Shown here: in pieces, positions 1-64,000 of the stretch
Numbering within the stretch: position 1 is the stretch's first letter
Layout of the letters: every line of letters starts with the position of its first letter
Assembly: GCA_963169875.1 (NCBI GenBank)
Contig: CAUJEL010000197.1
Location: 12,395-76,394, forward strand
DNA: 64,000 bases
DNA from: Candidatus Zhuqueibacterota bacterium
Lineage (GTDB): Bacteria > Zhuqueibacterota > Zhuqueibacteria > Residuimicrobiales > Residuimicrobiaceae
Direction of reading: 5' to 3'
Translations under genes and position numbers: made by a program
Notes under the pieces: generated by a model
The model's database searches: none
Seen by the model: the letters and a program-made list of their open reading frames with translations, nothing else
Told to the model about the DNA's origin: nothing

Positions 1-1777
1 CGTTCTCGCTGCACAGGCCGCTCAAGGGAATTGTCAGGGGATTCTCATCCGGGTCATCGCTCGTTATCTGCAGCAGGGCGCTCTTCGAACCCAGGGAAAC
101 CGGCGCGAACGTCACGGTCAGGGCCGTTGAATCGTGCGCGGGCACACTGGCGTTAACAAGGGGACCGGCGCTGAAATCGGCTGAATCCGGTCCGAGGATG
201 GCCGTTGATTGCAGCACGAGTGCAAAGTCGCCCACATTCCTGATCCACAGTGTCGCATCGGCACGGCGGCCGGCCGTGAGCACGGTGAAATCCACGGTAT
301 CGGGCTGCACTTCAATATCCGGTTCGGCGCCGGTGCCAGTCAGGGGTACTTCGAAAGGATTGTTGGCCGCATCATTGCTGAAAATCTTTAATAAAGCGTT
401 ATTAACGCCGGGGAGGGACGGCCGGAAGCTGATGGCAATCTCTTGTGCTGCGCCGGGCGCCAAAGTCAAGGGAGCGGCGCCGCTGTCGATGGTGAACTGC
501 AGGGAATCCGGGCCGGCGATTCGGGTTGCTGACAGGATGAGTTCAGCGGTGCCGCTGTTGCTGATGATGAAGGATTGCGAGGCGGAGCCGCCAATGCGTA
601 CACAGCCATACGCCCCGGAATCAGGCAAAACGGCAATTTTTGGTTCCACGCCCGTACCGCTCAGCGGCACATCCAGCGGGTTCTCGTCGGTGTCGTCGCT
701 GACGATGCGCATGAGCGCATTTTTATCACCCGCGGATCGCGGAGAAAAATGGATATCAATATTGCGCAGGCTTCCGGGTGCCAGAGAAAAGGCGCCGCCG
801 TTGCTGATGGCGAATTCCAGCGAATCCGCTCCCATCAGTGTGGTGGAACTGATTCCAAGTGTTGCGGTGCCCGTATTCTTCACCACAAAGGTCTGGCTCG
901 CGCTCGAGTCCACCAGGACGGCGCCAAAGGTGCCGGCAGGGGGAGAACAATCGATGTCGGGCGCCACACCCGTGCCGGTCAAGGTGACATCCAGGGGATT
1001 CTCATCCGGATCGTTGCTGGCGATGCGAAAAATGGCGTTTTTCACACCCAGGGCGGTTGGCCTGAAACTGATGACGATATCGCGTTTGGCCCCGGCCGCC
1101 AGCGAAAAAGCCCCACCGCCGCTGCTGATGGCATATTGACCGGGATCCGAACCGGTCAAGGTGGTGGAGGTCACATTCAAAGTGACCGCTCCGGTGTTGG
1201 ACACCGAGAAAGTTTGATTGGAACTGCTGCCTTTGAGAACCTGGCCATAATTTTTGGAGGTGGGTGAGATGGCGATGTCGGGCGCGACACCGACGCCGCT
1301 GAGGTTCACATCAAACGGACTCTCATCCGGATCGTTGCTGATGATGCGCACCTTGGCGCTTTTGGCGCCGGGTGAGGTCGGCCTGAAACTGATCTGCACA
1401 CCGATGGTCACGCCCGGGGACATGGAGTAGGGGGGAGGTTCCGGCGCGCCCGGTCCATCGAGGGTGAACTGGTCGACGTTGGCGCCCAACTGCTGCACAT
1501 CGGTGATGACCAGGGTTGCCAGCCCGAGATTGCTGATGAGAAACATCTGGCTGGCGCTGGCGCCGACGGGAACATTGCCATAATTTTTCGAGGAGGGTGA
1601 GATGCGAATGTCGGGCGATAACGCCGCGTCTTCGATTTTAGAATCCCCGAAAGTCACTTCCCCTGTAATGGGAATAAATGAAACGCTTACGCTGCCCGGA
1701 GATTGTGCGAAAACAAGTTGCGCGATAAGCAGGGCAGTTCCTCCTGCCAGTCCACCAAGCATCTTTTTAAACTGCAT
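1..1777 (-). CDS. Secreted protein made of tandem ~95-aa HYDIN/ASPM-SPD2-type (choice-of-anchor D) Ig-like repeats. The N-terminus is in the window and the C-terminus runs off the left edge.
   Basis: Reverse-strand translation from the ATG at 1777 gives a signal peptide (MQFKKMLGGLAGGTALLIAQLVFAQS). It is followed by repeated modules ending in the signature ...RIxSNDPDExPxDVxLxGxGVAPDI. No stop is encountered down to position 1, so the ORF is open at the edge and absent from the ORF track. Confidence 0.6.
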   Translation of the reverse strand, partial: MQFKKMLGGLAGGTALLIAQLVFAQSPGSVSVSFIPITGEVTFGDSKIEDAALSPDIRISPSSKNYGNVPVGASASQMFLISNLGLATLVITDVQQLGANVDQFTLDGPGAPEPPPYSMSPGVTIGVQISFRPTSPGAKSAKVRIISNDPDESPFDVNLSGVGVAPDIAISPTSKNYGQVLKGSSSNQTFSVSNTGAVTLNVTSTTLTGSDPGQYAISSGGGAFSLAAGAKRDIVISFRPTALGVKNAIFRIASNDPDENPLDVTLTGTGVAPDIDCSPPAGTFGAVLVDSSASQTFVVKNTGTATLGISSTTLMGADSLEFAISNGGAFSLAPGSLRNIDIHFSPRSAGDKNALMRIVSDDTDENPLDVPLSGTGVEPKIAVLPDSGAYGCVRIGGSASQSFIISNSGTAELILSATRIAGPDSLQFTIDSGAAPLTLAPGAAQEIAISFRPSLPGVNNALLKIFSNDAANNPFEVPLTGTGAEPDIEVQPDTVDFTVLTAGRRADATLWIRNVGDFALVLQSTAILGPDSADFSAGPLVNASVPAHDSTALTVTFAPVSLGSKSALLQITSDDPDENPLTIPLSGLCSEN

Positions 1778-2041
1778 AGAAAGTCTCCGGGCTTTTCGAA
1801 CATGACGACAATTGGTTCAACAGGGCAATGGATGTCGGGAATTAACTCACGTACAAATATAACTTTATTCAAATTTGCGATCAAGATAATTCTGGTCAAA
1901 GAACAGTGGCCCTTTAACCTGAATAATCTCTAACCACGAAGGCTCCACAATTGCGTGGAGCCTCCGTGTTTAGTTTCATATTTGGATGCCGAAAATCTCG
2001 CGTGTCGTGCTGCCGTTCGTGGACATCGGTCGTGTGACTGT

Positions 2042-3127
2042 TTACGGCGCCACCAGAATCGCCACCAGCGGGCCATCCGGATCGCCGTTCTCCTGCAGGA
2101 TCGGGAAATCGCCTTTGTAGCACCAGTGGCAGTAGGCGATGCCGTTGGTTTTGAAAATGTCGACCACGTCCTGGTAGTAACGCAGCCTGATTTCGTTATC
2201 GATGGTTGGATAGACGCCGAACTCACCGCAGTACAAAGGCAGTTTTTTCTCGCGGGCATAGGTTATGGCCGGCATCATCTCTTTCTCCAGCCGCGCTTTA
2301 TCGAAAAAACCGTTGGCATAACCGCGCATGGTTTCGACCGCGGCCGGGGAGAGTTGACGGTACACCAGCGTATCCACGATCTGCCCCGGATAATTAACCG
2401 GTCCGGCATACTCCGACAGGGGTGACCACCACGCCTGATGATGCGTCAGCGCAAAAGGCGTATAAAAATGGTAACTCAGGATGAGGTGCGGGTCATTTTC
2501 CGGAATGCGCAGGGTTGGGAAGGTGTAGGCGTTTTGCCACATGTTGGAGCCGACCACAATGACCCGTTCCGGCTCTTCGGCGCGGATCTCCCTGATCATC
2601 CGGGCGATGAGATTGTTCCAGTCCTCGGGGTTGTTTGCCACCGCTTCATTGAGGATTTCATAGGCCAGCATGCTGGTGGGATACACACGCAGTCCTGCCG
2701 AGAGCTGTTTCCACAGATCCGCCAGTTTATCCTGTTCCTTTGGATCGGTCCACAGGGTATTGTTGTTGGCATTGAAATAATGCGAGCGGATGATGTGGAG
2801 ATCCACAATCACGCGCAGCTTGTTGGCCAGCGCCCAGTCGATGGCGTTGTGGAGCAGTTTGAAAGCCTCTTCCTCTTTGTGGCCGGTCGAGTCCCAGAGC
2901 TGCACTTCGTCCACCGGGATGCGCACGTGATCGAATCCCATATCGGCGATTTTTTTGAAATCTTCTGCGGTGATGTATTCGAGCCGTTCCTGGCCGCGCT
3001 TTTCGCTCTGCGACAGCCAGTGGCTGACATTGACGCCTTTTACGATTTCAAATTTGCCGGCGGCTTTCTCAGCAGCGCATGAAAGAATGAACGCAGCAAA
3101 CAATGTGTACGTGATCAGTTTTCTCAT
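2042..3127 (-). CDS. Glycoside hydrolase family 5 (endoglucanase/mannanase-like) lipoprotein
   Basis: Lipoprotein-type signal MRKLITYTLFAAFILSC. GH5 hallmarks are present: ...YEILNEA... as the acid/base region and ...LYCGEFG... as the nucleophile region. The start at 3127 is preceded by an AGGAGAAGGA ribosome-binding site. Confidence 0.7.
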   Translation of the reverse strand: MRKLITYTLFAAFILSCAAEKAAGKFEIVKGVNVSHWLSQSEKRGQERLEYITAEDFKKIADMGFDHVRIPVDEVQLWDSTGHKEEEAFKLLHNAIDWALANKLRVIVDLHIIRSHYFNANNNTLWTDPKEQDKLADLWKQLSAGLRVYPTSMLAYEILNEAVANNPEDWNNLIARMIREIRAEEPERVIVVGSNMWQNAYTFPTLRIPENDPHLILSYHFYTPFALTHHQAWWSPLSEYAGPVNYPGQIVDTLVYRQLSPAAVETMRGYANGFFDKARLEKEMMPAITYAREKKLPLYCGEFGVYPTIDNEIRLRYYQDVVDIFKTNGIAYCHWCYKGDFPILQENGDPDGPLVAILVAP

Positions 3128-3326
3128 TTTCCTTCTCCTGATTTTATTGTTTCTTGCGGAGCGTAAATAGATGCTCTGCATAGTGCGTGGTATCGATGAG
3201 GACTTTTTTCAGCAACGTCTCATAACCGCTTTTGCTCAATGCGACGTTGATGGAATCTGGCGAGATCCAGGTATCATGGACTTTCGGGCCGGTTCTATCA
3301 ATGTACGGGATGGCTCTTCCGAACGG

Positions 3327-3860
3327 TTATTGTTTCGCGTAGCTTCTGCTGAGCCACTTTTCAAACCGTCCCCCAAACCACAGCGCTGACGAAAACAGGA
3401 CAACGCCTGTCAATACCATAAGGAGGAACCATGTCCCCAGTTCGCTCCAGAACAAGGGATTGCTTTTGGTTCTGATGATCGCATAGATGCCATAGGGCAG
3501 ACTGAGAAGACTCGTCACAATGACGGGCACATATTTTTTCAACACCGCAAACATGACGATATGAAAAAGCACATGCGCGAAGAAGACGAGAAACGCGGCC
3601 GTCCAGAGTGCATACAGGTTGAACTCCACGGCCGCAAAAATCAGCGCGCTGAAGAAAATGAATTCCAGCGCGATCACGAAAGCGATGGCGGGCGTGGACA
3701 GGTTTTCGAAATGTGATAACATCCGGGATGCCAGAAACGGATACTTTTTCCGCACATCTGCGCCGTTTTTCGAGATCCAGGCTTTCATCATGATGATTTC
3801 TTCGAATTCGTGGATCATGAAAACCGGGAGCAGCAACCACATCAGATTGACAAGTTTCAT
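3327..3860 (-). CDS. HXXEE-domain membrane protein
   Basis: An HEFEE motif sits in the first TM helix and the rest is a multi-TM hydrophobic profile. It overlaps the upstream gene by 4 bp (ATGA), so it is probably co-transcribed with the DUF1295 gene. Confidence 0.55.
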   Translation of the reverse strand: MKLVNLMWLLLPVFMIHEFEEIIMMKAWISKNGADVRKKYPFLASRMLSHFENLSTPAIAFVIALEFIFFSALIFAAVEFNLYALWTAAFLVFFAHVLFHIVMFAVLKKYVPVIVTSLLSLPYGIYAIIRTKSNPLFWSELGTWFLLMVLTGVVLFSSALWFGGRFEKWLSRSYAKQ

Positions 3861-4756
3861 GGATTGTCCTTGTGTACTGCTCTGTTCGATAAAATCCGCG
3901 GAACCAGGACCGGCGTACTTGTTTTGTACCGCTCATACGCCTCCTGGCCGCCCCATTTTTGCTGTGCTTTTTTCTCCAGCAGCGGGATGCCGCTGATGCG
4001 GGTGAGGAGCACATAGACGAAGAGGGGCGAGAGCAGCGTGACCCATTGCCAGCCGTGCAATACCGGTGCCGCGATGACGGCGATCCCCACCCAGAGCATG
4101 ATTTCACCGAAATAATTCGGGTGGCGCGAGAGCGACCACAGGCCGGTGCGAATGAACCGGCCTCGGTTGGCGGGATCCTTGCTGAAACGCCGCTTCTGCG
4201 CATCAGCCACCACCTCGAATAGAAATCCGCACAACCACAGCATGAAACCGATGGCTGTTATTGCATCCATTGGTTTGCGAAGGGTTGAAGAGATCGCAGC
4301 CAGGGCGGCTGCCGCGGTGAAGGCCACCCATAATCCTTGCATGATCCAGTCGTTCAGGAAACGGATGAAGGAGGGTTTGAGCGCATCGTAGCGGTCGTCC
4401 TTGCCCGCCCGGCGGATGCGGGTGAAGAGAAAAAGGCCGAGACGGATGGCCCAGATCACAACCAGCGCTGCGATCAATGCGGCGCGTGCGTCGATGCCGG
4501 GGCTCAAGACCACGGCGAGGAGTATCAGCGTAATATAGGTGATGCTGCCAGCCAGATCATAAAAATATTCGCTTTGCAGCAGAAAAGCCGGAATGAAGGC
4601 CACTACCTGAATGGCAAAGGCCACGGCCACAGTCAGCGCAAAAACCGGCACGCCGGCGCAGACAGCCCCCCGGTGACTGCCCGCGATGGCGATCAAAGCG
4701 CCGATGAGGATAGCCAGGGGCACAGCGATGAGAGCAATACGATCAGATTTGTTCAT
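3857..4756 (-). CDS. DUF1295 family membrane protein (steroid 5-alpha-reductase / ICMT-like fold)
   Basis: Polytopic membrane protein with the C-terminal ...SLSRHPNYFGEIMLWVGIAV... signature typical of DUF1295 / 3-oxo-5-alpha-steroid 4-dehydrogenase-like proteins. Confidence 0.6.
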   Translation of the reverse strand: MNKSDRIALIAVPLAILIGALIAIAGSHRGAVCAGVPVFALTVAVAFAIQVVAFIPAFLLQSEYFYDLAGSITYITLILLAVVLSPGIDARAALIAALVVIWAIRLGLFLFTRIRRAGKDDRYDALKPSFIRFLNDWIMQGLWVAFTAAAALAAISSTLRKPMDAITAIGFMLWLCGFLFEVVADAQKRRFSKDPANRGRFIRTGLWSLSRHPNYFGEIMLWVGIAVIAAPVLHGWQWVTLLSPLFVYVLLTRISGIPLLEKKAQQKWGGQEAYERYKTSTPVLVPRILSNRAVHKDNP

Positions 4757-5018
4757 GGTTTTCTTTGATGTTACAAAAAATACGCTGCAAATGCAAGAAA
4801 AATGGTTGGTAGCCGCTATTTTCCGGTAGAACGCAACAGCTGCATTCGCGCGTACAGTATTTATGCTTGTATTACACCGGCTGATTTGCTATTTTACGAC
4901 GTCATCCGGGGCAGGCGCACCTGAGCGGCTGGCTGGTACCGATATGGCTTCGGCATGGACTCAGGCGTATCTTGCGTCTGAAAATGGAAACTTGCATGCA
5001 CAACATGACAGGAGGAAC

Positions 5019-5957
5019 ATGACAGAACCCAAAACCTCGCTCGTGCAGATTCTGCGCGCCCCGTTTTTTTCATCGATTCTGGCGCCGCTGCTTGTCGGCG
5101 CGCTTATTGGCGCCATCATCCATGGCTCAGTCGCCTGGCTGGGCCTTGCGCTCATCCTGGTGATGGGATTGGGTTTGCACGCGGCAACCAATGTGTATAA
5201 TGATATCTATGACACGCTGCAGGGTACTGATCGCATCAACCTGCATCGCAACGATTTCAGCGGCGGGTCGGGATTGCTGGTGCAGCATCCGGAACTCTTG
5301 CCGCGCATGTACCGCGTTGCGCGCGTCTCGCTGCTGGTGGCGTTGACAGCCGCGGTCGTCCTGGTATTATTATTGCCAAATCCCTTGCGGCCTTATTTGA
5401 TCGGTTTGTATGCACTGGCCGCTTTTTTCAGCAAGTACTACACCGCTGCCCCCATCAAGCTGGCATCGCGCGGCCTCGGCGAAATTTCCGTCTGGTTCGC
5501 ATTCGGCCCCATGGCCGTGCTGGCCGGTGCGCTCAGTCAGCAGGCCACCTTTCATCCCTATGTGGTGGCGGCGATGCCCTTGACCGGTTTGAGCACGGCT
5601 TCCATCCTCTGGATGGGGCAGATGATTGATCTACCCGCGGATGCCGCCGCGGGCAAGCGCGGGATGGTCGCCCGGCTTGGCAGCGGTGTTGCACGCTACG
5701 GCTTTGTGGTGATTCATCTGTTGCTGGTCACGGGCATCACTGCACTGGCCTGGCGGCTGCAACCGGCCGGATGGATCATCCTGATCGCCTTGCTGCCATA
5801 TCCATTGCTATTCCGGCGCGCCTGGCGCACGGTTCACCTCTATCACGATCAGCCCGCTGAACTGAAAGCGGCGGCGGGCCTCAACGTGCAGATGCATCTG
5901 CTGTTCTCGCTATTGATCGTTGTGGCGCTGGCCCTTGTTCTGATCCTGAACACCTGA
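5019..5957 (+). CDS. UbiA-family aromatic prenyltransferase, MenA-like
   Basis: Carries the NVYNDIYD Asp-rich motif (NDxxDxxxD) and about 8-9 predicted TM helices. The N-terminus (LVQILRAPFFSSILAPLLVGALIG) resembles MenA / DHNA-octaprenyltransferase. An internal ATG at 5019 was chosen over the longer 4863 ORF. Confidence 0.7.
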   Translation: MTEPKTSLVQILRAPFFSSILAPLLVGALIGAIIHGSVAWLGLALILVMGLGLHAATNVYNDIYDTLQGTDRINLHRNDFSGGSGLLVQHPELLPRMYRVARVSLLVALTAAVVLVLLLPNPLRPYLIGLYALAAFFSKYYTAAPIKLASRGLGEISVWFAFGPMAVLAGALSQQATFHPYVVAAMPLTGLSTASILWMGQMIDLPADAAAGKRGMVARLGSGVARYGFVVIHLLLVTGITALAWRLQPAGWIILIALLPYPLLFRRAWRTVHLYHDQPAELKAAAGLNVQMHLLFSLLIVVALALVLILNT

Positions 5958-6023
5958 TGCTGCTTGAAATCAAGGTACTATTTCCAATGCACACCATCTT
6001 CTCGTTGAATAACGGATATTACG

Positions 6024-7025
6024 ATGTTCAAGAAAATCAGCCAGGTTCTGGATCCGCTCGCTTTCCACGGCGCCGCTAAAAAACCGCCTTTTTTCGAGGG
6101 GTGGTATTTCAAGTGCGTCAGCGGCGGCGGGGAGCAACTCGCCATCATTCCGGGTGTGCACCTGCATCCGCAGGCCGGGGAGAGTCACGCCTTCATTCAG
6201 ATACTGCAGGGCGGCAGCAACGCTACGAACTATATCCGCTATCCGCTTACAGACTTTAAGGCGGCGACAAGAGGTTTATCCTTTTCGCTATCCGGCAACC
6301 ATTTTTCGTTACATCAAATCCATCTGGATATCAATGAACCCGGACTGCGGCTGTGCGGTGAAGTGCATTTTTCCGGCCTGCAGCCGTGGCCTGTGACTGT
6401 ACGCTCGCCCGGGGCCATGGGCTGGTATGCCTGGGCGCCTTTCATGCAGTGCTACCATGGTGTCGGCAGTCTCGATCACCTCTTGTCCGGCCGGCTTTCC
6501 CTCAATGATCACCCGATTGATTTCACCGGCGGCCGCGGTTATCTGGAAAAAGACTGGGGGTCCTCATTCCCCAGCGCTTACATCTGGATGCAAAGCAACC
6601 ATTTTGCGATTCCGGCGACCGGTTTGATGATTTCCGTAGCGATGATTCCATGGCTAGGCGGCAAATCGTTCGCAGGATTCATCGCGGGCTTTTTGCTCAA
6701 TGGCCGCTTGTTCAGGCTGGCGACCTATACCGGTGCAGACTTGCGCGTTTTGCGGGTGGAGGATCACACGATCCATGTGGAAATTGAAAGCCGTCGTCAT
6801 CGTCTCCAGGTGACGGCGCACCGGGCCACAGGCGGGTGGCTGCAGGCGCCCGGCACGAGCGGCATGGGCGCGCGCATCGCGGAAACCCTGCAGGGCCGGC
6901 TCGATGTCCTGTTTTTTGAAAAGAAATCATCGCGGGAGAACCTGCTGTTCAACGGTACTGGCTTGCATGCGGGATTGGACGCCGCCGGGAAATTGTCGCA
7001 GTTATGCGAGGCCGGTGATGCGTGA
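6024..7025 (+). CDS. Tocopherol-cyclase-like protein (VTE1 / PF14249 family)
   Basis: The N-terminal PPFFEGWYFK motif matches the conserved FFEGWY(F/Y) block of plant and cyanobacterial tocopherol cyclases. The soluble ~330-aa length fits. The gene lies 66 bp downstream of the UbiA gene on the same strand. Confidence 0.5.
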   Translation: MFKKISQVLDPLAFHGAAKKPPFFEGWYFKCVSGGGEQLAIIPGVHLHPQAGESHAFIQILQGGSNATNYIRYPLTDFKAATRGLSFSLSGNHFSLHQIHLDINEPGLRLCGEVHFSGLQPWPVTVRSPGAMGWYAWAPFMQCYHGVGSLDHLLSGRLSLNDHPIDFTGGRGYLEKDWGSSFPSAYIWMQSNHFAIPATGLMISVAMIPWLGGKSFAGFIAGFLLNGRLFRLATYTGADLRVLRVEDHTIHVEIESRRHRLQVTAHRATGGWLQAPGTSGMGARIAETLQGRLDVLFFEKKSSRENLLFNGTGLHAGLDAAGKLSQLCEAGDA

Positions 7026-7482
7026 TTTTTTCATACAGAGCCTGCTGATCCTCACGGATTACGAAAAATTGCCTCATATGATGATGTTACTGAATGCCCC
7101 GACAAAATAAAAGAATAATTCGATACCGGCTTCTAACCTGTTCAATTCATAAACCGCCGCGATCGCCAAGCTGTTTTTATCGGGATTATCAATAAATTTA
7201 TGTTTTGTATTTCATCTCAATCATAAAAGTTACTATCGATGCTATTTTTTTTGTTTTTTTTTGTGCGTCTCTGCGTTCTCGGTGGTGAATAATTCAGGCC
7301 AACCTTTTTTTGACGTTATCAATGTGATCCCATCCTGCGAAATCATTGGCAGCAATTTTCATGCTGCATGCGAAATCATTTTTATATCTCTTCCCTTTGC
7401 TGTATATTATCAGTCCCATTTCAGTTGATCTGTTAAATGCTTTCTCTTTAATGATTACTTCATAAACAGCGCAGGTCCTTTC

Positions 7483-9639
7483 ATGAAACACATTATAGAG
7501 CGAAAGTCTCTGGTCGTCCTTTTGTATAGCGTTTATGCCCTGGCCGCCAGCTATGCCGGGCATGCTGATGCCGCAGGGGCGCGGTATGGTGCCAGCCTTG
7601 ACGAGGCATCCCCTCAGGTCCATGCCTATCACGCAAAATCGATGGCCGCAGCGCAGTGGTTCATCGCGCCCGGCGGTTCGGACAGCAACACCGGCTCCAT
7701 CGGCGATCCTTTCGCCACCCTGGAAAAAGCGAGCACGGTGGCCAATCCGGGAGATACCATCTATTTCCGCGCTGGCACCTATGGCGGCATCCGCCATAAC
7801 TTTCGCAACAGCAGCGGCTCGCCGGGCCAGCCCATCGTCGTGCGGCCGTATCAGGGCGAATCCGTCGTGCTCGACGGCACCGGCGTCAGCATCAGCAGCA
7901 GTCAATCGCTCCTGTCCGTCGCCAGCTACGATCCCGAGCCTCTGCATGACATCTCCATCGAAGGACTGGAGGTGCAAAATTCAAGCGGCCGCGGCATCAC
8001 CTATTACAATGTGACGCAGTTGCAGATCAAGGAGTGCACGGTGCACCACATCGCCTACAAGGGCATTGGCGGCTGGGGACATTACGTCACCATCAGCGCC
8101 AATACCGTGCATCATGCCGCCATGATTAATGAGAACGGCGTCATCGTCGGCGGCGGCTGGCCCGGCATCATTCAACCCAGCGAGAACTATGTGGACGGCG
8201 CGCCGGCCACCTGGCATACCATCTCGGGCAATACCGTGCACGATTGCTGGGGGGAAGGCATCCTCATCGGCAACAGCCACCATGTGACCGTCGAAAACAA
8301 CCTCGTCTATGACGTATTCAGCGTGCTGATCTACCTCGACAAGGTGAGTGACGTACTGGTGCGCAACAACTATCTCTACTGCGTCAATCCCGCCTATAAC
8401 CGGCCGGATAAGGGATATCCCGCCAATGCCATTTCCATGGCCAACGAAGCGCCCATCTCAGCGGGCGAGATCCCCATCGCCCGCATTCACATCTATAATA
8501 ATATCATGGCCGGCTGCGGCCGCGGCATCTCCTACTGGCAGGATTCGGCCAACACCGACGTTGAAAACAGTTATAGCGCGGTCTCGGTCTTTCATAACAC
8601 CATACACGATCCGGTGCACCAGGCCATCTGGTTCGACGAGGTACCCGCCGGTTACTCTGCGCCAGTGGATTGCCACATGCACAATAATATCATCGACCGC
8701 GGCAGCCTGCAAGCCGATGTGGGTAATCCTTCGGCCTGGTCCTTCAGTCACAATAACTGGGTGGTCAGCATTCCGGCTTTTGCAACCGACGCCAACAGCT
8801 TCACCGGGGATCCCCTGTTTACCGCTGCGGTGCCGGGCGGCGCAGCCGCGGGATTTCAACTCCAGTCCATTTCGCCCAACGTTAACGCCGGCAGCTTGTG
8901 CACCCCGGCTGTTGATGAGGATTACAGCGGCCTGGCGCGCGACGACGATCCGGATATCGGCGCTTATGAATACCCGCTGCCCGCACTGAAAGTACAAATG
9001 CGCCTGCTGCTGCAGGGCGCCTACGATGCGGCCGGCGACAGCCTCCGCACTGATCTGATTGCAGGCGGGTGGCTTACCCATGAATCCCCTTATGCCCAGG
9101 ACGCTGTGACGTTGAACCGGTTTCCCGACGATTCGCTGCAAATAGTTGATTGGATATTGCTGCAGCTGGTCGAGAATGACGGCGTCACCGTGGCTGCTTC
9201 CCGGAGTGCCTTCATCAATAAGGACGGATGGACCAGGAGCCGGTCGGGCCGGGATATGCTCTCTTTTCCGGGCGTCGCAGCGGGAACCTACTATCTTGGC
9301 GTGCGTCATCGCAATCACCTGACTGTGATGAGCGCCACCGCCCGGGTACTGGATAGCGGGATCCCCGCTGCTTTTGACTTCACCACAAGCCGTGATCAAT
9401 ATTATGGCCCGGAAAGCCGTGTGGAACTGGCCAGCGGCACATGGGGCGTGACCGCCGGGGATATGAATCAGGATGGCTTTATGACCACGAGCGATTACGT
9501 GCTTTGGTTCAATGCGCAGCGCGCCGCAGCGAGCGGCTATCAGATTCCGGATTTGACGCTGGATGGACAGGTCGATGCCGCTGATTTTCAGGTCTGGCAG
9601 TCGAATGCCCGGTGTGGATATGAGAGCGGACTGCCATGA
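7483..9639 (+). CDS. Secreted right-handed parallel beta-helix (pectate-lyase-fold) protein with a C-terminal dockerin-like module
   Basis: Signal peptide, a DUF1565-like start (GDTIYFRAGTYGG), repeated NxxGxxxxG beta-helix rungs, and a DIGAYEY cap. The C-terminus has two Ca-binding-loop-like segments, DMNQDGFMTTSD and DLTLDGQVDAAD. Confidence 0.6.
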   Translation: MKHIIERKSLVVLLYSVYALAASYAGHADAAGARYGASLDEASPQVHAYHAKSMAAAQWFIAPGGSDSNTGSIGDPFATLEKASTVANPGDTIYFRAGTYGGIRHNFRNSSGSPGQPIVVRPYQGESVVLDGTGVSISSSQSLLSVASYDPEPLHDISIEGLEVQNSSGRGITYYNVTQLQIKECTVHHIAYKGIGGWGHYVTISANTVHHAAMINENGVIVGGGWPGIIQPSENYVDGAPATWHTISGNTVHDCWGEGILIGNSHHVTVENNLVYDVFSVLIYLDKVSDVLVRNNYLYCVNPAYNRPDKGYPANAISMANEAPISAGEIPIARIHIYNNIMAGCGRGISYWQDSANTDVENSYSAVSVFHNTIHDPVHQAIWFDEVPAGYSAPVDCHMHNNIIDRGSLQADVGNPSAWSFSHNNWVVSIPAFATDANSFTGDPLFTAAVPGGAAAGFQLQSISPNVNAGSLCTPAVDEDYSGLARDDDPDIGAYEYPLPALKVQMRLLLQGAYDAAGDSLRTDLIAGGWLTHESPYAQDAVTLNRFPDDSLQIVDWILLQLVENDGVTVAASRSAFINKDGWTRSRSGRDMLSFPGVAAGTYYLGVRHRNHLTVMSATARVLDSGIPAAFDFTTSRDQYYGPESRVELASGTWGVTAGDMNQDGFMTTSDYVLWFNAQRAAASGYQIPDLTLDGQVDAADFQVWQSNARCGYESGLP

Positions 9640-9745
9640 TGAGCGAACGGAACGTGGAAATGAACGACTCGTTTGTTTTCAGCCGTGACGCTGCTGTAAG
9701 AATTAGTCAGACTACATTGAGTGGACAGGAATAAGGGATGCACGC

Positions 9746-12571
9746 ATGAAAAATTCAATGCACATGATTCTTTTTAAGAGTTGCGCGCTCCTCAGCCTGC
9801 TGATAAATACAGCGGTTTTGCCCAATCCGCTGACGCCTGAGACCAGCGGCAACCCGCGACAGCGCATCTCCATCAACGATGATTGGCGTTTTTGCAAGTA
9901 TGCTGAAACAGAGGTCGCGGATGACCTCATCTACGACGCACGCCCGGAGGTCAAGGGCCCCTGGGCGTACGGCCCCGCGGATGCCAAACCCACTGCGGCG
10001 GAAAGCTTGAACACGGCGCAACAAGTACTCAAGCCGTGGATAATGCCGAGCGGCAATGATTTTATCGAAGAGCCTGAAAAACGCCATGTCCGCCCCGAAG
10101 ACGAGCCTGGTTCCAACTTTGCTTTTGTACAGAAAGATTTTGATGACCGTTCATGGCAGCGGGTGAACCTCCCCCACGACTGGGCCGTCAAGGGACCATT
10201 TATGCGGGATCAGGATGAAAAAGTGGGCGGCGGCATGGGGCGCCTGCCCAGTCCGGGCGTGGCCTGGTACCGGAAGAAACTCGATATCCCTGCAGCGGAC
10301 GCCGGCAAAAGCTTTTTTCTTGATGTGGACGGTGCCATGTCGTATGCCATGGTCTGGCTCAACGGCCATCTGGTCGGCGGCTGGCCGTACGGCTACGCCT
10401 CCTGGCGACTCGATCTCACGCCATATATCGTGGTGGGCGGGGCTAATCAACTCGCTATCCGCCTGGACAATCCGCCCAGTTCCTCGCGCTGGTATCCGGG
10501 CGGCGGCCTCTATCGCAATGTCTGGTTGACCAAAACCGGACCGGTTCATCTGGGACACTGGGGCACTTCTGTCACGGCAAGCGAAGTGACCAGGCAATCC
10601 GCAATCATTAATCTGCAAGTGACCATCGATAATGATGCCTGTCAACCAAGTGCTGTCAAAGTGGTCACGCAGATTTTTGTGTTGCAGACAGATGGCGAAA
10701 AGAGCGGCAAAGCCGTAACCTCCTATGGTCAGGTCGCAGCGCACAAGGGACATGCGCAGAGACGGGGTGCAAATCTGGACGGCAACGCTGTGGCCTCCTT
10801 TCTCCCGGTTGAAACCAGCATACCAGCGGGAGCGCGCAAAAAGGTGGAGGGCTCCCTCCGGCTCGAAAATCCCCGGTTGTGGGGCCCGCTGCCCACCCAG
10901 TCGCCCAACCGTTATGTGGCGGTGACAACGCTGTGGCAGAATGACCGCTTGATCGATCAATACGAAACCCCCTTTGGCGTCCGCTCGCTGCGATTCGATC
11001 CGAATGCGGGCGTCTACATCAATGACGAACTCGTCAAGATCAAGGGTGTCAACCAGCATCATGACCTCGGCGCCCTGGGCGCTGCGTTCAATACGCGCGC
11101 TGCCGAGCGTCAGCTCGAAATCCTGCGCGAGATGGGCTGTAATGCCATCCGCATGGCGCACAATCCACCCGCGCCTGAATTGCTCGAGTTGACCGACCGC
11201 ATGGGCTTTCTGGTGATCGATGAAGCCTTTGATGTCTGGTATCGCAAGAAGACGCCGCTTGATTTTCACCTGATATTTGGCGATTGGCATGAGCAGGATT
11301 TGCGCGCCATGGTGCGACGCGACCGCAATCATCCTTCGGTGATCCTGTGGAGCTTTGGCAATGAGGTGGGCGAACAGTACACCGATGTCGAGGGCGCCGC
11401 AGTGGCGCAGCGGTTGCACGACATCATCAAGGAAGAAGACCCCACCCGTCCCACGACCTGCGCAATGAATTGGGCCAAGCCGGACATGCCTCTGCCCGCG
11501 GTCATGGATGTGATCAGCCTGAATTACCAGGGCGAGGGCATCCGTCAGGCGCCCGAGTTCGAGGGGACGGATCGCATCCGCACAGCGCCGCAATACGACG
11601 CCTACCATGAGAAATTCCCGGATAAGGTCATTCTCAGCAGTGAAACCGCGTCGGCGATCAGCAGCCGCGGCATTTATCTTTTTCCTGTATCGCCGGTAAT
11701 CAGCGCACCCGCACGCGATGGCAGGGGAGGGGATGCGAAGATTCGCCAGGTAAGCGCCTACGAACTCCATGCCGTCGATTTCGGTTCAAGCGTAGATAAG
11801 GTTTTCGCTTCACTCGCACGCCATCCTTTTGTCGCCGGCGAGTTCGTCTGGAACGGCTGGGATTACCTCGGCGAGCCCACGCCCTACTACGAATCGCGCA
11901 GTTCCTATTCCGGGATCATTGATTTGGCTGGGTTCAAAAAGGATCGCTTTTATCTCTACCAGGCGCACTGGCGCCCGCAGCTGCCCATGGCGCACATTCT
12001 GCCGCACTGGAACTGGCCGGAACGCCTCGGCCAGGTCACGCCGGTGCATGTGTTCACCTCCGGGGATGAGGCGGAGCTGTTCCTCAATGACAAATCACTC
12101 GGCATGCGCCAAAAAAGCCAATCCGAGTTCCGGCTGCGCTGGGATGACGTGGTTTATGAACCAGGTGCATTGAAGGTGGTCGCTTACAGGGACGGGAAAA
12201 AATGGGCTGAAGAGATGGTTGTAACCACGGGAGAAGCAACGCGTTTGCATGCTGAGCCGGATCGCGCGGTGATCAAGGCCGACGGACGGGATTTGTCTTT
12301 TATAACAGTACGCGTTGTGGATCAAGATGGACGAACGGTGCCGCGCGCGACCAACCTCATCCAATTCAGTATCGAGGGACCGGGCGAGATCGTGGCCACG
12401 GACAATGGCGATCCCACCAATCTGGTCGCGTTCTCCTCGCACGAGCGTGCGGCCTTCAGTGGTCTGGCCCTGGTTGTTGTCCGCGGCAAACCAGGAAAAT
12501 CGGGGGCGCTAAAAATTCGCGCCGTTTCGCCGGGATTGAAAGAGGGGCAAGCGCGAATCAAAGTCCGGTGA
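9746..12571 (+). CDS. Glycoside hydrolase family 2 (beta-galactosidase/beta-glucuronidase-like)
   Basis: Signal peptide; INDDWRF sugar-binding domain start; TIM-barrel motifs NAIRMAHNPP and WSFGNEVGE (acid/base Glu). The 941-aa length with C-terminal Ig-like/DUF4982-like domains fits GH2. Confidence 0.8.
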   Translation: MKNSMHMILFKSCALLSLLINTAVLPNPLTPETSGNPRQRISINDDWRFCKYAETEVADDLIYDARPEVKGPWAYGPADAKPTAAESLNTAQQVLKPWIMPSGNDFIEEPEKRHVRPEDEPGSNFAFVQKDFDDRSWQRVNLPHDWAVKGPFMRDQDEKVGGGMGRLPSPGVAWYRKKLDIPAADAGKSFFLDVDGAMSYAMVWLNGHLVGGWPYGYASWRLDLTPYIVVGGANQLAIRLDNPPSSSRWYPGGGLYRNVWLTKTGPVHLGHWGTSVTASEVTRQSAIINLQVTIDNDACQPSAVKVVTQIFVLQTDGEKSGKAVTSYGQVAAHKGHAQRRGANLDGNAVASFLPVETSIPAGARKKVEGSLRLENPRLWGPLPTQSPNRYVAVTTLWQNDRLIDQYETPFGVRSLRFDPNAGVYINDELVKIKGVNQHHDLGALGAAFNTRAAERQLEILREMGCNAIRMAHNPPAPELLELTDRMGFLVIDEAFDVWYRKKTPLDFHLIFGDWHEQDLRAMVRRDRNHPSVILWSFGNEVGEQYTDVEGAAVAQRLHDIIKEEDPTRPTTCAMNWAKPDMPLPAVMDVISLNYQGEGIRQAPEFEGTDRIRTAPQYDAYHEKFPDKVILSSETASAISSRGIYLFPVSPVISAPARDGRGGDAKIRQVSAYELHAVDFGSSVDKVFASLARHPFVAGEFVWNGWDYLGEPTPYYESRSSYSGIIDLAGFKKDRFYLYQAHWRPQLPMAHILPHWNWPERLGQVTPVHVFTSGDEAELFLNDKSLGMRQKSQSEFRLRWDDVVYEPGALKVVAYRDGKKWAEEMVVTTGEATRLHAEPDRAVIKADGRDLSFITVRVVDQDGRTVPRATNLIQFSIEGPGEIVATDNGDPTNLVAFSSHERAAFSGLALVVVRGKPGKSGALKIRAVSPGLKEGQARIKVR

Positions 12572-12823
12572 TACACCTCTGTTCGGATCCCTTTTAATGA
12601 CACTATACGATCTGGGTATCCGGGTGCACTGCCTAAAATTGAAGCAAACCAGGTTATTGATCTTTCCAATCCCATTTTGCCGACCGATTGTCCCGGGGCT
12701 CTTGGGAACAAGAGAAACGGCACCCTGAGCAAACAGAGTACTGGCAAATAACTGGCCAAAGTTTAAAACATCATCCCGAGACCTGCGCTGGTTGCAGGCC
12801 CCGGGATTCCGGACGTTGAATAC

Positions 12824-15800
12824 TTATTTCAGCAGCAACATGCGCTTGATCTCTTTGAACGAACCAGCCTCCAGACAGTAGAAATAGAATCCGCTCGGCA
12901 GGGCGATCGCATCCCAGGTGGTCGTGTACTGCCCGGCCGCCTGACGTGTTTCAACCAGCCTGGCGATCTCCCGCCCCTGCACATCATAGACTGTAAGACG
13001 CACCTGCATCTCCTCCGGAATCTGGTACACAATGGCCGTGACGGGATTGAATGGATTCGGATAATTCTGCTGCAAAGAGACAGTCTGCGGCAGCGCTGTC
13101 TCCGGTTCCAGCGGTTCCTCCTCATCCAGTTCCTTGGTCGCCAGCGGCAGACGCGCCAGCGCCGTCACGCCGGATGGCCGGTTGCTCTCGATCCATTCCG
13201 GATCCGAATAATCTTCACCATTCGTTTTGCCCAGTTGACCGTTATTCCGAAACGGACTGAGATCGGTGAGCTCCTGGCCCTGACCTTCGTCGAAATCGTA
13301 ATAGGCAACCAGGCCCGGTTCGTAGGTTGTCAGACGGTTGAAAATCATCTGGTTTATTTCTGCTTCGGAGCGCGCGACATTCCACAAACTCAATTCATCC
13401 AGCAATCCTTCATAGTGATACTCATAGATGTTGCCGTGTTTGGCGGCGCCGATGAAAAGGTCCTTGAGCAGATCGCGCGGGGCTGCGGTGGCCGCGCGCA
13501 TGGATTCGAGGCGGCCGTTGAGATAGAGCCGGGTTTGAGCCCCATCAAAAGTCAAGGCCGCGTGCACCCAGGTGTTGACCGGAATGGCGGAGGCCGAGGG
13601 TCCCACGATGTTATTCATGCGCGAGCCGCCCGGAATCGCCGTCCGCAACGCAGCGCACATCCTGTCCGTCGCGCCATAAAAACTGACATAGTACTCGTCA
13701 AAGGCGCCCTTTTCCAGAATACGGCTCCATTTCTGGGCAGGATCGTCAGTCTTGAACCAGAATGCGATGGTAAATTTTCGCGTGATGTTGAGGCTGGCAT
13801 CGTGGGGCACCTGGACAAAATCGTCAATGCCGTCAAACGCCAGGGCAAAATTGGGCAGAGGCGCCACTTCCCTGATCATGATTTTGAAAACCGCATCGCT
13901 GGTGTCCGCCGGTGCAGCGCCTGCGGAGGCGGCGACGCGCACCAGTGCGGAATCGGTCGCCGTGTTCGGCAAGGTCCATGTGTACACGCCGGAATCAGGT
14001 TGCGCGTTCGCCAAGAGCAGCCAGGATTGACCGTTATCAAGGGAGTAGTGCAAATCCACGGTGCCGGTGAAGGCGCGGGAGCGCCACTGTACCTGATAAG
14101 TGTCGCCGGCAAACAGGGTGTCGCCGCCATTGGGCGTCATGACCCATAATTTCGGCGGCGGATTCACAAACTGGAACTTGCCCCACATCACATCCCACGG
14201 GCACGAATGGCGTCCCGCCTCACGGATGCGCAGGGTGGCCTTTTCCTGGCTCAGGAAGGGCACATCCCAGATGAACGAGCCATCGTCCGGCGTGCTGGGG
14301 GTGATCACCAGCGGAAAGGTCACGCCCAGATCGAAAGAGAGGTCGATGGCCACATTGGCGGCGATGCGCCAGGATTTCCAGAGAATTTCAAAAGGTTCGC
14401 CGCGCACCACATCCAGGGAATCGTGCGGGGCGATAATCTGCACCCAGTGATCCGGATTCATCCAGTGGTATTCCGCGGTGAGGTCGTTGGTCAGAACGAT
14501 GCGATCCAATCGCGTATAGTTTTCGCGGCTGCGAACGGTGATTTGATGGGCGCCGGCGGTCAGATTCAGGAGCACCATATCCGGTTCCGACAGACGTTGC
14601 CAGTACCAGACGCCATCGCCTTTGCGGATTTCCCAGAGGTGTTCATCGCCGCCATCGCAGGAGACCCAGAAGGAATTGCGCGTACCGCCCGGCGCCTGGG
14701 CGCGGCCCCAGAGCACATAGAGGCCGGGTTTGGCGACGGTCACATTGAATACCGCCTTGCCGCTGTTATTTTTGTCCGAATAGATGGCTTCGCAATCGAA
14801 GGACGTGCCGTTGATCCACTTGCGCATGGGCGCGGTCAGGGCCGCATCTTCGGCCTCCATTTGCAGCTGCGCCTGCCAATTGGCGCCGGATATCGTGATG
14901 GGACTGTCATTGACATCGAATTCGGCGGGCGTTGTGCTGTTGACAACCTTGAACAGTCCGTTGGTCGTAGACAGACCAGGGACGAATGTGGCGAACGATC
15001 CGGTATTGTTGATATTTTGCGCCAGAGGTATCCATTTCGTGCCGCCATCCGCTGAAAAGTAGAGATCGACTTTGAGGGCATTATTGCCCGGCAGCCAGGT
15101 GATGGTCAACGGGTCGGCGATGTTCAGGCTGCCGCCATTGGGAGACGCCAGTACCAGCACGGTTGGCGACAAAATCGCGACCTGATAATCCTCAACTTCC
15201 CCGTCTCCGGCAAAACCGGACGGGGTCAGATTTTGCTCTGTGGAGAGACGGAACCGTGCGAATGTGTTTACTTGAACAGCGCTGGACGGCACATTGAGCA
15301 AGAGGTTGTTACTGCCTGCTGTTACCGCGCGATTGATGACAACCTGTTCTGAGGCATCGTTCCAGTCGCCATCCACATTCCAATCGATCCAGGCATTCAG
15401 ATAGGCCTGGATCCCTGTGGTGTTCTCTACCGTAACTTCAATAACTGCCTGCAAACCCTTATATAGCAGGGGAAGGGTGACGCCCTCTTCATCGTCGGTG
15501 CCATCGGCATCATCTCCCTGCGCCATTGCATCGGGCATGCCATCCACATCATGATCGATCAGCGCACCCAGTTTGAGCCTGGCATCGATCAGGTGCCCCG
15601 CGCCATTGCTGGTCAGGAGCGTGGCATAGGTTGGATCGGGTGCGTCGCCCAAATCCCATTCCATGATGTACTGGTGCGACATGGTGTTGTTGGTCCCGTC
15701 GCATTCGCCAACTGCAAGATTCGGATCGATGGTGGCTGTGAAGTTACAGCTGGATGAGATTGGGGTAAAATTGAAGGTCACATCGGCCGCTGCGCCGGCT

Positions 15801-17635
15801 GCCAGGTCAATCGATTGTTCCGTGAATGTCAAACCACAATCCGAGATCAAACGGACGACGGTGCCCAGGACGCTGCCGCAGCCTGGATTGGCTGCACGGA
15901 CGCGCACGGATACCTGCCAGTTCCCCACAACCTGCGGGGTGATCGATTGGATGGTTAAATCCGGAATCTGCAAGGCTTTGTTGGAAACCAGGCTATTATT
16001 GGTTTCATTGGTTTCTGCGATTACATGGCTATAGTCCGCTTCGATATTGAATGAAACCCCACAGCCGGTGCTGTTGACGCAAAGATTGGTCGTCAGGGTT
16101 TGCTCTGTGATGGTGAAAAGCTGTGTGCCGCTTCCCGGCAGATTAACGCCGACGAAGGTTTGCGTCCATTGATCGATTATATTACCGCTCCCCCCGTTGT
16201 TATCATACAGCGTAAATCGCATCGGGACGTCCATATTGCACGTGGTGGTGCCGGTATTTGCCAGCGTCACGGTGCCGGTGATTTGCACTTGCCCGTCCGC
16301 TATGGGGGTTATGGTCAGCGTATTGGTTGAAACCGAGAGATCAATGGCGTTCAGGTTAACGTTATAATCTTCAACTTCGCCGTCCGGTGCCGCGCCGTTG
16401 TAGGGGAGATTTGCCGTCGAACCCAAGCGAAAGCGTGCGCAGGTGGAGCCGGGCGATGCGGTGGCAGGGACGGTGATGGTAAGATTATTTGCCCCTGCTG
16501 CCAGCGTCAGATTTGTGGCGATCTGTTCGCCGCTGTCGCTCCAGTCGCCATCGCGGTTCCAGTCGATCCACGCATGCAGATAAGGTGTTGCGACGCCCGC
16601 TGTATTGGTGAGCGATATGGAGAGGGTGGCGGGTTGGCCGGGCGTCAAGTCGGGGATGGTGACGCCGTCTTCGTCATCGCCGGCGGTATCGTCGCCAGTG
16701 GCGTTGGCATTCGGTTGGCCATCATTTTCGGAATCGATGGATGCGCCCAGAGAAAAGCCGGTCAGGATAGTATGTATCGCGCCATTACTGGCCAACAGCG
16801 TGGGAAAGGTGGGATCAGGCGCATCGCCCAGATCATAGGCCACGAGATTGTTGGCCAGGGTCCAGCGCGAAAAAGCGTTGATACTTGCCAGAGCCACGTT
16901 GTTATCTGACGGGTTCGGGGTGCCGCCTTCACTGCTCCAGGAGGCGCCGGCGTTTGTCGAGCGGTACAGCTTAAGGGACGGTTCGAGTTGTCCGTTCAGT
17001 TCGCTTTCATCGTAATGAAAAATCAATGCAGCGTTGAGGCCGCTGTTCTGCGTCGGCGAGATATCAAAATAACGGGTGATGCCGCTGCTGCCGCTGCCGC
17101 TTTGCGCGGCGTGACCGCGGCGGATTTCGGTGACGCCGAGATCCGCGGCTGTGGTCAGTTCAGCGCCGAGTCCGCCAACATCGAGTCCGCTGGGGGCGTT
17201 GAGCGTGCGCGTTGTGGTGAGATAGCCGGAACTTCCTTTGACGGTGTTGCCCGCGGTTTCGCTCAGGGTGGCGGTCGTGCTCAGCGTGATGATGTTGCCG
17301 TTGAGGTCCACATCGCCCGTGGTCACAGTGAAGAGATTGTTCACCGTGAAGCTGTTGTGCAGCAGCAGATTGCCGGCGCTCTTGTTCAGCGTCAGATTAT
17401 TGAAGGAGACCCCGGTGCCGTCGTGGATGTTTTGATCTCCGCTTGCGCCATTGAAGACAACAGTACCGGTTTGGGCGTTGAAGGTGCCGCTGTTGTTCCA
17501 GTCGCCCGGCAGGCTGAGCGTGGCGCCACCCAGGGAAAATGTCGCGCCGCTACTGATGGTGAGGCCGGCGGCGTGCAGGTAAGAGGCTGCACAAATCAGA
17601 AGTACTGTTATTGCTTTGAAAGCAGGGCTTTTCAT
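12824..17635 (-). CDS. Giant T9SS-secreted surface/adhesin-like protein (GEVED x2, CARDB-like, LamG-like, T9SS C-terminal sorting domain)
   Basis: Signal peptide and an autotransporter-passenger-like N-terminal repeat region. There are two internally duplicated ~170-aa modules each ending in DGEVEDY (a GEVED domain). A LamG/concanavalin-like block (FKTDD...LTFDGAQTRLYLNGRLES) follows. The C-terminus carries the Por_Secre_tail signature NYPNPFNPVTAIVYQI. Confidence 0.75.
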   Translation of the reverse strand: MKSPAFKAITVLLICAASYLHAAGLTISSGATFSLGGATLSLPGDWNNSGTFNAQTGTVVFNGASGDQNIHDGTGVSFNNLTLNKSAGNLLLHNSFTVNNLFTVTTGDVDLNGNIITLSTTATLSETAGNTVKGSSGYLTTTRTLNAPSGLDVGGLGAELTTAADLGVTEIRRGHAAQSGSGSSGITRYFDISPTQNSGLNAALIFHYDESELNGQLEPSLKLYRSTNAGASWSSEGGTPNPSDNNVALASINAFSRWTLANNLVAYDLGDAPDPTFPTLLASNGAIHTILTGFSLGASIDSENDGQPNANATGDDTAGDDEDGVTIPDLTPGQPATLSISLTNTAGVATPYLHAWIDWNRDGDWSDSGEQIATNLTLAAGANNLTITVPATASPGSTCARFRLGSTANLPYNGAAPDGEVEDYNVNLNAIDLSVSTNTLTITPIADGQVQITGTVTLANTGTTTCNMDVPMRFTLYDNNGGSGNIIDQWTQTFVGVNLPGSGTQLFTITEQTLTTNLCVNSTGCGVSFNIEADYSHVIAETNETNNSLVSNKALQIPDLTIQSITPQVVGNWQVSVRVRAANPGCGSVLGTVVRLISDCGLTFTEQSIDLAAGAAADVTFNFTPISSSCNFTATIDPNLAVGECDGTNNTMSHQYIMEWDLGDAPDPTYATLLTSNGAGHLIDARLKLGALIDHDVDGMPDAMAQGDDADGTDDEEGVTLPLLYKGLQAVIEVTVENTTGIQAYLNAWIDWNVDGDWNDASEQVVINRAVTAGSNNLLLNVPSSAVQVNTFARFRLSTEQNLTPSGFAGDGEVEDYQVAILSPTVLVLASPNGGSLNIADPLTITWLPGNNALKVDLYFSADGGTKWIPLAQNINNTGSFATFVPGLSTTNGLFKVVNSTTPAEFDVNDSPITISGANWQAQLQMEAEDAALTAPMRKWINGTSFDCEAIYSDKNNSGKAVFNVTVAKPGLYVLWGRAQAPGGTRNSFWVSCDGGDEHLWEIRKGDGVWYWQRLSEPDMVLLNLTAGAHQITVRSRENYTRLDRIVLTNDLTAEYHWMNPDHWVQIIAPHDSLDVVRGEPFEILWKSWRIAANVAIDLSFDLGVTFPLVITPSTPDDGSFIWDVPFLSQEKATLRIREAGRHSCPWDVMWGKFQFVNPPPKLWVMTPNGGDTLFAGDTYQVQWRSRAFTGTVDLHYSLDNGQSWLLLANAQPDSGVYTWTLPNTATDSALVRVAASAGAAPADTSDAVFKIMIREVAPLPNFALAFDGIDDFVQVPHDASLNITRKFTIAFWFKTDDPAQKWSRILEKGAFDEYYVSFYGATDRMCAALRTAIPGGSRMNNIVGPSASAIPVNTWVHAALTFDGAQTRLYLNGRLESMRAATAAPRDLLKDLFIGAAKHGNIYEYHYEGLLDELSLWNVARSEAEINQMIFNRLTTYEPGLVAYYDFDEGQGQELTDLSPFRNNGQLGKTNGEDYSDPEWIESNRPSGVTALARLPLATKELDEEEPLEPETALPQTVSLQQNYPNPFNPVTAIVYQIPEEMQVRLTVYDVQGREIARLVETRQAAGQYTTTWDAIALPSGFYFYCLEAGSFKEIKRMLLLK

Positions 17636-17850
17636 TTTTCTTCCTCCGTGTTGTAGACCAGGTGGAGTCCATCGACCCGGGCCAACCCGTTTAACTTGAG
17701 CAGCGTGGCGCGGCTACTATTGCTGACGTTGAAATTGCTGCTGTTGTCTGCTGTAGGAATTTTGATTAACATGTCATTATCGAAGCCTGTGCTTGACACC
17801 AGCATGATGATGGAATAAATGAGCACAAGTGAGGCGCTATAAATTTTCAT
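17632..17850 (-). CDS. Small secreted hypothetical protein, translationally coupled to the giant T9SS protein
   Basis: 72 aa with an N-terminal hydrophobic signal-like segment. Its stop overlaps the start of the downstream giant gene (ATGA). No recognizable domain. Confidence 0.3.
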   Translation of the reverse strand: MKIYSASLVLIYSIIMLVSSTGFDNDMLIKIPTADNSSNFNVSNSSRATLLKLNGLARVDGLHLVYNTEEEK

Positions 17851-18086
17851 GATCGCACCTTTATATTCAAGGACGATGGCAAAAGATTTGGAATATTCAA
17901 AAAACGGCGCCTCTGAATGACTCTTCCATCTATGGGTGCAACAAAACCAGAATCTGTTGCCGAGTCATTTGCTGACTCTGACTGATCATTTGAAAAAGGA
18001 TAGTTAATAATTTGGGAGAAGAAAGGATGCCTGGACGGAAGGATGCGGTTCTCAATAGGGTATTATAATAAATAATTCCTTAAATA

Positions 18087-18422
18087 TCAACTAAAATGAA
18101 GGGAGAGGCCTAAATTTAGTGCTACCCGGCAAAAGATAAAAAATGGTCGATGATACAGCGTTATTGGACCGGCTATTGATATTTTTGCGGCTTGAACCGG
18201 TTCTCCGTATACAAGGGAGAGAATTACCTGCTGGATGATAAGGGCACAGGCGGGACTGCAAGAGGTATCATTGCGATGATTTTCTAGCACGGCCACCAGG
18301 CTGCTGCCGTCCAACACCCGTGCCAGGTAACTGCCAAAACCGTTAATGCTTCCAGCGTGATCAGCGATGGTCAACGTTTCCTGTTCGTGATGAATGGACT
18401 GTGTCAGTCGCGTTTGAGCCAA
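18087..18422 (-). pseudogene. Possible remnant of a class-C beta-lactamase / serine-hydrolase C-terminus
   Basis: The segment ...ADHAGSINGFGSYLARVLDGSSLVAVLENH... resembles the KTG(S/T)xNGFGxYVAFxPExxxGxVxLxN C-terminal block of AmpC-like serine hydrolases. There is no room for the ~300-aa catalytic N-terminus before the next gene. Confidence 0.25.
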
Positions 18423-18633
18423 AGCGCATCGACTGCCCGGCTAAATGGTACATTAAAAAGAATGCTGATTACATATTTTTGCAAGGGTGAGTAGATAGCC
18501 ATATTTTTTGTTAATTCGTCAACCGGTTCATTGTTTTCAACGTTTTTGTTGTTTGTTCTTGATACTGGTAAGAGAATTGCTTATTTTCAATCAAGTGGTT
18601 TTAACTCGAATATGGATTAGAACCAGCACGGGT

Positions 18634-20934
18634 ATGCAAATGAATATGCATAGCTTAACGGATCAATACCGCGCCGCCTGGCAGCGTCTGCTCTATTGGA
18701 CCGGAAGAAGATGGGATATGAATCCCCTGTGTCTGCTGCCGGGCGCCTTGCTGCTGCTGCCATCGCAGCTGTTCCGGATGCCGGGCGTCGGTCTTGATGC
18801 ATCCTATAACATCGCCATTCATCTCGCCTGGCTTCAAGGGTTGACATTTGGCAAAGATTTCTTATTGACCTACGGACCATTGGGTATATTGCTGAATCGG
18901 TTGCCCATTGCGGTCTCTCCGCTGGTCTTCGCGTTGATGGATCTGTACCTCTATATTCAAATCATCCGGCTCCTCATTTTTCTGCTGCGCCGCAGCGATC
19001 CGGGCGGGCAGTGGTTGGTCCTGGCGGCGGTGTTTATCTTCCAGATGGGTGATCCCTATGGCGATGGCATCCTGAAAACCATGTTCATCTTGACCATTTT
19101 CATGATTTATCTTCATGGTACCACCAGGTCCTTTTGGACTTTGCTCAACGCCGGCGTGATGGCCTGCCTGGCTTTTTATATCAAAGTCGATTTTGGGCTG
19201 CCGCTTTTCCTGCTGCTCGTTGCCTATTTGCTGGTTGCCTGGTTGATCGCTGCACCGGATGCAAAACGATATCTGGCTCTGTTTGCAGCGGGCCTGATCG
19301 GCACTGTGACAGCTCTCTCTTTTCTCCTCAACACCTCTCTGCCCGGATTCCTGGCTGCCAGCTATCACCTGGCAATCTCTTTTAATGATGCCATGTCATT
19401 GCCGCTGGGCGTGGCCGGGGCGCCGGATATGAGCTACCTTTTTCTGGCCTTGAGTATTCTGGCTGCTTTTTTGGTTTTTGTTTTTTATCGTTACAAGCAA
19501 CGGCAGTGGGAAGTGCCCGAAGCTGCTATTCTGGCTCTGGTCGCGGCGTTCTTGTTTATCTCATTCAAATATGGATTTGTCCGTGCCGATGCGCACATCC
19601 TGAGCTTTTTTTACAGCGCGCCGTTGATCATCACGATGGTTTACGCCATGACCGCGCAACACGCCCGGCAAACGGCAAAACGCATGCTCTGGCTCGCGGT
19701 ATTGTTCTCTTTTCCCGTTGCGTCCGGCGTGTACGACATGGAGTTCCTCACCGGCAAAATCACCAGGCTGCCCGGCTATTTCTCCGCGCTTGTCGCGGGC
19801 AGACCGCAGCTTCAGGAATCCAGTGACACTTTACCGGTAAAACTGCCCCGTCGTGTGCTGGACCGGATCGACAAATCATCGGTTGATGTGCTGCCGTGGG
19901 AAATATCCATGATCTACTGGAATGGATTGAACTATAATCCGCGGCCGGTGGTGCAATCTTATACCGCGTACGACGGTTATCTCGATCGCCGCAACTATGA
20001 AAAGTATCTGTCAACGACCGCACCCGACTATCTTATCTACACCGTGGGGGAAATCGACGGCCGTCACCCCTTTTTCACCGAATCGCTGACGCGAAAGGCC
20101 ATCCTGGCAAATTATGAAGTGGTGGATTCTTTCGGCGACTATCTGTTGTTCGCCAAACGCGGGGAGGCGATACCTTTTACGGATAGCGCAGTCAGAACCG
20201 CGCAAGCCGAATTGGGACAATTCATCGAAATGCCCGACGACAGTGGATTGCTCATGCTGAACACGGATTTGCAGTACAATCTCTGGGGGCGGCTGGCGCG
20301 ATTCTTCTATAAGCCGCCCATGCTCCATGTGACGGTTAAATTTTCAGATGGGAGCGAGAGGAAGTTTAGGGCCATCAAAACCATGATCAACAGTCCGGTA
20401 TTGGCCAATCGCATGGCAGTGGATGCTTTTTCAGCGAGCCATTTTTTCGAGAGCACCGGCAGGCTGGGTATCGGCGTCAAGGCGATCCGGTTTGAAGATG
20501 AGAAGGGGTGGGGCTTTCGCAAAAGTTTTACGTATCAATTGACGCGGACTGAATATAAAGTGCAACCGTCACCGGCCAGGATGCCCGAACTGCTTGATGC
20601 GATACCGGGCACGGGCCAGCTCAAAGGCAATTTTGACGCTGTCAACGGCGGCTATCTGCGCGGTTGGGCGTTCATCCCGGATTTGCCGAGCCTGGAAAGC
20701 CGGATCTGGATTGTACTTCTGAATCAAACCCGGGCCTTCAAATTGCAAACCATCGCCGAGGTCAGAAACGACATCTCCCGCTACGCCGGTGTTGAGGCCC
20801 TGTACGATTATTCGGGATTTCAGGTGCAGTTGGATTCTTATGCGCTGCCGCCCGCCACGTATCGATTGGGCATTCTGGTGGAGAACGGAACCCAGACCGC
20901 CTTGAGCTGGTCCAACTATACTTATACGCGCTGA
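18634..20934 (+). CDS. Large polytopic membrane protein with a C-terminal soluble domain (possible GT-C-type glycosyltransferase or polymerase)
   Basis: About 12 predicted TM helices in the first ~400 aa, then a ~370-aa hydrophilic domain. There is no clear family signature. The internal ATG at 18634 (MQMNMHSL) was preferred to the ORF-track start. Confidence 0.45.
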   Translation: MQMNMHSLTDQYRAAWQRLLYWTGRRWDMNPLCLLPGALLLLPSQLFRMPGVGLDASYNIAIHLAWLQGLTFGKDFLLTYGPLGILLNRLPIAVSPLVFALMDLYLYIQIIRLLIFLLRRSDPGGQWLVLAAVFIFQMGDPYGDGILKTMFILTIFMIYLHGTTRSFWTLLNAGVMACLAFYIKVDFGLPLFLLLVAYLLVAWLIAAPDAKRYLALFAAGLIGTVTALSFLLNTSLPGFLAASYHLAISFNDAMSLPLGVAGAPDMSYLFLALSILAAFLVFVFYRYKQRQWEVPEAAILALVAAFLFISFKYGFVRADAHILSFFYSAPLIITMVYAMTAQHARQTAKRMLWLAVLFSFPVASGVYDMEFLTGKITRLPGYFSALVAGRPQLQESSDTLPVKLPRRVLDRIDKSSVDVLPWEISMIYWNGLNYNPRPVVQSYTAYDGYLDRRNYEKYLSTTAPDYLIYTVGEIDGRHPFFTESLTRKAILANYEVVDSFGDYLLFAKRGEAIPFTDSAVRTAQAELGQFIEMPDDSGLLMLNTDLQYNLWGRLARFFYKPPMLHVTVKFSDGSERKFRAIKTMINSPVLANRMAVDAFSASHFFESTGRLGIGVKAIRFEDEKGWGFRKSFTYQLTRTEYKVQPSPARMPELLDAIPGTGQLKGNFDAVNGGYLRGWAFIPDLPSLESRIWIVLLNQTRAFKLQTIAEVRNDISRYAGVEALYDYSGFQVQLDSYALPPATYRLGILVENGTQTALSWSNYTYTR

Positions 20935-21284
20935 ATTGTTCTTTGACAAGCTTGTCCATTTTGGGGTGCATGCACCCTCGTGACCCGGGTTCCTGTCTCA
21001 CAGTACAGGGCTTACACCGGTGGCATACACCGCTCCTGTGAGCGCATGAAATATACGGCATAAATTTTGCTATTATATTTCAGCCTGATGTTCTGTTTAA
21101 GCGATTTGCAGAAAATTGTTGAATTTATTGCATATAATCGACATCAAAAAATTCGGCATTTCAACGCATGTCATGTTTTTTTGACAGCTGTCGTAAATTT
21201 ATATCACCTGCCTGCCATAGTAAACCTGATGTGAAGGTTGTTGAATGTCATACCAATAACGAGCAAAATGAAAGGGAAGATGCA

Positions 21285-22760
21285 ATGCAGAAAAAACGAT
21301 ATTTGATCCTCGTCATCGTTTTGTCAGCTGCCATCAGCGCTTCTGCCCAGCTGCGCGTGAAAAACAGCGCCAACCGCGAGGTGGTGATCGCAACCCAGGA
21401 TGGGCGCGTCGGAATTGGCATGACCGCTCCCTCGCAAATCATCGGTACTTTTCATGTGCTGGGATCCAAGTTTTACACAAACTTTTGGGGCATCGACAGC
21501 TGGACCGGCAGCGTAATCCAGACCAATGGCGAGGGGATTCTGAGTAATCAGGTGGAACGTGCCCTGGTCACTGCGGTGCCATATAATGCCACGCCTCCGC
21601 CAAATACGATCTTCCGCAAGGCGGTGACCGCGGTTCTCTGGAACCAGACCGACAACACCTTTCCCATCGCCGCTTCGCTCGCCTTTGATCAGAATTATTC
21701 CGGCATGCGCCAGTTCATTGGTGTGGGCTCCAATGTGGCCTCAGGATTTACCTTCCCTGCAGGCAGTTGGGTGATAACGGGTTATCTCCTCAATAACAGA
21801 ATTGATGATCTCAGCTTCAGCCTTTATTCATCAGGCACCGCCAAATCATACTACAATGGGCCGGTTGGCATAGGCACCACCTTACCGACCGCCGGCTTGC
21901 AGGTGGAACGGGTCGGTCATACCACGACGACGATGAAAGTGTGGACCGACGCGGACGTGACTTTTCACAGCAATGCATTGATCCGCAACAGTCTCCAGGA
22001 TTATAACCGCCAATGGGGCATCAGCAGTGCGGTCAATCATGGCTTTTATACCGGGGGACCCGCATCTCATCAAGCCGCTGTGGGATACATGTATAATGGA
22101 GATCCGCTCAATACAGCATCAAGAGCCGTGGCACAGGGCGGATTGGCGGTCTGTACCAATGTTACGGGCAATCACGATATTGAGGGCGTTCTCGCAAAAG
22201 TGAACGCGGTAAATGCGCGCGCTCTGAATACGCAGAGCTGGGCCGACTTTATCGCCAGCGGTGTGAAAATTGAAATCGACAATAATGCCGCTTATTCAGA
22301 CGTCTATGCCATACATGCCATCGGCGCCAAATCCTATTTCTCGGGCGCCATCGGCATTGGCACGACGAACCCGGGCACAGATATGCTCGACGTCCGCGGC
22401 CGTGCCTACGCCCAGGGCGGCTGGCAGACCGCCGATGCAGACTATGCTGAATGGTTCGAAAAGGAAGGGGAGGCCGGCCCGGGCGATCTCATCGGCATCA
22501 ACCTCAATACGGGCAAAGTGCGCTGCTATCAGCCGGGAGATAAAGTGCTGGGCATCTGCTCCGCCACGCCGGCGGTCGTGGGAAACCGGACACAAGAATC
22601 TGATACGGAGATGGCCCGCTCCCATATTCTCGTTGGATTGCTCGGGCAGTTGGCGTTCAAATCGGATCAGGTTGCGCTCAAGGGCCGCCGTATCGAAACC
22701 CTCGATGGCGAGTATGTAGGCATCTTGCTGGGCAATGGCAAGGCATTCATAGGCCGCTGA
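21285..22760 (+). CDS. Secreted tail-fibre-like repeat protein with a C-terminal intramolecular-chaperone-like self-cleaving domain (peptidase G2 / phage pre-neck-appendage type)
   Basis: Signal peptide. The repeated (V/I)GIGTTxP...L(Q/D)V motifs (VGIGTTLPTAGLQV, IGIGTTNPGTDMLDV) are common in tail-fibre domain proteins. The C-terminus has ADYAEWFE...GDLIGIN...GDKVLGICSATPAVVGN, resembling the SDYAEYFEW block of self-cleaving chaperone domains. Confidence 0.45.
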   Translation: MQKKRYLILVIVLSAAISASAQLRVKNSANREVVIATQDGRVGIGMTAPSQIIGTFHVLGSKFYTNFWGIDSWTGSVIQTNGEGILSNQVERALVTAVPYNATPPPNTIFRKAVTAVLWNQTDNTFPIAASLAFDQNYSGMRQFIGVGSNVASGFTFPAGSWVITGYLLNNRIDDLSFSLYSSGTAKSYYNGPVGIGTTLPTAGLQVERVGHTTTTMKVWTDADVTFHSNALIRNSLQDYNRQWGISSAVNHGFYTGGPASHQAAVGYMYNGDPLNTASRAVAQGGLAVCTNVTGNHDIEGVLAKVNAVNARALNTQSWADFIASGVKIEIDNNAAYSDVYAIHAIGAKSYFSGAIGIGTTNPGTDMLDVRGRAYAQGGWQTADADYAEWFEKEGEAGPGDLIGINLNTGKVRCYQPGDKVLGICSATPAVVGNRTQESDTEMARSHILVGLLGQLAFKSDQVALKGRRIETLDGEYVGILLGNGKAFIGR

Positions 22761-22782
22761 GTCCGGCATATTACCAGGTTTA

Positions 22783-22828
22783 AAAGCCCCTTTGTCAGCT
22801 CAGGCCGCTGCAATGGGGCTTTTTTTTC
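22783..22828 (+). terminator. Rho-independent terminator after the tail-fibre-like gene
   Basis: aaagcccc ... ggggct stem followed by tttttttt, 20 bp downstream of the stop. Confidence 0.5.
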
Positions 22829-23018
22829 ACCTGCCGCTGTCTTGCTGACAAATAAAAATTCAGGCTGTTTTCTCCTGCCGCCCTCCCGGGCTGCGTGTAC
22901 TGTGCGGCGGACTTTAATCTTGATTCTCAGATCCCGAATGGATAATTTGCCAGGTGCGCTGGATCTTTAAAGCGCGAAAAATGTTGAACGTCTTTGGACA
23001 GATGGAGAAGGACAACGA

Positions 23019-24308
23019 ATGAACGGTTTCACGATCACAAAATCCTGCGCCTTGCAAATGGACCACGAGGATCCCTTGCGCGGTTTCGGGCGGCGCTTTT
23101 ACATCCCCCAAAATACCATCTACATGGACGGCAATTCTCTCGGCCTGCTGCCGAGAGCAGCCGAGACCTCGCTGCTGCATACGCTCAACGAATGGAAAAC
23201 GCTGGGTATTCGCGGCTGGCTCGATGGCGAGCCGCCGTGGTTCTATCTGGCCGAACGGCTTGGCGCCATGGCCGCGCCGCTGGTCGGCGCCGCACCTGAG
23301 GAAGTGATCGCAACCGGAACGACCACGGTGAACATCCACGCCCTCATCAGTTCGTTCTATCAACCGCAGGGCAAGAAGCGGAAAATTATCGCCGATGAAC
23401 TGGATTTCCCGACCGACATCTATGCCATCAAAAGTCAGCTGGCACTGCGTGGCATGGATGCGCACACTGATCTGGAATTGATCCCATCTGCGGACGGCCG
23501 CTGCCTCGACGAAGAGCGCATCATCGCCTGCATGAACGAAGAGACCGCATTAGTTTTCCTGCCATCGGTCCTGTACCGCAGCGGCCAGCTGCTGGATCTC
23601 GCGCGGCTGGTGCGGGCGGCCCATGACCGCGGCATTCCCATTGGCTTCGATTGTGCGCACTCGGCCGGCGCGGTGCCGCACCACTTTGATCAATGGGGAG
23701 TGGATTTCGCGGTGTGGTGCGGTTACAAATATCTCAACGGCGGACCGGGCTGTTGCGCGTTTTTGTATGTGAACCGTAACTATTTTGCATTGCAGCCCAT
23801 GCTGTCCGGCTGGTTTGGCAATGTCAAGGAACGCCAGTTCGACATGCGCCTCGATTTCGAGCCGCAGCATTCAGCTGGCGGCTGGCAGATCTCCTCACCG
23901 GGCATTCTCGGTTCTTCCACGCTGCTGGGGGCATTGGGTATACATGCAGAAGCCGGCATGGAGGCCATCCGCAGCAAGTCGCTTTTACTCACTTCTTATT
24001 TCATCTATCTGGCCGATCAGTTGCTCGCCGAAGCGCCCTACTCGTTCCGGATCGGCACACCGCGAGAACCGCAGCGTCGCGGGGGGCACATCGCGCTGGA
24101 AAGGGAGGAGGAAGCGTGGCGGATTTGCGAAGCGTTGAAAGTCCGCGGTGTGGTGCCGGATTTCCGTCCGCCCAATATCATCCGCATCGCGCCGGTGGCG
24201 CTGTATAACACGTTTGCGGAAGTCTGGCGGGTGGTGCAGCATTTGCGGGAGATCATGGACCGGGAGGAGTACAAAAAATTTTCGCAGCAGCGCAAGGCGA
24301 TTTCGTGA
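23019..24308 (+). CDS. kynU: Kynureninase (PLP-dependent)
   Basis: Full-length match to the kynureninase architecture: N-terminal LRGFGRRFYIPxNTIYMDGNSLGL and the PLP-lysine region FAVWCGYKYLNGGPG. Length 429 aa. Confidence 0.85.
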   Translation: MNGFTITKSCALQMDHEDPLRGFGRRFYIPQNTIYMDGNSLGLLPRAAETSLLHTLNEWKTLGIRGWLDGEPPWFYLAERLGAMAAPLVGAAPEEVIATGTTTVNIHALISSFYQPQGKKRKIIADELDFPTDIYAIKSQLALRGMDAHTDLELIPSADGRCLDEERIIACMNEETALVFLPSVLYRSGQLLDLARLVRAAHDRGIPIGFDCAHSAGAVPHHFDQWGVDFAVWCGYKYLNGGPGCCAFLYVNRNYFALQPMLSGWFGNVKERQFDMRLDFEPQHSAGGWQISSPGILGSSTLLGALGIHAEAGMEAIRSKSLLLTSYFIYLADQLLAEAPYSFRIGTPREPQRRGGHIALEREEEAWRICEALKVRGVVPDFRPPNIIRIAPVALYNTFAEVWRVVQHLREIMDREEYKKFSQQRKAIS

Positions 24309-24612
24309 GGCATAGCCAGACAGGGGCTGTGCTCTGATGGCTATTGCAGTGTGCGGAGGTGCCGTTAGAAACCCTGTTTTCGATTGAGGTTTGCTGAGTG
24401 ATGGCCGGGGCAAAATCGGGCCAAGCCGTGGCGAAGAGGGTATTATCGGTACAGAGATATAGTTACGAAATCAAACCGAACTTTTTTTCCCACAATAGTA
24501 GTGTATTATCCTGAAAAAAGAATCGTAGGGGATTTTCAGCGCGACGAATCGTCTCATACGGGAGTAATCTGTTTTGCCGACTGCACCCGAATGAACCCTG
24601 CCTGGCACGGTC

Positions 24613-26217
24613 TTATTTCCCCGCCTCCGCGTCTGCCTGCAAATCCAGCAGTCGCGCGTGCTCGATGGCCTGCATGCGGCCTTTGGGCAGGGTTGGTATG
24701 GCTCCCCAGTCGCCGGATTTGGGCACGGGCCGCACCGCCAGCAATCTTTTCTTCATCCGTGAACGGCCGCGCAAATAATGCACAAAATGATAGCCTGCAA
24801 TAATGGAACGTATTCCTTCGACAGGTTGAAGGAGCGCTTGAAAAAGTTTCATAAAGAGATACCTGGGTCGAAAATGAAAGCGGATGAAGGCGCGATCGCA
24901 AAAGGCATCGATCTCGTCCGGTTTGAGGCCGGGCAGATTGAGCACACAGCGCGGCATGCCATGTTCGGTCAACCAGTCGCGAAAATTTTCCGTGGCCAGA
25001 TAGTTGCGATCCCGATAATACGTATAGGCGCTGGTGCCGGGATAGGGCATGAGAGGGTAAAACTGGGCGCTGTCCGGATTGAGCCGGTAGGCGAACTTTA
25101 GCAGCTCGCGCATGCTCTTGCGCGTTTCGCCTGGAAAGCCGAACATGAAACAACCGTGCACCAGTATGCCCAACTCGCGTGCGTTTTCCATAAAGGTTTG
25201 CGCGAGTTCCTCGGTTTCATTTTTGTTCATGCTGTAAAAGAACTCTGTGTTCATGGAGTCAAATCCAACCGAGCAAATGCGCAGGCCCGCATCCTTGAGG
25301 GATTCGAGGCTGCTGCGGTCGAGATGGGCGCGCACATTGGCGAAAAAGGGCAACTTGATGCGGCGGTATTTGGCCACTTCACCGAGCCGGCGCGCAAAAA
25401 CGCGGTCATCACCAAAATTATCATCCTCAAAATTGATCTGCTTGATCTCAGGCATGTTTTCCTGAATCCATAACATTTCGTTGGCGATATCTTCGGCCGT
25501 GCGGTGTCGGTAGGCATGGCCATGGCTGATCTGCGGATAGGCACAAAAGAAACACTTGGATTTGCAGCCGCGGCCGGCGATGATCTGCACCATGGGATTA
25601 TGGGAAAGATTAAAGTAATAATTTCGCGGTACGAGAAAACGCTTGTAGACGGGTGAAACCCAGGAGAGTTGGTCCAGATGTTGGCGGGGAAGGCGTTCCG
25701 GCGTCCGCTGCCAGCCCTTGCCGGTGCGAAAAATCACGCCGGCAATATCTGAAACATCACGATTCCCCTCCAGCGCTGCGGCCATCTCCGCGATGGTGTC
25801 GTCATATTCTCCCAGCGCGATGAAATCGACGGCGGGCGCCCGCTCCATGGTCTCGTCATGGAGGGCGGTGACGTGATTGCCCACCAGGCAAATCTTGATG
25901 CGGGGATGCGCTCTTTTAATGACATTGGCCACCTCACAGTCGGAGTACCAGCTCGGTGTGGAGGATTCCATGACGATCAGGTCGGGCCGGAATTTGCCGA
26001 TTTCTTGATCGAGGGCGGACATAGTCATCCGGGCTGGAGGACAGTCGATGAGATGAATCTCATGGCCTTTTTCTTCGGTCTCCGCAGCAGCCTGGGCCAG
26101 CCAATAGGGATAGAACATGGTCTCCGATTTGAAAACAGCCGGCATGCGATGGCTGCGGCTGAAACGCGGCAGAAAAGGCGGGTTGATAAATTGTACGCGC
26201 ATGTGACGAATATCCAT
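24613..26217 (-). CDS. B12-binding-domain radical SAM protein (class B radical SAM methyltransferase-like)
   Basis: N-terminal cobalamin-binding Rossmann region, then a CxxxCxxC cluster (CKSKCFFC) at the start of the radical-SAM core. 534 aa. Confidence 0.75.
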   Translation of the reverse strand: MDIRHMRVQFINPPFLPRFSRSHRMPAVFKSETMFYPYWLAQAAAETEEKGHEIHLIDCPPARMTMSALDQEIGKFRPDLIVMESSTPSWYSDCEVANVIKRAHPRIKICLVGNHVTALHDETMERAPAVDFIALGEYDDTIAEMAAALEGNRDVSDIAGVIFRTGKGWQRTPERLPRQHLDQLSWVSPVYKRFLVPRNYYFNLSHNPMVQIIAGRGCKSKCFFCAYPQISHGHAYRHRTAEDIANEMLWIQENMPEIKQINFEDDNFGDDRVFARRLGEVAKYRRIKLPFFANVRAHLDRSSLESLKDAGLRICSVGFDSMNTEFFYSMNKNETEELAQTFMENARELGILVHGCFMFGFPGETRKSMRELLKFAYRLNPDSAQFYPLMPYPGTSAYTYYRDRNYLATENFRDWLTEHGMPRCVLNLPGLKPDEIDAFCDRAFIRFHFRPRYLFMKLFQALLQPVEGIRSIIAGYHFVHYLRGRSRMKKRLLAVRPVPKSGDWGAIPTLPKGRMQAIEHARLLDLQADAEAGK

Positions 26218-26401
26218 TTACTTGAAGTGTGTCTAACTGTATTTATAATAGTAAATTAAATGCATATATGCAATCTTTTTTTCCGGTTTGTGAAAAAGCT
26301 GTTTTCAGCCAGCACAAAGATGAACTTGCAATTGGATGTTTGATTTGATAACTTTCAAAGTGAAGGCATCCAACAACGTAATCATGAGGAGATGCACCGT
26401 C

Positions 26402-27766
26402 ATGATGCAATCGATTAATCCTGCAACCGGACAGCTGCTGCGCACCTGGCCGGTCATGAATTCAGGACAAGTGGAATCCATTATCACCGCTGCGGCCCCG
26501 GCGCAGCAGACGTGGGCGAGAAGCGAATTCAGCGAACGCGCGAAAATATTGCGCGAGGCAGCCACACGGCTGCGCCAGCGCGCGCCGGAATACGCCCGGC
26601 TCATGGCGCAAGAGATGGGCAAGCCGGTGCGCCAGGGAGCCTCTGAAATGGAAAAATGCGCCTGGGTGTGCGACTATTATGCCGAACACGGTGCGGCATT
26701 TCTGCAATCTGAAATGGTGGCCAGCGACGCCCGCGAGAGCTATATCTGTTTCAATCCGCTTGGCGTCATCCTCGCCGTGATGCCGTGGAATTTTCCTTTC
26801 TGGCAGGTATTCCGTTTTGCGGCGCCCGCACTCATGGCGGGCAACGGCGCGCTCCTCAAACACGCCTCCAACGTCAGCGGCTGCGCCCTGGCCATTGAAG
26901 AGATATTTCATCAGGCCGGCATTCCCCGCGACCTTTTTCGCACTTTGCTGGTTGGCAGCGATGCGGTGGAATCCGTCATCGCGCACCCCGGGGTTGCGGC
27001 TGTGAGCCTGACAGGAAGCACGGCGGCCGGCCAGGCGGTTGCGGCCGCGGCTGGACGCCATCTGAAAAAATGCGTGCTCGAGCTGGGCGGTTCTGATCCC
27101 TACGTCGTACTCGAAGACGCGGACGTGGAAAAAGCCGCATCCATCTGCGTGCAGGGACGCATGATCAATACGGGACAGAGCTGCATCGCCGCGAAGCGTT
27201 TTATTGTGGTGGATGCGGTCCGGCAGCCGTTCGAATCCAAAGTGCTTGAGCTGATGTGGCGCTACAAGCCCGGCAATCCCCTGGAGGAGAACGCGGAGAT
27301 CGGGCCTCTGGCGCGGCTGGATTTGCGCGATGAACTGCATCAGCAGGTTATGCGCAGCGTCGAAAAGGGCGCGCGGCTGTTACTGGGCGGCGAGATCCCG
27401 CCCGGCCCCGGCGCCTTTTATCCGCCGACGCTGCTGACCGATGTGAAACCGGGCATGCCCGCCTACGAAGAGGAGATTTTCGGACCGGTGGCGGTGATCA
27501 TCCCGGTGCCGGATGAAACGTCCGCCCTCAAAGTGGCCAATGACACGCCCTTCGGCCTCGGTGCGGCGATTTTCACACGGGATATGGAAAAAGGTAAACG
27601 CCTGGCGGAAGTAGAAATCGCGGCGGGCAGCTGTTTTGTCAATGCCTTTGTCCGCTCTGATCCGCGCCTGCCCTTCGGCGGCATCAAACAGAGCGGCTAT
27701 GGCCGCGAATTGTCGGTTTTCGGCATCCGCGAATTTGTCAATATCAAGACCGTTTATGTGGGATGA
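26402..27766 (+). CDS. NAD(P)+-dependent aldehyde dehydrogenase (succinate-semialdehyde dehydrogenase-like)
   Basis: ALDH superfamily signatures are present: the FNTGQSCIAAKRF catalytic Cys region, LELGGSDP (Glu) and the NPATGQLL start. Confidence 0.8.
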   Translation: MMQSINPATGQLLRTWPVMNSGQVESIITAAAPAQQTWARSEFSERAKILREAATRLRQRAPEYARLMAQEMGKPVRQGASEMEKCAWVCDYYAEHGAAFLQSEMVASDARESYICFNPLGVILAVMPWNFPFWQVFRFAAPALMAGNGALLKHASNVSGCALAIEEIFHQAGIPRDLFRTLLVGSDAVESVIAHPGVAAVSLTGSTAAGQAVAAAAGRHLKKCVLELGGSDPYVVLEDADVEKAASICVQGRMINTGQSCIAAKRFIVVDAVRQPFESKVLELMWRYKPGNPLEENAEIGPLARLDLRDELHQQVMRSVEKGARLLLGGEIPPGPGAFYPPTLLTDVKPGMPAYEEEIFGPVAVIIPVPDETSALKVANDTPFGLGAAIFTRDMEKGKRLAEVEIAAGSCFVNAFVRSDPRLPFGGIKQSGYGRELSVFGIREFVNIKTVYVG

Positions 27767-27812
27767 AGGAATTGCCTGCGTATCTGTGAAAAGTGCTGGT
27801 TTCCCATTGTTT

Positions 27813-27990
27813 GTAGTTCCGCCTTCAGGCGGCGTTTTTGCCGGCTAAAGCCGGAACTACGAACGTTTGCTATTGCTGAATCATCGGGGAATTGAACCCA
27901 GTGTACAGTCCCCGCCTTCAGGCGGCGTTTTTGCCGGCTAAAGCCGGAACTACGAACATTTGCTATTGCTGAATCATCGGGGAATTGAAC
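27813..27990 (+). repeat. Two near-identical tandem copies (79 bp, period 93) of a double-hairpin palindromic element (REP/MITE-like; the first hairpin is terminator-like)
   Basis: The unit ccgccttcaggcggcgtttttgccggctaaagccggaactacgaac(g/a)tttgctattgctgaatcatcggggaattgaac occurs at 27819-27897 and 27912-27990 with one mismatch. It contains the hairpins ccgcc-ttca-ggcgg (followed by cgttttt) and ccggc-taaa-gccgg, flanked by inverted gtagttcc/ggaactac. Confidence 0.8.
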
Positions 27991-28099
27991 ATTATTCACG
28001 GTACCCGCCGGAGAGATGCCACATCCTGGCACGGCTATCGGGTGCGGCTGACTGTGCCCGTCTTTATGCAGGTCACGCCATGAACAGAATATCCAACCC

Positions 28100-29227
28100 T
28101 TGAGGATCCTTTTGTCAACCAACTCAGGTCATCTATACGATCCTCTCAGCGCCGCGGCCTATCCGCTCGACGCGCCGCGCTGGCGCAGCGACAGCGGCGG
28201 CCTGCTGTCGCTGGCCTGGAATGGTTCCTGGGGTCCCGATGTGGTGAAGTCCAGGACAGCGACCTTGTGGCGCTACCGCGAAGCTCTGCCCCTCGCGAAC
28301 GACGCGAATATCATTTCCATGGGCGAGGGATTTACCCCGCTGCTTGCTACATCGCGTCAGAATCGAAAAGTCTGGATCAAGCAGGAGCAGCTTTTTCCGA
28401 CCGGCTCCTACAAAGACCGTGGCGCTTCCGTGTTGATCAGCAAGGCGAAGGAACTGGGCATCCGTCAGGTGGTCCAGGATTCATCGGGCAATGCCGGCTG
28501 CGCCATAGCCGCCTACTGCGCCCGCGCCGGCATCGCCTGCGATATCTACGTCCCAGAGAAAACATCGCCCGCCAAACTGGCGCAGATTCGCAGCTACGGC
28601 GCGCGCCTCGTCCTCGTCCCCGGCACCCGGGAGCAAACCGCCCTGGCGGCTCTCGAAGCCGCCCGGAACACCTATTATGCCAGTCACTGCTGGAACCCGT
28701 TTTTTCTCCACGGCACTAAAACCTTCGCCTATGAGATCTGGGAGCAGTTGGGCGGGAAAGCGCCGCATGCGCTGGTTCTGCCGGTGGGAAACGGAACCTT
28801 GCTGCTGGGCGCTTTTATCGGATTTACTGATCTTTTGCAATGGGGGTATGTGGACAGATTGCCCAGGTTGATTGGCGTTCAGTCCGCCAACTGCGCGCCG
28901 CTGGCGCAGGCTTTCGCCCGCGAGGTGGAGGCCCCCTGGCCGATCGAAAAGCAGGACACTATCGCGGAAGGCATCGCCATCGCTGAGCCCGTCCGCGGCC
29001 GCGAAATACTGCAGGCCGTGGCCAGCAGCGGCGGCCATTTCATCACGGTTTCTGAAGAAGAGATAGCTACGGTCTGGCGGGAGTTGGCTCTGCAGGGTTT
29101 TTATGTCGAGCCCACGGCCGCGGCCGGCATTGCCGGCCTGGATCGTTACTTGAACAAAACGCCTGAATCAGAAATTATCGTCTCGGCCTTCACCGGCCAT
29201 GGACTCAAATCCCCGACCGGGCATTAG
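28100..29227 (+). CDS. Threonine-synthase-like PLP-dependent enzyme (tryptophan-synthase beta fold)
   Basis: LWRYREALPL...GEGFTPLL start and FPTGSYKDRGASV (PLP lysine) motif, plus a Gly-rich SSGNAG loop. The length fits a short-form ThrC. Confidence 0.6.
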   Translation: MRILLSTNSGHLYDPLSAAAYPLDAPRWRSDSGGLLSLAWNGSWGPDVVKSRTATLWRYREALPLANDANIISMGEGFTPLLATSRQNRKVWIKQEQLFPTGSYKDRGASVLISKAKELGIRQVVQDSSGNAGCAIAAYCARAGIACDIYVPEKTSPAKLAQIRSYGARLVLVPGTREQTALAALEAARNTYYASHCWNPFFLHGTKTFAYEIWEQLGGKAPHALVLPVGNGTLLLGAFIGFTDLLQWGYVDRLPRLIGVQSANCAPLAQAFAREVEAPWPIEKQDTIAEGIAIAEPVRGREILQAVASSGGHFITVSEEEIATVWRELALQGFYVEPTAAAGIAGLDRYLNKTPESEIIVSAFTGHGLKSPTGH

Positions 29228-30281
29228 CTTTTTCCCATTCCAAAATGGCATCGAGCAGCTTCTCCGGACCGAAGCGAATCACGTCGGTGACCGGAAGGTT
29301 CATTTCATCCTCCACCCGCTCGATCTCTCGCCGTGCATTCTCATCCTGGAAATCCATCAGGTTTAAGGCCACGCCAATCACCCTGGCCGGATATACGGGA
29401 CGCGTTATCGCTTCATAGAGGGATCTCACTTCCTGCAGAGGGGCGATGGGCGTCTCCGGCGTGCCGCGCATGATGGTGCGGCCGGCCGGATGGCAGAGGA
29501 TGAGCAGCTGCGGCGCAAAGCCGTAGAGCATGCTCAGCGTTACGCCCGCATAAAGGGGGTGGGTGATGGCGCCCTGGCCTTCGATGAGCAGGTAATCGTA
29601 ATCCTCTGCTTCGAGGACGAGCCGTTCCGCGGCGCCGGCGACGAAATCGGAGATGACCCGGTCCATGGCCATGCCGCGGCCGCTGATGAGAACGCCGGTC
29701 TGGCCCGTGGCAATGAAAGTGGATTTCAGGCCGCGTTCGCGCATGGCTCGATCCAGTTCAAGGGCGGTGATCTTTTTGCCGCAGTTGCAGTCCGTGCCAA
29801 CGGTATGGATGCGCAGATTATCCAGTTTGGCGGCGCGGCATTTGTTGACGCTCAGGTCGTCGGGCACACGGCGCAGATCGATCAATTGGACGCCGTGCTG
29901 CTGTGCGGCCCGGCTGAATTCTTCATCTTGCGACAAAAAGTGATGCAATCCGCTGATGACCTGCAAGCCATGGTTGATGGCGTTGAGGATGATCGCGCGC
30001 CAGGGCAGCGGCAGCTGTCCGCCCGGCGGCGTGATGCCGATGAGCAGGGCGTTGGCGCCCAGAGCGATGGCCTGCTCCAGCGTCGCCACAATGGGTACAC
30101 CGACGCCGGTTCCCATGAGTTCGCCGGCGTCGCGGTCGGCCTGGTCGCTGTCGAGCAGCGCAATCACAGCGTTGCGGCGATAGCGCAGCATGCCCGCCGC
30201 GGTCTTGGCGGGCGTGGGATGCGTCTGGCCCTGGGTTAATATCACATAGCGAAGTTGGGAGGGTAGCCATGGTGCGTGCAT
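29205..30281 (-). CDS. DUF1611-domain protein (Rossmann-like, function unknown)
   Basis: Typical DUF1611 blocks ...LLIGITPPGGQLP..W...I..AI..GL.VISGLH... and the C-terminal DUF1611 region. Start set at the internal ATG at 30281. Confidence 0.55.
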   Translation of the reverse strand: MHAPWLPSQLRYVILTQGQTHPTPAKTAAGMLRYRRNAVIALLDSDQADRDAGELMGTGVGVPIVATLEQAIALGANALLIGITPPGGQLPLPWRAIILNAINHGLQVISGLHHFLSQDEEFSRAAQQHGVQLIDLRRVPDDLSVNKCRAAKLDNLRIHTVGTDCNCGKKITALELDRAMRERGLKSTFIATGQTGVLISGRGMAMDRVISDFVAGAAERLVLEAEDYDYLLIEGQGAITHPLYAGVTLSMLYGFAPQLLILCHPAGRTIMRGTPETPIAPLQEVRSLYEAITRPVYPARVIGVALNLMDFQDENARREIERVEDEMNLPVTDVIRFGPEKLLDAILEWEKANARSGI

Positions 30282-30344
30282 AGTGTTCAGACCTGACAGA
30301 TTGGCATGAAAAGGTTCTGCTCTGTTGTTAATTATATGCTGACA

Positions 30345-30433
30345 CGCATAATTCACCGCCAGGAACGTGGAGATGCGCAGAGAAAAACTAACCTGAATTA
30401 TTCACCGCCAAGGACGTAGAGGTACGCAAAGAA
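30345..30433 (+). repeat. Imperfect 37-bp direct repeat (2 copies, period 52) in the DUF1611/YitT upstream region
   Basis: attcaccgccaggaacgtggagatgcgcagagaaaaa and attcaccgccaaggacgtagaggtacgcaaagaaaag share about 30 of 37 positions. Confidence 0.4.
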
Positions 30434-30567
30434 AAGAAAAACATAAAAATGGCATTGATAACAACTTTGATGACTGAGATGAATTTTTAATCAAAAACTT
30501 TTCGATAATTATAATAAAAATGGCTCGGCGGCCTCTGCGCGCCCGGCGGTTTATGGACGGGAAATTT

Positions 30568-31521
30568 TTAGATGCGTCCCCGGAATCCTTCTCCCAAGAC
30601 TTCGTGAACATTATTGAGTATGACAAAGGCTTTGGGATCGATGGCTTTGACCACCTGGACCAGGGTGCCGATCTCTTTCCGGCTCAGCACGGTATAGATA
30701 ACCTTGCGCGGCTGGTTGGTGAACACACCTTGCGCGTCCACCAGCGTGGCGCCCCGCCCCATATCGTTGACAATGTGCTGACTGATCTCATCCGCTTTTT
30801 CAGAGACGATGAGTGCGGAGCGAGCATAGTCGAATCCGTCAAGGATGACATCCACGAGACGGCTGGAGACGAAGAGCAGAAAGAAAGCGTACAGGGTCAG
30901 CGTCAACGCCGGGCGGTCCAGGGAAAGGTGTTTAAAATGGATGACAAATCCGGCGAATGTGATCACCAGGGAATCGACGGCCATGAACACCATGCCGGGT
31001 TTCAGACCCCAGCGTTTTTGGCCGACGGCGGCCAGGACATCGGAACCGGCGGTGCTGCCGCGGAATTTAAAAATGATGCCCAATCCCAAGCCCAGCAGGA
31101 CGCTGCCGATGAGAATGAGAAAGAGAAAATCGCTTTGGCGCAGGTTGACGATGGCCGGATGCTCATGCAAACGGATGCTGCCCAGTCCGGGGATCTCGCC
31201 GCGCAGCATATCAATGAAGAAAGAGTTGGCGGAGAAACCGACAAAGGTGCGGGCGCCGAACTGCTTGCCGAGTTCGCGCACGCCCCAGATGTAGAGGGGA
31301 ATGTTGAAAATCCACATGGTCAAACCGACGGGTATTTTATCGCCGGAGAGATAGTGAATGGCCATGGACAATCCGCTGACCCCGCCGGGCACAACCTTGG
31401 CGTCGACGAGAAAGATGGCGATGCCGGCCGCCATGATGAAGGCGCCGAAGAGGATGGCGATATAATCCATGACGATGGTTTGCGAAGTGATGAGTTTTTT
31501 GATCTTTTTCCTGGCGACCAT
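30568..31521 (-). CDS. YitT-family membrane protein (DUF161 + DUF2179)
   Basis: YitT N-terminal membrane domain (DYIAILFGAFIMAAGIAIFL, GGVSGLSM) with the C-terminal DUF2179 region. Confidence 0.75.
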   Translation of the reverse strand: MVARKKIKKLITSQTIVMDYIAILFGAFIMAAGIAIFLVDAKVVPGGVSGLSMAIHYLSGDKIPVGLTMWIFNIPLYIWGVRELGKQFGARTFVGFSANSFFIDMLRGEIPGLGSIRLHEHPAIVNLRQSDFLFLILIGSVLLGLGLGIIFKFRGSTAGSDVLAAVGQKRWGLKPGMVFMAVDSLVITFAGFVIHFKHLSLDRPALTLTLYAFFLLFVSSRLVDVILDGFDYARSALIVSEKADEISQHIVNDMGRGATLVDAQGVFTNQPRKVIYTVLSRKEIGTLVQVVKAIDPKAFVILNNVHEVLGEGFRGRI

Positions 31522-31689
31522 ATGAAATAGCCTTTCTGGGAGAAATAGTGTAAAGCATTTACAGACATTAAAATATTAAAAAAAAACAAAATGAGCAAGA
31601 GACTTTAACCGGGCTGGTAAAATTTGCTTGCGCTGGGTACTCTGGCTGAGTATATTATGCAAATTGCGGCATCCATGTGAGGTTGGATC

Positions 31690-34617
31690 ATGCTTGTGAC
31701 TCATTTTCCTGGCAACACCCGCATCAGCGCGTTTCTGTTTTTCGGTCTTTTGTGGTATTTCTGTGCAACCACCATGTCCGTTACAGCTGCAACTTTTATC
31801 ACGCAGGTGAGCGGCATCGGGAATGATGCCGCGCAGCAGAGAGGCAAGGCGGTGCGCATCAGCCGCATTGAACTCGGGCCGGCCAAATCCACGAACCGCG
31901 AGCGCACCTTTCCCCTACAGGTGCATCTCGCCACAACTGAAAGCACAATACAATCAGGAGTCCTTCTCTTTGATGCCGGACGGATGCAAACCCGGCAGAT
32001 ACCCTTTTCCGTGAAGGATTCCACCACCCTGGTCATAAGTCTCAGTTCACGGGATCTACAGATACTCATCGGCCGCCGCGCCGGCTTGAGCTGTATCTGC
32101 GGCGGCGACATGAGCGACAGCCGTTTTTTCAGGCTCGACCCCGAAATGGCAATGAGAAGTCTTTTTGCGGATGAACGATTGCCCCAGAATGCCGCTGTCC
32201 TGGCGCAGATGTGGAATGACTTGCGCGAGAACGCGCACTGGTACACCCTGCTCAGCGGCGATACCCTCGAGGTGATCGAAAAAACAGCCGCAGCGGCCTG
32301 GCCCGCCGCTGCAGCGGATAATTGGCCGCAGCTTCTGACGGCACTGACCCAGGGACTGGGATCCATCATCGAAGCGTGCAAACCCTTCAAACAAGACACC
32401 CTGCACCTGATCCCGGCGCCGCTTTTCAGCCGCACTGATCCAATCTCCTCGAACAGCTTGCAGCGTATTTTGCAGATACTCGATCAGTTCCCCCAGATAA
32501 AACTGGCGCAGGATGACCTGTTTCTGCTGAGAAGACTGCAGAATGGTGATCCCGAGGTGTTCGACCTGCTCAGAGGCTGGGCCAGGGAACGGCGGCTTGA
32601 ATGGATCGGCGCGCCCTGGGGCGCTGATCTGGCACCGGAAGAGGGCGGGGATGATCTCCTCCGCCAGTTCGCCTTTTCCATGGATTATCTCCAGCAGCAA
32701 CTGGGCACGAAAGCCGTCTTGGGCAAGAGTTCCACCGCCCCGGCTTTTCTCCCTGCGCTCATCTCATCCGATTCTTATGCCGGATGGATTCATTCTATCG
32801 CCGACAGCGGCAAAACCCTCTCCACCTGGAAAGCCGCAGACTATTCCAGACTCGATCTCATCACCATCCGGGCAGAGGATAATTTACCTCCTTTGCACGA
32901 TATCGCGGGAACGATTCGTAATGCACAACGACAAGGTATTCGCCATTTTCCACTCACGTTCTCTCTCTCCAGGGGGCCTGTGGATTCGACGCTGCAAAAA
33001 CTGGACAAGATGATCAATCTCCTCGCTTTTCCGGCCGTCAAATTTGACAGCTGGAGCGGATTCCTCGCCACTATCCGCCGACCAGGCAAAACAGCCGCAC
33101 AAACCGTTCAAAGGCCTGTTTTTCATGGAGCGCTTCAACCCCCATCGACCCCTGGACAGACGGGGAATGCCCTGATTTCCCATCAGCAAAAACGGTTGCG
33201 GGATGCCGAAACGCTCTGCATCATGGCGGATCTGCCGGTTGATGCAACCCTGCAGCAGGCCTGGATTTCCCTTTTTGATGAGATGCACGGCACTGCGCCG
33301 CCAACCCTGCAACTCGATTCGCTGCTTGAACCAATCGTGACAGCCGCCCTCGCAAAAATAGCCTCTACCCATCCGGCCAGAGGCAAGGGCACACCGCTGC
33401 TGGTGGTGAACACCCTGCCATGGACAAGAACCGCACTGGTTTCATTAAATGCACGTCAATTTCCCGCCTTTGATGTGATTGCTGATTCTGCAAATCATAG
33501 TATGGATTTTCAGCGATCTGGCGATCAAATTATTTTTACAGCAGAAGCGGTACCTTCGCTGGGATATACCACGTTTTGGCTTAAGTCTGGCAAGTCCAAA
33601 CCCCCTGTATCCGGGATTAACGTTTCAGAAATGGTGATCGAGAACGATTCCCTGAAGATCGAGATCAATCCGGGCAACGGCCAGCTGCGAACGGTCCTGG
33701 ATAAAAGCCGGCAGCTGTCACTCCTGCCCGGCGGGAGAGAGGCGTTAAAAATCGTAGCTGTCGCGAACGGTTCGACGACGAACCCCCGCTTGTCGCCGGA
33801 ACGGGTGGAATCGATCAGCATCGTGGAACCAGGTCCACTGCGTGCTGCGGTGCAGCATGTGCGGACTTCCGAAGCGGCCAGGTTGGTCCAGGAGGTCCGG
33901 TTGACAGCGGACGCGCCGCATGTGGATATCCATCTTTCCGGCGAATGGCAGGGCGCAGTTGAGGGATTGGATGTGACCATTCCGCTGCTCCGGCCGTTCA
34001 TCTCCGCCTGGCACGGATCCTGTTTTGGCATTGAAAAGATGGAACTCGCCCACGGGGAGAAGCGGCTGTTTTTTATCGAGGAGGCTTTTCAGGGCGGCAC
34101 AGCGGATGCCGGTGCTCTTTTGCTGGCCGTGGGCGCTCCGGTGTGGTGCACCCTCAGCGATGATGAACTGGTACTGCACGTGCGCCAGAGAACACGCCAG
34201 GGCGCTGAAGTGACACCCTTTGATTTTGCCTTCACCCTGATCTTCACCGCCGCGCCCGGCGACCTGCAGGGTGCGCTTCAGAGGACGCGTTCGCTTCAGG
34301 TTCCATTAACGTCTGTGCAGCCGTCCTGGAACAGCAAGGAAAAAGGGATTCAGAGCACCAGTCTGTTGCGCTGCGACGGCAAGGATGTGATTTTGCAGAC
34401 TGTGAAGCCGGCTCGGGACGGCAACGGCATGGTGTTGCGTCTGACCGCTCTGACCGATGAATCCCGGCGGGTCAAGATCAGCGGACCCCTGTTGTCCCGA
34501 TTTAAAAAGGCGTATTTGACCAATCCACTCGAGACGAAAAAAGAAGCTTTCCTTTTTGACAAGAACCTGAATGTTGAGCTCAAGCCATTCGCACTGGTCA
34601 CCCTGGTGCTGGAATGA
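31690..34617 (+). CDS. GH38-like (alpha-mannosidase family) secreted protein with a divergent catalytic core
   Basis: The middle and C-terminal regions resemble GH38 blocks (RRLEWIGAPWG...DLLRQFAF ~ GRlEfvGGgW...sLiRQf; NTLPWTRTALV ~ NpLgwer; the C-terminal beta-sandwich region). The nucleophile block (W-IDPFGHS in GH38) reads SSTAPAF here, with no Asp. Signal peptide present; 975 aa. Confidence 0.4.
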   Translation: MLVTHFPGNTRISAFLFFGLLWYFCATTMSVTAATFITQVSGIGNDAAQQRGKAVRISRIELGPAKSTNRERTFPLQVHLATTESTIQSGVLLFDAGRMQTRQIPFSVKDSTTLVISLSSRDLQILIGRRAGLSCICGGDMSDSRFFRLDPEMAMRSLFADERLPQNAAVLAQMWNDLRENAHWYTLLSGDTLEVIEKTAAAAWPAAAADNWPQLLTALTQGLGSIIEACKPFKQDTLHLIPAPLFSRTDPISSNSLQRILQILDQFPQIKLAQDDLFLLRRLQNGDPEVFDLLRGWARERRLEWIGAPWGADLAPEEGGDDLLRQFAFSMDYLQQQLGTKAVLGKSSTAPAFLPALISSDSYAGWIHSIADSGKTLSTWKAADYSRLDLITIRAEDNLPPLHDIAGTIRNAQRQGIRHFPLTFSLSRGPVDSTLQKLDKMINLLAFPAVKFDSWSGFLATIRRPGKTAAQTVQRPVFHGALQPPSTPGQTGNALISHQQKRLRDAETLCIMADLPVDATLQQAWISLFDEMHGTAPPTLQLDSLLEPIVTAALAKIASTHPARGKGTPLLVVNTLPWTRTALVSLNARQFPAFDVIADSANHSMDFQRSGDQIIFTAEAVPSLGYTTFWLKSGKSKPPVSGINVSEMVIENDSLKIEINPGNGQLRTVLDKSRQLSLLPGGREALKIVAVANGSTTNPRLSPERVESISIVEPGPLRAAVQHVRTSEAARLVQEVRLTADAPHVDIHLSGEWQGAVEGLDVTIPLLRPFISAWHGSCFGIEKMELAHGEKRLFFIEEAFQGGTADAGALLLAVGAPVWCTLSDDELVLHVRQRTRQGAEVTPFDFAFTLIFTAAPGDLQGALQRTRSLQVPLTSVQPSWNSKEKGIQSTSLLRCDGKDVILQTVKPARDGNGMVLRLTALTDESRRVKISGPLLSRFKKAYLTNPLETKKEAFLFDKNLNVELKPFALVTLVLE

Positions 34618-34638
34618 GCGTGTCCGGGAGGTGAAACG

Positions 34639-36060
34639 ATGAAAGCATGGATTTATCGTTTTTTCAACCTGCAGCAGGAAGGCAGCACCATTTACACCGA
34701 ATTTCTGGCTGGATTGACGACGTACATCACCATGGCCTATATCATTTTTGTGAATCCGGCTATATTGGTTCTATCCGGAATGGATCACGGCGCTGTCTTC
34801 GTGGCTACGATTCTATCCGCGGTGATCGCGACCTTGATCATGGGGCTCTATGCCAATGTGCCTTTTGCGCAGGCGCCGGGCATGGGATTGAATGCTTTTT
34901 TCGCCATCACGGTTGTTATCGGCATGGGCATTCCCTGGCAACAGGCGCTGGCCCTGGTTTTTTTGTGCGGTGTCATCAATTTCATCATTGTGGTCACGAA
35001 TGTCCGCAAGATGCTGATCCGTGCGATTCCGCTGTCGCTGCAATATGCCATCGGCGGGGGCATCGGACTTTTCATCGCCTATATCGGATTCAAGAACGCC
35101 CATTTCCTCGATTTTGTCGTGGAGGGCGCCAATGTGGTGGTTGCGACGGTTGAGGATGGCCGGGTCGTTCAGGCTGTGGCCAGGGATGTGATCCCCAGCC
35201 TGGCTAAATTTTCCGACCCCATGTCCATTCTTGCATTTGCGGGTTTGCTGGTCACGGTCGTGTTAATGCTTTTACGCGTGCACGGCGCCATTCTCCTGGG
35301 GATCATCTTCACCACGTTGCTGGGATGGATGATCGGCGTCGTTCATTGGCCTTCGCTGCGCTGGCAGGATTTTCTCCCGCCTTCGATCGAGCCAACACTG
35401 TTCAAACTGGATTTTTCCGGCTTGTTCGGCCAACCTGGCCAGTTTTTTTCGGCGCTCACCCTGATACTCGCGTTCAGTCTGGCGGATATCTTTGATACCG
35501 TCGGCACCTTCATTGGCGCCGGACGCAAGGTCGGCATTCTCGAGGAAGAGGGGACGGGGAAGCCGCAGTTCAGCCGCGGCATAAAAAGCAAAATGGACCG
35601 GGCTTTGTTTGCCGACGGCATTGCCACCTCCATGGGCGCTTTGCTCGGCACCAGTAATGTCACCAGCTATGTCGAAAGTGCGGCGGGCATCAGCGTGGGC
35701 GGGCGCACCGGCCTCACCTCGGTGTTCACTTCCATGTTCTTTTTGCTGTCGCTTTTTATCGCGCCCTTTGCGTTGATGATCCCAGCGGCGGCCACGGCTG
35801 CGGCATTGATCGTGGTCGGCATTCTGATGATGGAGAGTATTGCCCGGATTGGGTGGGATAATTTTGAAGAGGCGGCAGCTGCCTTTTTCACCGTGGTGAT
35901 GATGCCCTTCACCTACAGCATTTCCAATGGCGTCGCGGCTGGATTCATCTTTTATGTGCTGGCGATGCTGGTGCGCGGCAGAGGCAGAGAGGTGCATCCG
36001 CTGATGTATATAGTCACTGCGTTGTTTTTCATCAATTTTGTCATCCAGGCCATTAAATAG
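34639..36060 (+). CDS. NCS2-family purine permease, AzgA/PbuG-type (adenine/guanine/hypoxanthine)
   Basis: STIYTEFLAGLTTYITMAYIIFVNPAIL start and GMGLNAFF motif; about 13 TM helices; 473 aa. Confidence 0.8.
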   Translation: MKAWIYRFFNLQQEGSTIYTEFLAGLTTYITMAYIIFVNPAILVLSGMDHGAVFVATILSAVIATLIMGLYANVPFAQAPGMGLNAFFAITVVIGMGIPWQQALALVFLCGVINFIIVVTNVRKMLIRAIPLSLQYAIGGGIGLFIAYIGFKNAHFLDFVVEGANVVVATVEDGRVVQAVARDVIPSLAKFSDPMSILAFAGLLVTVVLMLLRVHGAILLGIIFTTLLGWMIGVVHWPSLRWQDFLPPSIEPTLFKLDFSGLFGQPGQFFSALTLILAFSLADIFDTVGTFIGAGRKVGILEEEGTGKPQFSRGIKSKMDRALFADGIATSMGALLGTSNVTSYVESAAGISVGGRTGLTSVFTSMFFLLSLFIAPFALMIPAAATAAALIVVGILMMESIARIGWDNFEEAAAAFFTVVMMPFTYSISNGVAAGFIFYVLAMLVRGRGREVHPLMYIVTALFFINFVIQAIK

Positions 36061-36071
36061 AGGATTGCATC

Positions 36072-37046
36072 ATGAACATGCGTGCCATTCGCGTTGAAGC
36101 GCTCGGCGCCGCGGACGTGCTGGTCGAACGTCCAGTCGCCGTGCCGCAGCCGGGTCCCGGTGAAGCCTTGATCCGGTTGGAATCCGTTGGAGTCAATTTC
36201 ATCGATATTTATCACCGCACCGGCGTTTACAAGGTGCCGCTGCCCTTCACGCCCGGACAGGAGGGCGCGGGGCTGGTTGAAAAAGTGGGAGAAGGCGTGC
36301 AGCAGCACAAGCCCGGCGACCGCGTCGCCTGGGCCATGCAGATGGGGTCCTATGCCGAATATGCCGTGGTACCGGCCTGGAAACTGGTACGGCTTCCGGT
36401 TGGCATTCCCATGGATGTCGCGGCTGCGACCATGCTGCAGGGCATGACCGCCCACTATCTGACGCACGACACCTTCCGGCTCGCGCCGGGTCATGTGGCG
36501 CTGGTTCAGGCTGCGGCCGGGGCCACGGGGCAGTTGATCCTGCAGATCGGCAAGCTCTGCGGCGCACGGATGATCGCATCGGTGGGCAGTCCCGAAAAGG
36601 AAGAGATCGCGCGCGCCAGCGGCGCCGATGACGTCATCATCTATAAAAATGAGGACTGGCCGCAACAGGTTAAAAACATGACCGGAGGGGCCGGCGTGGA
36701 TGTGGTCTACGATTCGGTCGGCAAAGCCACGGTTCAGGGGAGCATGGCATGCCTGCGGCCGCGCGGTTATCTGGCGCTGTTCGGTCAAGCGAGCGGGGTG
36801 GTGGCGCCGCTGGATCCGGCGCACCTCGCCTCCGGCGGCTCGCTCTATTTAACCCGGCCGATACTGGCCCATTATGCCAGCACAGCCGCAGAGATCGAGG
36901 GGCGCACGCGCGAATTGTTCGGCTGGGTGGAACGCGGTCAGCTGAAAATAACCATCGACCGGATTTTCCCGCTTTCAGCCGCGGCTTCCGCACACCGCCA
37001 TCTCGAGAGCCGCCAGGCCAAAGGCAAGATTTTGCTGCATCCGTGA
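36072..37046 (+). CDS. NADPH:quinone oxidoreductase (zinc-independent medium-chain dehydrogenase/reductase family, Qor-like)
   Basis: GEALIRLESVGVNFIDIYHRTGVY and AAGATGQLILQIGK (cofactor-binding GxGxxG-like) motifs; 324 aa. Confidence 0.8.
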   Translation: MNMRAIRVEALGAADVLVERPVAVPQPGPGEALIRLESVGVNFIDIYHRTGVYKVPLPFTPGQEGAGLVEKVGEGVQQHKPGDRVAWAMQMGSYAEYAVVPAWKLVRLPVGIPMDVAAATMLQGMTAHYLTHDTFRLAPGHVALVQAAAGATGQLILQIGKLCGARMIASVGSPEKEEIARASGADDVIIYKNEDWPQQVKNMTGGAGVDVVYDSVGKATVQGSMACLRPRGYLALFGQASGVVAPLDPAHLASGGSLYLTRPILAHYASTAAEIEGRTRELFGWVERGQLKITIDRIFPLSAAASAHRHLESRQAKGKILLHP

Positions 37047-37334
37047 GGTACATCGGCGATCGACGAACGGGCTGGCAGGGCGGGTTGAAAAGTCCGGATA
37101 GCTTTGTTTTGGAAAGGACGGTTCTGTGGGCCGATGCGCCTCGTCGACCTGAGGTGGCATCATTATGACCGCAGTGACTGGAGTAGAAGCCTCCACCAAA
37201 GGATACGACTCCCGACTGGTCAGACGGTTCTGCAAGGCCTGCAAGATGCTTTCATGACAGAATGGCAAAAATACCCCCCGATGTCATCCTTGTAAGGATC
37301 TTTTATGCTGCGCGGGACAATTTGCCGTTTTGAC

Positions 37335-37700
37335 TCATCCCCCCGCTTTTTTCGCCTTGAATCCCTGCTTGATCAGCTCCGCCACAATGGCATCGCGATG
37401 GTCACCCTGGATTTCGATAACGCCGTCCTTGATGGTGCCGCCTGCGCCGCATTTCTGTTTCAGCGATTTGGCCAAATCCTCAACCGCCGCGGCGGGCAAG
37501 CTTAGCCCCGTCACCACCGTCACTCCTTTGCCCTTGCGGCCCTTGGTCTCCCGTCCCACGCGCACGATGCCATCTCCTTTGAGAGACGGTGAGGATTTTT
37601 TGCAAATGCACTCGGCCATGCTTTTACCGCAACTGGGGCACATCCGGCCGGTGGTGGTTGAATAGACGGTCTTACTTGATTTGTCATCAGAGTGTTTCAT
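37335..37700 (-). CDS. yciH: Translation initiation factor SUI1/eIF1 family protein (YciH-like)
   Basis: C-terminal SUI1 domain (VRVGRETKGRKGKGVTVVTGL...GGTIKDGVIEIQGDHRDAIVAELIKQGF). Confidence 0.8.
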   Translation of the reverse strand: MKHSDDKSSKTVYSTTTGRMCPSCGKSMAECICKKSSPSLKGDGIVRVGRETKGRKGKGVTVVTGLSLPAAAVEDLAKSLKQKCGAGGTIKDGVIEIQGDHRDAIVAELIKQGFKAKKAGG

Positions 37701-37721
37701 AAGTTGTTACCCCGCTCGCTT

Positions 37722-38486
37722 TCAAAATCGCAGCGACAGACAAGAGAGCCCGCCGTCCATTTTGCGCGCCTCGCTCATGTCCAGTTCGATGATGGGCTGG
37801 CCAAGGGACTGCAATTTATTTCGCGTCTTGGGAAATCCACGCGGGATGAGTAGATGTCCGTTGATGAGCAGAACATTTCCCGCGTAGCTTTCATCCGCAT
37901 CGAGCACCAGTTTTTTGAAAGGCGCAAAACAGGACTTTTGCGCCAGCTCCTCTGTGAGCAGCAGGGTGGACTGGCCGACATACGCGATGCTCGATTTTAG
38001 ATGCAGTCCCGCCTCCACATCCATCGTTTGGCACGCATACCCCGACGGCTGCAAAATATCCGCGAGCTGCTGCGCGCCTTCCTCATTGGTCCGCTGCGAC
38101 AAACCGATGAACACATTGCGATCGAAAATGAGCACATCACCGCCATCGAGGGTTCCGGGTTTAAGGATAAAACGTAAAGGCCGGAGGTCATACAAAACGG
38201 TCGCCATAGCCAATTGCTCGCCATCCCGCGTCGCTGCACCTGGACGTGAGATCACCGCCCGCTCGGGAACGATGACCGCAGCATCCTCAACAAAATAAGC
38301 ATCCGGATAAATATCCAGCGCTGGGAGGATCGTCACATTCAAGCCGAGCCCAGTCAAAGCGGCTGCATAGGCTTCATGCTGCCGCAACAAAAGTTCGAAG
38401 TCAGGCGCACCGAGTGTCGACGTCGTCAGTCCGAGGTGAAAATTGCTGCCTGGTTTGCGCAGAATGGCATGTGTAAAATCAGACAT
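37722..38486 (-). CDS. N(G),N(G)-dimethylarginine dimethylaminohydrolase-like amidinotransferase-superfamily enzyme
   Basis: About 255 aa, with the catalytic Cys in C-terminal ...DGGLSCLSLRF and a DDAH-like N-terminus (HAILRKPGSNF). Start set at the internal ATG (38486) rather than the ORF-track start. Confidence 0.65.
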   Translation of the reverse strand: MSDFTHAILRKPGSNFHLGLTTSTLGAPDFELLLRQHEAYAAALTGLGLNVTILPALDIYPDAYFVEDAAVIVPERAVISRPGAATRDGEQLAMATVLYDLRPLRFILKPGTLDGGDVLIFDRNVFIGLSQRTNEEGAQQLADILQPSGYACQTMDVEAGLHLKSSIAYVGQSTLLLTEELAQKSCFAPFKKLVLDADESYAGNVLLINGHLLIPRGFPKTRNKLQSLGQPIIELDMSEARKMDGGLSCLSLRF

Positions 38487-38700
38487 GATTCCTCTTTTCC
38501 CGTTTTGGTATAACTCTTGCATAACCACATCACAGTGTAATATATAAAAATAATAAAAACAATCAATAAAAAAGATGGCAGGCAAAAAAGTGTGGCATAA
38601 AATGGTCATTGTGAAATAATAAATCAAAGAAAACGATGACTATGGGTGTGTCATGCCACATTATGATCAACGGGGCTGTGTGTGGGAAGGCGGAAAAACC

Positions 38701-41700
38701 ATGAATGTATCAGGTAAATTTATTCTTATTGGGGCAGGTTTATTGGTCGTGCTCGTCTGTTTCCCTGTCAGTGAGGCACAGGCGGCGTATTTGCGTGATG
38801 TACCCGTTGCGTTTCGCCAACCTGACGGGACGGTACTATCCTGTTATGTGAGTGGGGACGAGTTTTTCAATTGGGCGCATGACCGGGATGGCTATCCCAT
38901 CATGCGGGATCCATCAAGCGGATTTTACGTCTATGCGACCGTGGTGGATGGCGTACCGGTCCCGACACATCTTCGGGTTGGCGAGGCTGTTCCTGCGCGG
39001 GCCAGCCTGAACAAGGATTTTAAAATGGCCCCGCAAAGATGGGAAGAGATGCGGCAGCAATTTATCAGCAAGCCGCGCGCCTTTTTTCCCCCGGAGCGGC
39101 AGCTGGCTCCGAAAACGGGTGTATTGCAGAACATAGTCATTTTCATCCGTTTCAGCGACGAGGCGGAATTTACCACGCCCATCTCGGTCTACGAGACCTC
39201 GTTCAACAGTGATATCCCCGGTGTAAATTCACTGCGGAATTACTTTCAGGAAGTCTCTTACAATCGGCTGCTGGTGCAATCCTATTTTTATCCACTCCCG
39301 GGTGTCAATGTGGTCTCTTTTCAGGACAGCCACCCACGCGGCTATTTCATGCCCATCGCGCTCGATCCCCTGGGGTATTCTGACAGCGCGGAGCGCGATC
39401 AGCGCGAACAGACGCTGATCCGGGATGCCCTTCTCGCTGTAAAGGCGCAAATCCCTGGCGATCTCGATCTGGATGGCGATGACGACGGCCAGGTCGATAA
39501 TATGGTCTTTATCATCTCCGGAACGCCGACGGCCTGGAATACCCTGTTGTGGCCGCATGCCTGGTCCCTTTACATGTATACCGTCTATCTAAATGGTGCC
39601 CAGGTCGTGCCGTACAATTTTCAGATTCAATCCTTTCTCAGCAATGGCAGCACCCATGTCCTGGCGCATGAAATGCTGCACAGCGTCGGGTTTCCCGATC
39701 TCTATCATTACGCCAGCGATGGCCTCAGTCCGGTGGGCGCGTGGGACATCATGGCCAGTCCGACTGCTCCACCGCAACATCCAGGCGCCTATACCAAGTG
39801 GCGTTACGGCGGCTGGATTGATGCCATACCGGAAATCGCCGCCAATGGCGGCTATGCGCTCAACCCGTTGACATCCCCGCTGGGTAACTGTTATAAAATA
39901 TTGAGCCCGGAAGATCCCGGCGGCGCGCAATTTTATGTGGTCGAGTACCGCAAAAAACAAACCGGAACATTCGATGCCACTGTGCCCGGTGAAGGGATGC
40001 TGGTCTACCGCATCGATCGCCGCAATCCCGGCATTCAGGGGAGCACAGCCATCCCCGAGGAGGTTTACATTTACCGTCCCGGTGGAACGCTGAGCACCAA
40101 CGGCTCCTTGTCCACGGCCCATTTCAGTCAAGGCAGCGGACGGAACCTCATCAATAATGGCACGGACCCGGTTCCCTGGCTGGCGGATGGCACGCCCGGG
40201 GGCTTGAATCTTTTCAATATTGGCGAAGCCGCGGAGACGATCTCTTTCACGGCTGGATTGACTGCGCCGCAGGCACCGGTTCTGGTGGCCCCGGCTGATC
40301 ATGCTCTGGACGCGCCTCTCTCTGTGCTGCTGACATGGGATGCATCCGCGGGCGCCGAGAGCTATGATATACAGGTGTCCACTGATCCGGATTTTAACAA
40401 TCTCATCATGGACAAGGCCGACAATGTTTTGAATTTCTGGCCGGTCAACAGCCTGGTGCGGAGCACGACCTATTACTGGCGCGTGCGCGGCCAGAATTAC
40501 CAGGGTGAAGGGGTCTGGTCGCCCTATTTTCAATTCACGACCCTGCCGGATCTGCCTGCGGCCATTCGATTGTCCAGCCCTGAAAACGGCTGGGTAGATG
40601 TCACCCTGAATCCCGTTCTGGTCTGGCAAAATGACCAGCTGGCAACGAGCTACCATTTGCAGCTCTCGTTGACATCCGATTTTGATCCGGTTGTACACAA
40701 TTTTACAAATTTACCCGCAACTGAACAGTCCGTGTCCGGGCTGAACAGCGGCAGCACCTGGTACTGGCGCGTTGCCGGACACAACGGAGCTGGGGATGGT
40801 CCCTGGTCCGACGTCTGGTCCTTCACCACCATTCAGAGTCCCGCTAATGCACCTGTGCTCTCCTGGCCGCTGGATGGCGCCTTGGGCGAAACAGTCAATC
40901 CGGCGCTGAGTTGGGCAGGTGTCAACGGTGCGTCGGCGTATGAAGTGGCGTTGGATGTCTCGGCCGATTTTCCGGCGCCGGTTTTTCACACCTCGAGTGC
41001 CACGGGAGCGGGGGTGACCGCATCGAACCTGGAAAATATGACGACCTATTTCTGGCATGTGCGCGGCTTGAATGAAGCGGGGCCCGGCCCCTGGTCCTCC
41101 ATTCGTTCTTTCACCACCCAGGAATTGCCGGTTGAATTGGTATCCTTTACCGCCACCGCCCACTTCCAGGGCATTCACCTCGAGTGGGTGACGGCCTCGG
41201 AAACGGAAAACTACGGCTTCGATGTGGAGCGTAAAGCGGCAAATTCGGGTGCGGGTGAAAGTGCATGGAGCAAAATCAATTTTGTCGAAGGCCATCACTC
41301 CACCAGCGTAGAACACACCTATCAGTATCTGGATCAGGATGTCACGGTGGGCGATTATGCGTATCGACTGAAGCAGATCGATCTCGACGGCCATTATGCC
41401 TATTTGCCGGAACAGCAGGTCAGCTGGGCGCAACCACTGCAGTGGAAGCTGGATCAGAATTACCCGAATCCGTTCAACGCCACAACGGTGATCACCTATC
41501 AACTGCAGCAGCCCGGCCCGGTGCAGTTGGCAATTATCAATGCCATGGGACAGACCGTGCGTTCGCTGGTGCAGAATTTTGCTGCTGCCGGGGAGCATGT
41601 GGTGCGCTGGGATGGATGCGATGACCACGGTCTGCCAGTGGCGGGCGGGATTTATTATTATACGCTGCGTTGCGCGGAGTTTCAGGAGACCAGGGCGATG

Positions 41701-41715
41701 ACGCTGCTGAAGTGA
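38701..41715 (+). CDS. T9SS-secreted zinc metalloprotease (M6/immune-inhibitor-A-like HExxH domain) with three tandem FN3/Ig-like repeats and a T9SS C-terminal sorting domain
   Basis: Signal peptide; HEMLHSVGFPDLYHY (HExxH...GxPDLY as in M6). Three ~95-aa repeats each end in ...T(Y/W)(Y/F)WRV(R/A)G.N..G.G.WS. A VELVSFTA...LEWVTASETENYGFDVER domain follows, then NYPNPFNATTVITYQL (Por_Secre_tail). Confidence 0.6.
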   Translation: MNVSGKFILIGAGLLVVLVCFPVSEAQAAYLRDVPVAFRQPDGTVLSCYVSGDEFFNWAHDRDGYPIMRDPSSGFYVYATVVDGVPVPTHLRVGEAVPARASLNKDFKMAPQRWEEMRQQFISKPRAFFPPERQLAPKTGVLQNIVIFIRFSDEAEFTTPISVYETSFNSDIPGVNSLRNYFQEVSYNRLLVQSYFYPLPGVNVVSFQDSHPRGYFMPIALDPLGYSDSAERDQREQTLIRDALLAVKAQIPGDLDLDGDDDGQVDNMVFIISGTPTAWNTLLWPHAWSLYMYTVYLNGAQVVPYNFQIQSFLSNGSTHVLAHEMLHSVGFPDLYHYASDGLSPVGAWDIMASPTAPPQHPGAYTKWRYGGWIDAIPEIAANGGYALNPLTSPLGNCYKILSPEDPGGAQFYVVEYRKKQTGTFDATVPGEGMLVYRIDRRNPGIQGSTAIPEEVYIYRPGGTLSTNGSLSTAHFSQGSGRNLINNGTDPVPWLADGTPGGLNLFNIGEAAETISFTAGLTAPQAPVLVAPADHALDAPLSVLLTWDASAGAESYDIQVSTDPDFNNLIMDKADNVLNFWPVNSLVRSTTYYWRVRGQNYQGEGVWSPYFQFTTLPDLPAAIRLSSPENGWVDVTLNPVLVWQNDQLATSYHLQLSLTSDFDPVVHNFTNLPATEQSVSGLNSGSTWYWRVAGHNGAGDGPWSDVWSFTTIQSPANAPVLSWPLDGALGETVNPALSWAGVNGASAYEVALDVSADFPAPVFHTSSATGAGVTASNLENMTTYFWHVRGLNEAGPGPWSSIRSFTTQELPVELVSFTATAHFQGIHLEWVTASETENYGFDVERKAANSGAGESAWSKINFVEGHHSTSVEHTYQYLDQDVTVGDYAYRLKQIDLDGHYAYLPEQQVSWAQPLQWKLDQNYPNPFNATTVITYQLQQPGPVQLAIINAMGQTVRSLVQNFAAAGEHVVRWDGCDDHGLPVAGGIYYYTLRCAEFQETRAMTLLK

Positions 41716-42212
41716 CGATAATGCATCATCCTGTTTTCTCCCGCAGACGCAGAGGTGCTGAAAAAAAGCCGTCCGACTTTTTACCTTCGCGCCTTGGCGT
41801 CCTGGCGTGTCGCGAACCTATGATCATCCGGGGATGCTTCCCCGGACGGAAGGATACTGCTGCGGGGCATCCTGCCCCGCGTGTTGATCGGGAATTTCGG
41901 GCAGAGGCCCGACGTTATTGGTTCCGTCCAGGGAAGGGATTCCCTGGGCGATCGGATTTTTCCCTCTGCGCCTTGGCGCGAGTTGTTTACGATAATTGGT
42001 ACCGGCCAGAGAAAGGAATTTCTGGGCAATTGTGTTTTACCGCGTATACCCTGCCGCATAATTCTGCAAAATACTGCCACTGTAGAACATCTCGATTTTT
42101 CCGCTTGCTATATGTTGAATTTATGGGTAAACTTTGCGGAAATTTTTTCCTCACTAATTCTGCAAATTGTAAAATAATTCATCAGCTGGTGTCCTAACTG
42201 GAGGTCATCACG
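41716..42212 (+). promoter_or_regulatory. Long structured leader or regulatory region upstream of nuoA, containing repeated stem-loops and direct repeats
   Basis: Four GC-rich hairpins of similar shape: ccgggga-tgct-tccccgg (41828-41845), gcggggca-tcc-tgccccgc (41862-41880), ccagggaa-ggga-ttccctgg (41928-41947) and ccagagaaa-gg-aatttctgg (42006-42025). There are ~75-nt imperfect direct repeats (41914-41977 vs 41991-42055) and a repeated tttt(t)cc(c)tYtgcgccttggcg box at 41779 and 41956. Confidence 0.45.
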
Positions 42213-42623
42213 TTGCTTTTCGAATTCAGCATGGTATTCATGTTCCTGGCACTCGGCGCCGCTTTCGTCCTGATCGCTCTGGGTTTAGGGGCATTGATCC
42301 GGCCGCGGCGCATGGGGGGCGTGCGCAACGAAACCTACGAATGCGGCGAGGAACCCATTGGTCAGGGTTGGTATAACTTTAATCCGCGCTTTTACATGTT
42401 GGCCCTGGTCTTTCTCATTTTTGACGTGGAACTGGTCGTCACGTTTCCGGTGATCACCGTCATGCGTCAATGGGTGGAACAAGGCCGCGGCTGGATGGCT
42501 TTGATCGAAGTTGTTTTATTCCTCGCCATTCTTGTGGCCGGTTTTGCATTCCTGTGGAATCGCGGTGATCTGGAATGGATCAAAAAATTGGAAGGACCCG
42601 AAGAGGGAGGAAGTCGCACATGA
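42213..42623 (+). CDS. nuoA: NADH-quinone oxidoreductase subunit A
   Basis: Three-TM NuoA/ND3 with YECGEEP and FDVE motifs. Apparent TTG start with an upstream GGAGGT. Confidence 0.85.
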   Translation: MLFEFSMVFMFLALGAAFVLIALGLGALIRPRRMGGVRNETYECGEEPIGQGWYNFNPRFYMLALVFLIFDVELVVTFPVITVMRQWVEQGRGWMALIEVVLFLAILVAGFAFLWNRGDLEWIKKLEGPEEGGSRT

Positions 42624-43126
42624 ATGAAATCGTATGGGAAGGCGGCATGGCCGTTCCCACCAAACTGGATGATCTGATCAACTGGCCGCGCAAGAATTCG
42701 CTGTGGTATCTGCTCTTCGCCACGGCCTGCTGCGGCATCGAGCTGATGCAGACCGGAGGACCGCGCACCGACCTGGACCGCTTCGGCATGGTTTTCCGCG
42801 CCACGCCCCGGCAGGCCGATCTGTTGCTGATCGCCGGTTCCATCACCTACAAAATGGCGGAAGCTGTGCGCAGACTCTACGATCAGATGCCGGAACCGAA
42901 ATATGTGCTGGCCATGGGCTCCTGTGCCAATTGTGGCGGACTCTTTCAACGCGGTTATTCGGTGATCAAGGGCGTCGATAAAATTATTCCGGTTGATGTC
43001 TATTTGCCGGGTTGTGCGCCGCGACCGGAAGCGCTGAATGAAGCCCTTATGACCATCCAGAAACGCATGGAAAAAGACCACTGGGCGCAACGCATGAAGA
43101 TCGATTCGGAGAAATTAGCCCGATGA
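42620..43126 (+). CDS. nuoB: NADH-quinone oxidoreductase subunit B
   Basis: CCGIE...MGSCANCGG...GCAPRP N2 cluster ligands. Start overlaps the nuoA stop (ATGA). Confidence 0.9.
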   Translation: MNEIVWEGGMAVPTKLDDLINWPRKNSLWYLLFATACCGIELMQTGGPRTDLDRFGMVFRATPRQADLLLIAGSITYKMAEAVRRLYDQMPEPKYVLAMGSCANCGGLFQRGYSVIKGVDKIIPVDVYLPGCAPRPEALNEALMTIQKRMEKDHWAQRMKIDSEKLAR

Positions 43127-43674
43127 CAACCAACGACATTTTATCAGCTTGTCAGCGTCAATTCCCCAAACTGGCGCTGGAAGTACAGCAGGGCGATGCC
43201 GGCGACCCCTGGATGCTCATCCCGGCCGGCCAGGCTGCGGAGGTGATCCGGTTTTTAAAGGATGATTTGGCGTTTAATTATCTCGCTTGCCTCTCCGGTG
43301 CTGATTTTGGCGAATACCTCGGGGTCATCTACCAGCTTCGCAATCTCGACAATAAAGACGAAATCATGGTCAAAACGCTGACGCCGCGTCAGGAACCCCG
43401 GGTCCCAACGCTTGCGCATCTCTATGGCAATGCCAACTGGTTTGAACGCGAAGTCTATGATCTGCTCGGCATCGATTTCACCGGTTCGCCGGACCAGCGC
43501 CGCATCATGATGCCGGACGATTGGATCGGCCATCCCCTGCGCAAGGATTTTCAGGAAGCAGCGGATTACCGCGGCTTTCCGACAACCCGGCCCGATACGC
43601 ACCGGATTTTGGATCAGACCATGCCCCCCAAGCCGGTCACGGAACCGGCTGCAGGCTCAGAACCAACTGAATAA
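43123..43674 (+). CDS. nuoC: NADH-quinone oxidoreductase subunit C (30 kDa)
   Basis: NuoC family blocks (LRNLDNKDEIMVKT..., ANWFEREVYDLLGI). Overlaps the nuoB stop. Confidence 0.85.
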   Translation: MTTNDILSACQRQFPKLALEVQQGDAGDPWMLIPAGQAAEVIRFLKDDLAFNYLACLSGADFGEYLGVIYQLRNLDNKDEIMVKTLTPRQEPRVPTLAHLYGNANWFEREVYDLLGIDFTGSPDQRRIMMPDDWIGHPLRKDFQEAADYRGFPTTRPDTHRILDQTMPPKPVTEPAAGSEPTE

Positions 43675-43678
43675 AGGA

Positions 43679-44821
43679 ATGGCAATTATGAGCAGAATGG
43701 CGGTCGAGACGCTCGATAATGAGTCCACCATCGTCAACATGGGGCCGCAGCACCCCTCCACCCATGGCGTCATCAATCTCAGGCTCCAGCTCAAAGGCGA
43801 AGTCATTGAAGCCGTGGATCCCAATGTCGGCTTTTTGCATCGCAGCATCGAAAAAATCGCCGAACTCACCCAGTACACGGGATTTATCCCCTATACCGAC
43901 CGTATCGATTACCTGGGCGCGATGTTCGGCAATATGGGATATTGCATGGCGGTGGAGAAGCTGCTGGGCGTGGAAGTCCCCCGTCGCGCGCAATATATGC
44001 GCGTCATCGCCTGCGAATTGAACCGCATCATCAACCATCTCATCGCCTGCGGCACCATGTCCATGGACCTCGGCGCTTTCACGCCGTTCCTCCATGGCAT
44101 ACGCGAGCGCGAAAAAGTCAATGATATGATGGAAAAAATCTGCGGTGCACGGCTGAATTACAACTATATGCGCTTCGGCGGTGTCTCTCTGGATTACATG
44201 CCGGGTCTCGACAAGGAAATTCTCGCATTTCTCGACCGTTTTGAACGGTTCCTTCCCGAATTCAACCGTCTGATCACCGGCAATGAAATATTTGTCCAGC
44301 GCTTGTTGCACGTGGGCGTCATTCCCAAAGAAACCGCCATTCATTACGGCCTGGGCGGCCCAAACCTGCGCGCCTCCGGCGTCGACTTTGATGTCCGCCG
44401 GGATTATCCCTACAGCGTCTATCCGGAATTCTCATTTGATGTCGTGACCGGTGGTCACTATCCGGGTGAATGCGGTGACTCTTATGCCCGTTACATGGTG
44501 CGCATCGATGAGATGCGCCAGTCGGCGCGTCTGGTGCGCCAGGCTGTCGAAGGACTGCCCGAAGGCGAATATCTCGCCAAGGTGGCGCGCAATCCTGTGC
44601 CGCCCAAGGGTGAAGTCTACAGCAAAGTGGAAAGCGTACGCGGCGAGATGGGGTTTTATCTCGTCAGCGATGGCACCGACAAGCCCTACCGTCTCAAAGT
44701 GCGCACCAGCTCCTTCTGCGCCATGTCGGTCATGCCGGAAATCGGCCCGGGTCTCATGGTCGCCGATATGACAGCCTTTTTCGGCAGCCTGGATGTGGTG
44801 GCGCCGGAAGTGGATAGATAA
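43679..44821 (+). CDS. nuoD: NADH-quinone oxidoreductase subunit D (49 kDa)
   Basis: NuoD/NiFe-hydrogenase large-subunit-like blocks (MGPQHPSTHGV, RIDYLGAM, LKVRTSSF). It is a separate gene, not fused to nuoC. Confidence 0.9.
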   Translation: MAIMSRMAVETLDNESTIVNMGPQHPSTHGVINLRLQLKGEVIEAVDPNVGFLHRSIEKIAELTQYTGFIPYTDRIDYLGAMFGNMGYCMAVEKLLGVEVPRRAQYMRVIACELNRIINHLIACGTMSMDLGAFTPFLHGIREREKVNDMMEKICGARLNYNYMRFGGVSLDYMPGLDKEILAFLDRFERFLPEFNRLITGNEIFVQRLLHVGVIPKETAIHYGLGGPNLRASGVDFDVRRDYPYSVYPEFSFDVVTGGHYPGECGDSYARYMVRIDEMRQSARLVRQAVEGLPEGEYLAKVARNPVPPKGEVYSKVESVRGEMGFYLVSDGTDKPYRLKVRTSSFCAMSVMPEIGPGLMVADMTAFFGSLDVVAPEVDR

Positions 44822-44825
44822 TGAG

Positions 44826-45048
44826 CCGCCTGAAGGCGGAACTACGAACCATGGCCAGTTAATATTTTGAAAAGCAAGTGTTTGTAGTACCGGCTTCAGC
44901 CGGAAAGAACCCGCCTGAAGGCGGAACTACGAACCGTGGCCAGTTAAGATTTTGGAAAGCAAATGTTCGTAGTACCGGCTTCAGCTGGAAAGAACCCGCC
45001 TGAAGGCGGAACTACGAACTGATGCCGCCTGAAGGCGGAACAACGAAT
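44826..45048 (+). repeat. About 2.5-copy 85-bp tandem array of the same double-hairpin palindromic element family, in the opposite orientation to the 27.8-kb copies, inserted between nuoD and nuoH
   Basis: ccgcctgaaggcggaactacgaac recurs at 44826, 44911, 44996 and (degenerate) 45026. The spacers between copies are themselves about 90% identical (c(a/g)tggccagttaa(t/g)attttg(a/g)aaagcaa(g/a)tgtt(t/c)gtagtaccggcttcagc(c/t)ggaaagaac). It is therefore a tandem repeat, not a CRISPR array. Confidence 0.8.
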
Positions 45049-45063
45049 AAACGAGTGGATGGT

Positions 45064-46296
45064 ATGAAATATCTCTTCGACTCCCTGACCGCCAACTGGA
45101 ACCTGTCGCCCTGGATGACCACCCTGGCGCTTGTGCTGTGGGTAGTGGTGATCACCGCGGGCGTGCTGGTTTTCATGGCGACCTTCGCCGGTTTCACCTC
45201 CTGGGTTGAACGCCGCATCGCCGGACGCATGCAATCGCGCATCGGCCCGAACCGCGTCGGACCATTCGGCGGCCTGCAATGGCTCGCGGACGGCCTGAAG
45301 TGCTTCCTCAAAGAGGATGTCATCCCCAAGGCCACAGATCCGGTGCTGTTCCGCCTGGCGCCCTATCTCGTCTTCCCCGGCGGTTTTGCGGCTTTCGCCG
45401 CCCTGCCGTTTGGCTACGGCATTGCCGCCTCCAACATCGATATTGGCATTTTTTACATCACCGCCATCACCTCCCTGGTGGTCATCGGCATTCTCATGGC
45501 GGGTTGGTCAAGCAACAACAAATGGTCGCTGATCGGCGGCGTGCGCAGCGCCGCGCAAATCATCTCCTATGAAATTCCCGGCGGCCTGGCCATTCTCACC
45601 GTCGTGGTGCTCGCCGGCACGCTGAATATGCATGAACTGGTCGTGGCCCAGGGCGGCTGGCCGTGGCACTGGTTCATCTTTCGCAATCCCTTCACCTTTG
45701 TCGCTTTTTTCATCTTTTTCGCCTCCATCCTCGCGGAGGGCAACCGCACGCCTTTCGATTTGCCGGAAGCGGAAAGCGAACTGGTGGCCGGTTATCTGAC
45801 CGAGTATACCGGCATGCGCTTTCTGTTTTTCCTCTTCACGGAATGGGCCAACGTCTGGGTTATCTCGGCGCTGCTGACAACGCTGTTCCTGGGCGGCTGG
45901 CAGATTCCCGGCATCACCGATCTGGGTGCCACCATCGCAGCGGCGACCAGCCTGGGGAAATGGTTCTGGGTGCTGCTCAGCGTTGCGATGTTTTTCATCA
46001 AGACCTCCGCACTCGTTTTCCTGGTCATTCAGATTCGCTGGACCCTGCCGCGGCTGCGCGTCGATCAACTGATGATCATGTGCTGGAAGTATCTGGTGCC
46101 CATGGGTTTTGTGACGCTGCTGGGCTCCGCGATTTTCCTGGTGCTGCCGCGCGAAGGCGCCTGGGCGTGGTTTCATCTCTCCGTGCAGGGCATCATGACA
46201 CTCATCGGATTTGCCATTGTCGCGGGTTTGATAGGACGGGCCTGGTATAACATTCATGCCCTGAAAGATCGCATCTCTTTGGAAAATTGGTTATAA
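45064..46296 (+). CDS. nuoH: NADH-quinone oxidoreductase subunit H
   Basis: NuoH/ND1 motifs ([37 protein letters not shown]). Start moved to the ATG at 45064 (MKYLFDS). The ORF-track 5' extension only reads through the repeat array. Confidence 0.85.
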   Translation: [410 protein letters not shown]

Positions 46297-46311
46297 ACTG
46301 GACGGAAAAAC

Positions 46312-46911
46312 ATGCTGAAGCAATATTTCAAAAATATCAAAAATGCCTCCACATCGATTTTCGAGGGATTGGCGGTGACGCTCTCCTACATGGTGCGCAA
46401 GCCCATCACCATCCAGTATCCGGACCGGATTGAAAAGCCGCTGCCGGAGATGCTGCCGCCCACGTTTCGCGGCATCCTCGAGGTCGACACCGGCATCTGC
46501 ACCGTGTGCATGGCTTGCATGAAACGGTGTCCGCTGGATACGATCTATATCGAGAGCGAACGCGATCCGGAGACCCGCAAGAACTATCTGACGCGGTTCG
46601 ATATTGATGTGGCGCGCTGCATGGTGTGCGGGCTGTGCACAGAAGTGTGTCCGACCGGCGCCATTCGTCACAGCACCGAGTTTGATGCGGTCACCTCGGA
46701 CGTCATCAATCTGGTGATGCGCTATGTCCAGCCTGGCGACAAGATACCCGCTTACAAGGTTTCAAAAGAAGAGGAACCGCCGGGCGTGCCGCAGAACGAA
46801 CCCTATTGCCGTTTGAAAAAACAATGGGATGCTCCTGCACCGTTACAACCCGATGAAGTGCGTGGAGCGGTGCGCTGGAAAAAACAGACATCCAAACAGG
46901 AGGGGCGATGA
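46312..46911 (+). CDS. nuoI: NADH-quinone oxidoreductase subunit I (2x[4Fe-4S] ferredoxin-type)
   Basis: CTVCMACMKRCP and CMVCGLCTEVCP cluster motifs. Confidence 0.9.
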   Translation: MLKQYFKNIKNASTSIFEGLAVTLSYMVRKPITIQYPDRIEKPLPEMLPPTFRGILEVDTGICTVCMACMKRCPLDTIYIESERDPETRKNYLTRFDIDVARCMVCGLCTEVCPTGAIRHSTEFDAVTSDVINLVMRYVQPGDKIPAYKVSKEEEPPGVPQNEPYCRLKKQWDAPAPLQPDEVRGAVRWKKQTSKQEGR

Positions 46912-47432
46912 ACATCACATTCCCGGATATCGTTTTTGTCATCCTCGCTGCGCTCATCCTGGGGTGCGGCGCCATCGTTGCCTATTCGCGGAACATCGTC
47001 CGTGCCGGTTTTTCGCTGCTGGGCGCTTTTGCCGGCGTGGCCGGTCTCTATTTTCTCGCACAGGCCAATTTTATCGGCGCCGCCCAGATTTTAATCTATG
47101 TCGGCGGCGTTCTGGTGGTGATCCTCTTTGCCATCATGCTGACGCGCGGCATCGCGCAAGCCCATTCCACCAATCCACGGCAAATGGTGATACCGGCGAC
47201 CCTGATGGGTCTGATTTCGGCCGCGATGCTGATCACCATCGCGCTTTATTTCCCTTGGCGCTTGCGGCCGGATGCACCCGTTGCGACTGTCCATTCGCTG
47301 GGAAATGCCCTGCTCGATACTTACCTGATCCCGTTCGAATTTCTGTCGCTCCTGCTGCTGGCCGCCATGATCGGCGCGGTGATGCTGGTGCGCAAAGAGA
47401 TCAAGGAGAGCGGAAAGGAGGAATCGCGATGA
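46908..47432 (+). CDS. nuoJ: NADH-quinone oxidoreductase subunit J
   Basis: NuoJ/ND6-type hydrophobic protein of 174 aa. Overlaps the nuoI stop. Confidence 0.8.
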   Translation: MNITFPDIVFVILAALILGCGAIVAYSRNIVRAGFSLLGAFAGVAGLYFLAQANFIGAAQILIYVGGVLVVILFAIMLTRGIAQAHSTNPRQMVIPATLMGLISAAMLITIALYFPWRLRPDAPVATVHSLGNALLDTYLIPFEFLSLLLLAAMIGAVMLVRKEIKESGKEESR

Positions 47433-47743
47433 CGCTGACCCTTGGATTGCCGCATTTTCTGGTGGTGGCTGCACTGCTATTTTCGCTTGGATTGGTTTGC
47501 ATTCTCTCCCGCCGCAACGCCATCGGCTTGCTGCTGGGCATCGAACTGATGTTGAACGCCGCCAATATCAACCTGATTGCTTTTGCGCGGTTCGTCGAGA
47601 GCGATCTCTCCGGCCATGTATTCGCCCTGTTCGTCATGGTCCTGGCCGCGGCGGAGGCCGCCATCGCCATGGCCATCGTCCTGGCCATCTTTCGATCCAT
47701 GAAGCATATTGACGTCAACTTGACGGTTAACCTGAAGGAGTAG
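47429..47743 (+). CDS. nuoK: NADH-quinone oxidoreductase subunit K
   Basis: 104-aa NuoK/ND4L (MTLTLGLPHFLVVAALLFSLGLVCILSRRNAIGLLLGIELMLNAANINL...). The start was defined within the longer ORF-track frame and overlaps the nuoJ stop. Confidence 0.8.
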   Translation: MTLTLGLPHFLVVAALLFSLGLVCILSRRNAIGLLLGIELMLNAANINLIAFARFVESDLSGHVFALFVMVLAAAEAAIAMAIVLAIFRSMKHIDVNLTVNLKE

Positions 47744-47748
47744 CCCTG

Positions 47749-49881
47749 ATGGAGCCATTTGCTCAAGCGCACTTGTTATGGCTGATTCCCGTTTTGCCCC
47801 TGCTCGGCGCGTTCATTAACGGCGCTTTTGGATTGAAAATCCATCGCCGCTATGGTGAGAAACCCATCCACGTCGTGGCCATTCTCATGCCCGCCCTGTC
47901 ATTTGTGATCGCTGCCTATTATTTTCTGCAGATGACCGCCCTGGCCCCGGAACAGCGCCAGATGCTCAACCACCTTTACGACTGGATTCGCATCGGCGAT
48001 TTCAACCTGCCGTTGGCGTTCTGGTTCGATCCCCTCTCCGGCGCCATGACCCTGATGATCACTTTTGTCGGCACGTTGATCCACATCTACAGCGTGGGAT
48101 ACATGCACAAGGATGACAGCTATTGGCGTTTCTTCGCCTATATGAATCTGTTCATGTTTTCCATGCTCACGCTTATTCTTGGCGATAATTTTGTCTTGAT
48201 GTTCGTCGGCTGGGAAGGCGTGGGGTTGTGTTCCTATCTGCTCATTTCATTCTGGTACCGCGATCTCAAGAATGCCGGCGCGGGCATGAAAGCCTTCATC
48301 ACCAACCGCGTCGGCGATTTTGGTTTCATCATCGGCATGTTCGCACTGCTTTGGGCATTGGGCGGCGGCTGGAATGCATCCGGATATGCCCTGCAGCGCC
48401 CCGAAAATCTCACCCTGGTTTTCCGGGAAATCAAATTGATCGCGCCGCTGCTTCTTAACGAACAGATCTTTGGTATCGCGGCGCCGACCTTCATTTGTCT
48501 GCTCTTTTTCTGGGGCGCCACCGCCAAGAGCGCACAAATCCCGCTCTATGTGTGGCTGCCCGACGCCATGGCTGGTCCGACGCCGGTCTCGGCCCTCATC
48601 CATGCGGCCACCATGGTCACGGCCGGTGTCTATATGGTCGCCCGGCTCAACTTTCTATTTGCGATGTCGCCGGTGGTCATGACCGTTGTGGCCGGTGTCG
48701 GCGCCCTGACCGCCTTGTTTGCCGCCACCATCGGTTTGTTCCAGACGGACATCAAAAAAGTGCTCGCGTACTCGACCGTCAGTCAGCTGGGCTATATGTT
48801 CATGGGTGTCGGCATTGGCGCCTACTGGGTGGGCATTTTCCATCTCCTCACCCATGCCTTTTTCAAGGCCTGTCTCTTCCTCGGTTCCGGCAGCGTGATC
48901 CATGCCATGCATCACGCCTATCACAAGAGCAACAACCATCATGACGATCCCCAGGACATGCGCAACATGGGGGGATTGGGGCAGTATATGCCCACCACCA
49001 AATGGACCTATCTCGCCGCCTGTTTTGCCATCGCCGGATTTCCCTTCATGTCCGGGTTTTTCTCCAAGGACGAAATCCTGTGGCTGAATTTTGCCAATGC
49101 CAATACGCTGATCCCCGGGCAGGTTTTCTGGGCGATCGGCGCGGGCGCGGCCCTGCTCACGGCTTTTTATATGTTCCGCAGTTACTTTATGACTTTCACT
49201 GGCAAATTCCGCGGTTCCGCGGATACGGCGCATCATCTCCACGAGTCGCCCAAATCCATCACCTCGGTGCTAAAGACCCTCGGCGTGCTCTCGATCATCG
49301 GGGGGGTCATCGGCTTGCCGAAACTATGGCATTTGCCCAATTTCCTCGAACACTGGCTGGAGCCGGTTTTTGAGACCGCGCAACCCTATCTGCACTGGCA
49401 TCACTACAGCCACGGCCTGGAGTGGGGATTGATGGCACTCTCCGTGGTCATTGCGTTCACCGGTTTCGCCATCGCCTATACGCTCTACAAGGATGCCCGC
49501 TCCAAAGTGCCGGCGCAATTCATACAAAAATATCCGGCTCTCCACCGCGTTGTCTACAACAAGTATTATGTGGATGAATTCTATCAGGCCACGTTCATTC
49601 GCGGCACCATGATTTTTTCCAATCTGTGCGACTGGTTCGATCGCACCGTGGTCGATGGCCTGGTCAATCTCTCTGCGTTCGTAACCCATCAGTTCAGCAA
49701 GCTGAATGGCTGGCATGACAATAAAGTCATTGATGGCGCTGTCAACGGTCTGGCCAGCCTGACGGGCTATTGCGGACAGGCGCTGCGCAAGGTGCAGACC
49801 GGCCGCATACAGACCTATCTCTATGTTTTGCTGGGTGGTGGACTCGTTCTGATCCTCATTCGATTCGTAATTTTTAGCTGA
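47749..49881 (+). CDS. nuoL: NADH-quinone oxidoreductase subunit L
   Basis: 710-aa NuoL/ND5 antiporter-like subunit, including the long C-terminal amphipathic helix region. Confidence 0.9.
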   Translation: MEPFAQAHLLWLIPVLPLLGAFINGAFGLKIHRRYGEKPIHVVAILMPALSFVIAAYYFLQMTALAPEQRQMLNHLYDWIRIGDFNLPLAFWFDPLSGAMTLMITFVGTLIHIYSVGYMHKDDSYWRFFAYMNLFMFSMLTLILGDNFVLMFVGWEGVGLCSYLLISFWYRDLKNAGAGMKAFITNRVGDFGFIIGMFALLWALGGGWNASGYALQRPENLTLVFREIKLIAPLLLNEQIFGIAAPTFICLLFFWGATAKSAQIPLYVWLPDAMAGPTPVSALIHAATMVTAGVYMVARLNFLFAMSPVVMTVVAGVGALTALFAATIGLFQTDIKKVLAYSTVSQLGYMFMGVGIGAYWVGIFHLLTHAFFKACLFLGSGSVIHAMHHAYHKSNNHHDDPQDMRNMGGLGQYMPTTKWTYLAACFAIAGFPFMSGFFSKDEILWLNFANANTLIPGQVFWAIGAGAALLTAFYMFRSYFMTFTGKFRGSADTAHHLHESPKSITSVLKTLGVLSIIGGVIGLPKLWHLPNFLEHWLEPVFETAQPYLHWHHYSHGLEWGLMALSVVIAFTGFAIAYTLYKDARSKVPAQFIQKYPALHRVVYNKYYVDEFYQATFIRGTMIFSNLCDWFDRTVVDGLVNLSAFVTHQFSKLNGWHDNKVIDGAVNGLASLTGYCGQALRKVQTGRIQTYLYVLLGGGLVLILIRFVIFS

Positions 49882-49894
49882 TGGAGCTCTCCTT

Positions 49895-51415
49895 ATGAAT
49901 CAATCTACACTTTTGACCTGGATGATTTTTGCGCCGTTAATCGGTATTCCCTTTGTGCTGGCCATGCCAAAGGACAAGACGCAGTGGGTGCGCTGGCTGG
50001 CCACCGCCATAACCGCCATCCCCCTTCTTTTGGGGCTCTATCTGGTGATGAATTTCGATCCCAACAACACTTCGATGCAATTCGAGCATCATTTTGTCTG
50101 GATCCCCTCGTTTGCCATCGAGTACTATGTGGGCGTGGATGGATTGTCGATCCTCATGGTGCTCCTCACCGTGCTGATCGCCTTCATCGCCAGCATCGCC
50201 TCCTGGGGCATTACCAAGTACGTGCGCGGCTATTTCGCCCTGTTTCTGCTGCTGGAGACCGGCATGCTGGGCACGTTCTGCGCGCTCGATTTCTTCCTCT
50301 TCTACGTTTTTTGGGAAGTGATGCTGCTGCCGATGTACTTTCTCATCGGCATCTGGGGCGGTCCGCGCAAAGAGTACGCGGCCATCAAGTTCTTTCTCTA
50401 CACCCTGTTTGGATCCTTGCTGATGCTGCTGGCCATCATCGCCATGTATTACAACTCCAATCCGGCGACGCTGGTCGATGGCACACCGGTGAATCACACC
50501 TTCAACATCGTCAAGTTGATCACGGAAAATGATTTCGCCGCCAAGGCGCCGCTGCTGGGTTTTGAGTTCAGCAAGCTGCTCTTCATCGCGCTGTTCATCG
50601 GATTCGCCATCAAAATACCGATGGTGCCCTTTCACACCTGGTTGCCCGATGCCCATGTCGAGGCGCCAACGCCCATCTCCGTCATCCTGGCGGGCGTGCT
50701 GTTGAAGATGGGAGGGTATGGCATTCTCAGAATCAATTACGGGATATTCCCCGAAGCGGCCAAGTGGGCCGCGCCGGGGGTGGCGCTCTTTGGCGCCATC
50801 AGCATCGTCTATGCCGCGTTCGTCTGTCTGGCGCAAAAAGATCTCAAGAAGATGATCGCCTACTCGTCGGTCAGTCACATGGGATTTGTCCTCCTCGGCA
50901 TTGCCGCCTTCACGGATCAGGGCATGACCGGCGCGGTGTTCCAGATGTGGACCCACGGACTGATCAGCCCGATGCTCTTCCTCATCGCGGGCGTCATCTA
51001 TGATCGCGCCCATCATCGTGAGATCGACGGCTTTGGCGGTCTGGCCAATCAGATGCCGGAATACACCGGTCTGACTGGACTCGCCTTCATGGCCTCGCTG
51101 GGCTTACCCGCCCTGGCGGGATTTATCAGCGAATTTCTGGTTTTCACCGGCGCCTTCCCGGTTTATCGCGTTCTCACCATCATTTCAGGGCTGGCCATCA
51201 TCATCACCGCTGCGTATTATCTCTACGCTTTGCAGCGCATGTTCCTGGGCAAGTTGAATGAAAAGTATGCGGGCTTGTCCGATTTGACCTGGCGGGAACG
51301 GGTCACACTTTATCCGCTGGCGGTTCTCATTGTGGTGGTCGGCATTTATCCGATGCCGCTGTTGAACCTCATCAACAAGACGCTCATGTCGATTGTACAG
51401 GTCTTTAAAGGTTAG
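49895..51415 (+). CDS. nuoM: NADH-quinone oxidoreductase subunit M
   Basis: 506-aa NuoM/ND4 antiporter-like subunit. Confidence 0.9.
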   Translation: MNQSTLLTWMIFAPLIGIPFVLAMPKDKTQWVRWLATAITAIPLLLGLYLVMNFDPNNTSMQFEHHFVWIPSFAIEYYVGVDGLSILMVLLTVLIAFIASIASWGITKYVRGYFALFLLLETGMLGTFCALDFFLFYVFWEVMLLPMYFLIGIWGGPRKEYAAIKFFLYTLFGSLLMLLAIIAMYYNSNPATLVDGTPVNHTFNIVKLITENDFAAKAPLLGFEFSKLLFIALFIGFAIKIPMVPFHTWLPDAHVEAPTPISVILAGVLLKMGGYGILRINYGIFPEAAKWAAPGVALFGAISIVYAAFVCLAQKDLKKMIAYSSVSHMGFVLLGIAAFTDQGMTGAVFQMWTHGLISPMLFLIAGVIYDRAHHREIDGFGGLANQMPEYTGLTGLAFMASLGLPALAGFISEFLVFTGAFPVYRVLTIISGLAIIITAAYYLYALQRMFLGKLNEKYAGLSDLTWRERVTLYPLAVLIVVVGIYPMPLLNLINKTLMSIVQVFKG

Positions 51416-51428
51416 GGAGAACGTTACC

Positions 51429-52910
51429 ATGCCGAGCGGAAAACTCGCTTTACTCTATCCCTATTTCGTGCTGGCAGCAGGTGTCCTGGCGGTATTGCTG
51501 GGCCGCATGCTGCGGCCATCGGGATCCTCGCGTTCTTCAGGTACCGTGATCACCGCGCTGGTGATACTGGCCGTGGCGGTTCTCATCGCCTGGCTTTCAC
51601 CCGCGGAAGGGGATATCTATTCCATTTTTTATTTTGATGGTTTCACCCGTTTCATGTTCATCTTCAGCGCGCTGGCCACGGCCCTGGCCATCTTTATGGC
51701 CTCGCACTCCCTGGAGGTGGCGCAAAACCGCTTCAGCGAATATACCGCTATATTGATGACGCTGTGCATCGGCCTGTCGCTGATGGCGGCTTCCAAGAAT
51801 CTGCTCTTCACCTATCTCGCCATCGAGATGGTCAGCATGTCGTCCTATATTCTCACCGGTTTTAAACGCCTGGATCTGGCCTCTCATGAGGCGGCGCTCA
51901 AGTATGTCATCTATGGCAGCGTCGCCTCGGCGGTGATGGTGTTTGGCATGTCGCTGCTGTTTGGCCTGACCGGAACGATCAGTTATTCGGGCATTGCACA
52001 GGCTTTGGGCAGTGCGGGCATCATGGTCCAGGCCGGACAGATCGGGCTCTTTGCCATGTTCATCGCCCTGATGATGGTTTTCACCGGTTTTACTTTCAAG
52101 ATCGCTGCGGTTCCCTTTCATATGTGGTGTCCGGATGTGTATCAGGGGGCGCCGACGCCGTTCACGGGATTTTTGAGCGTGGCGCCCAAGGCGGCCGGAT
52201 TCGCACTGATCATGCGCTTCATGGCGGAACTGTTTCCCGCTGCGGCGCCTTCCTTGACCAATTCGATTTTGATGGTGCTGGGATTGATGTCCGCTGTCAC
52301 CATGACGCTGGGAAATTTCAGCGCCATCCAGCAGACCAATGTGAAACGGCTGCTGGCCTATTCATCGATTGCGCAGGCTGGATATGTCCTGATGGGCGTC
52401 GTGGTGCTCTCTCTGGCGGGTTCCGAGGCTGTGTTGCTGTATTTGCTCATTTATCTGTTCATGAATATGGGCGCTTTTGCGGTGCTGCAAATGATCATCG
52501 ATGCCAGCGGCAGCGAAGAACTCTCCGCATTTCGAGGCCTCGGCTACCGCGCGCCCATGACCGCCTTTGCACTGGCGGTGTTTTTATTCTCGCTGGCGGG
52601 CTTGCCACCCCTGGCCGGTTTCATCGGCAAATTTTATCTCTTCGCTGCGGCTTTGAAAACAGGCAGTAACTGGTATGCGGCTCTGGCTGTGGTCGCCATT
52701 CTCAACAGCGTGGTGGCCTTGTTCTATTATGTCAAGATCATTCGTGAGATGTATCTGAGCGACGAACAGGCCAAAATGCCGCGCGCCATCAGCCGGCCCA
52801 GCCTGTATGTTGTGGTGGTGATGGTGGTGCCGGTTTTCATTCTCGGACTTTATTGGGAACCCTTACAAAAGCTGGTCGAGGCGGCTGCAGCTGTGCTGCG
52901 TTTGCCGTGA
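51429..52910 (+). CDS. nuoN: NADH-quinone oxidoreductase subunit N
   Basis: NuoN/ND2 antiporter-like subunit. The ATG at 51429 is preceded by an AGGGAGA ribosome-binding site; an alternative upstream start lies at 51393. Confidence 0.85.
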   Translation: MPSGKLALLYPYFVLAAGVLAVLLGRMLRPSGSSRSSGTVITALVILAVAVLIAWLSPAEGDIYSIFYFDGFTRFMFIFSALATALAIFMASHSLEVAQNRFSEYTAILMTLCIGLSLMAASKNLLFTYLAIEMVSMSSYILTGFKRLDLASHEAALKYVIYGSVASAVMVFGMSLLFGLTGTISYSGIAQALGSAGIMVQAGQIGLFAMFIALMMVFTGFTFKIAAVPFHMWCPDVYQGAPTPFTGFLSVAPKAAGFALIMRFMAELFPAAAPSLTNSILMVLGLMSAVTMTLGNFSAIQQTNVKRLLAYSSIAQAGYVLMGVVVLSLAGSEAVLLYLLIYLFMNMGAFAVLQMIIDASGSEELSAFRGLGYRAPMTAFALAVFLFSLAGLPPLAGFIGKFYLFAAALKTGSNWYAALAVVAILNSVVALFYYVKIIREMYLSDEQAKMPRAISRPSLYVVVVMVVPVFILGLYWEPLQKLVEAAAAVLRLP

Positions 52911-52932
52911 GGAAATTCCCGACCTTTGTTTT

Positions 52933-52972
52933 CGCCCAGGCAACTTTTATGCTGCCTGGGCGTTTTCTTTTT
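52933..52972 (+). terminator. Rho-independent terminator ending the nuo operon
   Basis: cgcccaggca-acttttatg-ctgcctgggcg hairpin followed by ttttcttttt, 23 bp after the nuoN stop. Confidence 0.6.
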
Positions 52973-53080
52973 GGGGCGCGATAAAATGCCTTGCTATTGT
53001 TGCTGAATTTATGGAAATTTATTGATGAGTCGATACAAGCTTGATTCTTTCCTGTTGATGCGAAACGTGAGGGGGCTCAT

Positions 53081-56000
53081 GTGCCCGTAAAAAGAAAAAC
53101 CATCGCCAGCGATCAATCTGCGCACCAGGCCGCCGCTGCACCCGTGTGTATCACCGATGGGGCCGGCATGATTGTCGGTCACGATCCAGCCTTTGCCGCT
53201 TTTGCAGACCAGTGGCCGCACGCCATTGTCAGTTTCAGCCGTAACGGGATTCAATTCTCCAACCCGGCCGCGGAACGCATATTTGCAGAGCCGTTGAGGA
53301 AAGGCCAGAAAGGTCCATCGGGCGCATTGAAAGGTAACAAGCAGATTGCAGGATTATGGCGCATGCTGCGCGGCTGTCTGAAAAGTAACTGTGATTCGAG
53401 TCATTTCGAGTACTCCATTGAAGAGGCGTCCCACGGGAGAAAAGTGATCGATGTCTATTGTCACCGGACGCTTATCGAGGAAACGCCCGTTGTGGTCAGC
53501 AGTTGGGTGGACATGACGGAGTTGCGGCGGATTCAGGATGATTTATTGCGCAAGGCGGAGGAACTGGCCATTCTCAATCAGATCGCGGCCCAGACCAGCG
53601 AATCCCTCGATCTGGATACCATCCTGAGATCAACCCTCCAATCGGTTATGAAGTCCATTGGCTCCAATGCTGCGCTCATATTCCTGATCGACGAGTCGTC
53701 AGAGACCGCATTGAAATGCGCGCACTATCGCGGTTTTACCAGGGCGGAAACGGAGCGCTTGATGCCGCGCACGCAGGATCGCTCCTTCACCCGGCGTGCC
53801 ATTACCGAGAATTCAGTCTTTTTTGTTGAAGATGTCAATTTGACAGATACCTATCCACCGGTTCGAGAGGTTGGAATAACAACATTTGTGATCATTCCAA
53901 TTTTTAGCAAGAACAAACCGTTGGGAACAATGAACCTTGGACGCCGGGGAGAAGGCATGCTTAAGCTGCTCTCGGACGATGCCATGAAAAGCATAGGGTA
54001 CCAGATTGGCGTCGCAGTTGAAAATGCCCGGCTTCTCCACGCCAGAAATCAGGAAATTATCGAGCGCCGCAAGGCAGAAACGGCCTTGCGCGAGAGCGAA
54101 GCCTTGTACCGGCAGATCATCGCCACATCCCCGGAAGCCATTGTCCTGATTGATACAAACAATAAATTTCTTTCAGTCAATGATGTTTTTGCGACCATTT
54201 TTGGCTATCAGTCCGCTGCAGAATTTATGGCGGCAGGTGTTGAAGCGCGCGATTTTCCGACCCCTTCATCCAGTCGAACCTTGGCCAGGGCTGTCAAGCT
54301 GGTGCGCAAACAGGGGCGCATCACCCATATGCAAAGCAGGGTCCGGCGCCGGGATGGTTCTTATTTCACGGTTGAGATCAGTGCTTCGACAATCTATGAT
54401 GAAAATCATAAACCCAAAGCATATCTGGGGATACTCCGGGATATTACAGATCAGGAAAACTTTGAAAAGTCATTGCGCGACAGCGAATCGCGTTATCGCG
54501 CTTTGGCGGAAGCCGCCCATGACATGATCTATATCATAGACCGAAATGACAAGGTGGTCTATGTCAATCGCTTCTCTGCCCTGCAATTTAGAATGGATCC
54601 CCAGGAGATCATCGGTAAAAACCGGGATCAATTATTCAGAGGCCAAACTTCAATCCATCAGGAAAAAAATCTTAATAAGGTTTTTAAAACAGGACAACCG
54701 CTCTACGTGGAGGATGTGGCTCACTTTCCGCATCAGACGCTTCATCTCGGCACCTGGCTGGTACCGTTGCGCGACCAGCGCGGCAGGGTGGATCAAGTTT
54801 TGGGTCTGTCGCGCGATATCACCGAATTTCACGAAAACGCCCGCAAACTGGAAGAATCCGAGATGCGTTTTCGCGACATCATCGAGCGCTCGCTGGATGG
54901 GTACTATTTCATCGATCGCGATGGCGTGATGCGCAAGGTCAATCACTCCTTCTGCGAAATTCTTCGTGCGGAAAAAGAGATCCTCATTGACAGAGTGGTA
55001 ACAGAAGTCGCCTTTCCGCGTCACCGGGACATTCTGAAGAACATCTATAACCGGGTCATGAGCGGCAAAAATATTCGCTACGATGAACTGGAGATCGTTC
55101 CGCCAAACGGAAAAACGATTTGGATCAGTTTCAACATGCGCCGCGTCATGGACAACGGTAAGGTGATTGGCGTCGAAGGTTTTATTCGCGATGTCACCCA
55201 TCTCAAGCAAACCCAGGAAGCCCTGCGCGTCAGTGAAGCGCGGTATCGCTCGCTGTTCGACAGCATTCAGTTTGAGGTGTATGCGCTCGATCCGGATGGA
55301 CGCTTTCGCGAGACCAACCTGGCTTTTCAGATGGTCTGGGGCCAAACCGTGGGTCAGCGAATAGAGGAGGCGATTTTCAGCACTGCCGCGGCGCACCACA
55401 TCCGTGACATGCTCAAGCGCGCCAAGCGCCAGCGCAGCACCGTGTCGTCTTCCTTTCAGCTCAAAAATGAAGAACATACGGTCTCCTACTCCGCCATACT
55501 GAGTCCGGTCATGACCGATGGCAAAACCGTGATCGGATATGTCGGCATCAACGTCGACATCAGTGAACAGGTCAACACCTATGACCGGCTGCGTACGCTT
55601 TCCATGCGTCTGGTGCAGGTTCAGGAAGAAGAGCGGCGCCGCATCGCCCGGGAAATTCACGATTCGCTGGGACAATACCTGACGGCGTTGCAGCTCGAGG
55701 TCACAGCCGCCATTCGTGCCCTGGACGGCCGCCAGCAGATTCCCAAGGCATTGAGCGATGCCCAAAAAACCATCGAGGAGTCGATCGCCGTCGCTTCAAC
55801 CCTGTGTTATTCACTGAGACCGCCCCTGTTGGACGATTTTGGCCTGGTCGCCGCGCTGCAGGACTATTACATGGAATTTACGCAAAAATGGGATATTGAA
55901 ATCTCGTTTCAGGCGGCAGAAATCGGCACGGTGCTGAGCAAGGACGGAGAAACGACCTTGTTCCGCATCTCACAGGAAGCGCTCACCAATGTCCTGAAGC

Positions 56001-56248
56001 ATGCGCAGGCTACGCGTGTCAAGGTGCGGCTGGAATGCAAAGAGGATCAGGTGGTGCTTTCCATTGAAGACAACGGGGTGGGATTTGATATCGACGAGTT
56101 GCAGCTGCATGTCAGCGGCACGCACTTTGGGCTTATGACGATGAAGGAGCGCGTCGAGCTGCTCGGCGGCAGATTGACGGTAAAGAGTAAAACGAACAAC
56201 GGCACCCATATCACAGCCTGGGTGCCCGTAATAACAGGAGGGTATTGA
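53081..56248 (+). CDS. Multi-PAS/GAF sensor histidine kinase, HisKA_3 (NarX/DegS-type) + HATPase_c
   Basis: Several PAS blocks and a GAF-like segment. The HisKA_3 dimerization/phosphoacceptor (EERRRIAREIHDSLGQYLTAL) and the C-terminal ATPase (G-boxes, DNGVGFD) are present. 1055 aa. Confidence 0.8.
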   Translation: MPVKRKTIASDQSAHQAAAAPVCITDGAGMIVGHDPAFAAFADQWPHAIVSFSRNGIQFSNPAAERIFAEPLRKGQKGPSGALKGNKQIAGLWRMLRGCLKSNCDSSHFEYSIEEASHGRKVIDVYCHRTLIEETPVVVSSWVDMTELRRIQDDLLRKAEELAILNQIAAQTSESLDLDTILRSTLQSVMKSIGSNAALIFLIDESSETALKCAHYRGFTRAETERLMPRTQDRSFTRRAITENSVFFVEDVNLTDTYPPVREVGITTFVIIPIFSKNKPLGTMNLGRRGEGMLKLLSDDAMKSIGYQIGVAVENARLLHARNQEIIERRKAETALRESEALYRQIIATSPEAIVLIDTNNKFLSVNDVFATIFGYQSAAEFMAAGVEARDFPTPSSSRTLARAVKLVRKQGRITHMQSRVRRRDGSYFTVEISASTIYDENHKPKAYLGILRDITDQENFEKSLRDSESRYRALAEAAHDMIYIIDRNDKVVYVNRFSALQFRMDPQEIIGKNRDQLFRGQTSIHQEKNLNKVFKTGQPLYVEDVAHFPHQTLHLGTWLVPLRDQRGRVDQVLGLSRDITEFHENARKLEESEMRFRDIIERSLDGYYFIDRDGVMRKVNHSFCEILRAEKEILIDRVVTEVAFPRHRDILKNIYNRVMSGKNIRYDELEIVPPNGKTIWISFNMRRVMDNGKVIGVEGFIRDVTHLKQTQEALRVSEARYRSLFDSIQFEVYALDPDGRFRETNLAFQMVWGQTVGQRIEEAIFSTAAAHHIRDMLKRAKRQRSTVSSSFQLKNEEHTVSYSAILSPVMTDGKTVIGYVGINVDISEQVNTYDRLRTLSMRLVQVQEEERRRIAREIHDSLGQYLTALQLEVTAAIRALDGRQQIPKALSDAQKTIEESIAVASTLCYSLRPPLLDDFGLVAALQDYYMEFTQKWDIEISFQAAEIGTVLSKDGETTLFRISQEALTNVLKHAQATRVKVRLECKEDQVVLSIEDNGVGFDIDELQLHVSGTHFGLMTMKERVELLGGRLTVKSKTNNGTHITAWVPVITGGY

Positions 56249-56904
56249 TGAAACCCTTGCGCATCGTCCTGGCAGACGATCATACGCTGCTGCGGGCGGG
56301 ATTAAGGCAATTATTGGGCACGTACGAATCCTTTGAGATCGCTGGCGAAGCTGAGGATGGGCTCGAAGCGATCGCTGTGGTTCGGAAAGAAAGACCCGAT
56401 GTTCTGATTCTGGATATCGGCATGCCGAAAATGCGCGGAATCGAAGCCATCAGTGAAATAAAACGGGAGTGCGCGGAAACGAAGATCCTGGTCCTCAGCA
56501 TGCATGATAAATCTGAATACGTCCGCCAGACGCTTAAAAATGGCGCTGATGGTTATTTGTTAAAGAAATCAGCAGCCGCTGAATTGGTGGAGGCCATCCA
56601 ATGTGTGGCTGCAGGTTCGGTTTATCTGAGCCCCGCCATATCCCGGGAGATCGTCAACAACTGGCTGTTGCATGACGATACGTACAGCGTAAAGGATTCC
56701 ATTGAGAGCAAATTGTCCGAACGTGAAAAATCGGTGATGAAATTACTGGCCGAAGGACATTCCAACAAGGAGGTCGCTGAAATCCTGTTCATCAGCCCCA
56801 AAACCGTGGAGACGCACCGTTCCCGCATCATGAGTAAACTGGACCTGCACTCGGTGCCGGATCTCGTCCGCTATGCCATTAAAAATGGACTGGCGGATTT
56901 GTAA
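56245..56904 (+). CDS. NarL/LuxR-family response regulator (REC + HTH_LuxR)
   Basis: The receiver domain (LADDHTLLRAGLRQLL, DVLILDIGMP) is followed by a LuxR-type HTH (LSEREKSVMKLLAEGHSNKEVAEILFISPKTVETHRSRIMSKL). Start overlaps the kinase stop. Confidence 0.85.
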   Translation: MMKPLRIVLADDHTLLRAGLRQLLGTYESFEIAGEAEDGLEAIAVVRKERPDVLILDIGMPKMRGIEAISEIKRECAETKILVLSMHDKSEYVRQTLKNGADGYLLKKSAAAELVEAIQCVAAGSVYLSPAISREIVNNWLLHDDTYSVKDSIESKLSEREKSVMKLLAEGHSNKEVAEILFISPKTVETHRSRIMSKLDLHSVPDLVRYAIKNGLADL

Positions 56905-57157
56905 AAAGCTGTTGCTTTCTATGGAAAAATGGAGTAAATTATCAAACTGCAAGATGCATGCGGATGATGTCAGGTATTTCCTGACAGTGATTTACATGGT
57001 TTGCCTTATTGATTCATTGCCTGCAAAATTGTATTTTATTACTGTGATGTGATAGTCTGGTTTTTCAATTTGCCGGGCGTCCCCTCGGTAACCGGTAACC
57101 CCCCTAATTCCGGTGCCACGGACGGCTCGGCATTTTTTTTTGTTTGTTTTAACTGGA

Positions 57158-57316
57158 TCATAAGGGATCAAAACGATCCTGGGTCACATAACACACCGGA
57201 CATATCCAGTCTTCGGGCAATTCCTCAAAGGGCGTGCCCGGCGGAATTCCGCGCTCCGGATCCCCCTCAACAGGATCATAGACATACCCGCAATTGGTAC
57301 AAATATACTTTTCCAT
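57158..57316 (-). CDS. rub: Rubredoxin (52 aa), not in the supplied ORF track
   Basis: Manual reverse-strand translation gives [52 protein letters not shown]. This has the CxxCG...CPxCG iron-ligand pairs and the conserved aromatic/Pro pattern. A GGAGAGAGAAG ribosome-binding site precedes the ATG. The gene lies 27 bp downstream of metH on the same strand. Confidence 0.8.
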
Positions 57317-57343
57317 CGCTTCTCTCTCCATGGCTTGGTTGAA

Positions 57344-60300
57344 TTAATCAATATTGAAATATTTCGCCTGAGGATGGTGGACAATGAACGCGGACGTTGT
57401 TTGTTCCGGCACCATCTGATCCTCTTCAGTGATGGTGACGCCGATGCGTTCCGGCTGCAAAATCGCGAAAAGCTTGCGATTTTCCGCCAAATCGGGACAC
57501 GCTGGATAGCCGAACGAATACCGCGAACCACGGTATTTCTGCACCACGAATTCTTCAATGCTGTGACCATCCTCCCCTGTTATCCCGAGTTCTGCGCGAA
57601 TGCGCTTGTGCCAGTATTCAGCCAGCGCCTCGGCGGTCTCGACGCTGAGGCCGTGCAAGAGCAGATAATCCTTGTAGGCATTGCTCTCATACAGCCGCCG
57701 GGTTTCCGCCGCCGCCGCTTCTCCCACCGTCACCACCTGCAGAGCGATGAGATCGCGCACTCCTTCCTCCAACGGTTTGAAATAATCCGCAATGCAGCGG
57801 AAAGGTGCCTGGCGCTGTCTTGGAAATGGGAACCGCACCCAGGGTTCGCCGCTCTCCGGCCGGAAGACGATGACCTCGTCCCCGGAGCGGTTGCAGGGGT
57901 AGTAGCCATAAACAACCCGTGGCTGCAGCAGCTTTTCCGTTTTGCAGCGCGCCTTGAGCACCGCCAACTGCGGCCGCACTTGTTCGCTGAGCAGTTGTTC
58001 AAATTCTTCCGCACTCATTTTGCCGCGGCGGTAGCCCCACCGGCCGCGAAAGAGCACAGTCTCCGTCAAATAGGCAAAGACCTCATCCACATCGATATCC
58101 GCCACAATCCGGTCGCCCCAGAAAGGGGGCCGCGGGACATCGATATCGCCGCGGATCGGTTCAGCGGGTGCCGGTTCCGCGCCGACGCGCATCCGCTTCA
58201 CGGATGATGGCTTCTCAGGAGCGCGCCGCGGCGCCAGTTCATGGTTCTGAATTTGGGACATGGTCCTGAGACCTTCAAAGGCATCGCTGCAGTAGACTAC
58301 CGGCGCTGCATAAAGTCCGGCGCAGATTTCGTCCACATAACTGCGCGTCAATGCTGCGCCGCCGAGCAGCACCGGGATGGTGAAGCCCCGGCGCTGCATC
58401 TCTTCCAGGTTTTCCTTCATGATGACCGTGGATTTAACCAAAAGACCACTCATGCCTATGGCGTCCGCGTGCACCTCCCGGGCTTTTTGTAACATGGTTT
58501 CGATCTCGCACTTGATGCCCAAATTGTAGACCTGAAATCCGTTGTTGCTGAGAATAATATCGACGAGATTTTTGCCGATATCATGGACGTCGCCGCGCAC
58601 AGTGGCGAGCACGATGCTGGTCTTGCTCTGGTCAGCGGCTTTCTCCATGAAGGGTTGCAGTTTGTCAACGCTGAATTTCATCACCTCGGCCGATTGCAGC
58701 ACAAACGGCAGCTGCATCTGGCCGCTGCCGAATAATTCGCCCACGGTTTTCATGGCTGGAATGAGCCACTCATTGATGATTGTGAGTGCGGGATAGTGCT
58801 GCACCGCTTCCAGTAACAGCTCTTCGAGTCCGGAGCGGTTGCCATGAATGACGCGTTGGCCTATTTTTTCGTCGAGCGGCATGTGGCTGTCATCTGTCGT
58901 CTCTTCGGCCGGTGTGCCTTGCCTATTTTCGAAATGGTGGATAAAGCTGAAGAGCGGGTTTTCATCGCCGCGGTTGTAGATCAAATTCAGACAGTGCTGC
59001 AGGTCCTCTGGCGCGATCTGATAGAGGGGGATTATTTTTTTGACATTGACGATCGCCAGGTCCAATCCAGCCTTGACCGCTTCGTCCAGGAACACCGAGT
59101 TGAGGATCTCGCGCGCGTGGGGCGCCAAGCCAAAGGAGATATTGCTGACGCCCAGGAGGGTATAAATGCCCGGCAGAGCCGTTTTCAGGGTGCGGATGCC
59201 CTCCAGCGTCTTGATGCCGGCATCTTTCAGCGTTGCGTCCCCGCTGCCGAGCGTGAAGGTCAGAGGGTCGAAAATCAAATCCCGTGGTTTGAGGCCGTGG
59301 CGGTTCACCGCGATGTCGTAAATGCGCCGCGCCACCTCCAGCTTTTTCGGGACATCCAGAGCCATCCCCTGTTCATCAATCGTCAGCGCGATCAGGGCTG
59401 CGCCATAGCGTTTTGCCAGCCGGCATATGTTGTCGGCCCGCGCTTCTCCGTCTTCGAGGTTGATGGAATTGATCACCGGCCGCCCGCCGTACAGCTGCAA
59501 GGCCTCCTCGATGACCCGAACATCCGTGGAGTCTATGAAGAGCGGCAGATTAACCTGTTTGGCGATGCGCTGCACGGCGCGGCGCATGTCGGCGGCTTCG
59601 TCACGTCCGGTGTAGGCCACGCAGAGGTCGAGGCCATGGGCGCCGGTGCGTTGCTGTTGCGCCGCCACGGCGACGATGCCGTCCCAATCTTCCGCGAGGA
59701 GATAGTCGCGGAACTGTTTGCTGCCGTTGGTGTTGGCGCGCTCGCCGACAAAGAAGGGCGCTGGATCCTGGCGCAGAGTCTGGCCGCTGAAAAGGGAAGC
59801 GATGCTGGCATTGGCCTGAATGCGGCGTTCGGCCGGCTGTTGCGCCAGCACCGCGGTAGCGAGCGCGGAGATGAATTCCGGGGTGGTGCCACAGCAGCCG
59901 CCGACCAGGCGCACGCCCTCTTCGGCCACCATGGCCTGGAGGTTGCTGACAAAGTCATTGATCGAAAGCGTATAACTCATCTGACCATCGACGTTTTGCG
60001 GCAGGCCGGCATTGGGCTGGCAGATCACCTCGCCGCTAAAGGTCTGGCAGATCTGCTGGATATAAGGCCGCATCAATTCGGGACCGGTGGCGCAGTTGAG
60101 TCCGAGGATGTCGATGGCGTAGGGGGCCAGAGCGGCGAGTACGGCGCTGATCTCACTGCCGACCAGGAGTGTGCCGGTTGTCTCGACGGTCACCGAGACC
60201 GCAATGGGCAGCGGCGTTGCAAGTGCTTGCATGGCGTCTTGCGCGGCCAGGAGCGCGGTTTTAATCTGCAGCAAATCCTGGCAGGTTTCGATGATCAGCA

Positions 60301-60754
60301 GATCAGCGCCGCCTTCGACGAGTCCGAGCGCTTGTTCATGATAGGACTGATACATGGTGGCGAAATCCGTCTGGCCGAGGGAGATGAGTTTGGTGCCGGG
60401 TCCCATGGAGCCGGCGACGAAGCGCGGTTTGTCATGGCTGCAGTGGTCCGCTGCTTTGCGGGCAATCTGTGCCGCGGCGCGATTGATTTCGCGGGCGCGA
60501 TCGTGCAGGTCATATTCCGCCAGGACGATGCGATTGGCGCCGAATGTATTGGTTTCCACGACCTCGGCGCCGGCCCTGAAATAGTGCTCGTGGATGGCAC
60601 GAATTTTGTCAGGCGCTGTGAGATTGAGGATCTCGTTGCACCCGAGACGGCCATCCCATTCTTCCGCACTGATTTGCAAATTCTGTATCTGGGTGCCCAT
60701 GGCCCCATCGAAAACGATCACACCCGGTTGTGCGAGCCTGTCGCGAAAGTTCAT
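57344..60754 (-). CDS. metH: Cobalamin-dependent methionine synthase (full-length: Hcy-binding, pterin-binding, B12-binding, AdoMet-activation domains)
   Basis: 1136 aa. N-terminal MNFRDRL...VIVFDGAMGTQ (Hcy S-methyltransferase), pterin-binding domain, B12 cap and binding region (DVHDIGKN), and the C-terminal activation domain. Confidence 0.9.
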   Translation of the reverse strand: MNFRDRLAQPGVIVFDGAMGTQIQNLQISAEEWDGRLGCNEILNLTAPDKIRAIHEHYFRAGAEVVETNTFGANRIVLAEYDLHDRAREINRAAAQIARKAADHCSHDKPRFVAGSMGPGTKLISLGQTDFATMYQSYHEQALGLVEGGADLLIIETCQDLLQIKTALLAAQDAMQALATPLPIAVSVTVETTGTLLVGSEISAVLAALAPYAIDILGLNCATGPELMRPYIQQICQTFSGEVICQPNAGLPQNVDGQMSYTLSINDFVSNLQAMVAEEGVRLVGGCCGTTPEFISALATAVLAQQPAERRIQANASIASLFSGQTLRQDPAPFFVGERANTNGSKQFRDYLLAEDWDGIVAVAAQQQRTGAHGLDLCVAYTGRDEAADMRRAVQRIAKQVNLPLFIDSTDVRVIEEALQLYGGRPVINSINLEDGEARADNICRLAKRYGAALIALTIDEQGMALDVPKKLEVARRIYDIAVNRHGLKPRDLIFDPLTFTLGSGDATLKDAGIKTLEGIRTLKTALPGIYTLLGVSNISFGLAPHAREILNSVFLDEAVKAGLDLAIVNVKKIIPLYQIAPEDLQHCLNLIYNRGDENPLFSFIHHFENRQGTPAEETTDDSHMPLDEKIGQRVIHGNRSGLEELLLEAVQHYPALTIINEWLIPAMKTVGELFGSGQMQLPFVLQSAEVMKFSVDKLQPFMEKAADQSKTSIVLATVRGDVHDIGKNLVDIILSNNGFQVYNLGIKCEIETMLQKAREVHADAIGMSGLLVKSTVIMKENLEEMQRRGFTIPVLLGGAALTRSYVDEICAGLYAAPVVYCSDAFEGLRTMSQIQNHELAPRRAPEKPSSVKRMRVGAEPAPAEPIRGDIDVPRPPFWGDRIVADIDVDEVFAYLTETVLFRGRWGYRRGKMSAEEFEQLLSEQVRPQLAVLKARCKTEKLLQPRVVYGYYPCNRSGDEVIVFRPESGEPWVRFPFPRQRQAPFRCIADYFKPLEEGVRDLIALQVVTVGEAAAAETRRLYESNAYKDYLLLHGLSVETAEALAEYWHKRIRAELGITGEDGHSIEEFVVQKYRGSRYSFGYPACPDLAENRKLFAILQPERIGVTITEEDQMVPEQTTSAFIVHHPQAKYFNID

Positions 60755-60979
60755 CTGTTATCCCTTTGTTTGAGCTGTATGCATTGAAAAAAATACAAAA
60801 AAGCCCGCAGATTATCAAGGCATTAATGGCAAAACAAGGGACAGGCACGAATTAATCAAGCCATCATGCCCCGGTTCCTTTTGCTACTGAGGAATTTTTT
60901 GTGTATATTGTTCCATCGATAATGCGGGTTTGTGATAATTGCTGCAGGAGTCCTGGCTAAGAGGAGAAGAATTAGAAAA

Positions 60980-61789
60980 ATGTCAGCAGAGACAAAAACA
61001 GAACAGAATCGAAATAGAGAATTTGACCGCCTGGTGGAAATCATGGCGCTGCTGCGCAGTGAGAACGGCTGTCCCTGGGATCGGGAACAGACGCACGATT
61101 CGTTGCGGCAGCATTTACTGGAAGAGGCCTATGAGGTCATTGAAGCCATTGATGAAAAACGTTATGCTGATTTGCCCGGAGAATTGGGAGATCTGCTGCT
61201 GCAGGTTGTTTTTCATGCTCAGCTGGGCGCCGAAGAGGCGCGGTTCGACATGGCGGATGTGATCGAGCATATCAACGACAAACTCATTCGCCGGCATCCG
61301 CATGTATTTGGCGATGAGCAGATCAAAACCGCCGAGGAGCAGATCATTAAATGGGAAGAGTCCAAGCTGAAAAAAGAAGGGAAAAAATCGGCCATTGATG
61401 GTGTGCCCAAAGAACTGCCGGCGCTGATCCGCGCGTATCGTATTCAGAACAAGGCCGCGGCTGTTGGATTTGATTGGCCGGACATCCATCCTGTGTGGCA
61501 AAAGCTGGATGAAGAAGTGGGAGAGTTGCAGGAAGCCATGGCAGCTGGATCTGCGGAGCAGATCGAGGAAGAGCTGGGGGATCTGCTGTTCACAGTTGTC
61601 AACCTCTCACGGTTTCTGAAAACAAACCCGGAGGACGCCTTGCGCCGCACCATCGACAAATTTTCGTTACGGTTCCGCTCTGTTGAAGCCGCTTTTGCGC
61701 AGATGGGGCGATCCATGAATGGAGCATCTCTTGAAGAGATGGACGCTGTATGGGAAGAGGTCAAACGGCGTGAGAAAGAAGTCGAGTGA
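60980..61789 (+). CDS. mazG: MazG nucleoside-triphosphate pyrophosphohydrolase (tandem MazG domains)
   Basis: LVEIMALLRSENGCPWDREQTHDSLRQHLLEEAYEV and a second EELGDLLFTVVNLSRF MazG core. Internal ATG chosen as start. Confidence 0.8.
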   Translation: MSAETKTEQNRNREFDRLVEIMALLRSENGCPWDREQTHDSLRQHLLEEAYEVIEAIDEKRYADLPGELGDLLLQVVFHAQLGAEEARFDMADVIEHINDKLIRRHPHVFGDEQIKTAEEQIIKWEESKLKKEGKKSAIDGVPKELPALIRAYRIQNKAAAVGFDWPDIHPVWQKLDEEVGELQEAMAAGSAEQIEEELGDLLFTVVNLSRFLKTNPEDALRRTIDKFSLRFRSVEAAFAQMGRSMNGASLEEMDAVWEEVKRREKEVE

Positions 61790-62058
61790 TCGCCGCGGCC
61801 ATCAGGGTGGTTTGGAACGATTTTTGTAGTGGATATGGTTAACCTTCAGATTACACGGTTACTGTGAGAGACCTGAATTATTTGGCATTAAATAACAACA
61901 GGATAGGCCCGCTTCTGTGCCAGGCATCATTTTGCAGCTTATTTCTCTGTCTTGTTTTCATGACAGCACCATACATCCTGTCATAATTCTTTGACATGAA
62001 ATCAGAATCCTGGCGCACGAGGCTCAAATGCTGTATCCAGAAAAGCGAGGTTGGCGTA

Positions 62059-62901
62059 ATGCAAAAGGCTATCGTGGTATTTATAGCTGGGAGTGTTTTT
62101 TCTCTGTTTCAAGGAGTGTTTGCGCAAATGCAGATAAAAAACAGTGGTGGCTTGGCCATCATGTATCTGACGCAGGATCGTCGTGTGAGTATTGGCACAA
62201 CGGCGCCACCGGCTTCCGGAACGGTCCTGGATGTCGATGGCGTCACAAAGGTCGATGGTCTGCGCGTGGCGACATCCACTGCGGGACAGGCGTTGGTGGC
62301 GACAGGGACGAACGGCACGGCGTCCTGGGGAACCGTTGGTTCCGTGGGTGTGACGGACAACAGCCTGGTGGCGGGAGACCTGGCCGTCAATGTGGTCAGC
62401 AGTGTGGAGGGTGTAATCAATGACGGCGGCAACATCGATCTGGTGCCAGCCGGCGTGGTGTCCATCACCGGAAATAATACCGCCAAAACCATCACCATCG
62501 GCACGGCGCCGGTGACGTTCCAGCAAAACTTTTATCCTGGCACACAGACCTGGGACTTGGTGGGGATTCAGCCCTGGACGCAACTGCCAACCATAGCCTA
62601 TACGGTTACGAAAGCGGGCACGTATCTGATTCTTCTCGATGTGGACTTGCAGCTACAGCCAACCGCGACTGACAACGCCCAATGCGGCGCCACCATAGCC
62701 ATAAATGGAACCCTGCAAGGTGGCGAAGCCACAGCGACAGCCTTTACTGGATGTTGTCCCTTCCGCAATTCAGCATCGCAGAATTATCTGAAACAGCTGG
62801 CCGTGGGTGATTTGGTCACCGTCTGGGCCAAGAGCGATTATACAGGAACTGTGAGTATTTACAGAACCCATACTACTCTGACTGGCGTGCAACTTTACTG
62901 A
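62059..62901 (+). CDS. Secreted protein with a tail-fibre-like N-terminal module and a C-terminal jelly-roll (C1q/TNF-like?) domain. The N-terminus is paralogous to the 21285-22760 protein.
   Basis: Signal peptide, then AQMQIKNSGGLAIMYLTQDRRVSIGTTAPPASGTVLDV, which parallels AQLRVKNSANREVVIATQDGRVGIGMTAPSQ in the other protein. The C-terminal ~130 aa is a beta-rich domain ending ...TVSIYRTHTTLTGVQLY. Confidence 0.4.
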   Translation: MQKAIVVFIAGSVFSLFQGVFAQMQIKNSGGLAIMYLTQDRRVSIGTTAPPASGTVLDVDGVTKVDGLRVATSTAGQALVATGTNGTASWGTVGSVGVTDNSLVAGDLAVNVVSSVEGVINDGGNIDLVPAGVVSITGNNTAKTITIGTAPVTFQQNFYPGTQTWDLVGIQPWTQLPTIAYTVTKAGTYLILLDVDLQLQPTATDNAQCGATIAINGTLQGGEATATAFTGCCPFRNSASQNYLKQLAVGDLVTVWAKSDYTGTVSIYRTHTTLTGVQLY

Positions 62902-63093
62902 TTAGGTATCCTGAATATTTCACCGCTGAACAGGCCGGGAGGCGCAGCGTGCATATTCACATGGTAATAGATACAACTGGCATTCTCATACATTGACTTG
63001 AAAATCAGAGCAAGAATCATCTCATCATGTCAATGGATACAACCCGGCGGCCTTTGCGCACGCGGCGGTTTATGAGTTGATCGGGTCATCGCA

Positions 63094-63576
63094 TCATAAT
63101 TGTGAAAAGTGGGTCATCAGAGCATCCCAGGATTCCATCAGGCCCTGGGACAAGACCTTGGTGTGCCCGGTCACCGGCATGAAATTGGTGTCGCCGTTCC
63201 AGCGCGGCACGATGTGAAAATGGAGATGGTCATCGACGCCGGCGCCGGCGACGCGGCCCAGGTTCATGCCAATGTTGAAACCCTGAGCGGACATGGTCCT
63301 GGATAGGATGGAGGTGCAAACACCCAGCAGCTGCATCAGCTCGAGCTGCTCTTCTGCGTTCAGCCCCGCCAGGTCGGCCGTGTGGCGGTAGGGCACGACC
63401 ATGAGGTGGCCGTTGTTGTAGGGATAGAAATTCATGATGACAAAAGCGTGCGCGCCGCGGTGGAGAATGAGATTTTCTCTGTCGCGGTTTTCTTTTGGCT
63501 TGTCGCAAAAGATGCATCCCTGTGGTTTTTCCTGGAGGATGTATTCCATGCGCCAGGGCGCCCAAAGTTTGTCCAT
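63094..63576 (-). CDS. HIT-family (histidine triad) nucleotide hydrolase/transferase, GalT-like branch
   Basis: HLHFHIVPR histidine triad and the N-terminal WAPWRMEY...CIFC zinc-ribbon-like start typical of the Ap4A-phosphorylase/GalT-like HIT branch. Confidence 0.7.
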   Translation of the reverse strand: MDKLWAPWRMEYILQEKPQGCIFCDKPKENRDRENLILHRGAHAFVIMNFYPYNNGHLMVVPYRHTADLAGLNAEEQLELMQLLGVCTSILSRTMSAQGFNIGMNLGRVAGAGVDDHLHFHIVPRWNGDTNFMPVTGHTKVLSQGLMESWDALMTHFSQL

Positions 63577-63586
63577 ACTTTACCTC

Positions 63587-63632
63587 GTTTAAAAAGAAAC
63601 CCTCCCGCGCATTGAAAAGAGCGGGAGGGCTG
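63587..63632 (-). terminator. Rho-independent terminator downstream of fusA (minus strand)
   Basis: On the minus strand: ccctcccgc-tcttttcaat-gcgggaggg followed by tttctttttaaac. Confidence 0.55.
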
Positions 63633-63652
63633 TATCTGCAAAAACGGCCTGA

Positions 63653-64000
63653 TTAATGGGCCGCAGCCTTTTCAGCCTGTGCTTCGGCGATGACTTTGGC
63701 TTCCACTTCCTTGGGCATGGGGTCGTAATGGGAGAACTTGCGCGTATACGACGCCCGTCCCGAGGTCAGGGAGCGCAGGGTGTTGGAATAATTGTGCAAT
63801 TCGGCCAAAGGAATCTTTGCCTTCACCACCTGGAACCGGCCCTGGGATTCCATGCCCAGGATGCGGCCGCGGCGGCTGTTGAGATCGCCCATGATGTCGC
63901 CCATGTTGTCCTCCGGGCATTTGACTTCCACATCATAGATCGGCTCCAGAAGGATCGGTTTGGCGGACTGGATGCACATCTTGAACACTTCGCGTCCCGC
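63653..64000 (-). CDS. fusA: Elongation factor G, C-terminal end (the gene continues beyond the right window edge)
   Basis: The visible C-terminal ~110 aa (...KPILLEPIYDVEVKCPEDNMGDIMGDLNSRRGRILGMESQGRFQVVKAKIPLAELHNYSNTLRSLTSGRASYT...) matches EF-G domains IV/V. The frame is open to position 64000. Confidence 0.85.
   Translation of the reverse strand, partial: AGREVFKMCIQSAKPILLEPIYDVEVKCPEDNMGDIMGDLNSRRGRILGMESQGRFQVVKAKIPLAELHNYSNTLRSLTSGRASYTRKFSHYDPMPKEVEAKVIAEAQAEKAAAH

Follow-up and report, generated by a model that had tools for sequence, protein, structure and literature searches.

A two-gene module, in which a UbiA-family aromatic prenyltransferase is paired with a tocopherol-cyclase-like protein, is real and is retained across many non-photosynthetic bacteria of the FCB group. 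The example examined here lies in a 64-kb window (the whole stretch of 64,000 nucleotides that was analyzed), where the genes for the prenyltransferase (312 aa; positions 5019-5957, plus strand) and the cyclase-like protein (333 aa; 6024-7025, plus strand) are separated by 66 bp and are probably co-transcribed. We consider it roughly an even bet (probability about 0.5) that this pair constitutes a biosynthetic module making a tocochromanol-like lipid by way of a prenylated quinol. In such a pathway, the membrane-bound MenA/UBIAD1-like prenyltransferase would prenylate an aromatic precursor of a quinol (possibly 1,4-dihydroxy-2-naphthoate, possibly a benzenoid analogue), with a polyprenyl or phytyl-type diphosphate as donor. 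The cyclase-like protein, acting peripherally, would then protonate the prenyl chain at its first double bond, and attack by the neighbouring ring hydroxyl would close a chromanol-type ring. Such a product would plausibly protect membranes from oxidation; its bacterial host respires with quinones, is apparently non-photosynthetic and, judged by the nearest named homologues, is a KSB1-like member of the FCB group. The analysis establishes to which families the two proteins belong, that the catalytic motifs are intact and that the genes stay adjacent; from these we infer in what order the reactions run, which acceptor is used, that the ring closes and what the pair does for the cell. A complex I operon is encoded in the window, and the organism therefore has a membrane quinone pool.

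The original prediction described a divergent cluster of four genes, and all four open reading frames were confirmed at its coordinates, each product matching its predicted Pfam family far above chance. Two genes on the minus strand overlap by 4 bp and encode an HXXEE membrane protein (3327-3860; PF13787, E 1.3e-23) and a DUF1295 membrane protein resembling steroid 5-alpha-reductase and ICMT (3857-4756; PF06966, E 1.5e-64, with weaker Steroid_dh and ICMT matches). On the plus strand, the prenyltransferase (PF01040, E 1.1e-14, 54.8 bits) carries the expected NVYNDIYD motif and the cyclase-like protein (PF14249, E 3.8e-16) carries the FFEGWYF block. The prenyltransferase reading frame spans 4863-5957, but the true start of the gene is almost certainly 5019 rather than 4863, because an identical 312-aa protein (P0121, 100% identity) and all homologues begin at the equivalent methionine. 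With this corrected start, the divergent intergenic region, presumably the promoter region of the pair, becomes 4757-5018 (262 bp). A sigma-70 and terminator scan of 3100-7500 yielded chance-level matches only, FCB promoters being outside the coverage of that scan, and an Rfam scan of the whole window returned zero matches.

The proposed functional link between the prenyltransferase and the cyclase-like protein is supported because their adjacency is strong, independent of arrangement and distributed across FCB lineages. When 80 metagenome loci were retrieved by using the prenyltransferase alone, 54 were informative and 26 were too short to judge, and a cyclase-like gene was present in 42 of the informative loci. 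It lies no more than 400 bp from the prenyltransferase in 37 loci, among which three arrangements occur (downstream co-oriented, upstream divergent and upstream co-oriented). A search of GTDB species representatives with the cyclase-like protein likewise recovered six FCB loci with the same prenyltransferase directly adjacent, at 52-68% identity. The lineages bearing the pair are KSB1-like bacteria, Calditrichota, Chloroherpetonaceae, Ignavibacteria and metagenome-assembled genomes labelled 'Cytophagia', and thus represent several phylum-level groups. In favour of the view that the adjacency is functionally meaningless and that the two genes serve unrelated processes, the cyclase-like gene is missing from 12 of the 54, although 1.3 kb or more of sequence was available on each side of the prenyltransferase. 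However, the persistence of the pairing in three orientations and in several phylum-level lineages makes this explanation very improbable, as does the occurrence in two loci (L148 and L162) of the cyclase, the prenyltransferase and a DUF92 protein all together.

The DUF92 fusion protein (PF01940) is found beside the prenyltransferase in 17 loci. DUF92 is the family to which VTE6, the phytyl-phosphate kinase of plants, belongs, and by this analogy the neighbour hints at a salvaged prenyl-diphosphate donor. The N-terminal half of the fusion was suspected to be a VTE5-like phytol kinase from an RKLIH sequence seen by eye, and Pfam gave no match for it.

The other half of the predicted cluster fared differently. 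In the first model, the HXXEE protein, the DUF1295 protein, the prenyltransferase and the cyclase formed one pathway in which DUF1295 saturated the prenyl chain, and the tight divergent arrangement, which the window shares with an 88%-identical relative (L081), would agree with it. Besides the window, this relative is the only locus in which DUF1295 and HXXEE adjoin the pair, and both are already gone from an 80%-identical relative (L082). Both are also missing from 80 genome loci centred on the cyclase and from 80 metagenome loci centred on the prenyltransferase, so the expected co-conservation of all four genes does not hold. Moreover, DUF1295 homologues at 64-70% identity reside in unrelated contexts with neither HXXEE nor the pair beside them, the absence of HXXEE having been checked in L165, L166 and L167. 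In the last of these, whose DUF1295 is 70% identical, synteny with the GH5 cellulase of the left flank is kept and HXXEE, UbiA and cyclase genes are missing, and the DUF1295 homologues of Anaerolineae are solitary. Because DUF1295 is absent beside the pair outside the window and L081, its role in saturating a prenyl chain lacks comparative support, and the reductase that does co-occur with the cyclase family is geranylgeranyl reductase (GGR). Hence the four-gene model is largely refuted by the comparative data and is scarcely credible. DUF1295 and HXXEE are best treated as unrelated local neighbours outside the module, whereas the prenyltransferase and cyclase portion of the cluster stands.

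Judged by its sequence, the prenyltransferase belongs to a distinct, MenA/UBIAD1-like subfamily of the FCB group. It is polytopic, is similar in length to MenA and UBIAD1, and has the Asp-rich motifs of the UbiA superfamily, the first of MenA type (NxxNDxxD) and the second DxxxD, whose residues N58, D62 and D65, and D204 and D208, are invariant in our alignment (A2). Its closest solved structure is UBIAD1 (8djk, E 8e-9). The best NCBIfam matches are MenA models, every one of them below cut-off (NF004751, 93.5 versus 264; TIGR02235, 91.5 versus 225; TIGR00751, 68.9 versus 102), and the NCBI pipeline names the family simply 'prenyltransferase'. Unlike MenA and UBIAD1, the subfamily has its own invariant loop, TLQGTDRINxHRNxFSGGSG, after the first motif, and its partner is a cyclase-like gene or a DUF92 fusion. 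Its conserved neighbours at 82 loci include no men genes, and the window has none either. Because all NCBIfam MenA equivalogs score far below cut-off and no men genes are nearby, the protein does not appear to be a bona fide MenA, the identity that would have undercut the proposed pathway. Comparisons with NCBIfam and PDB gave no match to lycopene-elongase-type or other families.

The assignment of the second gene to the tocopherol cyclase family (VTE1/SXD1/Synechocystis slr1737; EC 5.5.1.24) is also borne out, its PF14249 score of 59.5 bits over residues 130-321 exceeding the gathering score of 26.6; relatives in other gene contexts score 65-98 bits. This cyclase-like family has at least 3799 database members. 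Two motifs, YxEKNWG and FP+xWxW+QxNxF, have been proposed to be catalytic in tocopherol cyclases (PMC4963081). The window protein retains them as YLEKDWG at 173-179 and FPSAYIWMQSNHF at 182-194, the latter in the form FPxAYIWxQSNHF, so that it shares with tocopherol cyclases an N-terminal FFEGWY block together with YxEK[N/D]WG and FPxx[W/Y]xWxQxNxF. Its departures are a change of N to D in the first motif and of the first W to Y in the second. Over 100 family members, 62 alignment columns are at least 95% conserved, among them E175, K176, W178, G179, W188, Q190, N192 and F194. The protein therefore looks catalytically intact and is a probable prenylquinol cyclase. It differs from tocopherol cyclase in being shorter (333 aa versus 488 aa in Arabidopsis; PMC4963081) and in aligning strongly to the Pfam model only over its C-terminal half. 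Its host is apparently a non-photosynthetic FCB bacterium, and its partner is MenA-like, not a homogentisate phytyltransferase (HPT).

No solved relative emerged from a PDB sequence search with the cyclase profile. An AF2 model (pLDDT 87) predicts a soluble, all-beta protein with a double beta-barrel, resembling AttH, kievitone hydratase and Fsa2 (Foldseek E 1e-8 to 1e-9, TM about 0.5-0.6). Enzymes that act by protonating a prenyl or alkene group, kievitone hydratase for one, share the modelled fold. Activation of an alkene or prenyl group inside the barrel is common to AttH, CrtC, kievitone hydratase and Fsa2-Phm7, although identity to these proteins is only 11-14% and their reactions differ (hydration, Diels-Alder cycloaddition, lyase).

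The vitamin E pathway of cyanobacteria and plastids comprises HPPD, HPT (VTE2), MPBQ-MT (VTE3), tocopherol cyclase (VTE1) and gamma-TMT (VTE4), with GGR and VTE5/VTE6 supplying phytyl-PP. The module described here follows the same logic of an aromatic prenyltransferase and then a cyclase, and in some of its relatives a protein of the DUF92 (VTE6) family is likewise linked to the prenyltransferase. However, the window has just two genes of this pathway, and its prenyltransferase is of a different UbiA clade. HPPD, HPT and methyltransferases, and hence the context of a tocopherol pathway, are absent from the 64 kb; tblastn searches of the window for HPT-like, gamma-TMT-like, GGR, CrtI, PSY, CruF and DUF92 sequences found none; and the pair has no gene for a methyltransferase, HPPD or a reductase alongside it, either in the window or in its relatives.

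The chromanol idea nevertheless gains support from sister lineages, in which the same cyclase family occurs alongside a full complement of genes for a homogentisate-based pathway. A Latescibacterota cluster (L059) encodes GGR, HPPD (TIGR01263, 414 bits versus a cut-off of 277), the cyclase, two methyltransferases and HPT (NF009525, 401 bits versus 226), and similar clusters are found in three Calditrichaceae loci (L005, L044 and L079). The cyclases of these four clusters share 43-46% identity with the window protein, and in a neighbour-joining tree of 100 cyclase-like proteins they fall among the members of its group; the deep branches of this tree are poorly resolved, and it shows only that the context groups are not cleanly separated. 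The window cyclase, like tocopherol cyclase, is genomically coupled to an aromatic prenyltransferase. BLASTP of the window prenyltransferase against the HPT of L059 revealed no significant similarity.

These observations bear on a further explanation, in which the prenyltransferase is a divergent housekeeping MenA and the cyclase-like protein hydrates the side chain, or cyclises tail isoprenes, of part of the menaquinone pool, with no chromanol formed. MenA and UBIAD1 are indeed the closest NCBIfam and PDB relatives of the prenyltransferase, and an organism with a complex I operon needs a quinone for respiration. Among the proteins that structurally resemble the cyclase model are a prenyl hydratase and further beta-barrel lyases and pericyclases, and hydration of side-chain double bonds is known for kievitone hydratase and CrtC. 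Moreover, the plant tocopherol cyclase refuses naphthoquinols: the Arabidopsis enzyme does not cyclise menaquinol-4, naphthoquinol-4 or phylloquinol (PMC4963081). Nevertheless, the prenyltransferase scores 2-3 times under every MenA equivalog cut-off, bears no MenA name and adjoins no men genes in any of the 82 loci. The tocopherol-cyclase motifs are kept, and close relatives occur in HPPD/HPT clusters, where ring closure is expected. We therefore regard the housekeeping role as unlikely, if worth serious weight. The preferred reading, ring closure to a chromanol-type lipid, can be given a more specific form. FCB lineages (KSB1, Calditrichota, Ignavibacteria and Chloroherpeton-like bacteria) might use a dedicated MenA-like prenyltransferase and the cyclase to produce a naphthoquinol-derived chromanol ('menachromanol' or naphthotocopherol), a new class of bacterial membrane antioxidant. 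Because the Arabidopsis enzyme rejects naphthoquinols, such a substrate would need altered cyclase specificity, and we advance this form only tentatively, with more doubt than conviction.

In Chloroflexota, the same cyclase-like family adjoins carotenoid genes (CruF-like, phytoene synthase, CrtI-like and GT2), and the cyclase family is therefore not demonstrably restricted to prenylquinols. Among the Anaerolineae cyclase loci, 9 have a CruF-like gene (PF04240) directly adjacent, 8 contain phytoene synthase and 19 contain a CrtI-like gene, and no UbiA-superfamily gene was found within 8 kb of the cyclase in the Chloroflexota loci. Conceivably, then, the substrate of the pair is a non-quinone isoprenoid, for example a carotenoid or other polyprenyl lipid, with the UbiA protein elongating or attaching a prenyl group and the cyclase-like protein cyclising or hydrating an end group. 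The many Anaerolineae loci that place the cyclase among carotenoid genes, with no aromatic prenyltransferase nearby, would fit this scheme. However, the UbiA partner is MenA/UBIAD1-like with no lycopene-elongase-type match, neither the window nor the FCB loci bearing the pair contain carotenoid genes, and FCB relatives couple the cyclase to another aromatic prenyltransferase, HPT. A non-quinone substrate is thus improbable.

Tocochromanols (vitamin E) are generally taught to be products of oxygenic phototrophs only. Bacterial tocopherol-cyclase-like proteins were reportedly noted once, in 2016, with function not known, and to our knowledge no enzyme of either subfamily, prenyltransferase or cyclase-like, has been characterised. 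Literature searches on the bacterial function of tocopherol-cyclase-like proteins, on tocopherol clusters in these phyla and on a methyl-plastoquinone link returned nothing relevant beyond one paper (PMC4963081), in agreement with the earlier statement that the bacterial homologues are uncharacterised. They found nothing describing this pair and no link of tocopherol cyclase to these phyla. The pairing gives these proteins a concrete hypothesis that is testable with two genes, and suggests that widespread bacteria of sediment and sludge, most of them uncultured, contain chromanol or cyclised-quinone lipids that have yet to be described. Such lipids would bear on oxygen tolerance and could be lipid biomarkers, and the genes could supply new enzymes for making vitamin-E-like or vitamin-K-derived antioxidants. 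If the menachromanol reading is true, then it and the Latescibacterota and Calditrichaceae clusters would together imply that tocochromanols are made outside the oxygenic phototrophs as well.

One position of the cyclase motifs tracks the partner enzyme, being Tyr in 35 of 37 cyclases linked to the MenA-like prenyltransferase and Trp in all four linked to HPT. This split is consistent with a different head group and may be a sign of partner-specific tuning.

The four genes lie where the original prediction had placed them, and a Pfam search assigned each product to the family expected. An HXXEE gene (3327-3860, minus strand; PF13787, E 1.3e-23) overlaps by 4 bp a DUF1295 gene on the same strand (3857-4756; PF06966, E 1.5e-64, with weaker matches to Steroid_dh, ICMT and PEMT). 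On the plus strand, a UbiA-family prenyltransferase gene (open reading frame 4863-5957; PF01040, E 1.1e-14) is separated by 66 bp from a tocopherol-cyclase-like gene (6024-7025; PF14249, 59.5 bits versus a gathering score of 26.6). The prenyltransferase should begin at 5019 rather than at the start of its reading frame, because a database protein with 100% identity has a length of 312 amino acids and all homologues begin at the equivalent methionine. Unrelated carbohydrate-active and secreted proteins flank the four genes, with a GH5 cellulase on the left (2042-3181) and a beta-helix protein (7483-9639) and a GH2 enzyme (9746-12571) on the right.

Gene neighborhoods were compared in two independent surveys with opposite anchors, one using a profile of the cyclase-like family and the other a profile of the prenyltransferase subfamily. 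The cyclase-anchored survey, covering one genome per GTDB species, matched at least 568 stretches, from which 80 loci were fetched; the majority are from Anaerolineae/Chloroflexota, and about 20 are from FCB-group bacteria or archaea. A prenyltransferase orthologue (52-68% identity) directly adjoins the cyclase in six FCB loci, co-oriented in two (L001, L004) and divergent in four (L015, L021, L025, L046). The prenyltransferase-anchored survey yielded 80 loci from metagenome contigs, and a cyclase-like gene is present in 42 of these, missing in 12 whose sequence continues for at least 1.3 kb in either direction, and beyond a verdict in 26 that are too short; these counts include near-duplicate loci and are not fully independent. 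A gap of less than 400 bp separates the pair in 37 loci, with the cyclase downstream and co-oriented, upstream and divergent, or upstream and co-oriented. The 12 loci lacking a cyclase would fit a chance neighborhood with no functional link, but recurrence in three arrangements and across several phylum-level lineages speaks against it, and we consider a functional link very probable.

The original prediction had also drawn DUF1295 and HXXEE into the pathway. This four-gene model is favored by an 88%-identical relative (L081), in which all four genes are kept. However, only the prenyltransferase-cyclase part of the neighborhood recurs across FCB loci, whereas DUF1295 and HXXEE accompany it in none of the 80 cyclase-anchored loci and none of the 80 prenyltransferase-anchored metagenome loci. 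An 80%-identical relative (L082) retains only the pair, and the gene ahead of it encodes an unrelated zinc-ribbon protein. Conversely, in a further locus (L167) a 70%-identical DUF1295 adjoins a GH5 cellulase and a HYDIN-like giant protein, in synteny with the left flank here, and HXXEE, UbiA and cyclase genes are all missing beside it. DUF1295 homologues in Anaerolineae are solitary. The surveys and the close relatives therefore identify the two-gene pair as the real unit, and the adjacent DUF1295 and HXXEE genes are a lineage-specific juxtaposition. Two near-identical relatives aside, the closest DUF1295 homologues are 64-70% identical, and those with a named source are all from Anaerolineales/Chloroflexi; between phyla, identity this high is unusual enough to suggest horizontal transfer.

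The best NCBIfam matches of the prenyltransferase are all MenA models, two- to three-fold below their curated cut-offs, in keeping with a MenA-like enzyme rather than a bona fide MenA. Its best solved relative is human UBIAD1, and the NCBI pipeline labels family members, named examples of which come from KSB1, Calditrichota, Chlorobiales and Ignavibacteria, simply as 'prenyltransferase'. Both Asp-rich motifs are invariant in the subfamily, as is a subfamily-specific loop after the first. In 17 of 80 loci the gene is adjoined, usually convergently, by a membrane protein of about 440 amino acids whose C-terminal half is DUF92 (PF01940), to which the plant phytyl-phosphate kinase VTE6 belongs. 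The N-terminal half (about 200 amino acids) carries an RKLIH motif and matched no Pfam family. This fusion (in loci including L132, L136, L138, L142-L144, L146, L148, L152, L158, L160 and L162; for example L142:7674-8996) is present in 11 of the 12 loci without an adjacent cyclase, and two loci carry all three genes together. By analogy with VTE6, the linkage may reflect a dedicated source of prenyl diphosphate.

The cyclase-like family comprises at least 3799 database proteins and is tightly conserved, with 62 columns at least 95% identical among 100 aligned members. Two motifs to which Dluzewska et al. (PMC4963081) assigned a putative catalytic role in genuine tocopherol cyclases fall among these columns, and read YLEKDWG and FPSAYIWMQSNHF in the window protein. 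An AlphaFold model (pLDDT 87) shows a double barrel built entirely of beta strands, and the solved folds closest to it are those of AttH, kievitone hydratase and the pericyclases Fsa2/Phm7; we found no tocopherol cyclase structure in the PDB. Kievitone hydratase, which shares the double barrel, is a prenyl hydratase, and the modeled fold would fit acid-catalyzed activation of a prenyl double bond. One motif position, occupied by Tyr186 in the window protein, is Tyr in 35 of 37 proteins linked to the MenA-like enzyme, versus Trp in all four linked to homogentisate phytyltransferase and in 49 of the remaining 59. This partner-correlated position is a candidate determinant of head-group specificity. 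Archaeal metagenome-assembled genomes also encode members (L070:7974-8984, from Methanosarcina, and L062:1354-2349), which are 41-42% identical to the window protein and match PF14249 at 77 bits; the neighbors of the Methanosarcina copy have no Pfam matches.

A Latescibacterota chromosome (OZ252228.1; L059:5340-11632) carries, in order, geranylgeranyl reductase, HPPD (TIGR01263, 414 bits versus an equivalog cut-off of 277), cyclase, two methyltransferases and homogentisate phytyltransferase (NF009525, 401 bits versus 226), and similar clusters occur in Calditrichaceae genomes (L005, L044, L079). Judged by gene content, these are complete vitamin-E-type gene sets in lineages not known as phototrophic, and in such a setting chromanol ring closure is the one role that makes sense for their cyclase-like protein. 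The phytyltransferase-linked FCB cyclases share 43-46% identity with the window protein; a neighbor-joining tree, although poorly resolved, places them intermixed with its group. BLASTP found no significant similarity between the window prenyltransferase and the L059 phytyltransferase. Thus, the FCB cyclase family is coupled to either of two unrelated aromatic prenyltransferases.

We propose that the MenA-like enzyme would add a prenyl group to an aromatic quinol precursor, and that the cyclase-like enzyme would then protonate the proximal prenyl double bond, allowing the ortho hydroxyl to close a chromanol-type ring. The probability of this full reading is about 0.5. The affinity to MenA suggests DHNA as the acceptor. 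However, Arabidopsis tocopherol cyclase rejects menaquinol-4, naphthoquinol-4 and phylloquinol (PMC4963081), so a naphthoquinol substrate would need an altered cyclase specificity, at which the Tyr/Trp switch may hint; a benzenoid acceptor is possible. Alternatively, the second enzyme might be a hydratase or tail-cyclase working on menaquinone, a reading compatible with the kievitone hydratase fold and the MenA affinity; the role expected in the vitamin-E-type clusters argues for ring closure instead.

A further, less likely alternative is that the pair acts on a carotenoid or polyprenyl compound. In Chloroflexota the cyclase-like gene belongs to carotenoid clusters that encode CruF-like, phytoene synthase, CrtI-like, GT2 and PlsY-like proteins. 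Such Anaerolineae loci include L023, L030, L033, L042, L047, L066, L068, L076 and L078 (for example L047:6245-8650); the CruF-like gene (PF04240) often lies only 3 nt downstream, and a PlsY-like acyltransferase, a CrtI-like oxidoreductase and a lycopene-cyclase-domain protein also occur. No UbiA-superfamily gene was found within 8 kb of the Chloroflexota genes; family substrates may therefore be wider than prenylquinols. Against this alternative, the UbiA-family enzyme of the pair is MenA/UBIAD1-like.

The 2016 paper noted tocopherol-cyclase-like proteins of unknown function in heterotrophic bacteria (PMC4963081). Our full-text searches returned only this mention, consistent with the original view that homologues outside cyanobacteria and plastids are essentially uncharacterized, and found no report of the MenA-like prenyltransferase/cyclase pairing or of tocopherol-type clusters in the phyla concerned. 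The gene families were already known; what is new is the pairing and its predicted product.

An operon at 43679-52910 encodes complex I (NADH:quinone oxidoreductase), with a 49-kDa subunit, a NuoH-like subunit, a 4L-containing reading frame and three antiporter-like subunits. On this gene content the host respires with quinone-dependent complex I, and therefore has a respiratory quinone pool. There is no sign of phototrophy within the 64-kb window, which is too short to exclude it, and an Rfam scan of 1-64000 found no family at gathering score. The host is FCB-like, with its nearest named homologues in KSB1 and with FlgD_ig/T9SS-type tails. Two very large secreted-type proteins, of 1603 amino acids (12824-17635, minus strand; T9SS-like C-terminal tail judged by eye) and 1020 amino acids (38653-41715, plus strand; C-terminal FlgD_ig domain), together with GH5, GH2 and GH38-like glycoside hydrolases, suggest a polysaccharide-degrading FCB lifestyle. 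Unrelated to the pair, the window also encodes a B12-binding radical SAM enzyme (24613-26217, minus strand) and a full-length cobalamin-dependent methionine synthase, MetH (57344-60754, minus strand).

Follow-up and report, generated by a model that had tools for sequence, protein, structure and literature searches.

Putative GTAG-tagged REP sequences form a small, locally duplicated cluster downstream of an aldehyde dehydrogenase gene in a Candidatus Zhuqueibacterota bacterium

Introduction

GTAG-tagged REPs and their HH dimers carry an unpaired GTAG tag beside a short GC stem-loop (Di Nocera, De Gregorio and Rocco, 2013, PMC3733652; Nunvar et al., 2010), and the same build is seen in the repeats described here, which lie downstream of an aldehyde dehydrogenase (ALDH) gene of an uncultured bacterium. 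Tag and stem are separated by a dinucleotide, as in the GTAG-1/2 types (PMC3733652). In both, moreover, the stems vary in a complementary way, dimers (heterodimers among them) have their heads outward, clusters consist of dimers that were reiterated along with flanking DNA, and copies are located after genes and between co-directional genes; both also occur in the PVC superphylum (PMC3733652). In contrast to the described GTAG REPs (PMC3733652), the present family has a motif, GTTYGTAGTW-CCGSC-TTYA-GSCGG, that was not found in the searchable literature, a stem of 5 bp only, and a longer conserved head, GTTYGTAGT. In the survey of Di Nocera and colleagues, only CGTC-type repeats were reported for the FCB group (PMC3733652), to which the present host belongs.

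REPIN-RAYT systems (Bertels and Rainey, 2011, PMC3116915; Bertels et al., 2017, PMC5581495) share with this family the inverted REPs in a hairpin-capable doublet and the lack of target-site duplication. They also share an HUH/Y1 RAYT gene bracketed by the same REPs, which for the present family is found in the genomes of other organisms. However, the REPINs of Pseudomonas and Escherichia have a lineage-specific REP and a doublet spacer conserved within each genome (PMC3116915, PMC5581495), whereas the family described here extends over at least 10 phyla with free spacers of 7–64 nt. The BIMEs of Escherichia coli consist of REPs in alternating orientation, separated by linkers and reiterated in tandem (Ton-Hoang et al., 2012; Messing et al., 2012; Quentin et al., 2018, PMC6006769), and this arrangement is seen at both loci of the present genome, with a period of 93 at the ALDH locus and of 85 at a locus between nuoD and nuoH. 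E. coli REP stems are longer and bulged, in contrast to the 5-bp stem found here.

The REPtron, a RAYT flanked by REPs, is common to the TnpA_REP system (PMC6006769) and to the RAYT clade found in this study. That clade is similar to subclass 2.8 (PMC6006769) in the HYH variant of the HUH motif, the Pro-rich N-terminus and a length near 199 aa, and differs in its Y motif, YIHNNP rather than YIHYNP, so that an assignment to subclass 2.8 is by resemblance only. Subclass 2.8 has relatives in unrelated phyla, and REPtrons are patchily distributed across phyla (Quentin et al., 2018, PMC6006769).

Materials and methods

The DNA analysed, hereafter the window, is a stretch of 64,000 nt from Candidatus Zhuqueibacterota bacterium (GCA_963169875.1, contig CAUJEL010000197.1, positions 12,395–76,394 of the forward strand). 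The REP as single-stranded DNA reads GTTCGTAGTTCCGCCTTCAGGCGG and, as a search pattern, GTTYGTAGTWCCGSCNNNNGSCGG; the family scan used the 23-nt pattern TTYGTAGTWCCGSCTTNAGSCGG on one genome per species. The stem search pattern admitted all four base combinations. Statistics on 184 REPs and 41 doublets were drawn from the at least 119 listed loci. RAYT genes were located by local phmmer, with IS200 and E. coli RAYT sequences as bait, and verified with Pfam and NCBIfam.

Results

Host and gene neighbourhood

The closest named protein to the NuoD of the window is from Candidatus Zhuqueibacterota (74%), and large secreted proteins encoded at 12824–17635 (−) and 38653–41715 (+) carry T9SS C-terminal sorting domains; together these point to an uncultured FCB-group bacterium as the host. 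The ALDH product (P0001) has a match of 100% identity, and its gene ends with a stop codon at 27766, ahead of the repeat array and of a co-directional gene for a PLP-dependent enzyme (PALP). The nuo operon (42575–52910) is of the 11-subunit type, nuoA-B-C-D followed by H-I-J-K-L-M-N; nuoE/F/G are absent from it, and the same layout is present in two relatives (L141 and L142). Neither Rfam families at gathering score nor tRNA genes were matched in the window. Coordinates are collected in Table 1.

Table 1. Positions of the repeats in the two arrays and of the adjoining genes.
Feature	Position	Strand	Evidence
Aldehyde (succinate-semialdehyde type) dehydrogenase gene (ALDH)	26402–27766	+	Pfam Aldedh E=1e-133; 454-aa product
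REP-a1: head GTTTGTAGTT and hairpin CCGCC-TTCA-GGCGG	27809–27832	+	sequence, motif search
79-nt block copy 1: REP-a stem to linker end ...GGGGAATTGAAC	27819–27897	+	repeat comparison, Tandem Repeats Finder
Doublet 1 spacer CGTTTTTG, source of the terminator-like T-run	27833–27840	+	sequence; terminator-like scan (stem 27819–27832 and tail)
REP-b1: CCGGC-TAAA-GCCGG-AACTACGAAC on the + strand; minus strand GTTCGTAGTTCCGGCTTTAGCCGG	27841–27864	−	sequence, motif search
79-nt block copy 2: headless REP-a hairpin 27912–27925, spacer 27926–27933, REP-b2 27934–27957 (minus strand), linker	27912–27990	+	repeat comparison, Tandem Repeats Finder
9-bp terminator-like hairpin, tail TCTTTATG, outside the REP family	28039–28060	+	terminator scan; −13.3 kcal/mol
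PLP-dependent enzyme gene (threonine-synthase-like), downstream, co-directional with ALDH	28100–29227	+	Pfam PALP E=4e-77
nuoD, upstream neighbour of the second array	43679–44821	+	Pfam Complex1_49kDa
REP (a type), first of the nuoD–nuoH array	44826–44849	−	motif search
nuo doublet: REP-b (+, 44880–44903), spacer AAAGAAC, REP-a (−, 44911–44934)	44880–44934	+	reverse complement of the ALDH-locus doublet
Second nuo doublet; REP-b stem with one mismatch, GCTGG	44965–45019	+	motif search, Tandem Repeats Finder
Degenerate REP-a singlet, head GTTGTT	45025–45048	−	motif search
nuoH	45064–46296	+	Pfam NADHdh; start by comparison with L141 and L142

The array downstream of the ALDH gene

The basic unit is a 24-nt REP, in which an unpaired head, GTTYGTAGTW, is followed by CCGSC-TTYA-GSCGG, i.e., a 5-bp GC stem with a 4-nt loop. 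REPs pair with their heads outward into REPIN-like doublets, and the doublets are reiterated along with linker DNA in a BIME-like manner at both loci. In this genome the doublet is a heterodimer that combines a CCGCC stem with a CCGGC stem; one strand of its spacer is T-rich. At the ALDH locus, REP-a1 and REP-b1 form such a head-outward heterodimer (27809–27864). As DNA, the hairpin of REP-a1 has a predicted energy of −5.3 kcal/mol, and for the whole doublet a single long hairpin of −20 kcal/mol (z = −6.5) is predicted.

The original prediction of two 79-bp copies with one mismatch and a period of 93 is borne out by the repeat comparison and by Tandem Repeats Finder (27819–27990: period 93, 1.8 copies, 98% matches, score 337), the one mismatch being G27865 against A27958. 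Their start had been placed about 50 bp after the ALDH stop, which agrees with the distances of 43–47 nt for the element and 52 nt for the duplicated block, and each copy does have CCGCC-TTCA-GGCGG followed by CGTTTTTG, together with CCGGC-TAAA-GCCGG. The arms GTAGTTCC and GGAACTAC, said to enclose each copy, flank copy 1 only (27813–27820 and 27853–27860). Because the initial C of the CCGCC stem is where the duplicated block opens, copy 2 has GTACAGTCC in front of it instead of the GTAGTT head and, without a left arm, folds into two small hairpins only. The periodic bases number 172, whereas a clean 93-bp tandem duplication would give 186. The edges of the block are sharp, with 1/79 differences inside and 8/14 immediately after it, which is not what a plain tandem duplication predicts. 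Between the 14-nt stretches at the two junctions, and beyond 27990 where a decayed third unit was looked for, similarity was at chance (6/14).

The hairpin at 28039–28060 is located just upstream of the PALP gene and is a better conventional terminator candidate than the REP hairpins. Two other identities for the array were rejected: its ends depart from the RYYYAAC/GTTRRRY of an integron attC site and no cassettes adjoin it, and it lacks the regular spacing of a CRISPR.

The array between nuoD and nuoH

The nuoD–nuoH spacer contains six units of the REP motif in the order − + − + − − (44826–45048), with a tandem period of 85 and 94% matches in Tandem Repeats Finder. The core of the ALDH-locus element had been taken for the reverse complement of the nuo-locus units, and this is confirmed by the alignment with 44826–45048: when reverse-complemented, the nuo units align with those of the ALDH locus over both hairpins, the spacer and the first ~10 nt of the linker. 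The a/b heterodimer layout is common to the three doublets of the window, whose spacers are related (CGTTTTTG and GTTCTTT on the same strand). Each of these doublets (27809–27864, 44880–44934 and 44965–45019) is predicted to fold as a hairpin of −18 to −20 kcal/mol with z about −6; for 44880–44934 the values are −18.6 kcal/mol and z = −6.25.

When a 20-nt motif was searched with at most 3 mismatches, the window gave 11 matches; the expectation from shuffled sequence was 0.21, and none of 100 shuffles gave as many as 11. The window contains nine REPs with a head and one headless REP, all of them in the two intergenic spacers, in line with the proposed dispersed palindromic family of at least six intergenic copies. 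GTAG is present in nine of these ten units. Two partial matches to the head, at 17225 and 36366, fall within coding sequence without a hairpin and were dismissed as chance. The start of nuoH given by the ORF finder (ATG 45022) falls within a REP; by comparison with L141 and L142, the true start is likely the ATG at 45064.

Distribution and conservation of the REP family

The REP pattern was detected in at least 119 loci of named genomes belonging to at least 10 phyla. Assigned by record title, the listed matches within the Planctomycetota include Pirellulales, Gemmataceae, Tepidisphaerales and Kuenenia. Others are from Verrucomicrobiota, Lentisphaerota, Kiritimatiellota (including the isolate Pontiella sulfatireligans F21), Acidobacteriota, Desulfobacterota and Myxococcota, and further ones from Hydrogenedentota, Methylococcaceae, Heliomicrobium and Clostridia MAGs, and Candidatus Vecturithrix. 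Several of the REP-bearing contigs are 0.5–8 Mb long, so contamination of bins cannot account for the cross-phylum breadth. Among the matches listed, REP density reaches up to 9 per 8 kb, with more than 10 loci per MAG. A literature search for the literal REP sequence returned unrelated primers only.

At the two variable stem positions, 156 of the 184 REPs have CCGCC/GGCGG, 27 have CCGGC/GCCGG and one has a non-pairing combination. The stem is thus paired in 183/184 REPs, which represents compensatory change, and the G-T-T-Y ahead of GTAG is 95–98% conserved in the same set. Judging from these two patterns, the REP hairpin is under selection. Many of the listed matches are plus/minus pairs 7–64 nt apart, and the spacers of the 41 head-outward doublets, likewise 7–64 nt long, have no conserved sequence; REPs were also found as singlets and in head-to-tail runs. 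Target-site duplication, suggested earlier as a check at the element ends, was found in 0/41 doublets at the GTAG boundary and at chance level at the GTTYG boundary, as expected for the REP class.

In twelve of the 41 doublets in other genomes, complementarity extends 4–13 bases further than the conserved GTTYG...CRAAC ends, and the added bases differ from copy to copy (e.g., L042:3000–3090, L024:3120–3210, L058:4775–4860, and nine other doublets). The chance expectation for at least 4 such bases is about 0.4%. This extended complementarity suggests either insertion into pre-existing hairpins or that doublets were born by fold-back copying of a singlet together with its flank.

All-versus-all clustering of 3,700 ORFs from the at least 119 listed REP loci revealed no recurrent neighbour gene; REPs occur in both orientations relative to their neighbours, which are unrelated to one another. 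A metagenome scan for the a/b heterodimer of the window yielded nine contigs of 52–68% GC, which had nothing in common with the window beyond the element and no RAYT. In addition, the REP motif is present in 22 stretches of 17 IMG/VR contigs classed as viral (L145–L166), and no RAYT is encoded on these stretches. These contigs may represent proviral or host-derived regions.

REP-associated transposases in other genomes

A Y1_Tnp ORF was detected at the end of L060, 185 nt from a REP, with a Pfam Y1_Tnp score of 27.2 bits (cut-off 23). It has 974 homologues at E≤1e-10, nearly all of 197–199 aa. One protein of this group, P0129, scored 89.5 bits on the NCBIfam model NF047646, "REP-associated tyrosine transposase" (cut-off 80). 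The contigs of five homologues were inspected, and in every case REPs with outward heads bracket the gene. A Y1 gene of ~197 aa bracketed by the REP of the window or a close variant occurs at six independent loci in other organisms. Exactly the window REP, with heads outward, brackets the gene in L121/122, L123/124, L138 and L140; in L121/122 and L123/124, REP doublets are located directly before the start codon and after the stop codon. The bracketing repeats of L139 and L125–128 are variants with a different stem and the same GTTYGTAGT head. In eight RAYT sequences, NHYH (the HUH motif) and YIHNNPVKH (with the catalytic Y) are invariant, and the N-terminus is Pro-rich.

The search for a RAYT/TnpA_REP gene recommended in the original prediction was thus productive in other genomes, where Y1 genes passing NF047646 are bracketed by the same REP. 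Its remark that no transposase was in sight holds for the 64-kb window, where tblastn found no RAYT. Residues 1–33 of one RAYT homologue, P0121, containing ...FVVPPLGG..., correspond to translated REP, the gene call beginning in the upstream REP. An IS200-like gene of L073 was not counted as related, as 3.8 kb separate it from the REP.

Orthologous spacers in relatives

In three relatives whose NuoD is 81–83% identical to that of the window, the nuoD–nuoH spacers are 55, 71 and 165 nt long, and neither the REP nor its GTTYGTAG head was found in the sequences available (L141 and L142 over 21 kb each, and L144, a 3-kb contig). The only close ALDH relative, L001 (93% identical), is syntenic, with an ALDH–PALP spacer unrelated to that of the window; homology to the window is picked up again at ~28085, near the PALP gene. 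The REP family of the window is absent from L001. The REP-free spacers of the relatives indicate that both arrays are lineage-specific insertions.

The ALDH–PALP spacer of L001 carries two direct copies of a different GTAG-headed palindrome (L001:3745–3800; on the reverse strand GTAGGGCGGGCGCCAGCCC and GTAGGGTGGACACCAGCCC), pointing to a second REP-like family at the orthologous site. The nuoD–nuoH spacer of L142 has two copies of the palindrome CACCCCGGGGTG (L142:11135–11205), an unrelated small repeat at the same operon position.

Discussion

The feature at the ALDH locus is best explained as a small cluster of REPs of the GTAG-tagged superfamily, a class copied by RAYTs, that was locally duplicated once (probability roughly 0.8). 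Counted against this explanation are the absence of a RAYT from the window, the restriction to two loci within it, and a 5-bp stem, near the lower limit of stem length in described REPs. The sequence family is new; its kind is well known, and the known picture of REPs is unchanged.

The original prediction regarded the palindromes as a terminator cassette, and the pair could in that case be primarily a duplicated Rho-independent terminator of the ALDH gene, with palindromes that exist to end transcription. The shape itself is present. As in intrinsic terminators, a GC hairpin followed by a T-run is located on the ALDH sense strand after the stop codon at two sites, 27819–27842 and 27912–27935, i.e., 52 and 145 nt past the stop, where the terminator scan reports CCGCCTTCAGGCGG and CGTTTTTGCC twice. 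Five hairpin-plus-T sites occur in 1 kb against 1.3 expected, and the whole doublet as RNA has a predicted energy of −36 kcal/mol and is followed by GUUUGCUAUUG. A terminator as the primary identity is nevertheless unlikely, since the stem has only 5 bp (−8.2 kcal/mol as RNA), two bases stand between it and the five-T run, and the T-run belongs to the variable spacer of the doublet and is not kept in the family: at least five T in the 8 nt after the hairpin are found in just 10/184 REPs elsewhere, and the nuo array, inside an 11-gene operon, has AAAGAAC and no T-run after the hairpin on the sense strand. (A form of the spacer CGTTTTTG with the T-run altered is CGACGACG.) What is conserved is the GTAG head, which has no bearing on termination, and the conservation is equal on both strands; in addition, a stronger conventional hairpin with a T-tail is available at 28039–28060. 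Termination would be at most a by-product of the ALDH-locus copy. The near-identity of the two copies had further been taken as a sign of active mobilisation, that is, of an active transposase having inserted a 79-nt mobile unit twice, separately and recently. Such insertions would fit the single mismatch in 79 nt, the sharp edges on both sides, and the unrelated 14 nt after each copy (6/14), which are more like an inserted block than a simple tandem duplication. However, the 79-nt block does not match the unit conserved across genomes, which runs from head to head (27809–27864). It begins inside the element and drags along a 33-nt non-REP linker that was not found beside REPs elsewhere, and its second copy lacks the GTAG head required by RAYT-type enzymes; target-site duplications are absent too, although none are expected of REPs. 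The copies are also adjacent, the nuo array is locally reiterated in the same way, and no other copy of the block was found in the window or in the metagenome scan. All of this makes separate insertion very unlikely.

Two further explanations concern the element as such. Its 24-nt perfect inverted ends, length of 55–100 bp, intergenic sites and many copies are reminiscent of a MITE with terminal inverted repeats moved by a DDE transposase; yet no boundary examined in the 41 doublets has a target-site duplication, REPs are found as singlets and in head-to-tail runs as well, the repeats bracket a gene for an HUH/Y1 enzyme and not for a DDE transposase, and the compensatory changes keep the small hairpin within each arm rather than the pairing between arms, so that a MITE is extremely improbable. 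Hardly any more credible is a host function that has nothing to do with mobile DNA, whether as a structured regulatory RNA or as a protein-operator palindrome. Strong predicted folds (z = −3.8 to −6.5) and a sequence conserved across phyla could be expected of either, whereas the lack of an Rfam family at gathering score, the occurrence in both orientations beside unrelated genes with no recurrent neighbour family in the at least 119 listed loci, the absence from the orthologous spacers of relatives, and the bracketing of a transposase-family gene all speak against it.

Under the preferred explanation of a REP cluster, a single strand of the doublet, whether DNA or RNA, could form one long hairpin. 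If it acts like E. coli TnpA_REP and IS200/IS605 TnpA, a RAYT would recognise the hairpin and the GTAG head on single-stranded DNA, and would cut and rejoin it, seeding REPs in intergenic DNA with no target-site duplication. The arrays after the ALDH gene and between nuoD and nuoH probably arose by seeding of this RAYT type, since the related genomes have REP-free spacers at these positions. The two 79-nt copies would stem from a later local copying event, by slippage or template switching at the hairpin, rather than from new transposition. We infer this because the block has its start at the base of the stem, takes in linker outside the REPs and yields a headless copy 2, and because it is not the cross-genome unit and adjoins its source, the nuo array being locally reiterated likewise.

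In E. coli, REPs and BIMEs are reported to protect upstream mRNA from 3' exonucleases and to attenuate transcription. By analogy, a passive effect of this sort is plausible for the ALDH-locus REPs. On the ALDH transcript, the structures would probably act as a 3' stem-loop barrier, and the chance CGTTTTTG spacer would probably make this copy a weak terminator, as a side effect and not as the purpose of the family.

For annotation, two odd intergenic arrays can now be explained as REP clusters, the terminator look is traced to the spacer of one copy, and the ORF start of nuoH is flagged as lying in a REP. The by-product of most interest is the cross-phylum constancy of the REP: the 24 nt are almost unchanged over at least 10 bacterial phyla, while the transposase has diverged to 55–90% identity. 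It is possible, though doubtful, that the REP-RAYT pair is a horizontally travelling "REPtron" and a recent invader of this FCB-group lineage, landing even inside the nuo operon. Horizontal spread of RAYTs is already allowed for in the literature (PMC6006769), and the constancy of the REP across phyla is for this reason moderately, not highly, surprising. If the pair does travel in this way, it would be a counter-example to lineage-specific, vertically inherited REPIN-RAYT partners, and would offer a natural series for studying what fixes the REP sequence. The REP family and its RAYT clade have an unusually wide distribution, including PVC, Acidobacteriota, Desulfobacterota and now an FCB-group genome, and this bears on the argument as to whether RAYTs and REPINs are vertically inherited symbionts or horizontally spreading elements.

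Follow-up and report, generated by a model that had tools for sequence, protein, structure and literature searches.

The nuo operon described here lies within a 64-kb stretch of DNA, referred to below as the window, and is interrupted by a repeat array. Pfam assignments give the gene order nuoA, nuoB, nuoC, nuoD, array, nuoH, nuoI, nuoJ and nuoL; the same order is found in the nuo operons of relatives, which lack nuoEFG. A 377-aa protein that is 100% identical to the NuoD of the window is present in NCBI data (P0121), and the nearest named NuoD, from Candidatus Zhuqueibacterota, is 74% identical. As the first-pass annotation of this DNA had stated, the array fills the 242-nt spacer between nuoD and nuoH and ends 15 nt ahead of the nuoH ATG; it begins 4 nt past the TAA stop codon of nuoD (Table 1). 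Elsewhere in the window, the protein encoded at 12824-17635 carries a Por_Secre_tail sorting domain. This domain and the nearest named NuoD suggest that the organism of the window probably belongs to the FCB group.

The start of nuoH was placed at 45064 because the aligned NuoH proteins of three relatives (409-410 aa) begin MKNWFD where the protein of the window reads MKYLFD. An in-frame ATG at 45022, which lies inside the array upstream of the real start, was rejected. Two small open reading frames (ORFs) on the minus strand, 44944-45279 and 45012-45335, overlap nuoH and were discarded as spurious.

Table 1. Features of the nuoD-nuoH region and of the second repeat cluster in the window
Feature	Position	Strand	Description
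nuoD (49-kDa subunit)	43679-44821	+	Pfam PF00346 Complex1_49kDa, E 1.5e-88; TAA stop at 44819-44821
nuoD-nuoH spacer	44822-45063		242 nt
REP unit a	44826-44849	-	hairpin CCGCC-tgaa-GGCGG at 44826-44839; tag gttcGTAGtt (minus strand) at 44840-44849
Long linker 1	44850-44879		30 nt; tail-to-tail junction, between two tag ends
Head-to-head REP doublet 1	44880-44934		REPIN-like, 55 nt; gtttGTAGta-CCGGCttcaGCCGG / AAAGAAC / CCGCCtgaaGGCGG-aaCTACgaac
Long linker 2	44935-44964		30 nt; tandem copy of linker 1
Head-to-head REP doublet 2	44965-45019		tandem copy of doublet 1
REP unit f	45025-45048	-	head-to-tail to the preceding unit, 5 nt after doublet 2; degenerate tag GTTG
nuoH	45064-46296	+	Pfam PF00146 NADHdh, E 1.5e-108
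Second REP cluster	27809-28004		same family; between genes for an aldehyde dehydrogenase (26336-27766) and a PLP-dependent enzyme (28100-29227)

Anatomy and history of the array

A 24-nt unit occurs six times in the array, at 44826-45048. On the opposite strand this unit has the form gttYGTAG-tW-CCGSC-TTYA-GSCGG, in which a GTAG tag is followed by two unpaired bases and a 5-bp G+C stem that closes a 4-nt loop. The first-pass annotation had reported a 24-mer, CCGCCTGAAGGCGGAACTACGAAC, that recurs with an exact 85-bp period, and this was borne out: exact copies begin at 44826, 44911 and 44996, a copy with two mismatches begins at 45025, and dinucleotide shuffles of the window yielded no matches. 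On the minus strand, CCGCCTGAAGGCGGAACTACGAAC reads gttcGTAG-tt-CCGCC-ttca-GGCGG. The second hairpin and inverted partner that had also been described are present (CCGGCTTCAGCCGG at 44890, CCGGCTTCAGCTGG at 44975 and the partner GTTYGTAGTA). This second hairpin is the unit in opposite orientation with a compensated stem, gttt/gttcGTAG-ta-CCGGC-ttca-GCCGG. Units with CCGGC stems and units with CCGCC stems alternate in orientation, and the linkers alternate between short (7 nt) and long (30 nt). The tag is GTAG in five of the six units. The description of the array as REP-like and intra-operonic stands, with a hairpin in each of the six units.

Doublet 1 is a heterodimer of a CCGGC-stem unit on the plus strand (44880-44903) and a CCGCC-stem unit on the minus strand (44911-44934), and in both doublets the tags face outward. 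The equivalent stem of doublet 2, at 44975-44988, includes one G-T (G-U) pair. Both doublets are bounded by 10-bp inverted termini, GTTYGTAGTW and WACTACRAAC. The period is 85 bp because a doublet of 55 nt and a linker of 30 nt repeat together, and Tandem Repeats Finder agrees, giving for 44826-45019 a period of 85, 2.3 copies as assembled, 94% matches and a score of 346. The two full 85-bp copies are 93% identical. All six differences between them fall within the 61 intervening bases, which are about 90% identical, as had been noted from the sequence, and the two 30-nt linkers are about 87% identical (4 differences in 30 nt).

Short-read assemblies are error-prone at tandem repeats, and the repeats could be an assembly artefact, a possibility that the first-pass annotation had itself raised, or a private local duplication outside any element family. 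Scans of a metagenome collection are consistent with the latter, in that they returned no copy of the 30-nt linker outside the nuoD-nuoH locus and no other copy of the window-type doublet with its exact AAAGAAC spacer. However, an artefact is unlikely because the tandem copies are not identical, with 6 differences in 85 positions, and because the same junction is found in an independent Logan short-read assembly of a related strain that is about 95% identical (L137). In L137, the same first unit and linker follow directly after nuoD, with a few substitutions in the shared stretch; the contig stops where the next unit begins. A private duplication is difficult to reconcile with the dispersal of the 24-nt unit in the window and in many genomes, as described below. 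We consider this explanation, in either form, to be extremely unlikely.

The closest relatives retrievable were three genomes with 81-82% identical NuoD, in which the nuoD-nuoH spacer measures 55 nt (L132), 2 nt (L133) and 71 nt (L135). None of these three spacers contains a REP unit of this family. L133 carries a related REP doublet in its nuoH-nuoI spacer, and in L135 the nuoD-nuoH spacer holds a perfect 16-bp palindrome of unrelated sequence. Given that the insertion is present in L137 and absent from the more distant relatives, it is genuine, of recent date relative to the lineage and common to close strains. On the best reading, mobile DNA inserted in this lineage and then expanded by local tandem duplication to give the array. 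Different relatives have different palindromes in their nuo spacers, in line with the tendency of REPs to settle immediately 3' of ORFs where the adjacent genes are co-directional (PMC3733652).

A dispersed family of GTAG-tagged REPs

The second cluster in the window (Table 1) contains a head-to-head doublet at 27809-27864, gtttGTAGtt-CCGCCttcaGGCGG / CGTTTTTG / CCGGCtaaaGCCGG-aaCTACgaac. This doublet and about 40 nt of its flank form a tandem duplication whose period is 93. The window as a whole holds two separate clusters with 10 tagged units, plus one tagless copy of the hairpin at 27912-27925. Both clusters are extragenic and lie between Pfam-confirmed genes.

The family extends far beyond the window. 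A scan of public genomes, one per species, with the pattern CCGSCNNNNGSCGGWACTACRAAC matched at least 119 stretches, and these together with the second cluster indicate a true element family, as the first-pass annotation had supposed. By record titles, the matches listed comprise 55 from Planctomycetota, 19 from Desulfobacterota or “delta”, 16 from Acidobacteriota, 12 from Verrucomicrobiota, 9 from Lentisphaerota, 3 from Kiritimatiellota and 5 others, the taxon labels being those of the depositors of the metagenome-assembled genomes (MAGs). Around 17 chance matches to the pattern would be expected in 596 Gb by our own arithmetic under a uniform-composition model, and single-unit loci in rare taxa (Myxococcales, Methylococcaceae and Vecturithrix) were for this reason not counted as evidence. 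Among the matches listed, loci with two or more units occur in Planctomycetota, Desulfobacterota, Acidobacteriota, Lentisphaerota, Verrucomicrobiota and Kiritimatiellota; the unit can recur on many contigs of a single MAG, with at least 14 loci in one Desulfobacterales MAG and at least 5 in one “delta proteobacterium” MAG.

The unit is highly uniform across these loci. Of the 223 strict units in the matches listed, 206 have gttc or gttt as the 4 nt that precede the tag, 204 have tt or ta as the dinucleotide between tag and stem, and 200 have a ttca or ttta loop. The stem is CCGCC/GGCGG in 177 of the 223, CCGGC/GCCGG in 28 and CCGCA/TGCGG in 15. The last of these lies outside the search pattern; an unbiased listing of the matches gave it 14 times and the strict set 15 times, as against 1-2 uncompensated variants. 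Since the fully changed stem outnumbers its half-changed forms, the stem co-varies. The same matches contain 85 pairs of neighbouring units, arranged head-to-head in 55 cases, head-to-tail in 23 and tail-to-tail in 7, and the spacers of the head-to-head doublets measure 5-16 nt. Only 14-23% of units in these listed loci fall within long ORFs, even though long ORFs account for 67-80% of the bases. All-against-all clustering of the ORFs around the 119 listed loci revealed no gene family that accompanies the REPs, which is the result expected for dispersed REPs.

These properties are those of the GTAG-tagged REP super-family described by Di Nocera in 2013, which had previously been reported in Planctomycetes and Verrucomicrobia (PMC3733652). 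As in the window, GTAG REPs end in GTAG, and in GTAG-1 and GTAG-2 an unpaired dinucleotide separates the tag from the stem; the GTAG-1 repeats of Thauera also share the short 5-bp G+C stem and short loop. GTAG REPs further resemble the family described here in having complementary stem variants, in forming head-to-head, tail-to-tail and head-to-tail dimers, in occurring as clusters of dimers that are tandemly repeated along with flanking DNA, and in their position just downstream of ORFs between co-directional genes, which is also that of the nuoD-nuoH array (PMC3733652). A 5' GT[AG]G foot is likewise the mark of a canonical REP in the survey by Quentin in 2018 (PMC6006769). The first-pass annotation had proposed a novel double-hairpin element unlike any named REP. 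This part of its description is not supported. The unit has the form of a canonical GTAG-tagged REP, in other genomes it flanks the cognate RAYT genes, and the “double hairpin” is an inverted REP doublet of the REPIN/BIME type (PMC3733652, PMC6006769).

In the text and supplements of the 2013 study, the consensus gttYGTAG-tW-CCGSC-TTYA-GSCGG could be matched to none of the 24 published GTAG families, and the unit sequence is absent from the supplements (PMC3733652). The REP-encoded peptides of Rhodopirellula baltica GTAG-20 and GTAG-21 (…GTTEL and …GGTTS) would, on back-translation, correspond to REPs with a similar GGAACTACG tail and other stems. With near-identical sequence in genomes labelled as belonging to at least six phyla, the family is wider than most REP families that have been described. 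A full-text search of the literature for the unit sequence returned only unrelated primers or oligonucleotides.

E. coli BIMEs are bound by gyrase or IHF. The array shares several features with E. coli BIME-2 and with the REPINs of Pseudomonas, namely two alternating REP subtypes of opposite orientation (here the units with CCGGC and CCGCC stems), an alternation of short and long linkers within a tandemly repeated motif, and an inverted doublet that can fold as one long hairpin (PMC3116915). The units described here are shorter, however, at 24 nt as compared to roughly 35-40 nt, and are unrelated in sequence. Moreover, the long linker seems to be made of local sequence and not of a conserved linker motif.

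Other classes of element were considered and rejected. The array is not a CRISPR array, as the units alternate in orientation and the 30-nt “spacers” are near-copies of one another. Integron attC sites have the consensus GTTRRRY / RYYYAAC. The termini of the doublets, GTTYGTA / TACRAAC, are off this consensus, and there are no cassettes. No part of the window matched an Rfam 15 family at its gathering score, and a permissive Rfam 15 search of 44000-46000 returned only chance-level matches to miRNAs and lncRNAs, far below the gathering scores.

The REP-associated transposase

Evidence linking this REP to a transposase came from a phmmer search with E. coli RayT (from NC_000913) against all ORFs of the REP loci. 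One ORF, from a Planctomycetaceae MAG (L063), matched RayT with an E value of 5.5e-10 and was assigned to Pfam Y1_Tnp, with a REP unit about 165 nt beyond its 3' end. The protein that it encodes has 974 homologues at E ≤ 1e-10, mostly of 197-198 aa. Many of the contigs that carry them are about 1 kb long, which would be expected where a gene is embedded in repeats. All four homologues scanned (P0001, P0009, P0044 and P0081) exceeded the curated cutoff set for NF047646, the NCBIfam equivalog model named “REP-associated tyrosine transposase”. For P0009, the sole homologue queried against solved structures, the only match was 4ER8, the E. coli TnpA-REP, in an alignment that pairs both the HUH motif (NHYH) and the tyrosine motif (YIHNNPVKH).

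Gene neighbourhoods were fetched for the same four homologues and for a fifth, P0057, and in all five REPs of this design lie on both sides of the RAYT gene at distances of about 200 bp or less. The stem design of the window itself, gttYGTAG-tN-CCGSC-tt(t/c/a)a-GSCGG, is present in four of the five. For P0001, P0009 and P0044, the flanking units are within about 90 nt on each side and mostly form head-to-head doublets; P0081 is flanked by single units, one about 180 nt upstream and the other about 70 nt downstream. P0057 is 59% identical to the query, and its flanking REPs share the tag and loop and have the stems AATCCC/GGGAT and ACTGCC/GGTAGT; the head-to-tail array downstream of it differs by one unit between samples. 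In L121, a RAYT gene call is given a false N-terminal extension, as occurs with the nuoH ATG at 45022.

RAYT genes flanked by their own REPs are known as REPtrons, an arrangement by which RAYT-associated REPs are defined, and these include a small NHYH subclass of about 199 aa (PMC6006769). The homologues of about 197 aa, with HUH and tyrosine motifs and REP doublets on both sides, parallel the REPtron of E. coli rayT (PDB 4ER8), the arrangement here being known from other genomes rather than from that of the window. By motif description, the combination of NHYH and YIHNNP is closest to subclass 2.8 (NHYH, about 199 aa) or 2.4 (YIxNNP), and the same description sets this clade apart from the E. 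coli and Pseudomonas groups (PMC6006769). We infer that this REP family is cognate to the RAYT/TnpA-REP transposases of one clade, which carry the motifs NHYH and YIHNNPVKH. There is no RAYT gene within the 64-kb window, and the enzyme of the array, if present at all, must therefore be encoded elsewhere in the genome.

RAYTs share the Y1 HUH fold with the transposases of IS200/IS605 elements, and Pfam gives only the general Y1_Tnp assignment. This leads to a different proposal, in which the units are not RAYT REPs but the ends or miniature derivatives of an IS200/IS605-type element (a palindrome-associated element or MITE), and the 10-bp inverted termini of the doublets are indeed MITE-like. 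More specific comparisons argue against this proposal. The four scanned proteins all pass NF047646, while the IS200 model reaches 16 bits against a cutoff of 55, and TnpA-REP is the sole solved-structure match of P0009. The genes are flanked by symmetric inverted REP doublets rather than by distinct left and right ends, no tnpB-like partner gene adjoins the RAYT gene in the four neighbourhoods where genes were called, and the GTAG foot is a hallmark of REPs (PMC6006769). An IS200/IS605 origin is thus very unlikely.

For units that are RAYT REPs, a mechanism can be proposed by analogy with E. coli TnpA-REP. The RAYT would recognise the GTAG foot and hairpin on single-stranded DNA, cut, and rejoin, and this cutting and rejoining would spread REPs to sites just 3' of genes. 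Activity of the RAYT on this particular REP is suggested by what is known of the E. coli enzyme and other model enzymes, and mobilisation of REPs by a RAYT in the source genome is likewise presumed.

The breadth of the family bears on how such systems are inherited. The 24-nt REP is almost unchanged among at least six phyla and the organism of the window, and the REP-RAYT lineage may have spread horizontally among them, a proposal that we hold tentatively and to which we give at best an even chance. In two preprints (bioRxiv 10.1101/2022.05.22.493013 and 10.1101/2021.07.10.451892), REPIN-RAYT systems are seen as essentially vertically inherited. If true, horizontal spread across phyla would sit uneasily with that view.

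Consequences for the nuo operon

RNA fold prediction indicated strong structure. The fold of the whole nuoD-nuoH spacer has a predicted energy of -101.7 kcal/mol (z -7.85). As RNA, each doublet of the array is predicted to give one imperfect hairpin with 21 base pairs, with an energy of -30.7 kcal/mol (z -6.7) for doublet 1 and -31.1 kcal/mol (z -7.0) for doublet 2; across both window clusters, every doublet gives one long hairpin with energies between -31 and -33.5 kcal/mol. A single unit folds at -9.1 kcal/mol as RNA and at -5.2 to -5.5 kcal/mol as DNA. The array would be co-transcribed with the nuo operon, and its RNA should form hairpins of high stability. If they behave as in E. coli, these hairpins could block 3'-exonucleases and so shield the nuoABCD part of the mRNA, and ribosomes might stall at the nuoD stop codon, 4 nt upstream of the first stem. 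In E. coli, translation is lowered by REPs less than 16 nt from a stop codon, as summarised in PMC12306157.

Such effects raise the question of whether the array has been co-opted as an intercistronic RNA element, which would set the expression of nuoABCD relative to nuoH-N by stabilising the mRNA, by partial attenuation or by slowing translation. The first-pass annotation had read the array in this way, as uncoupling nuoH-N from nuoABCD. Such a reading is compatible with a REP origin; what it claims is co-option. The stability of the RNA structure is consistent with it, as is the position of the first stem, which falls within the 15-nt range over which REPs stall ribosomes in the E. coli data referred to above (PMC12306157). 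In addition, the insertion has been retained in the approximately 95% identical strain, and the G-T change in one stem still pairs, as G-U, in the sense RNA. Palindromes also recur in the spacers of the same operon in L135 and L133, which leaves some room for a selected stem-loop role there.

Other observations are less easily accommodated by co-option. The array is absent from the three relatives with 81-82% identical NuoD, in one of which the entire spacer is 2 nt. The same REP family occupies unrelated intergenic sites. Complex I subunits are required in equal amounts, and there is accordingly no obvious need to uncouple the expression of the nuo genes. An intrinsic (Rho-independent) terminator was considered and rejected, since no hairpin with a U-tract was found on the plus strand at 44300-45500; of the weak matches to a terminator consensus, two in the array are on the antisense strand, and a third, on the minus strand, is inside nuoD. 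An internal promoter was rejected as well, as no sigma-70-like site was found on the sense strand of the array region. Finally, the local fold leaves the ribosome-binding region of nuoH, the final 15 nt ahead of the ATG, free of pairing. On balance, a selected RNA element is improbable, and the array does not seem to be a conserved regulatory device of the nuo operon.

We conclude with considerable confidence that the array is a BIME-like cluster of six GTAG-tagged, probably RAYT-cognate REPs. Effects on the mRNA of the kind described for E. coli are likely to be by-products of the insertion. The nuoD-nuoH array is thus best read as an ordinary object, a REP cluster of selfish or domesticated DNA, and it matters little for the nuo operon. 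Its practical consequences lie in genome annotation and assembly. The array yields a false N-terminal extension of nuoH, from the ATG at 45022, and annotators should mask such arrays; arrays of this kind also break short-read assemblies, as in L137, whose contig stops at the second unit. Of wider interest is how broadly the family occurs, in that nearly the same 24-nt unit and an NHYH-type RAYT clade are widespread in Planctomycetota and several other phyla. The family therefore provides a convenient system in which to study the conservation of REP specificity, and whether REPIN-RAYT systems move between phyla.

Repeats in the window and gene calls that run into them

The second cluster of the GTAG-tagged REP family found in the window (Table) is a tandem duplication, with a period of 93, of a head-to-head doublet and approximately 40 nt of flanking sequence. 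Because the duplication begins exactly at the first stem base, the first hairpin has lost its GTAG tag in the second copy (27912-27925).

REP sequence has also been incorporated into gene calls. The ORF that starts at the ATG at 45022 would add the REP-encoded MPPEGGTTNKRVDG (45022-45063) to NuoH. Similarly, at L121 3001-3100, the 231-aa gene call for RAYT P0001 begins within the upstream REP, such that residues FVVPPLGG are REP-encoded; the true start of P0001 is probably MYDYR.

Other repeats were observed in the window. Two neighbouring 48-nt direct repeats with 77% identity (30339-30435; CTGACACGCATAATTCACCGCCAGGAACGTGGAGATGCGCAGAGAAAA) lie in an A+T-rich intergenic region between an ORF at 29205-30356 (−) and an ORF at 30520-31530 (+), and had no match in an Rfam search of the window. 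A four-copy repeat with a period of ~321 bp (313-1393) and a three-copy repeat with a period of ~288 bp (40463-41072) each lie in a long ORF, the latter encoding a 1020-aa protein with Ig/fn3-like domains immediately 5' of the nuo operon. In both cases the repeat seems to reflect reiterated protein domains rather than a DNA element.

Features located in the window and in related loci
Feature	Location	Strand	Context
Second cluster of the REP family of the nuoD-nuoH array	window 27809-28004		3' of aldehyde dehydrogenase gene
1603-aa protein	window 12824-17635	−	GEVED, CARDB, Laminin_G_3; C-terminal Por_Secre_tail (type IX secretion sorting)
Related GTAG-REP head-to-head doublet	L133 6396-6451 (GCA_964387285.1)		nuoH-nuoI spacer
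Perfect 16-bp palindrome, GTCACCCCGGGGTGGC-cga-GCCACCCCGGGGTGAC	L135 5146-5180		nuoD-nuoH spacer; also in L136
Head-to-tail tandem REP array	L128 vs L129/L130, about 3690-3860		downstream of RAYT P0057

Spacers in the nuo loci of relatives

In one relative (L135; NuoD 82% identical), the nuoD-nuoH palindrome is unrelated to the REP family and occurs once within the 9-kb locus; stem-loops at this junction therefore differ between relatives. In another (L133; NuoD 81% identical), a doublet, atGTAGtg-CCGGC-ttta-GCCGG / aaattcct / CCGGC-tgaa-GCCGG-taCTACat, is inserted in a different nuo spacer from that occupied by the array in the window.

Copy number, host and taxonomic breadth

Comparison of metagenome loci encoding RAYT P0057 (L128 vs L129/L130) shows that REP arrays vary in copy number: the adjoining array differs by one unit (~46 nt) between samples, with an identical RAYT protein.

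The protein with a Por_Secre_tail, together with a NuoD whose nearest named counterpart is from Candidatus Zhuqueibacterota (74% identity), suggests that the window derives from an FCB-group bacterium. Among the matches listed (L001-L119), genomes labelled as Planctomycetota, Verrucomicrobiota, Lentisphaerota, Kiritimatiellota, Acidobacteriota and Desulfobacterota carry a 24-nt REP whose tag, loop and stem are nearly identical. Such a range is unusually wide for a single REP family, and the occurrence of a near-identical REP across six labelled phyla hints that the REP-RAYT pair has spread horizontally.
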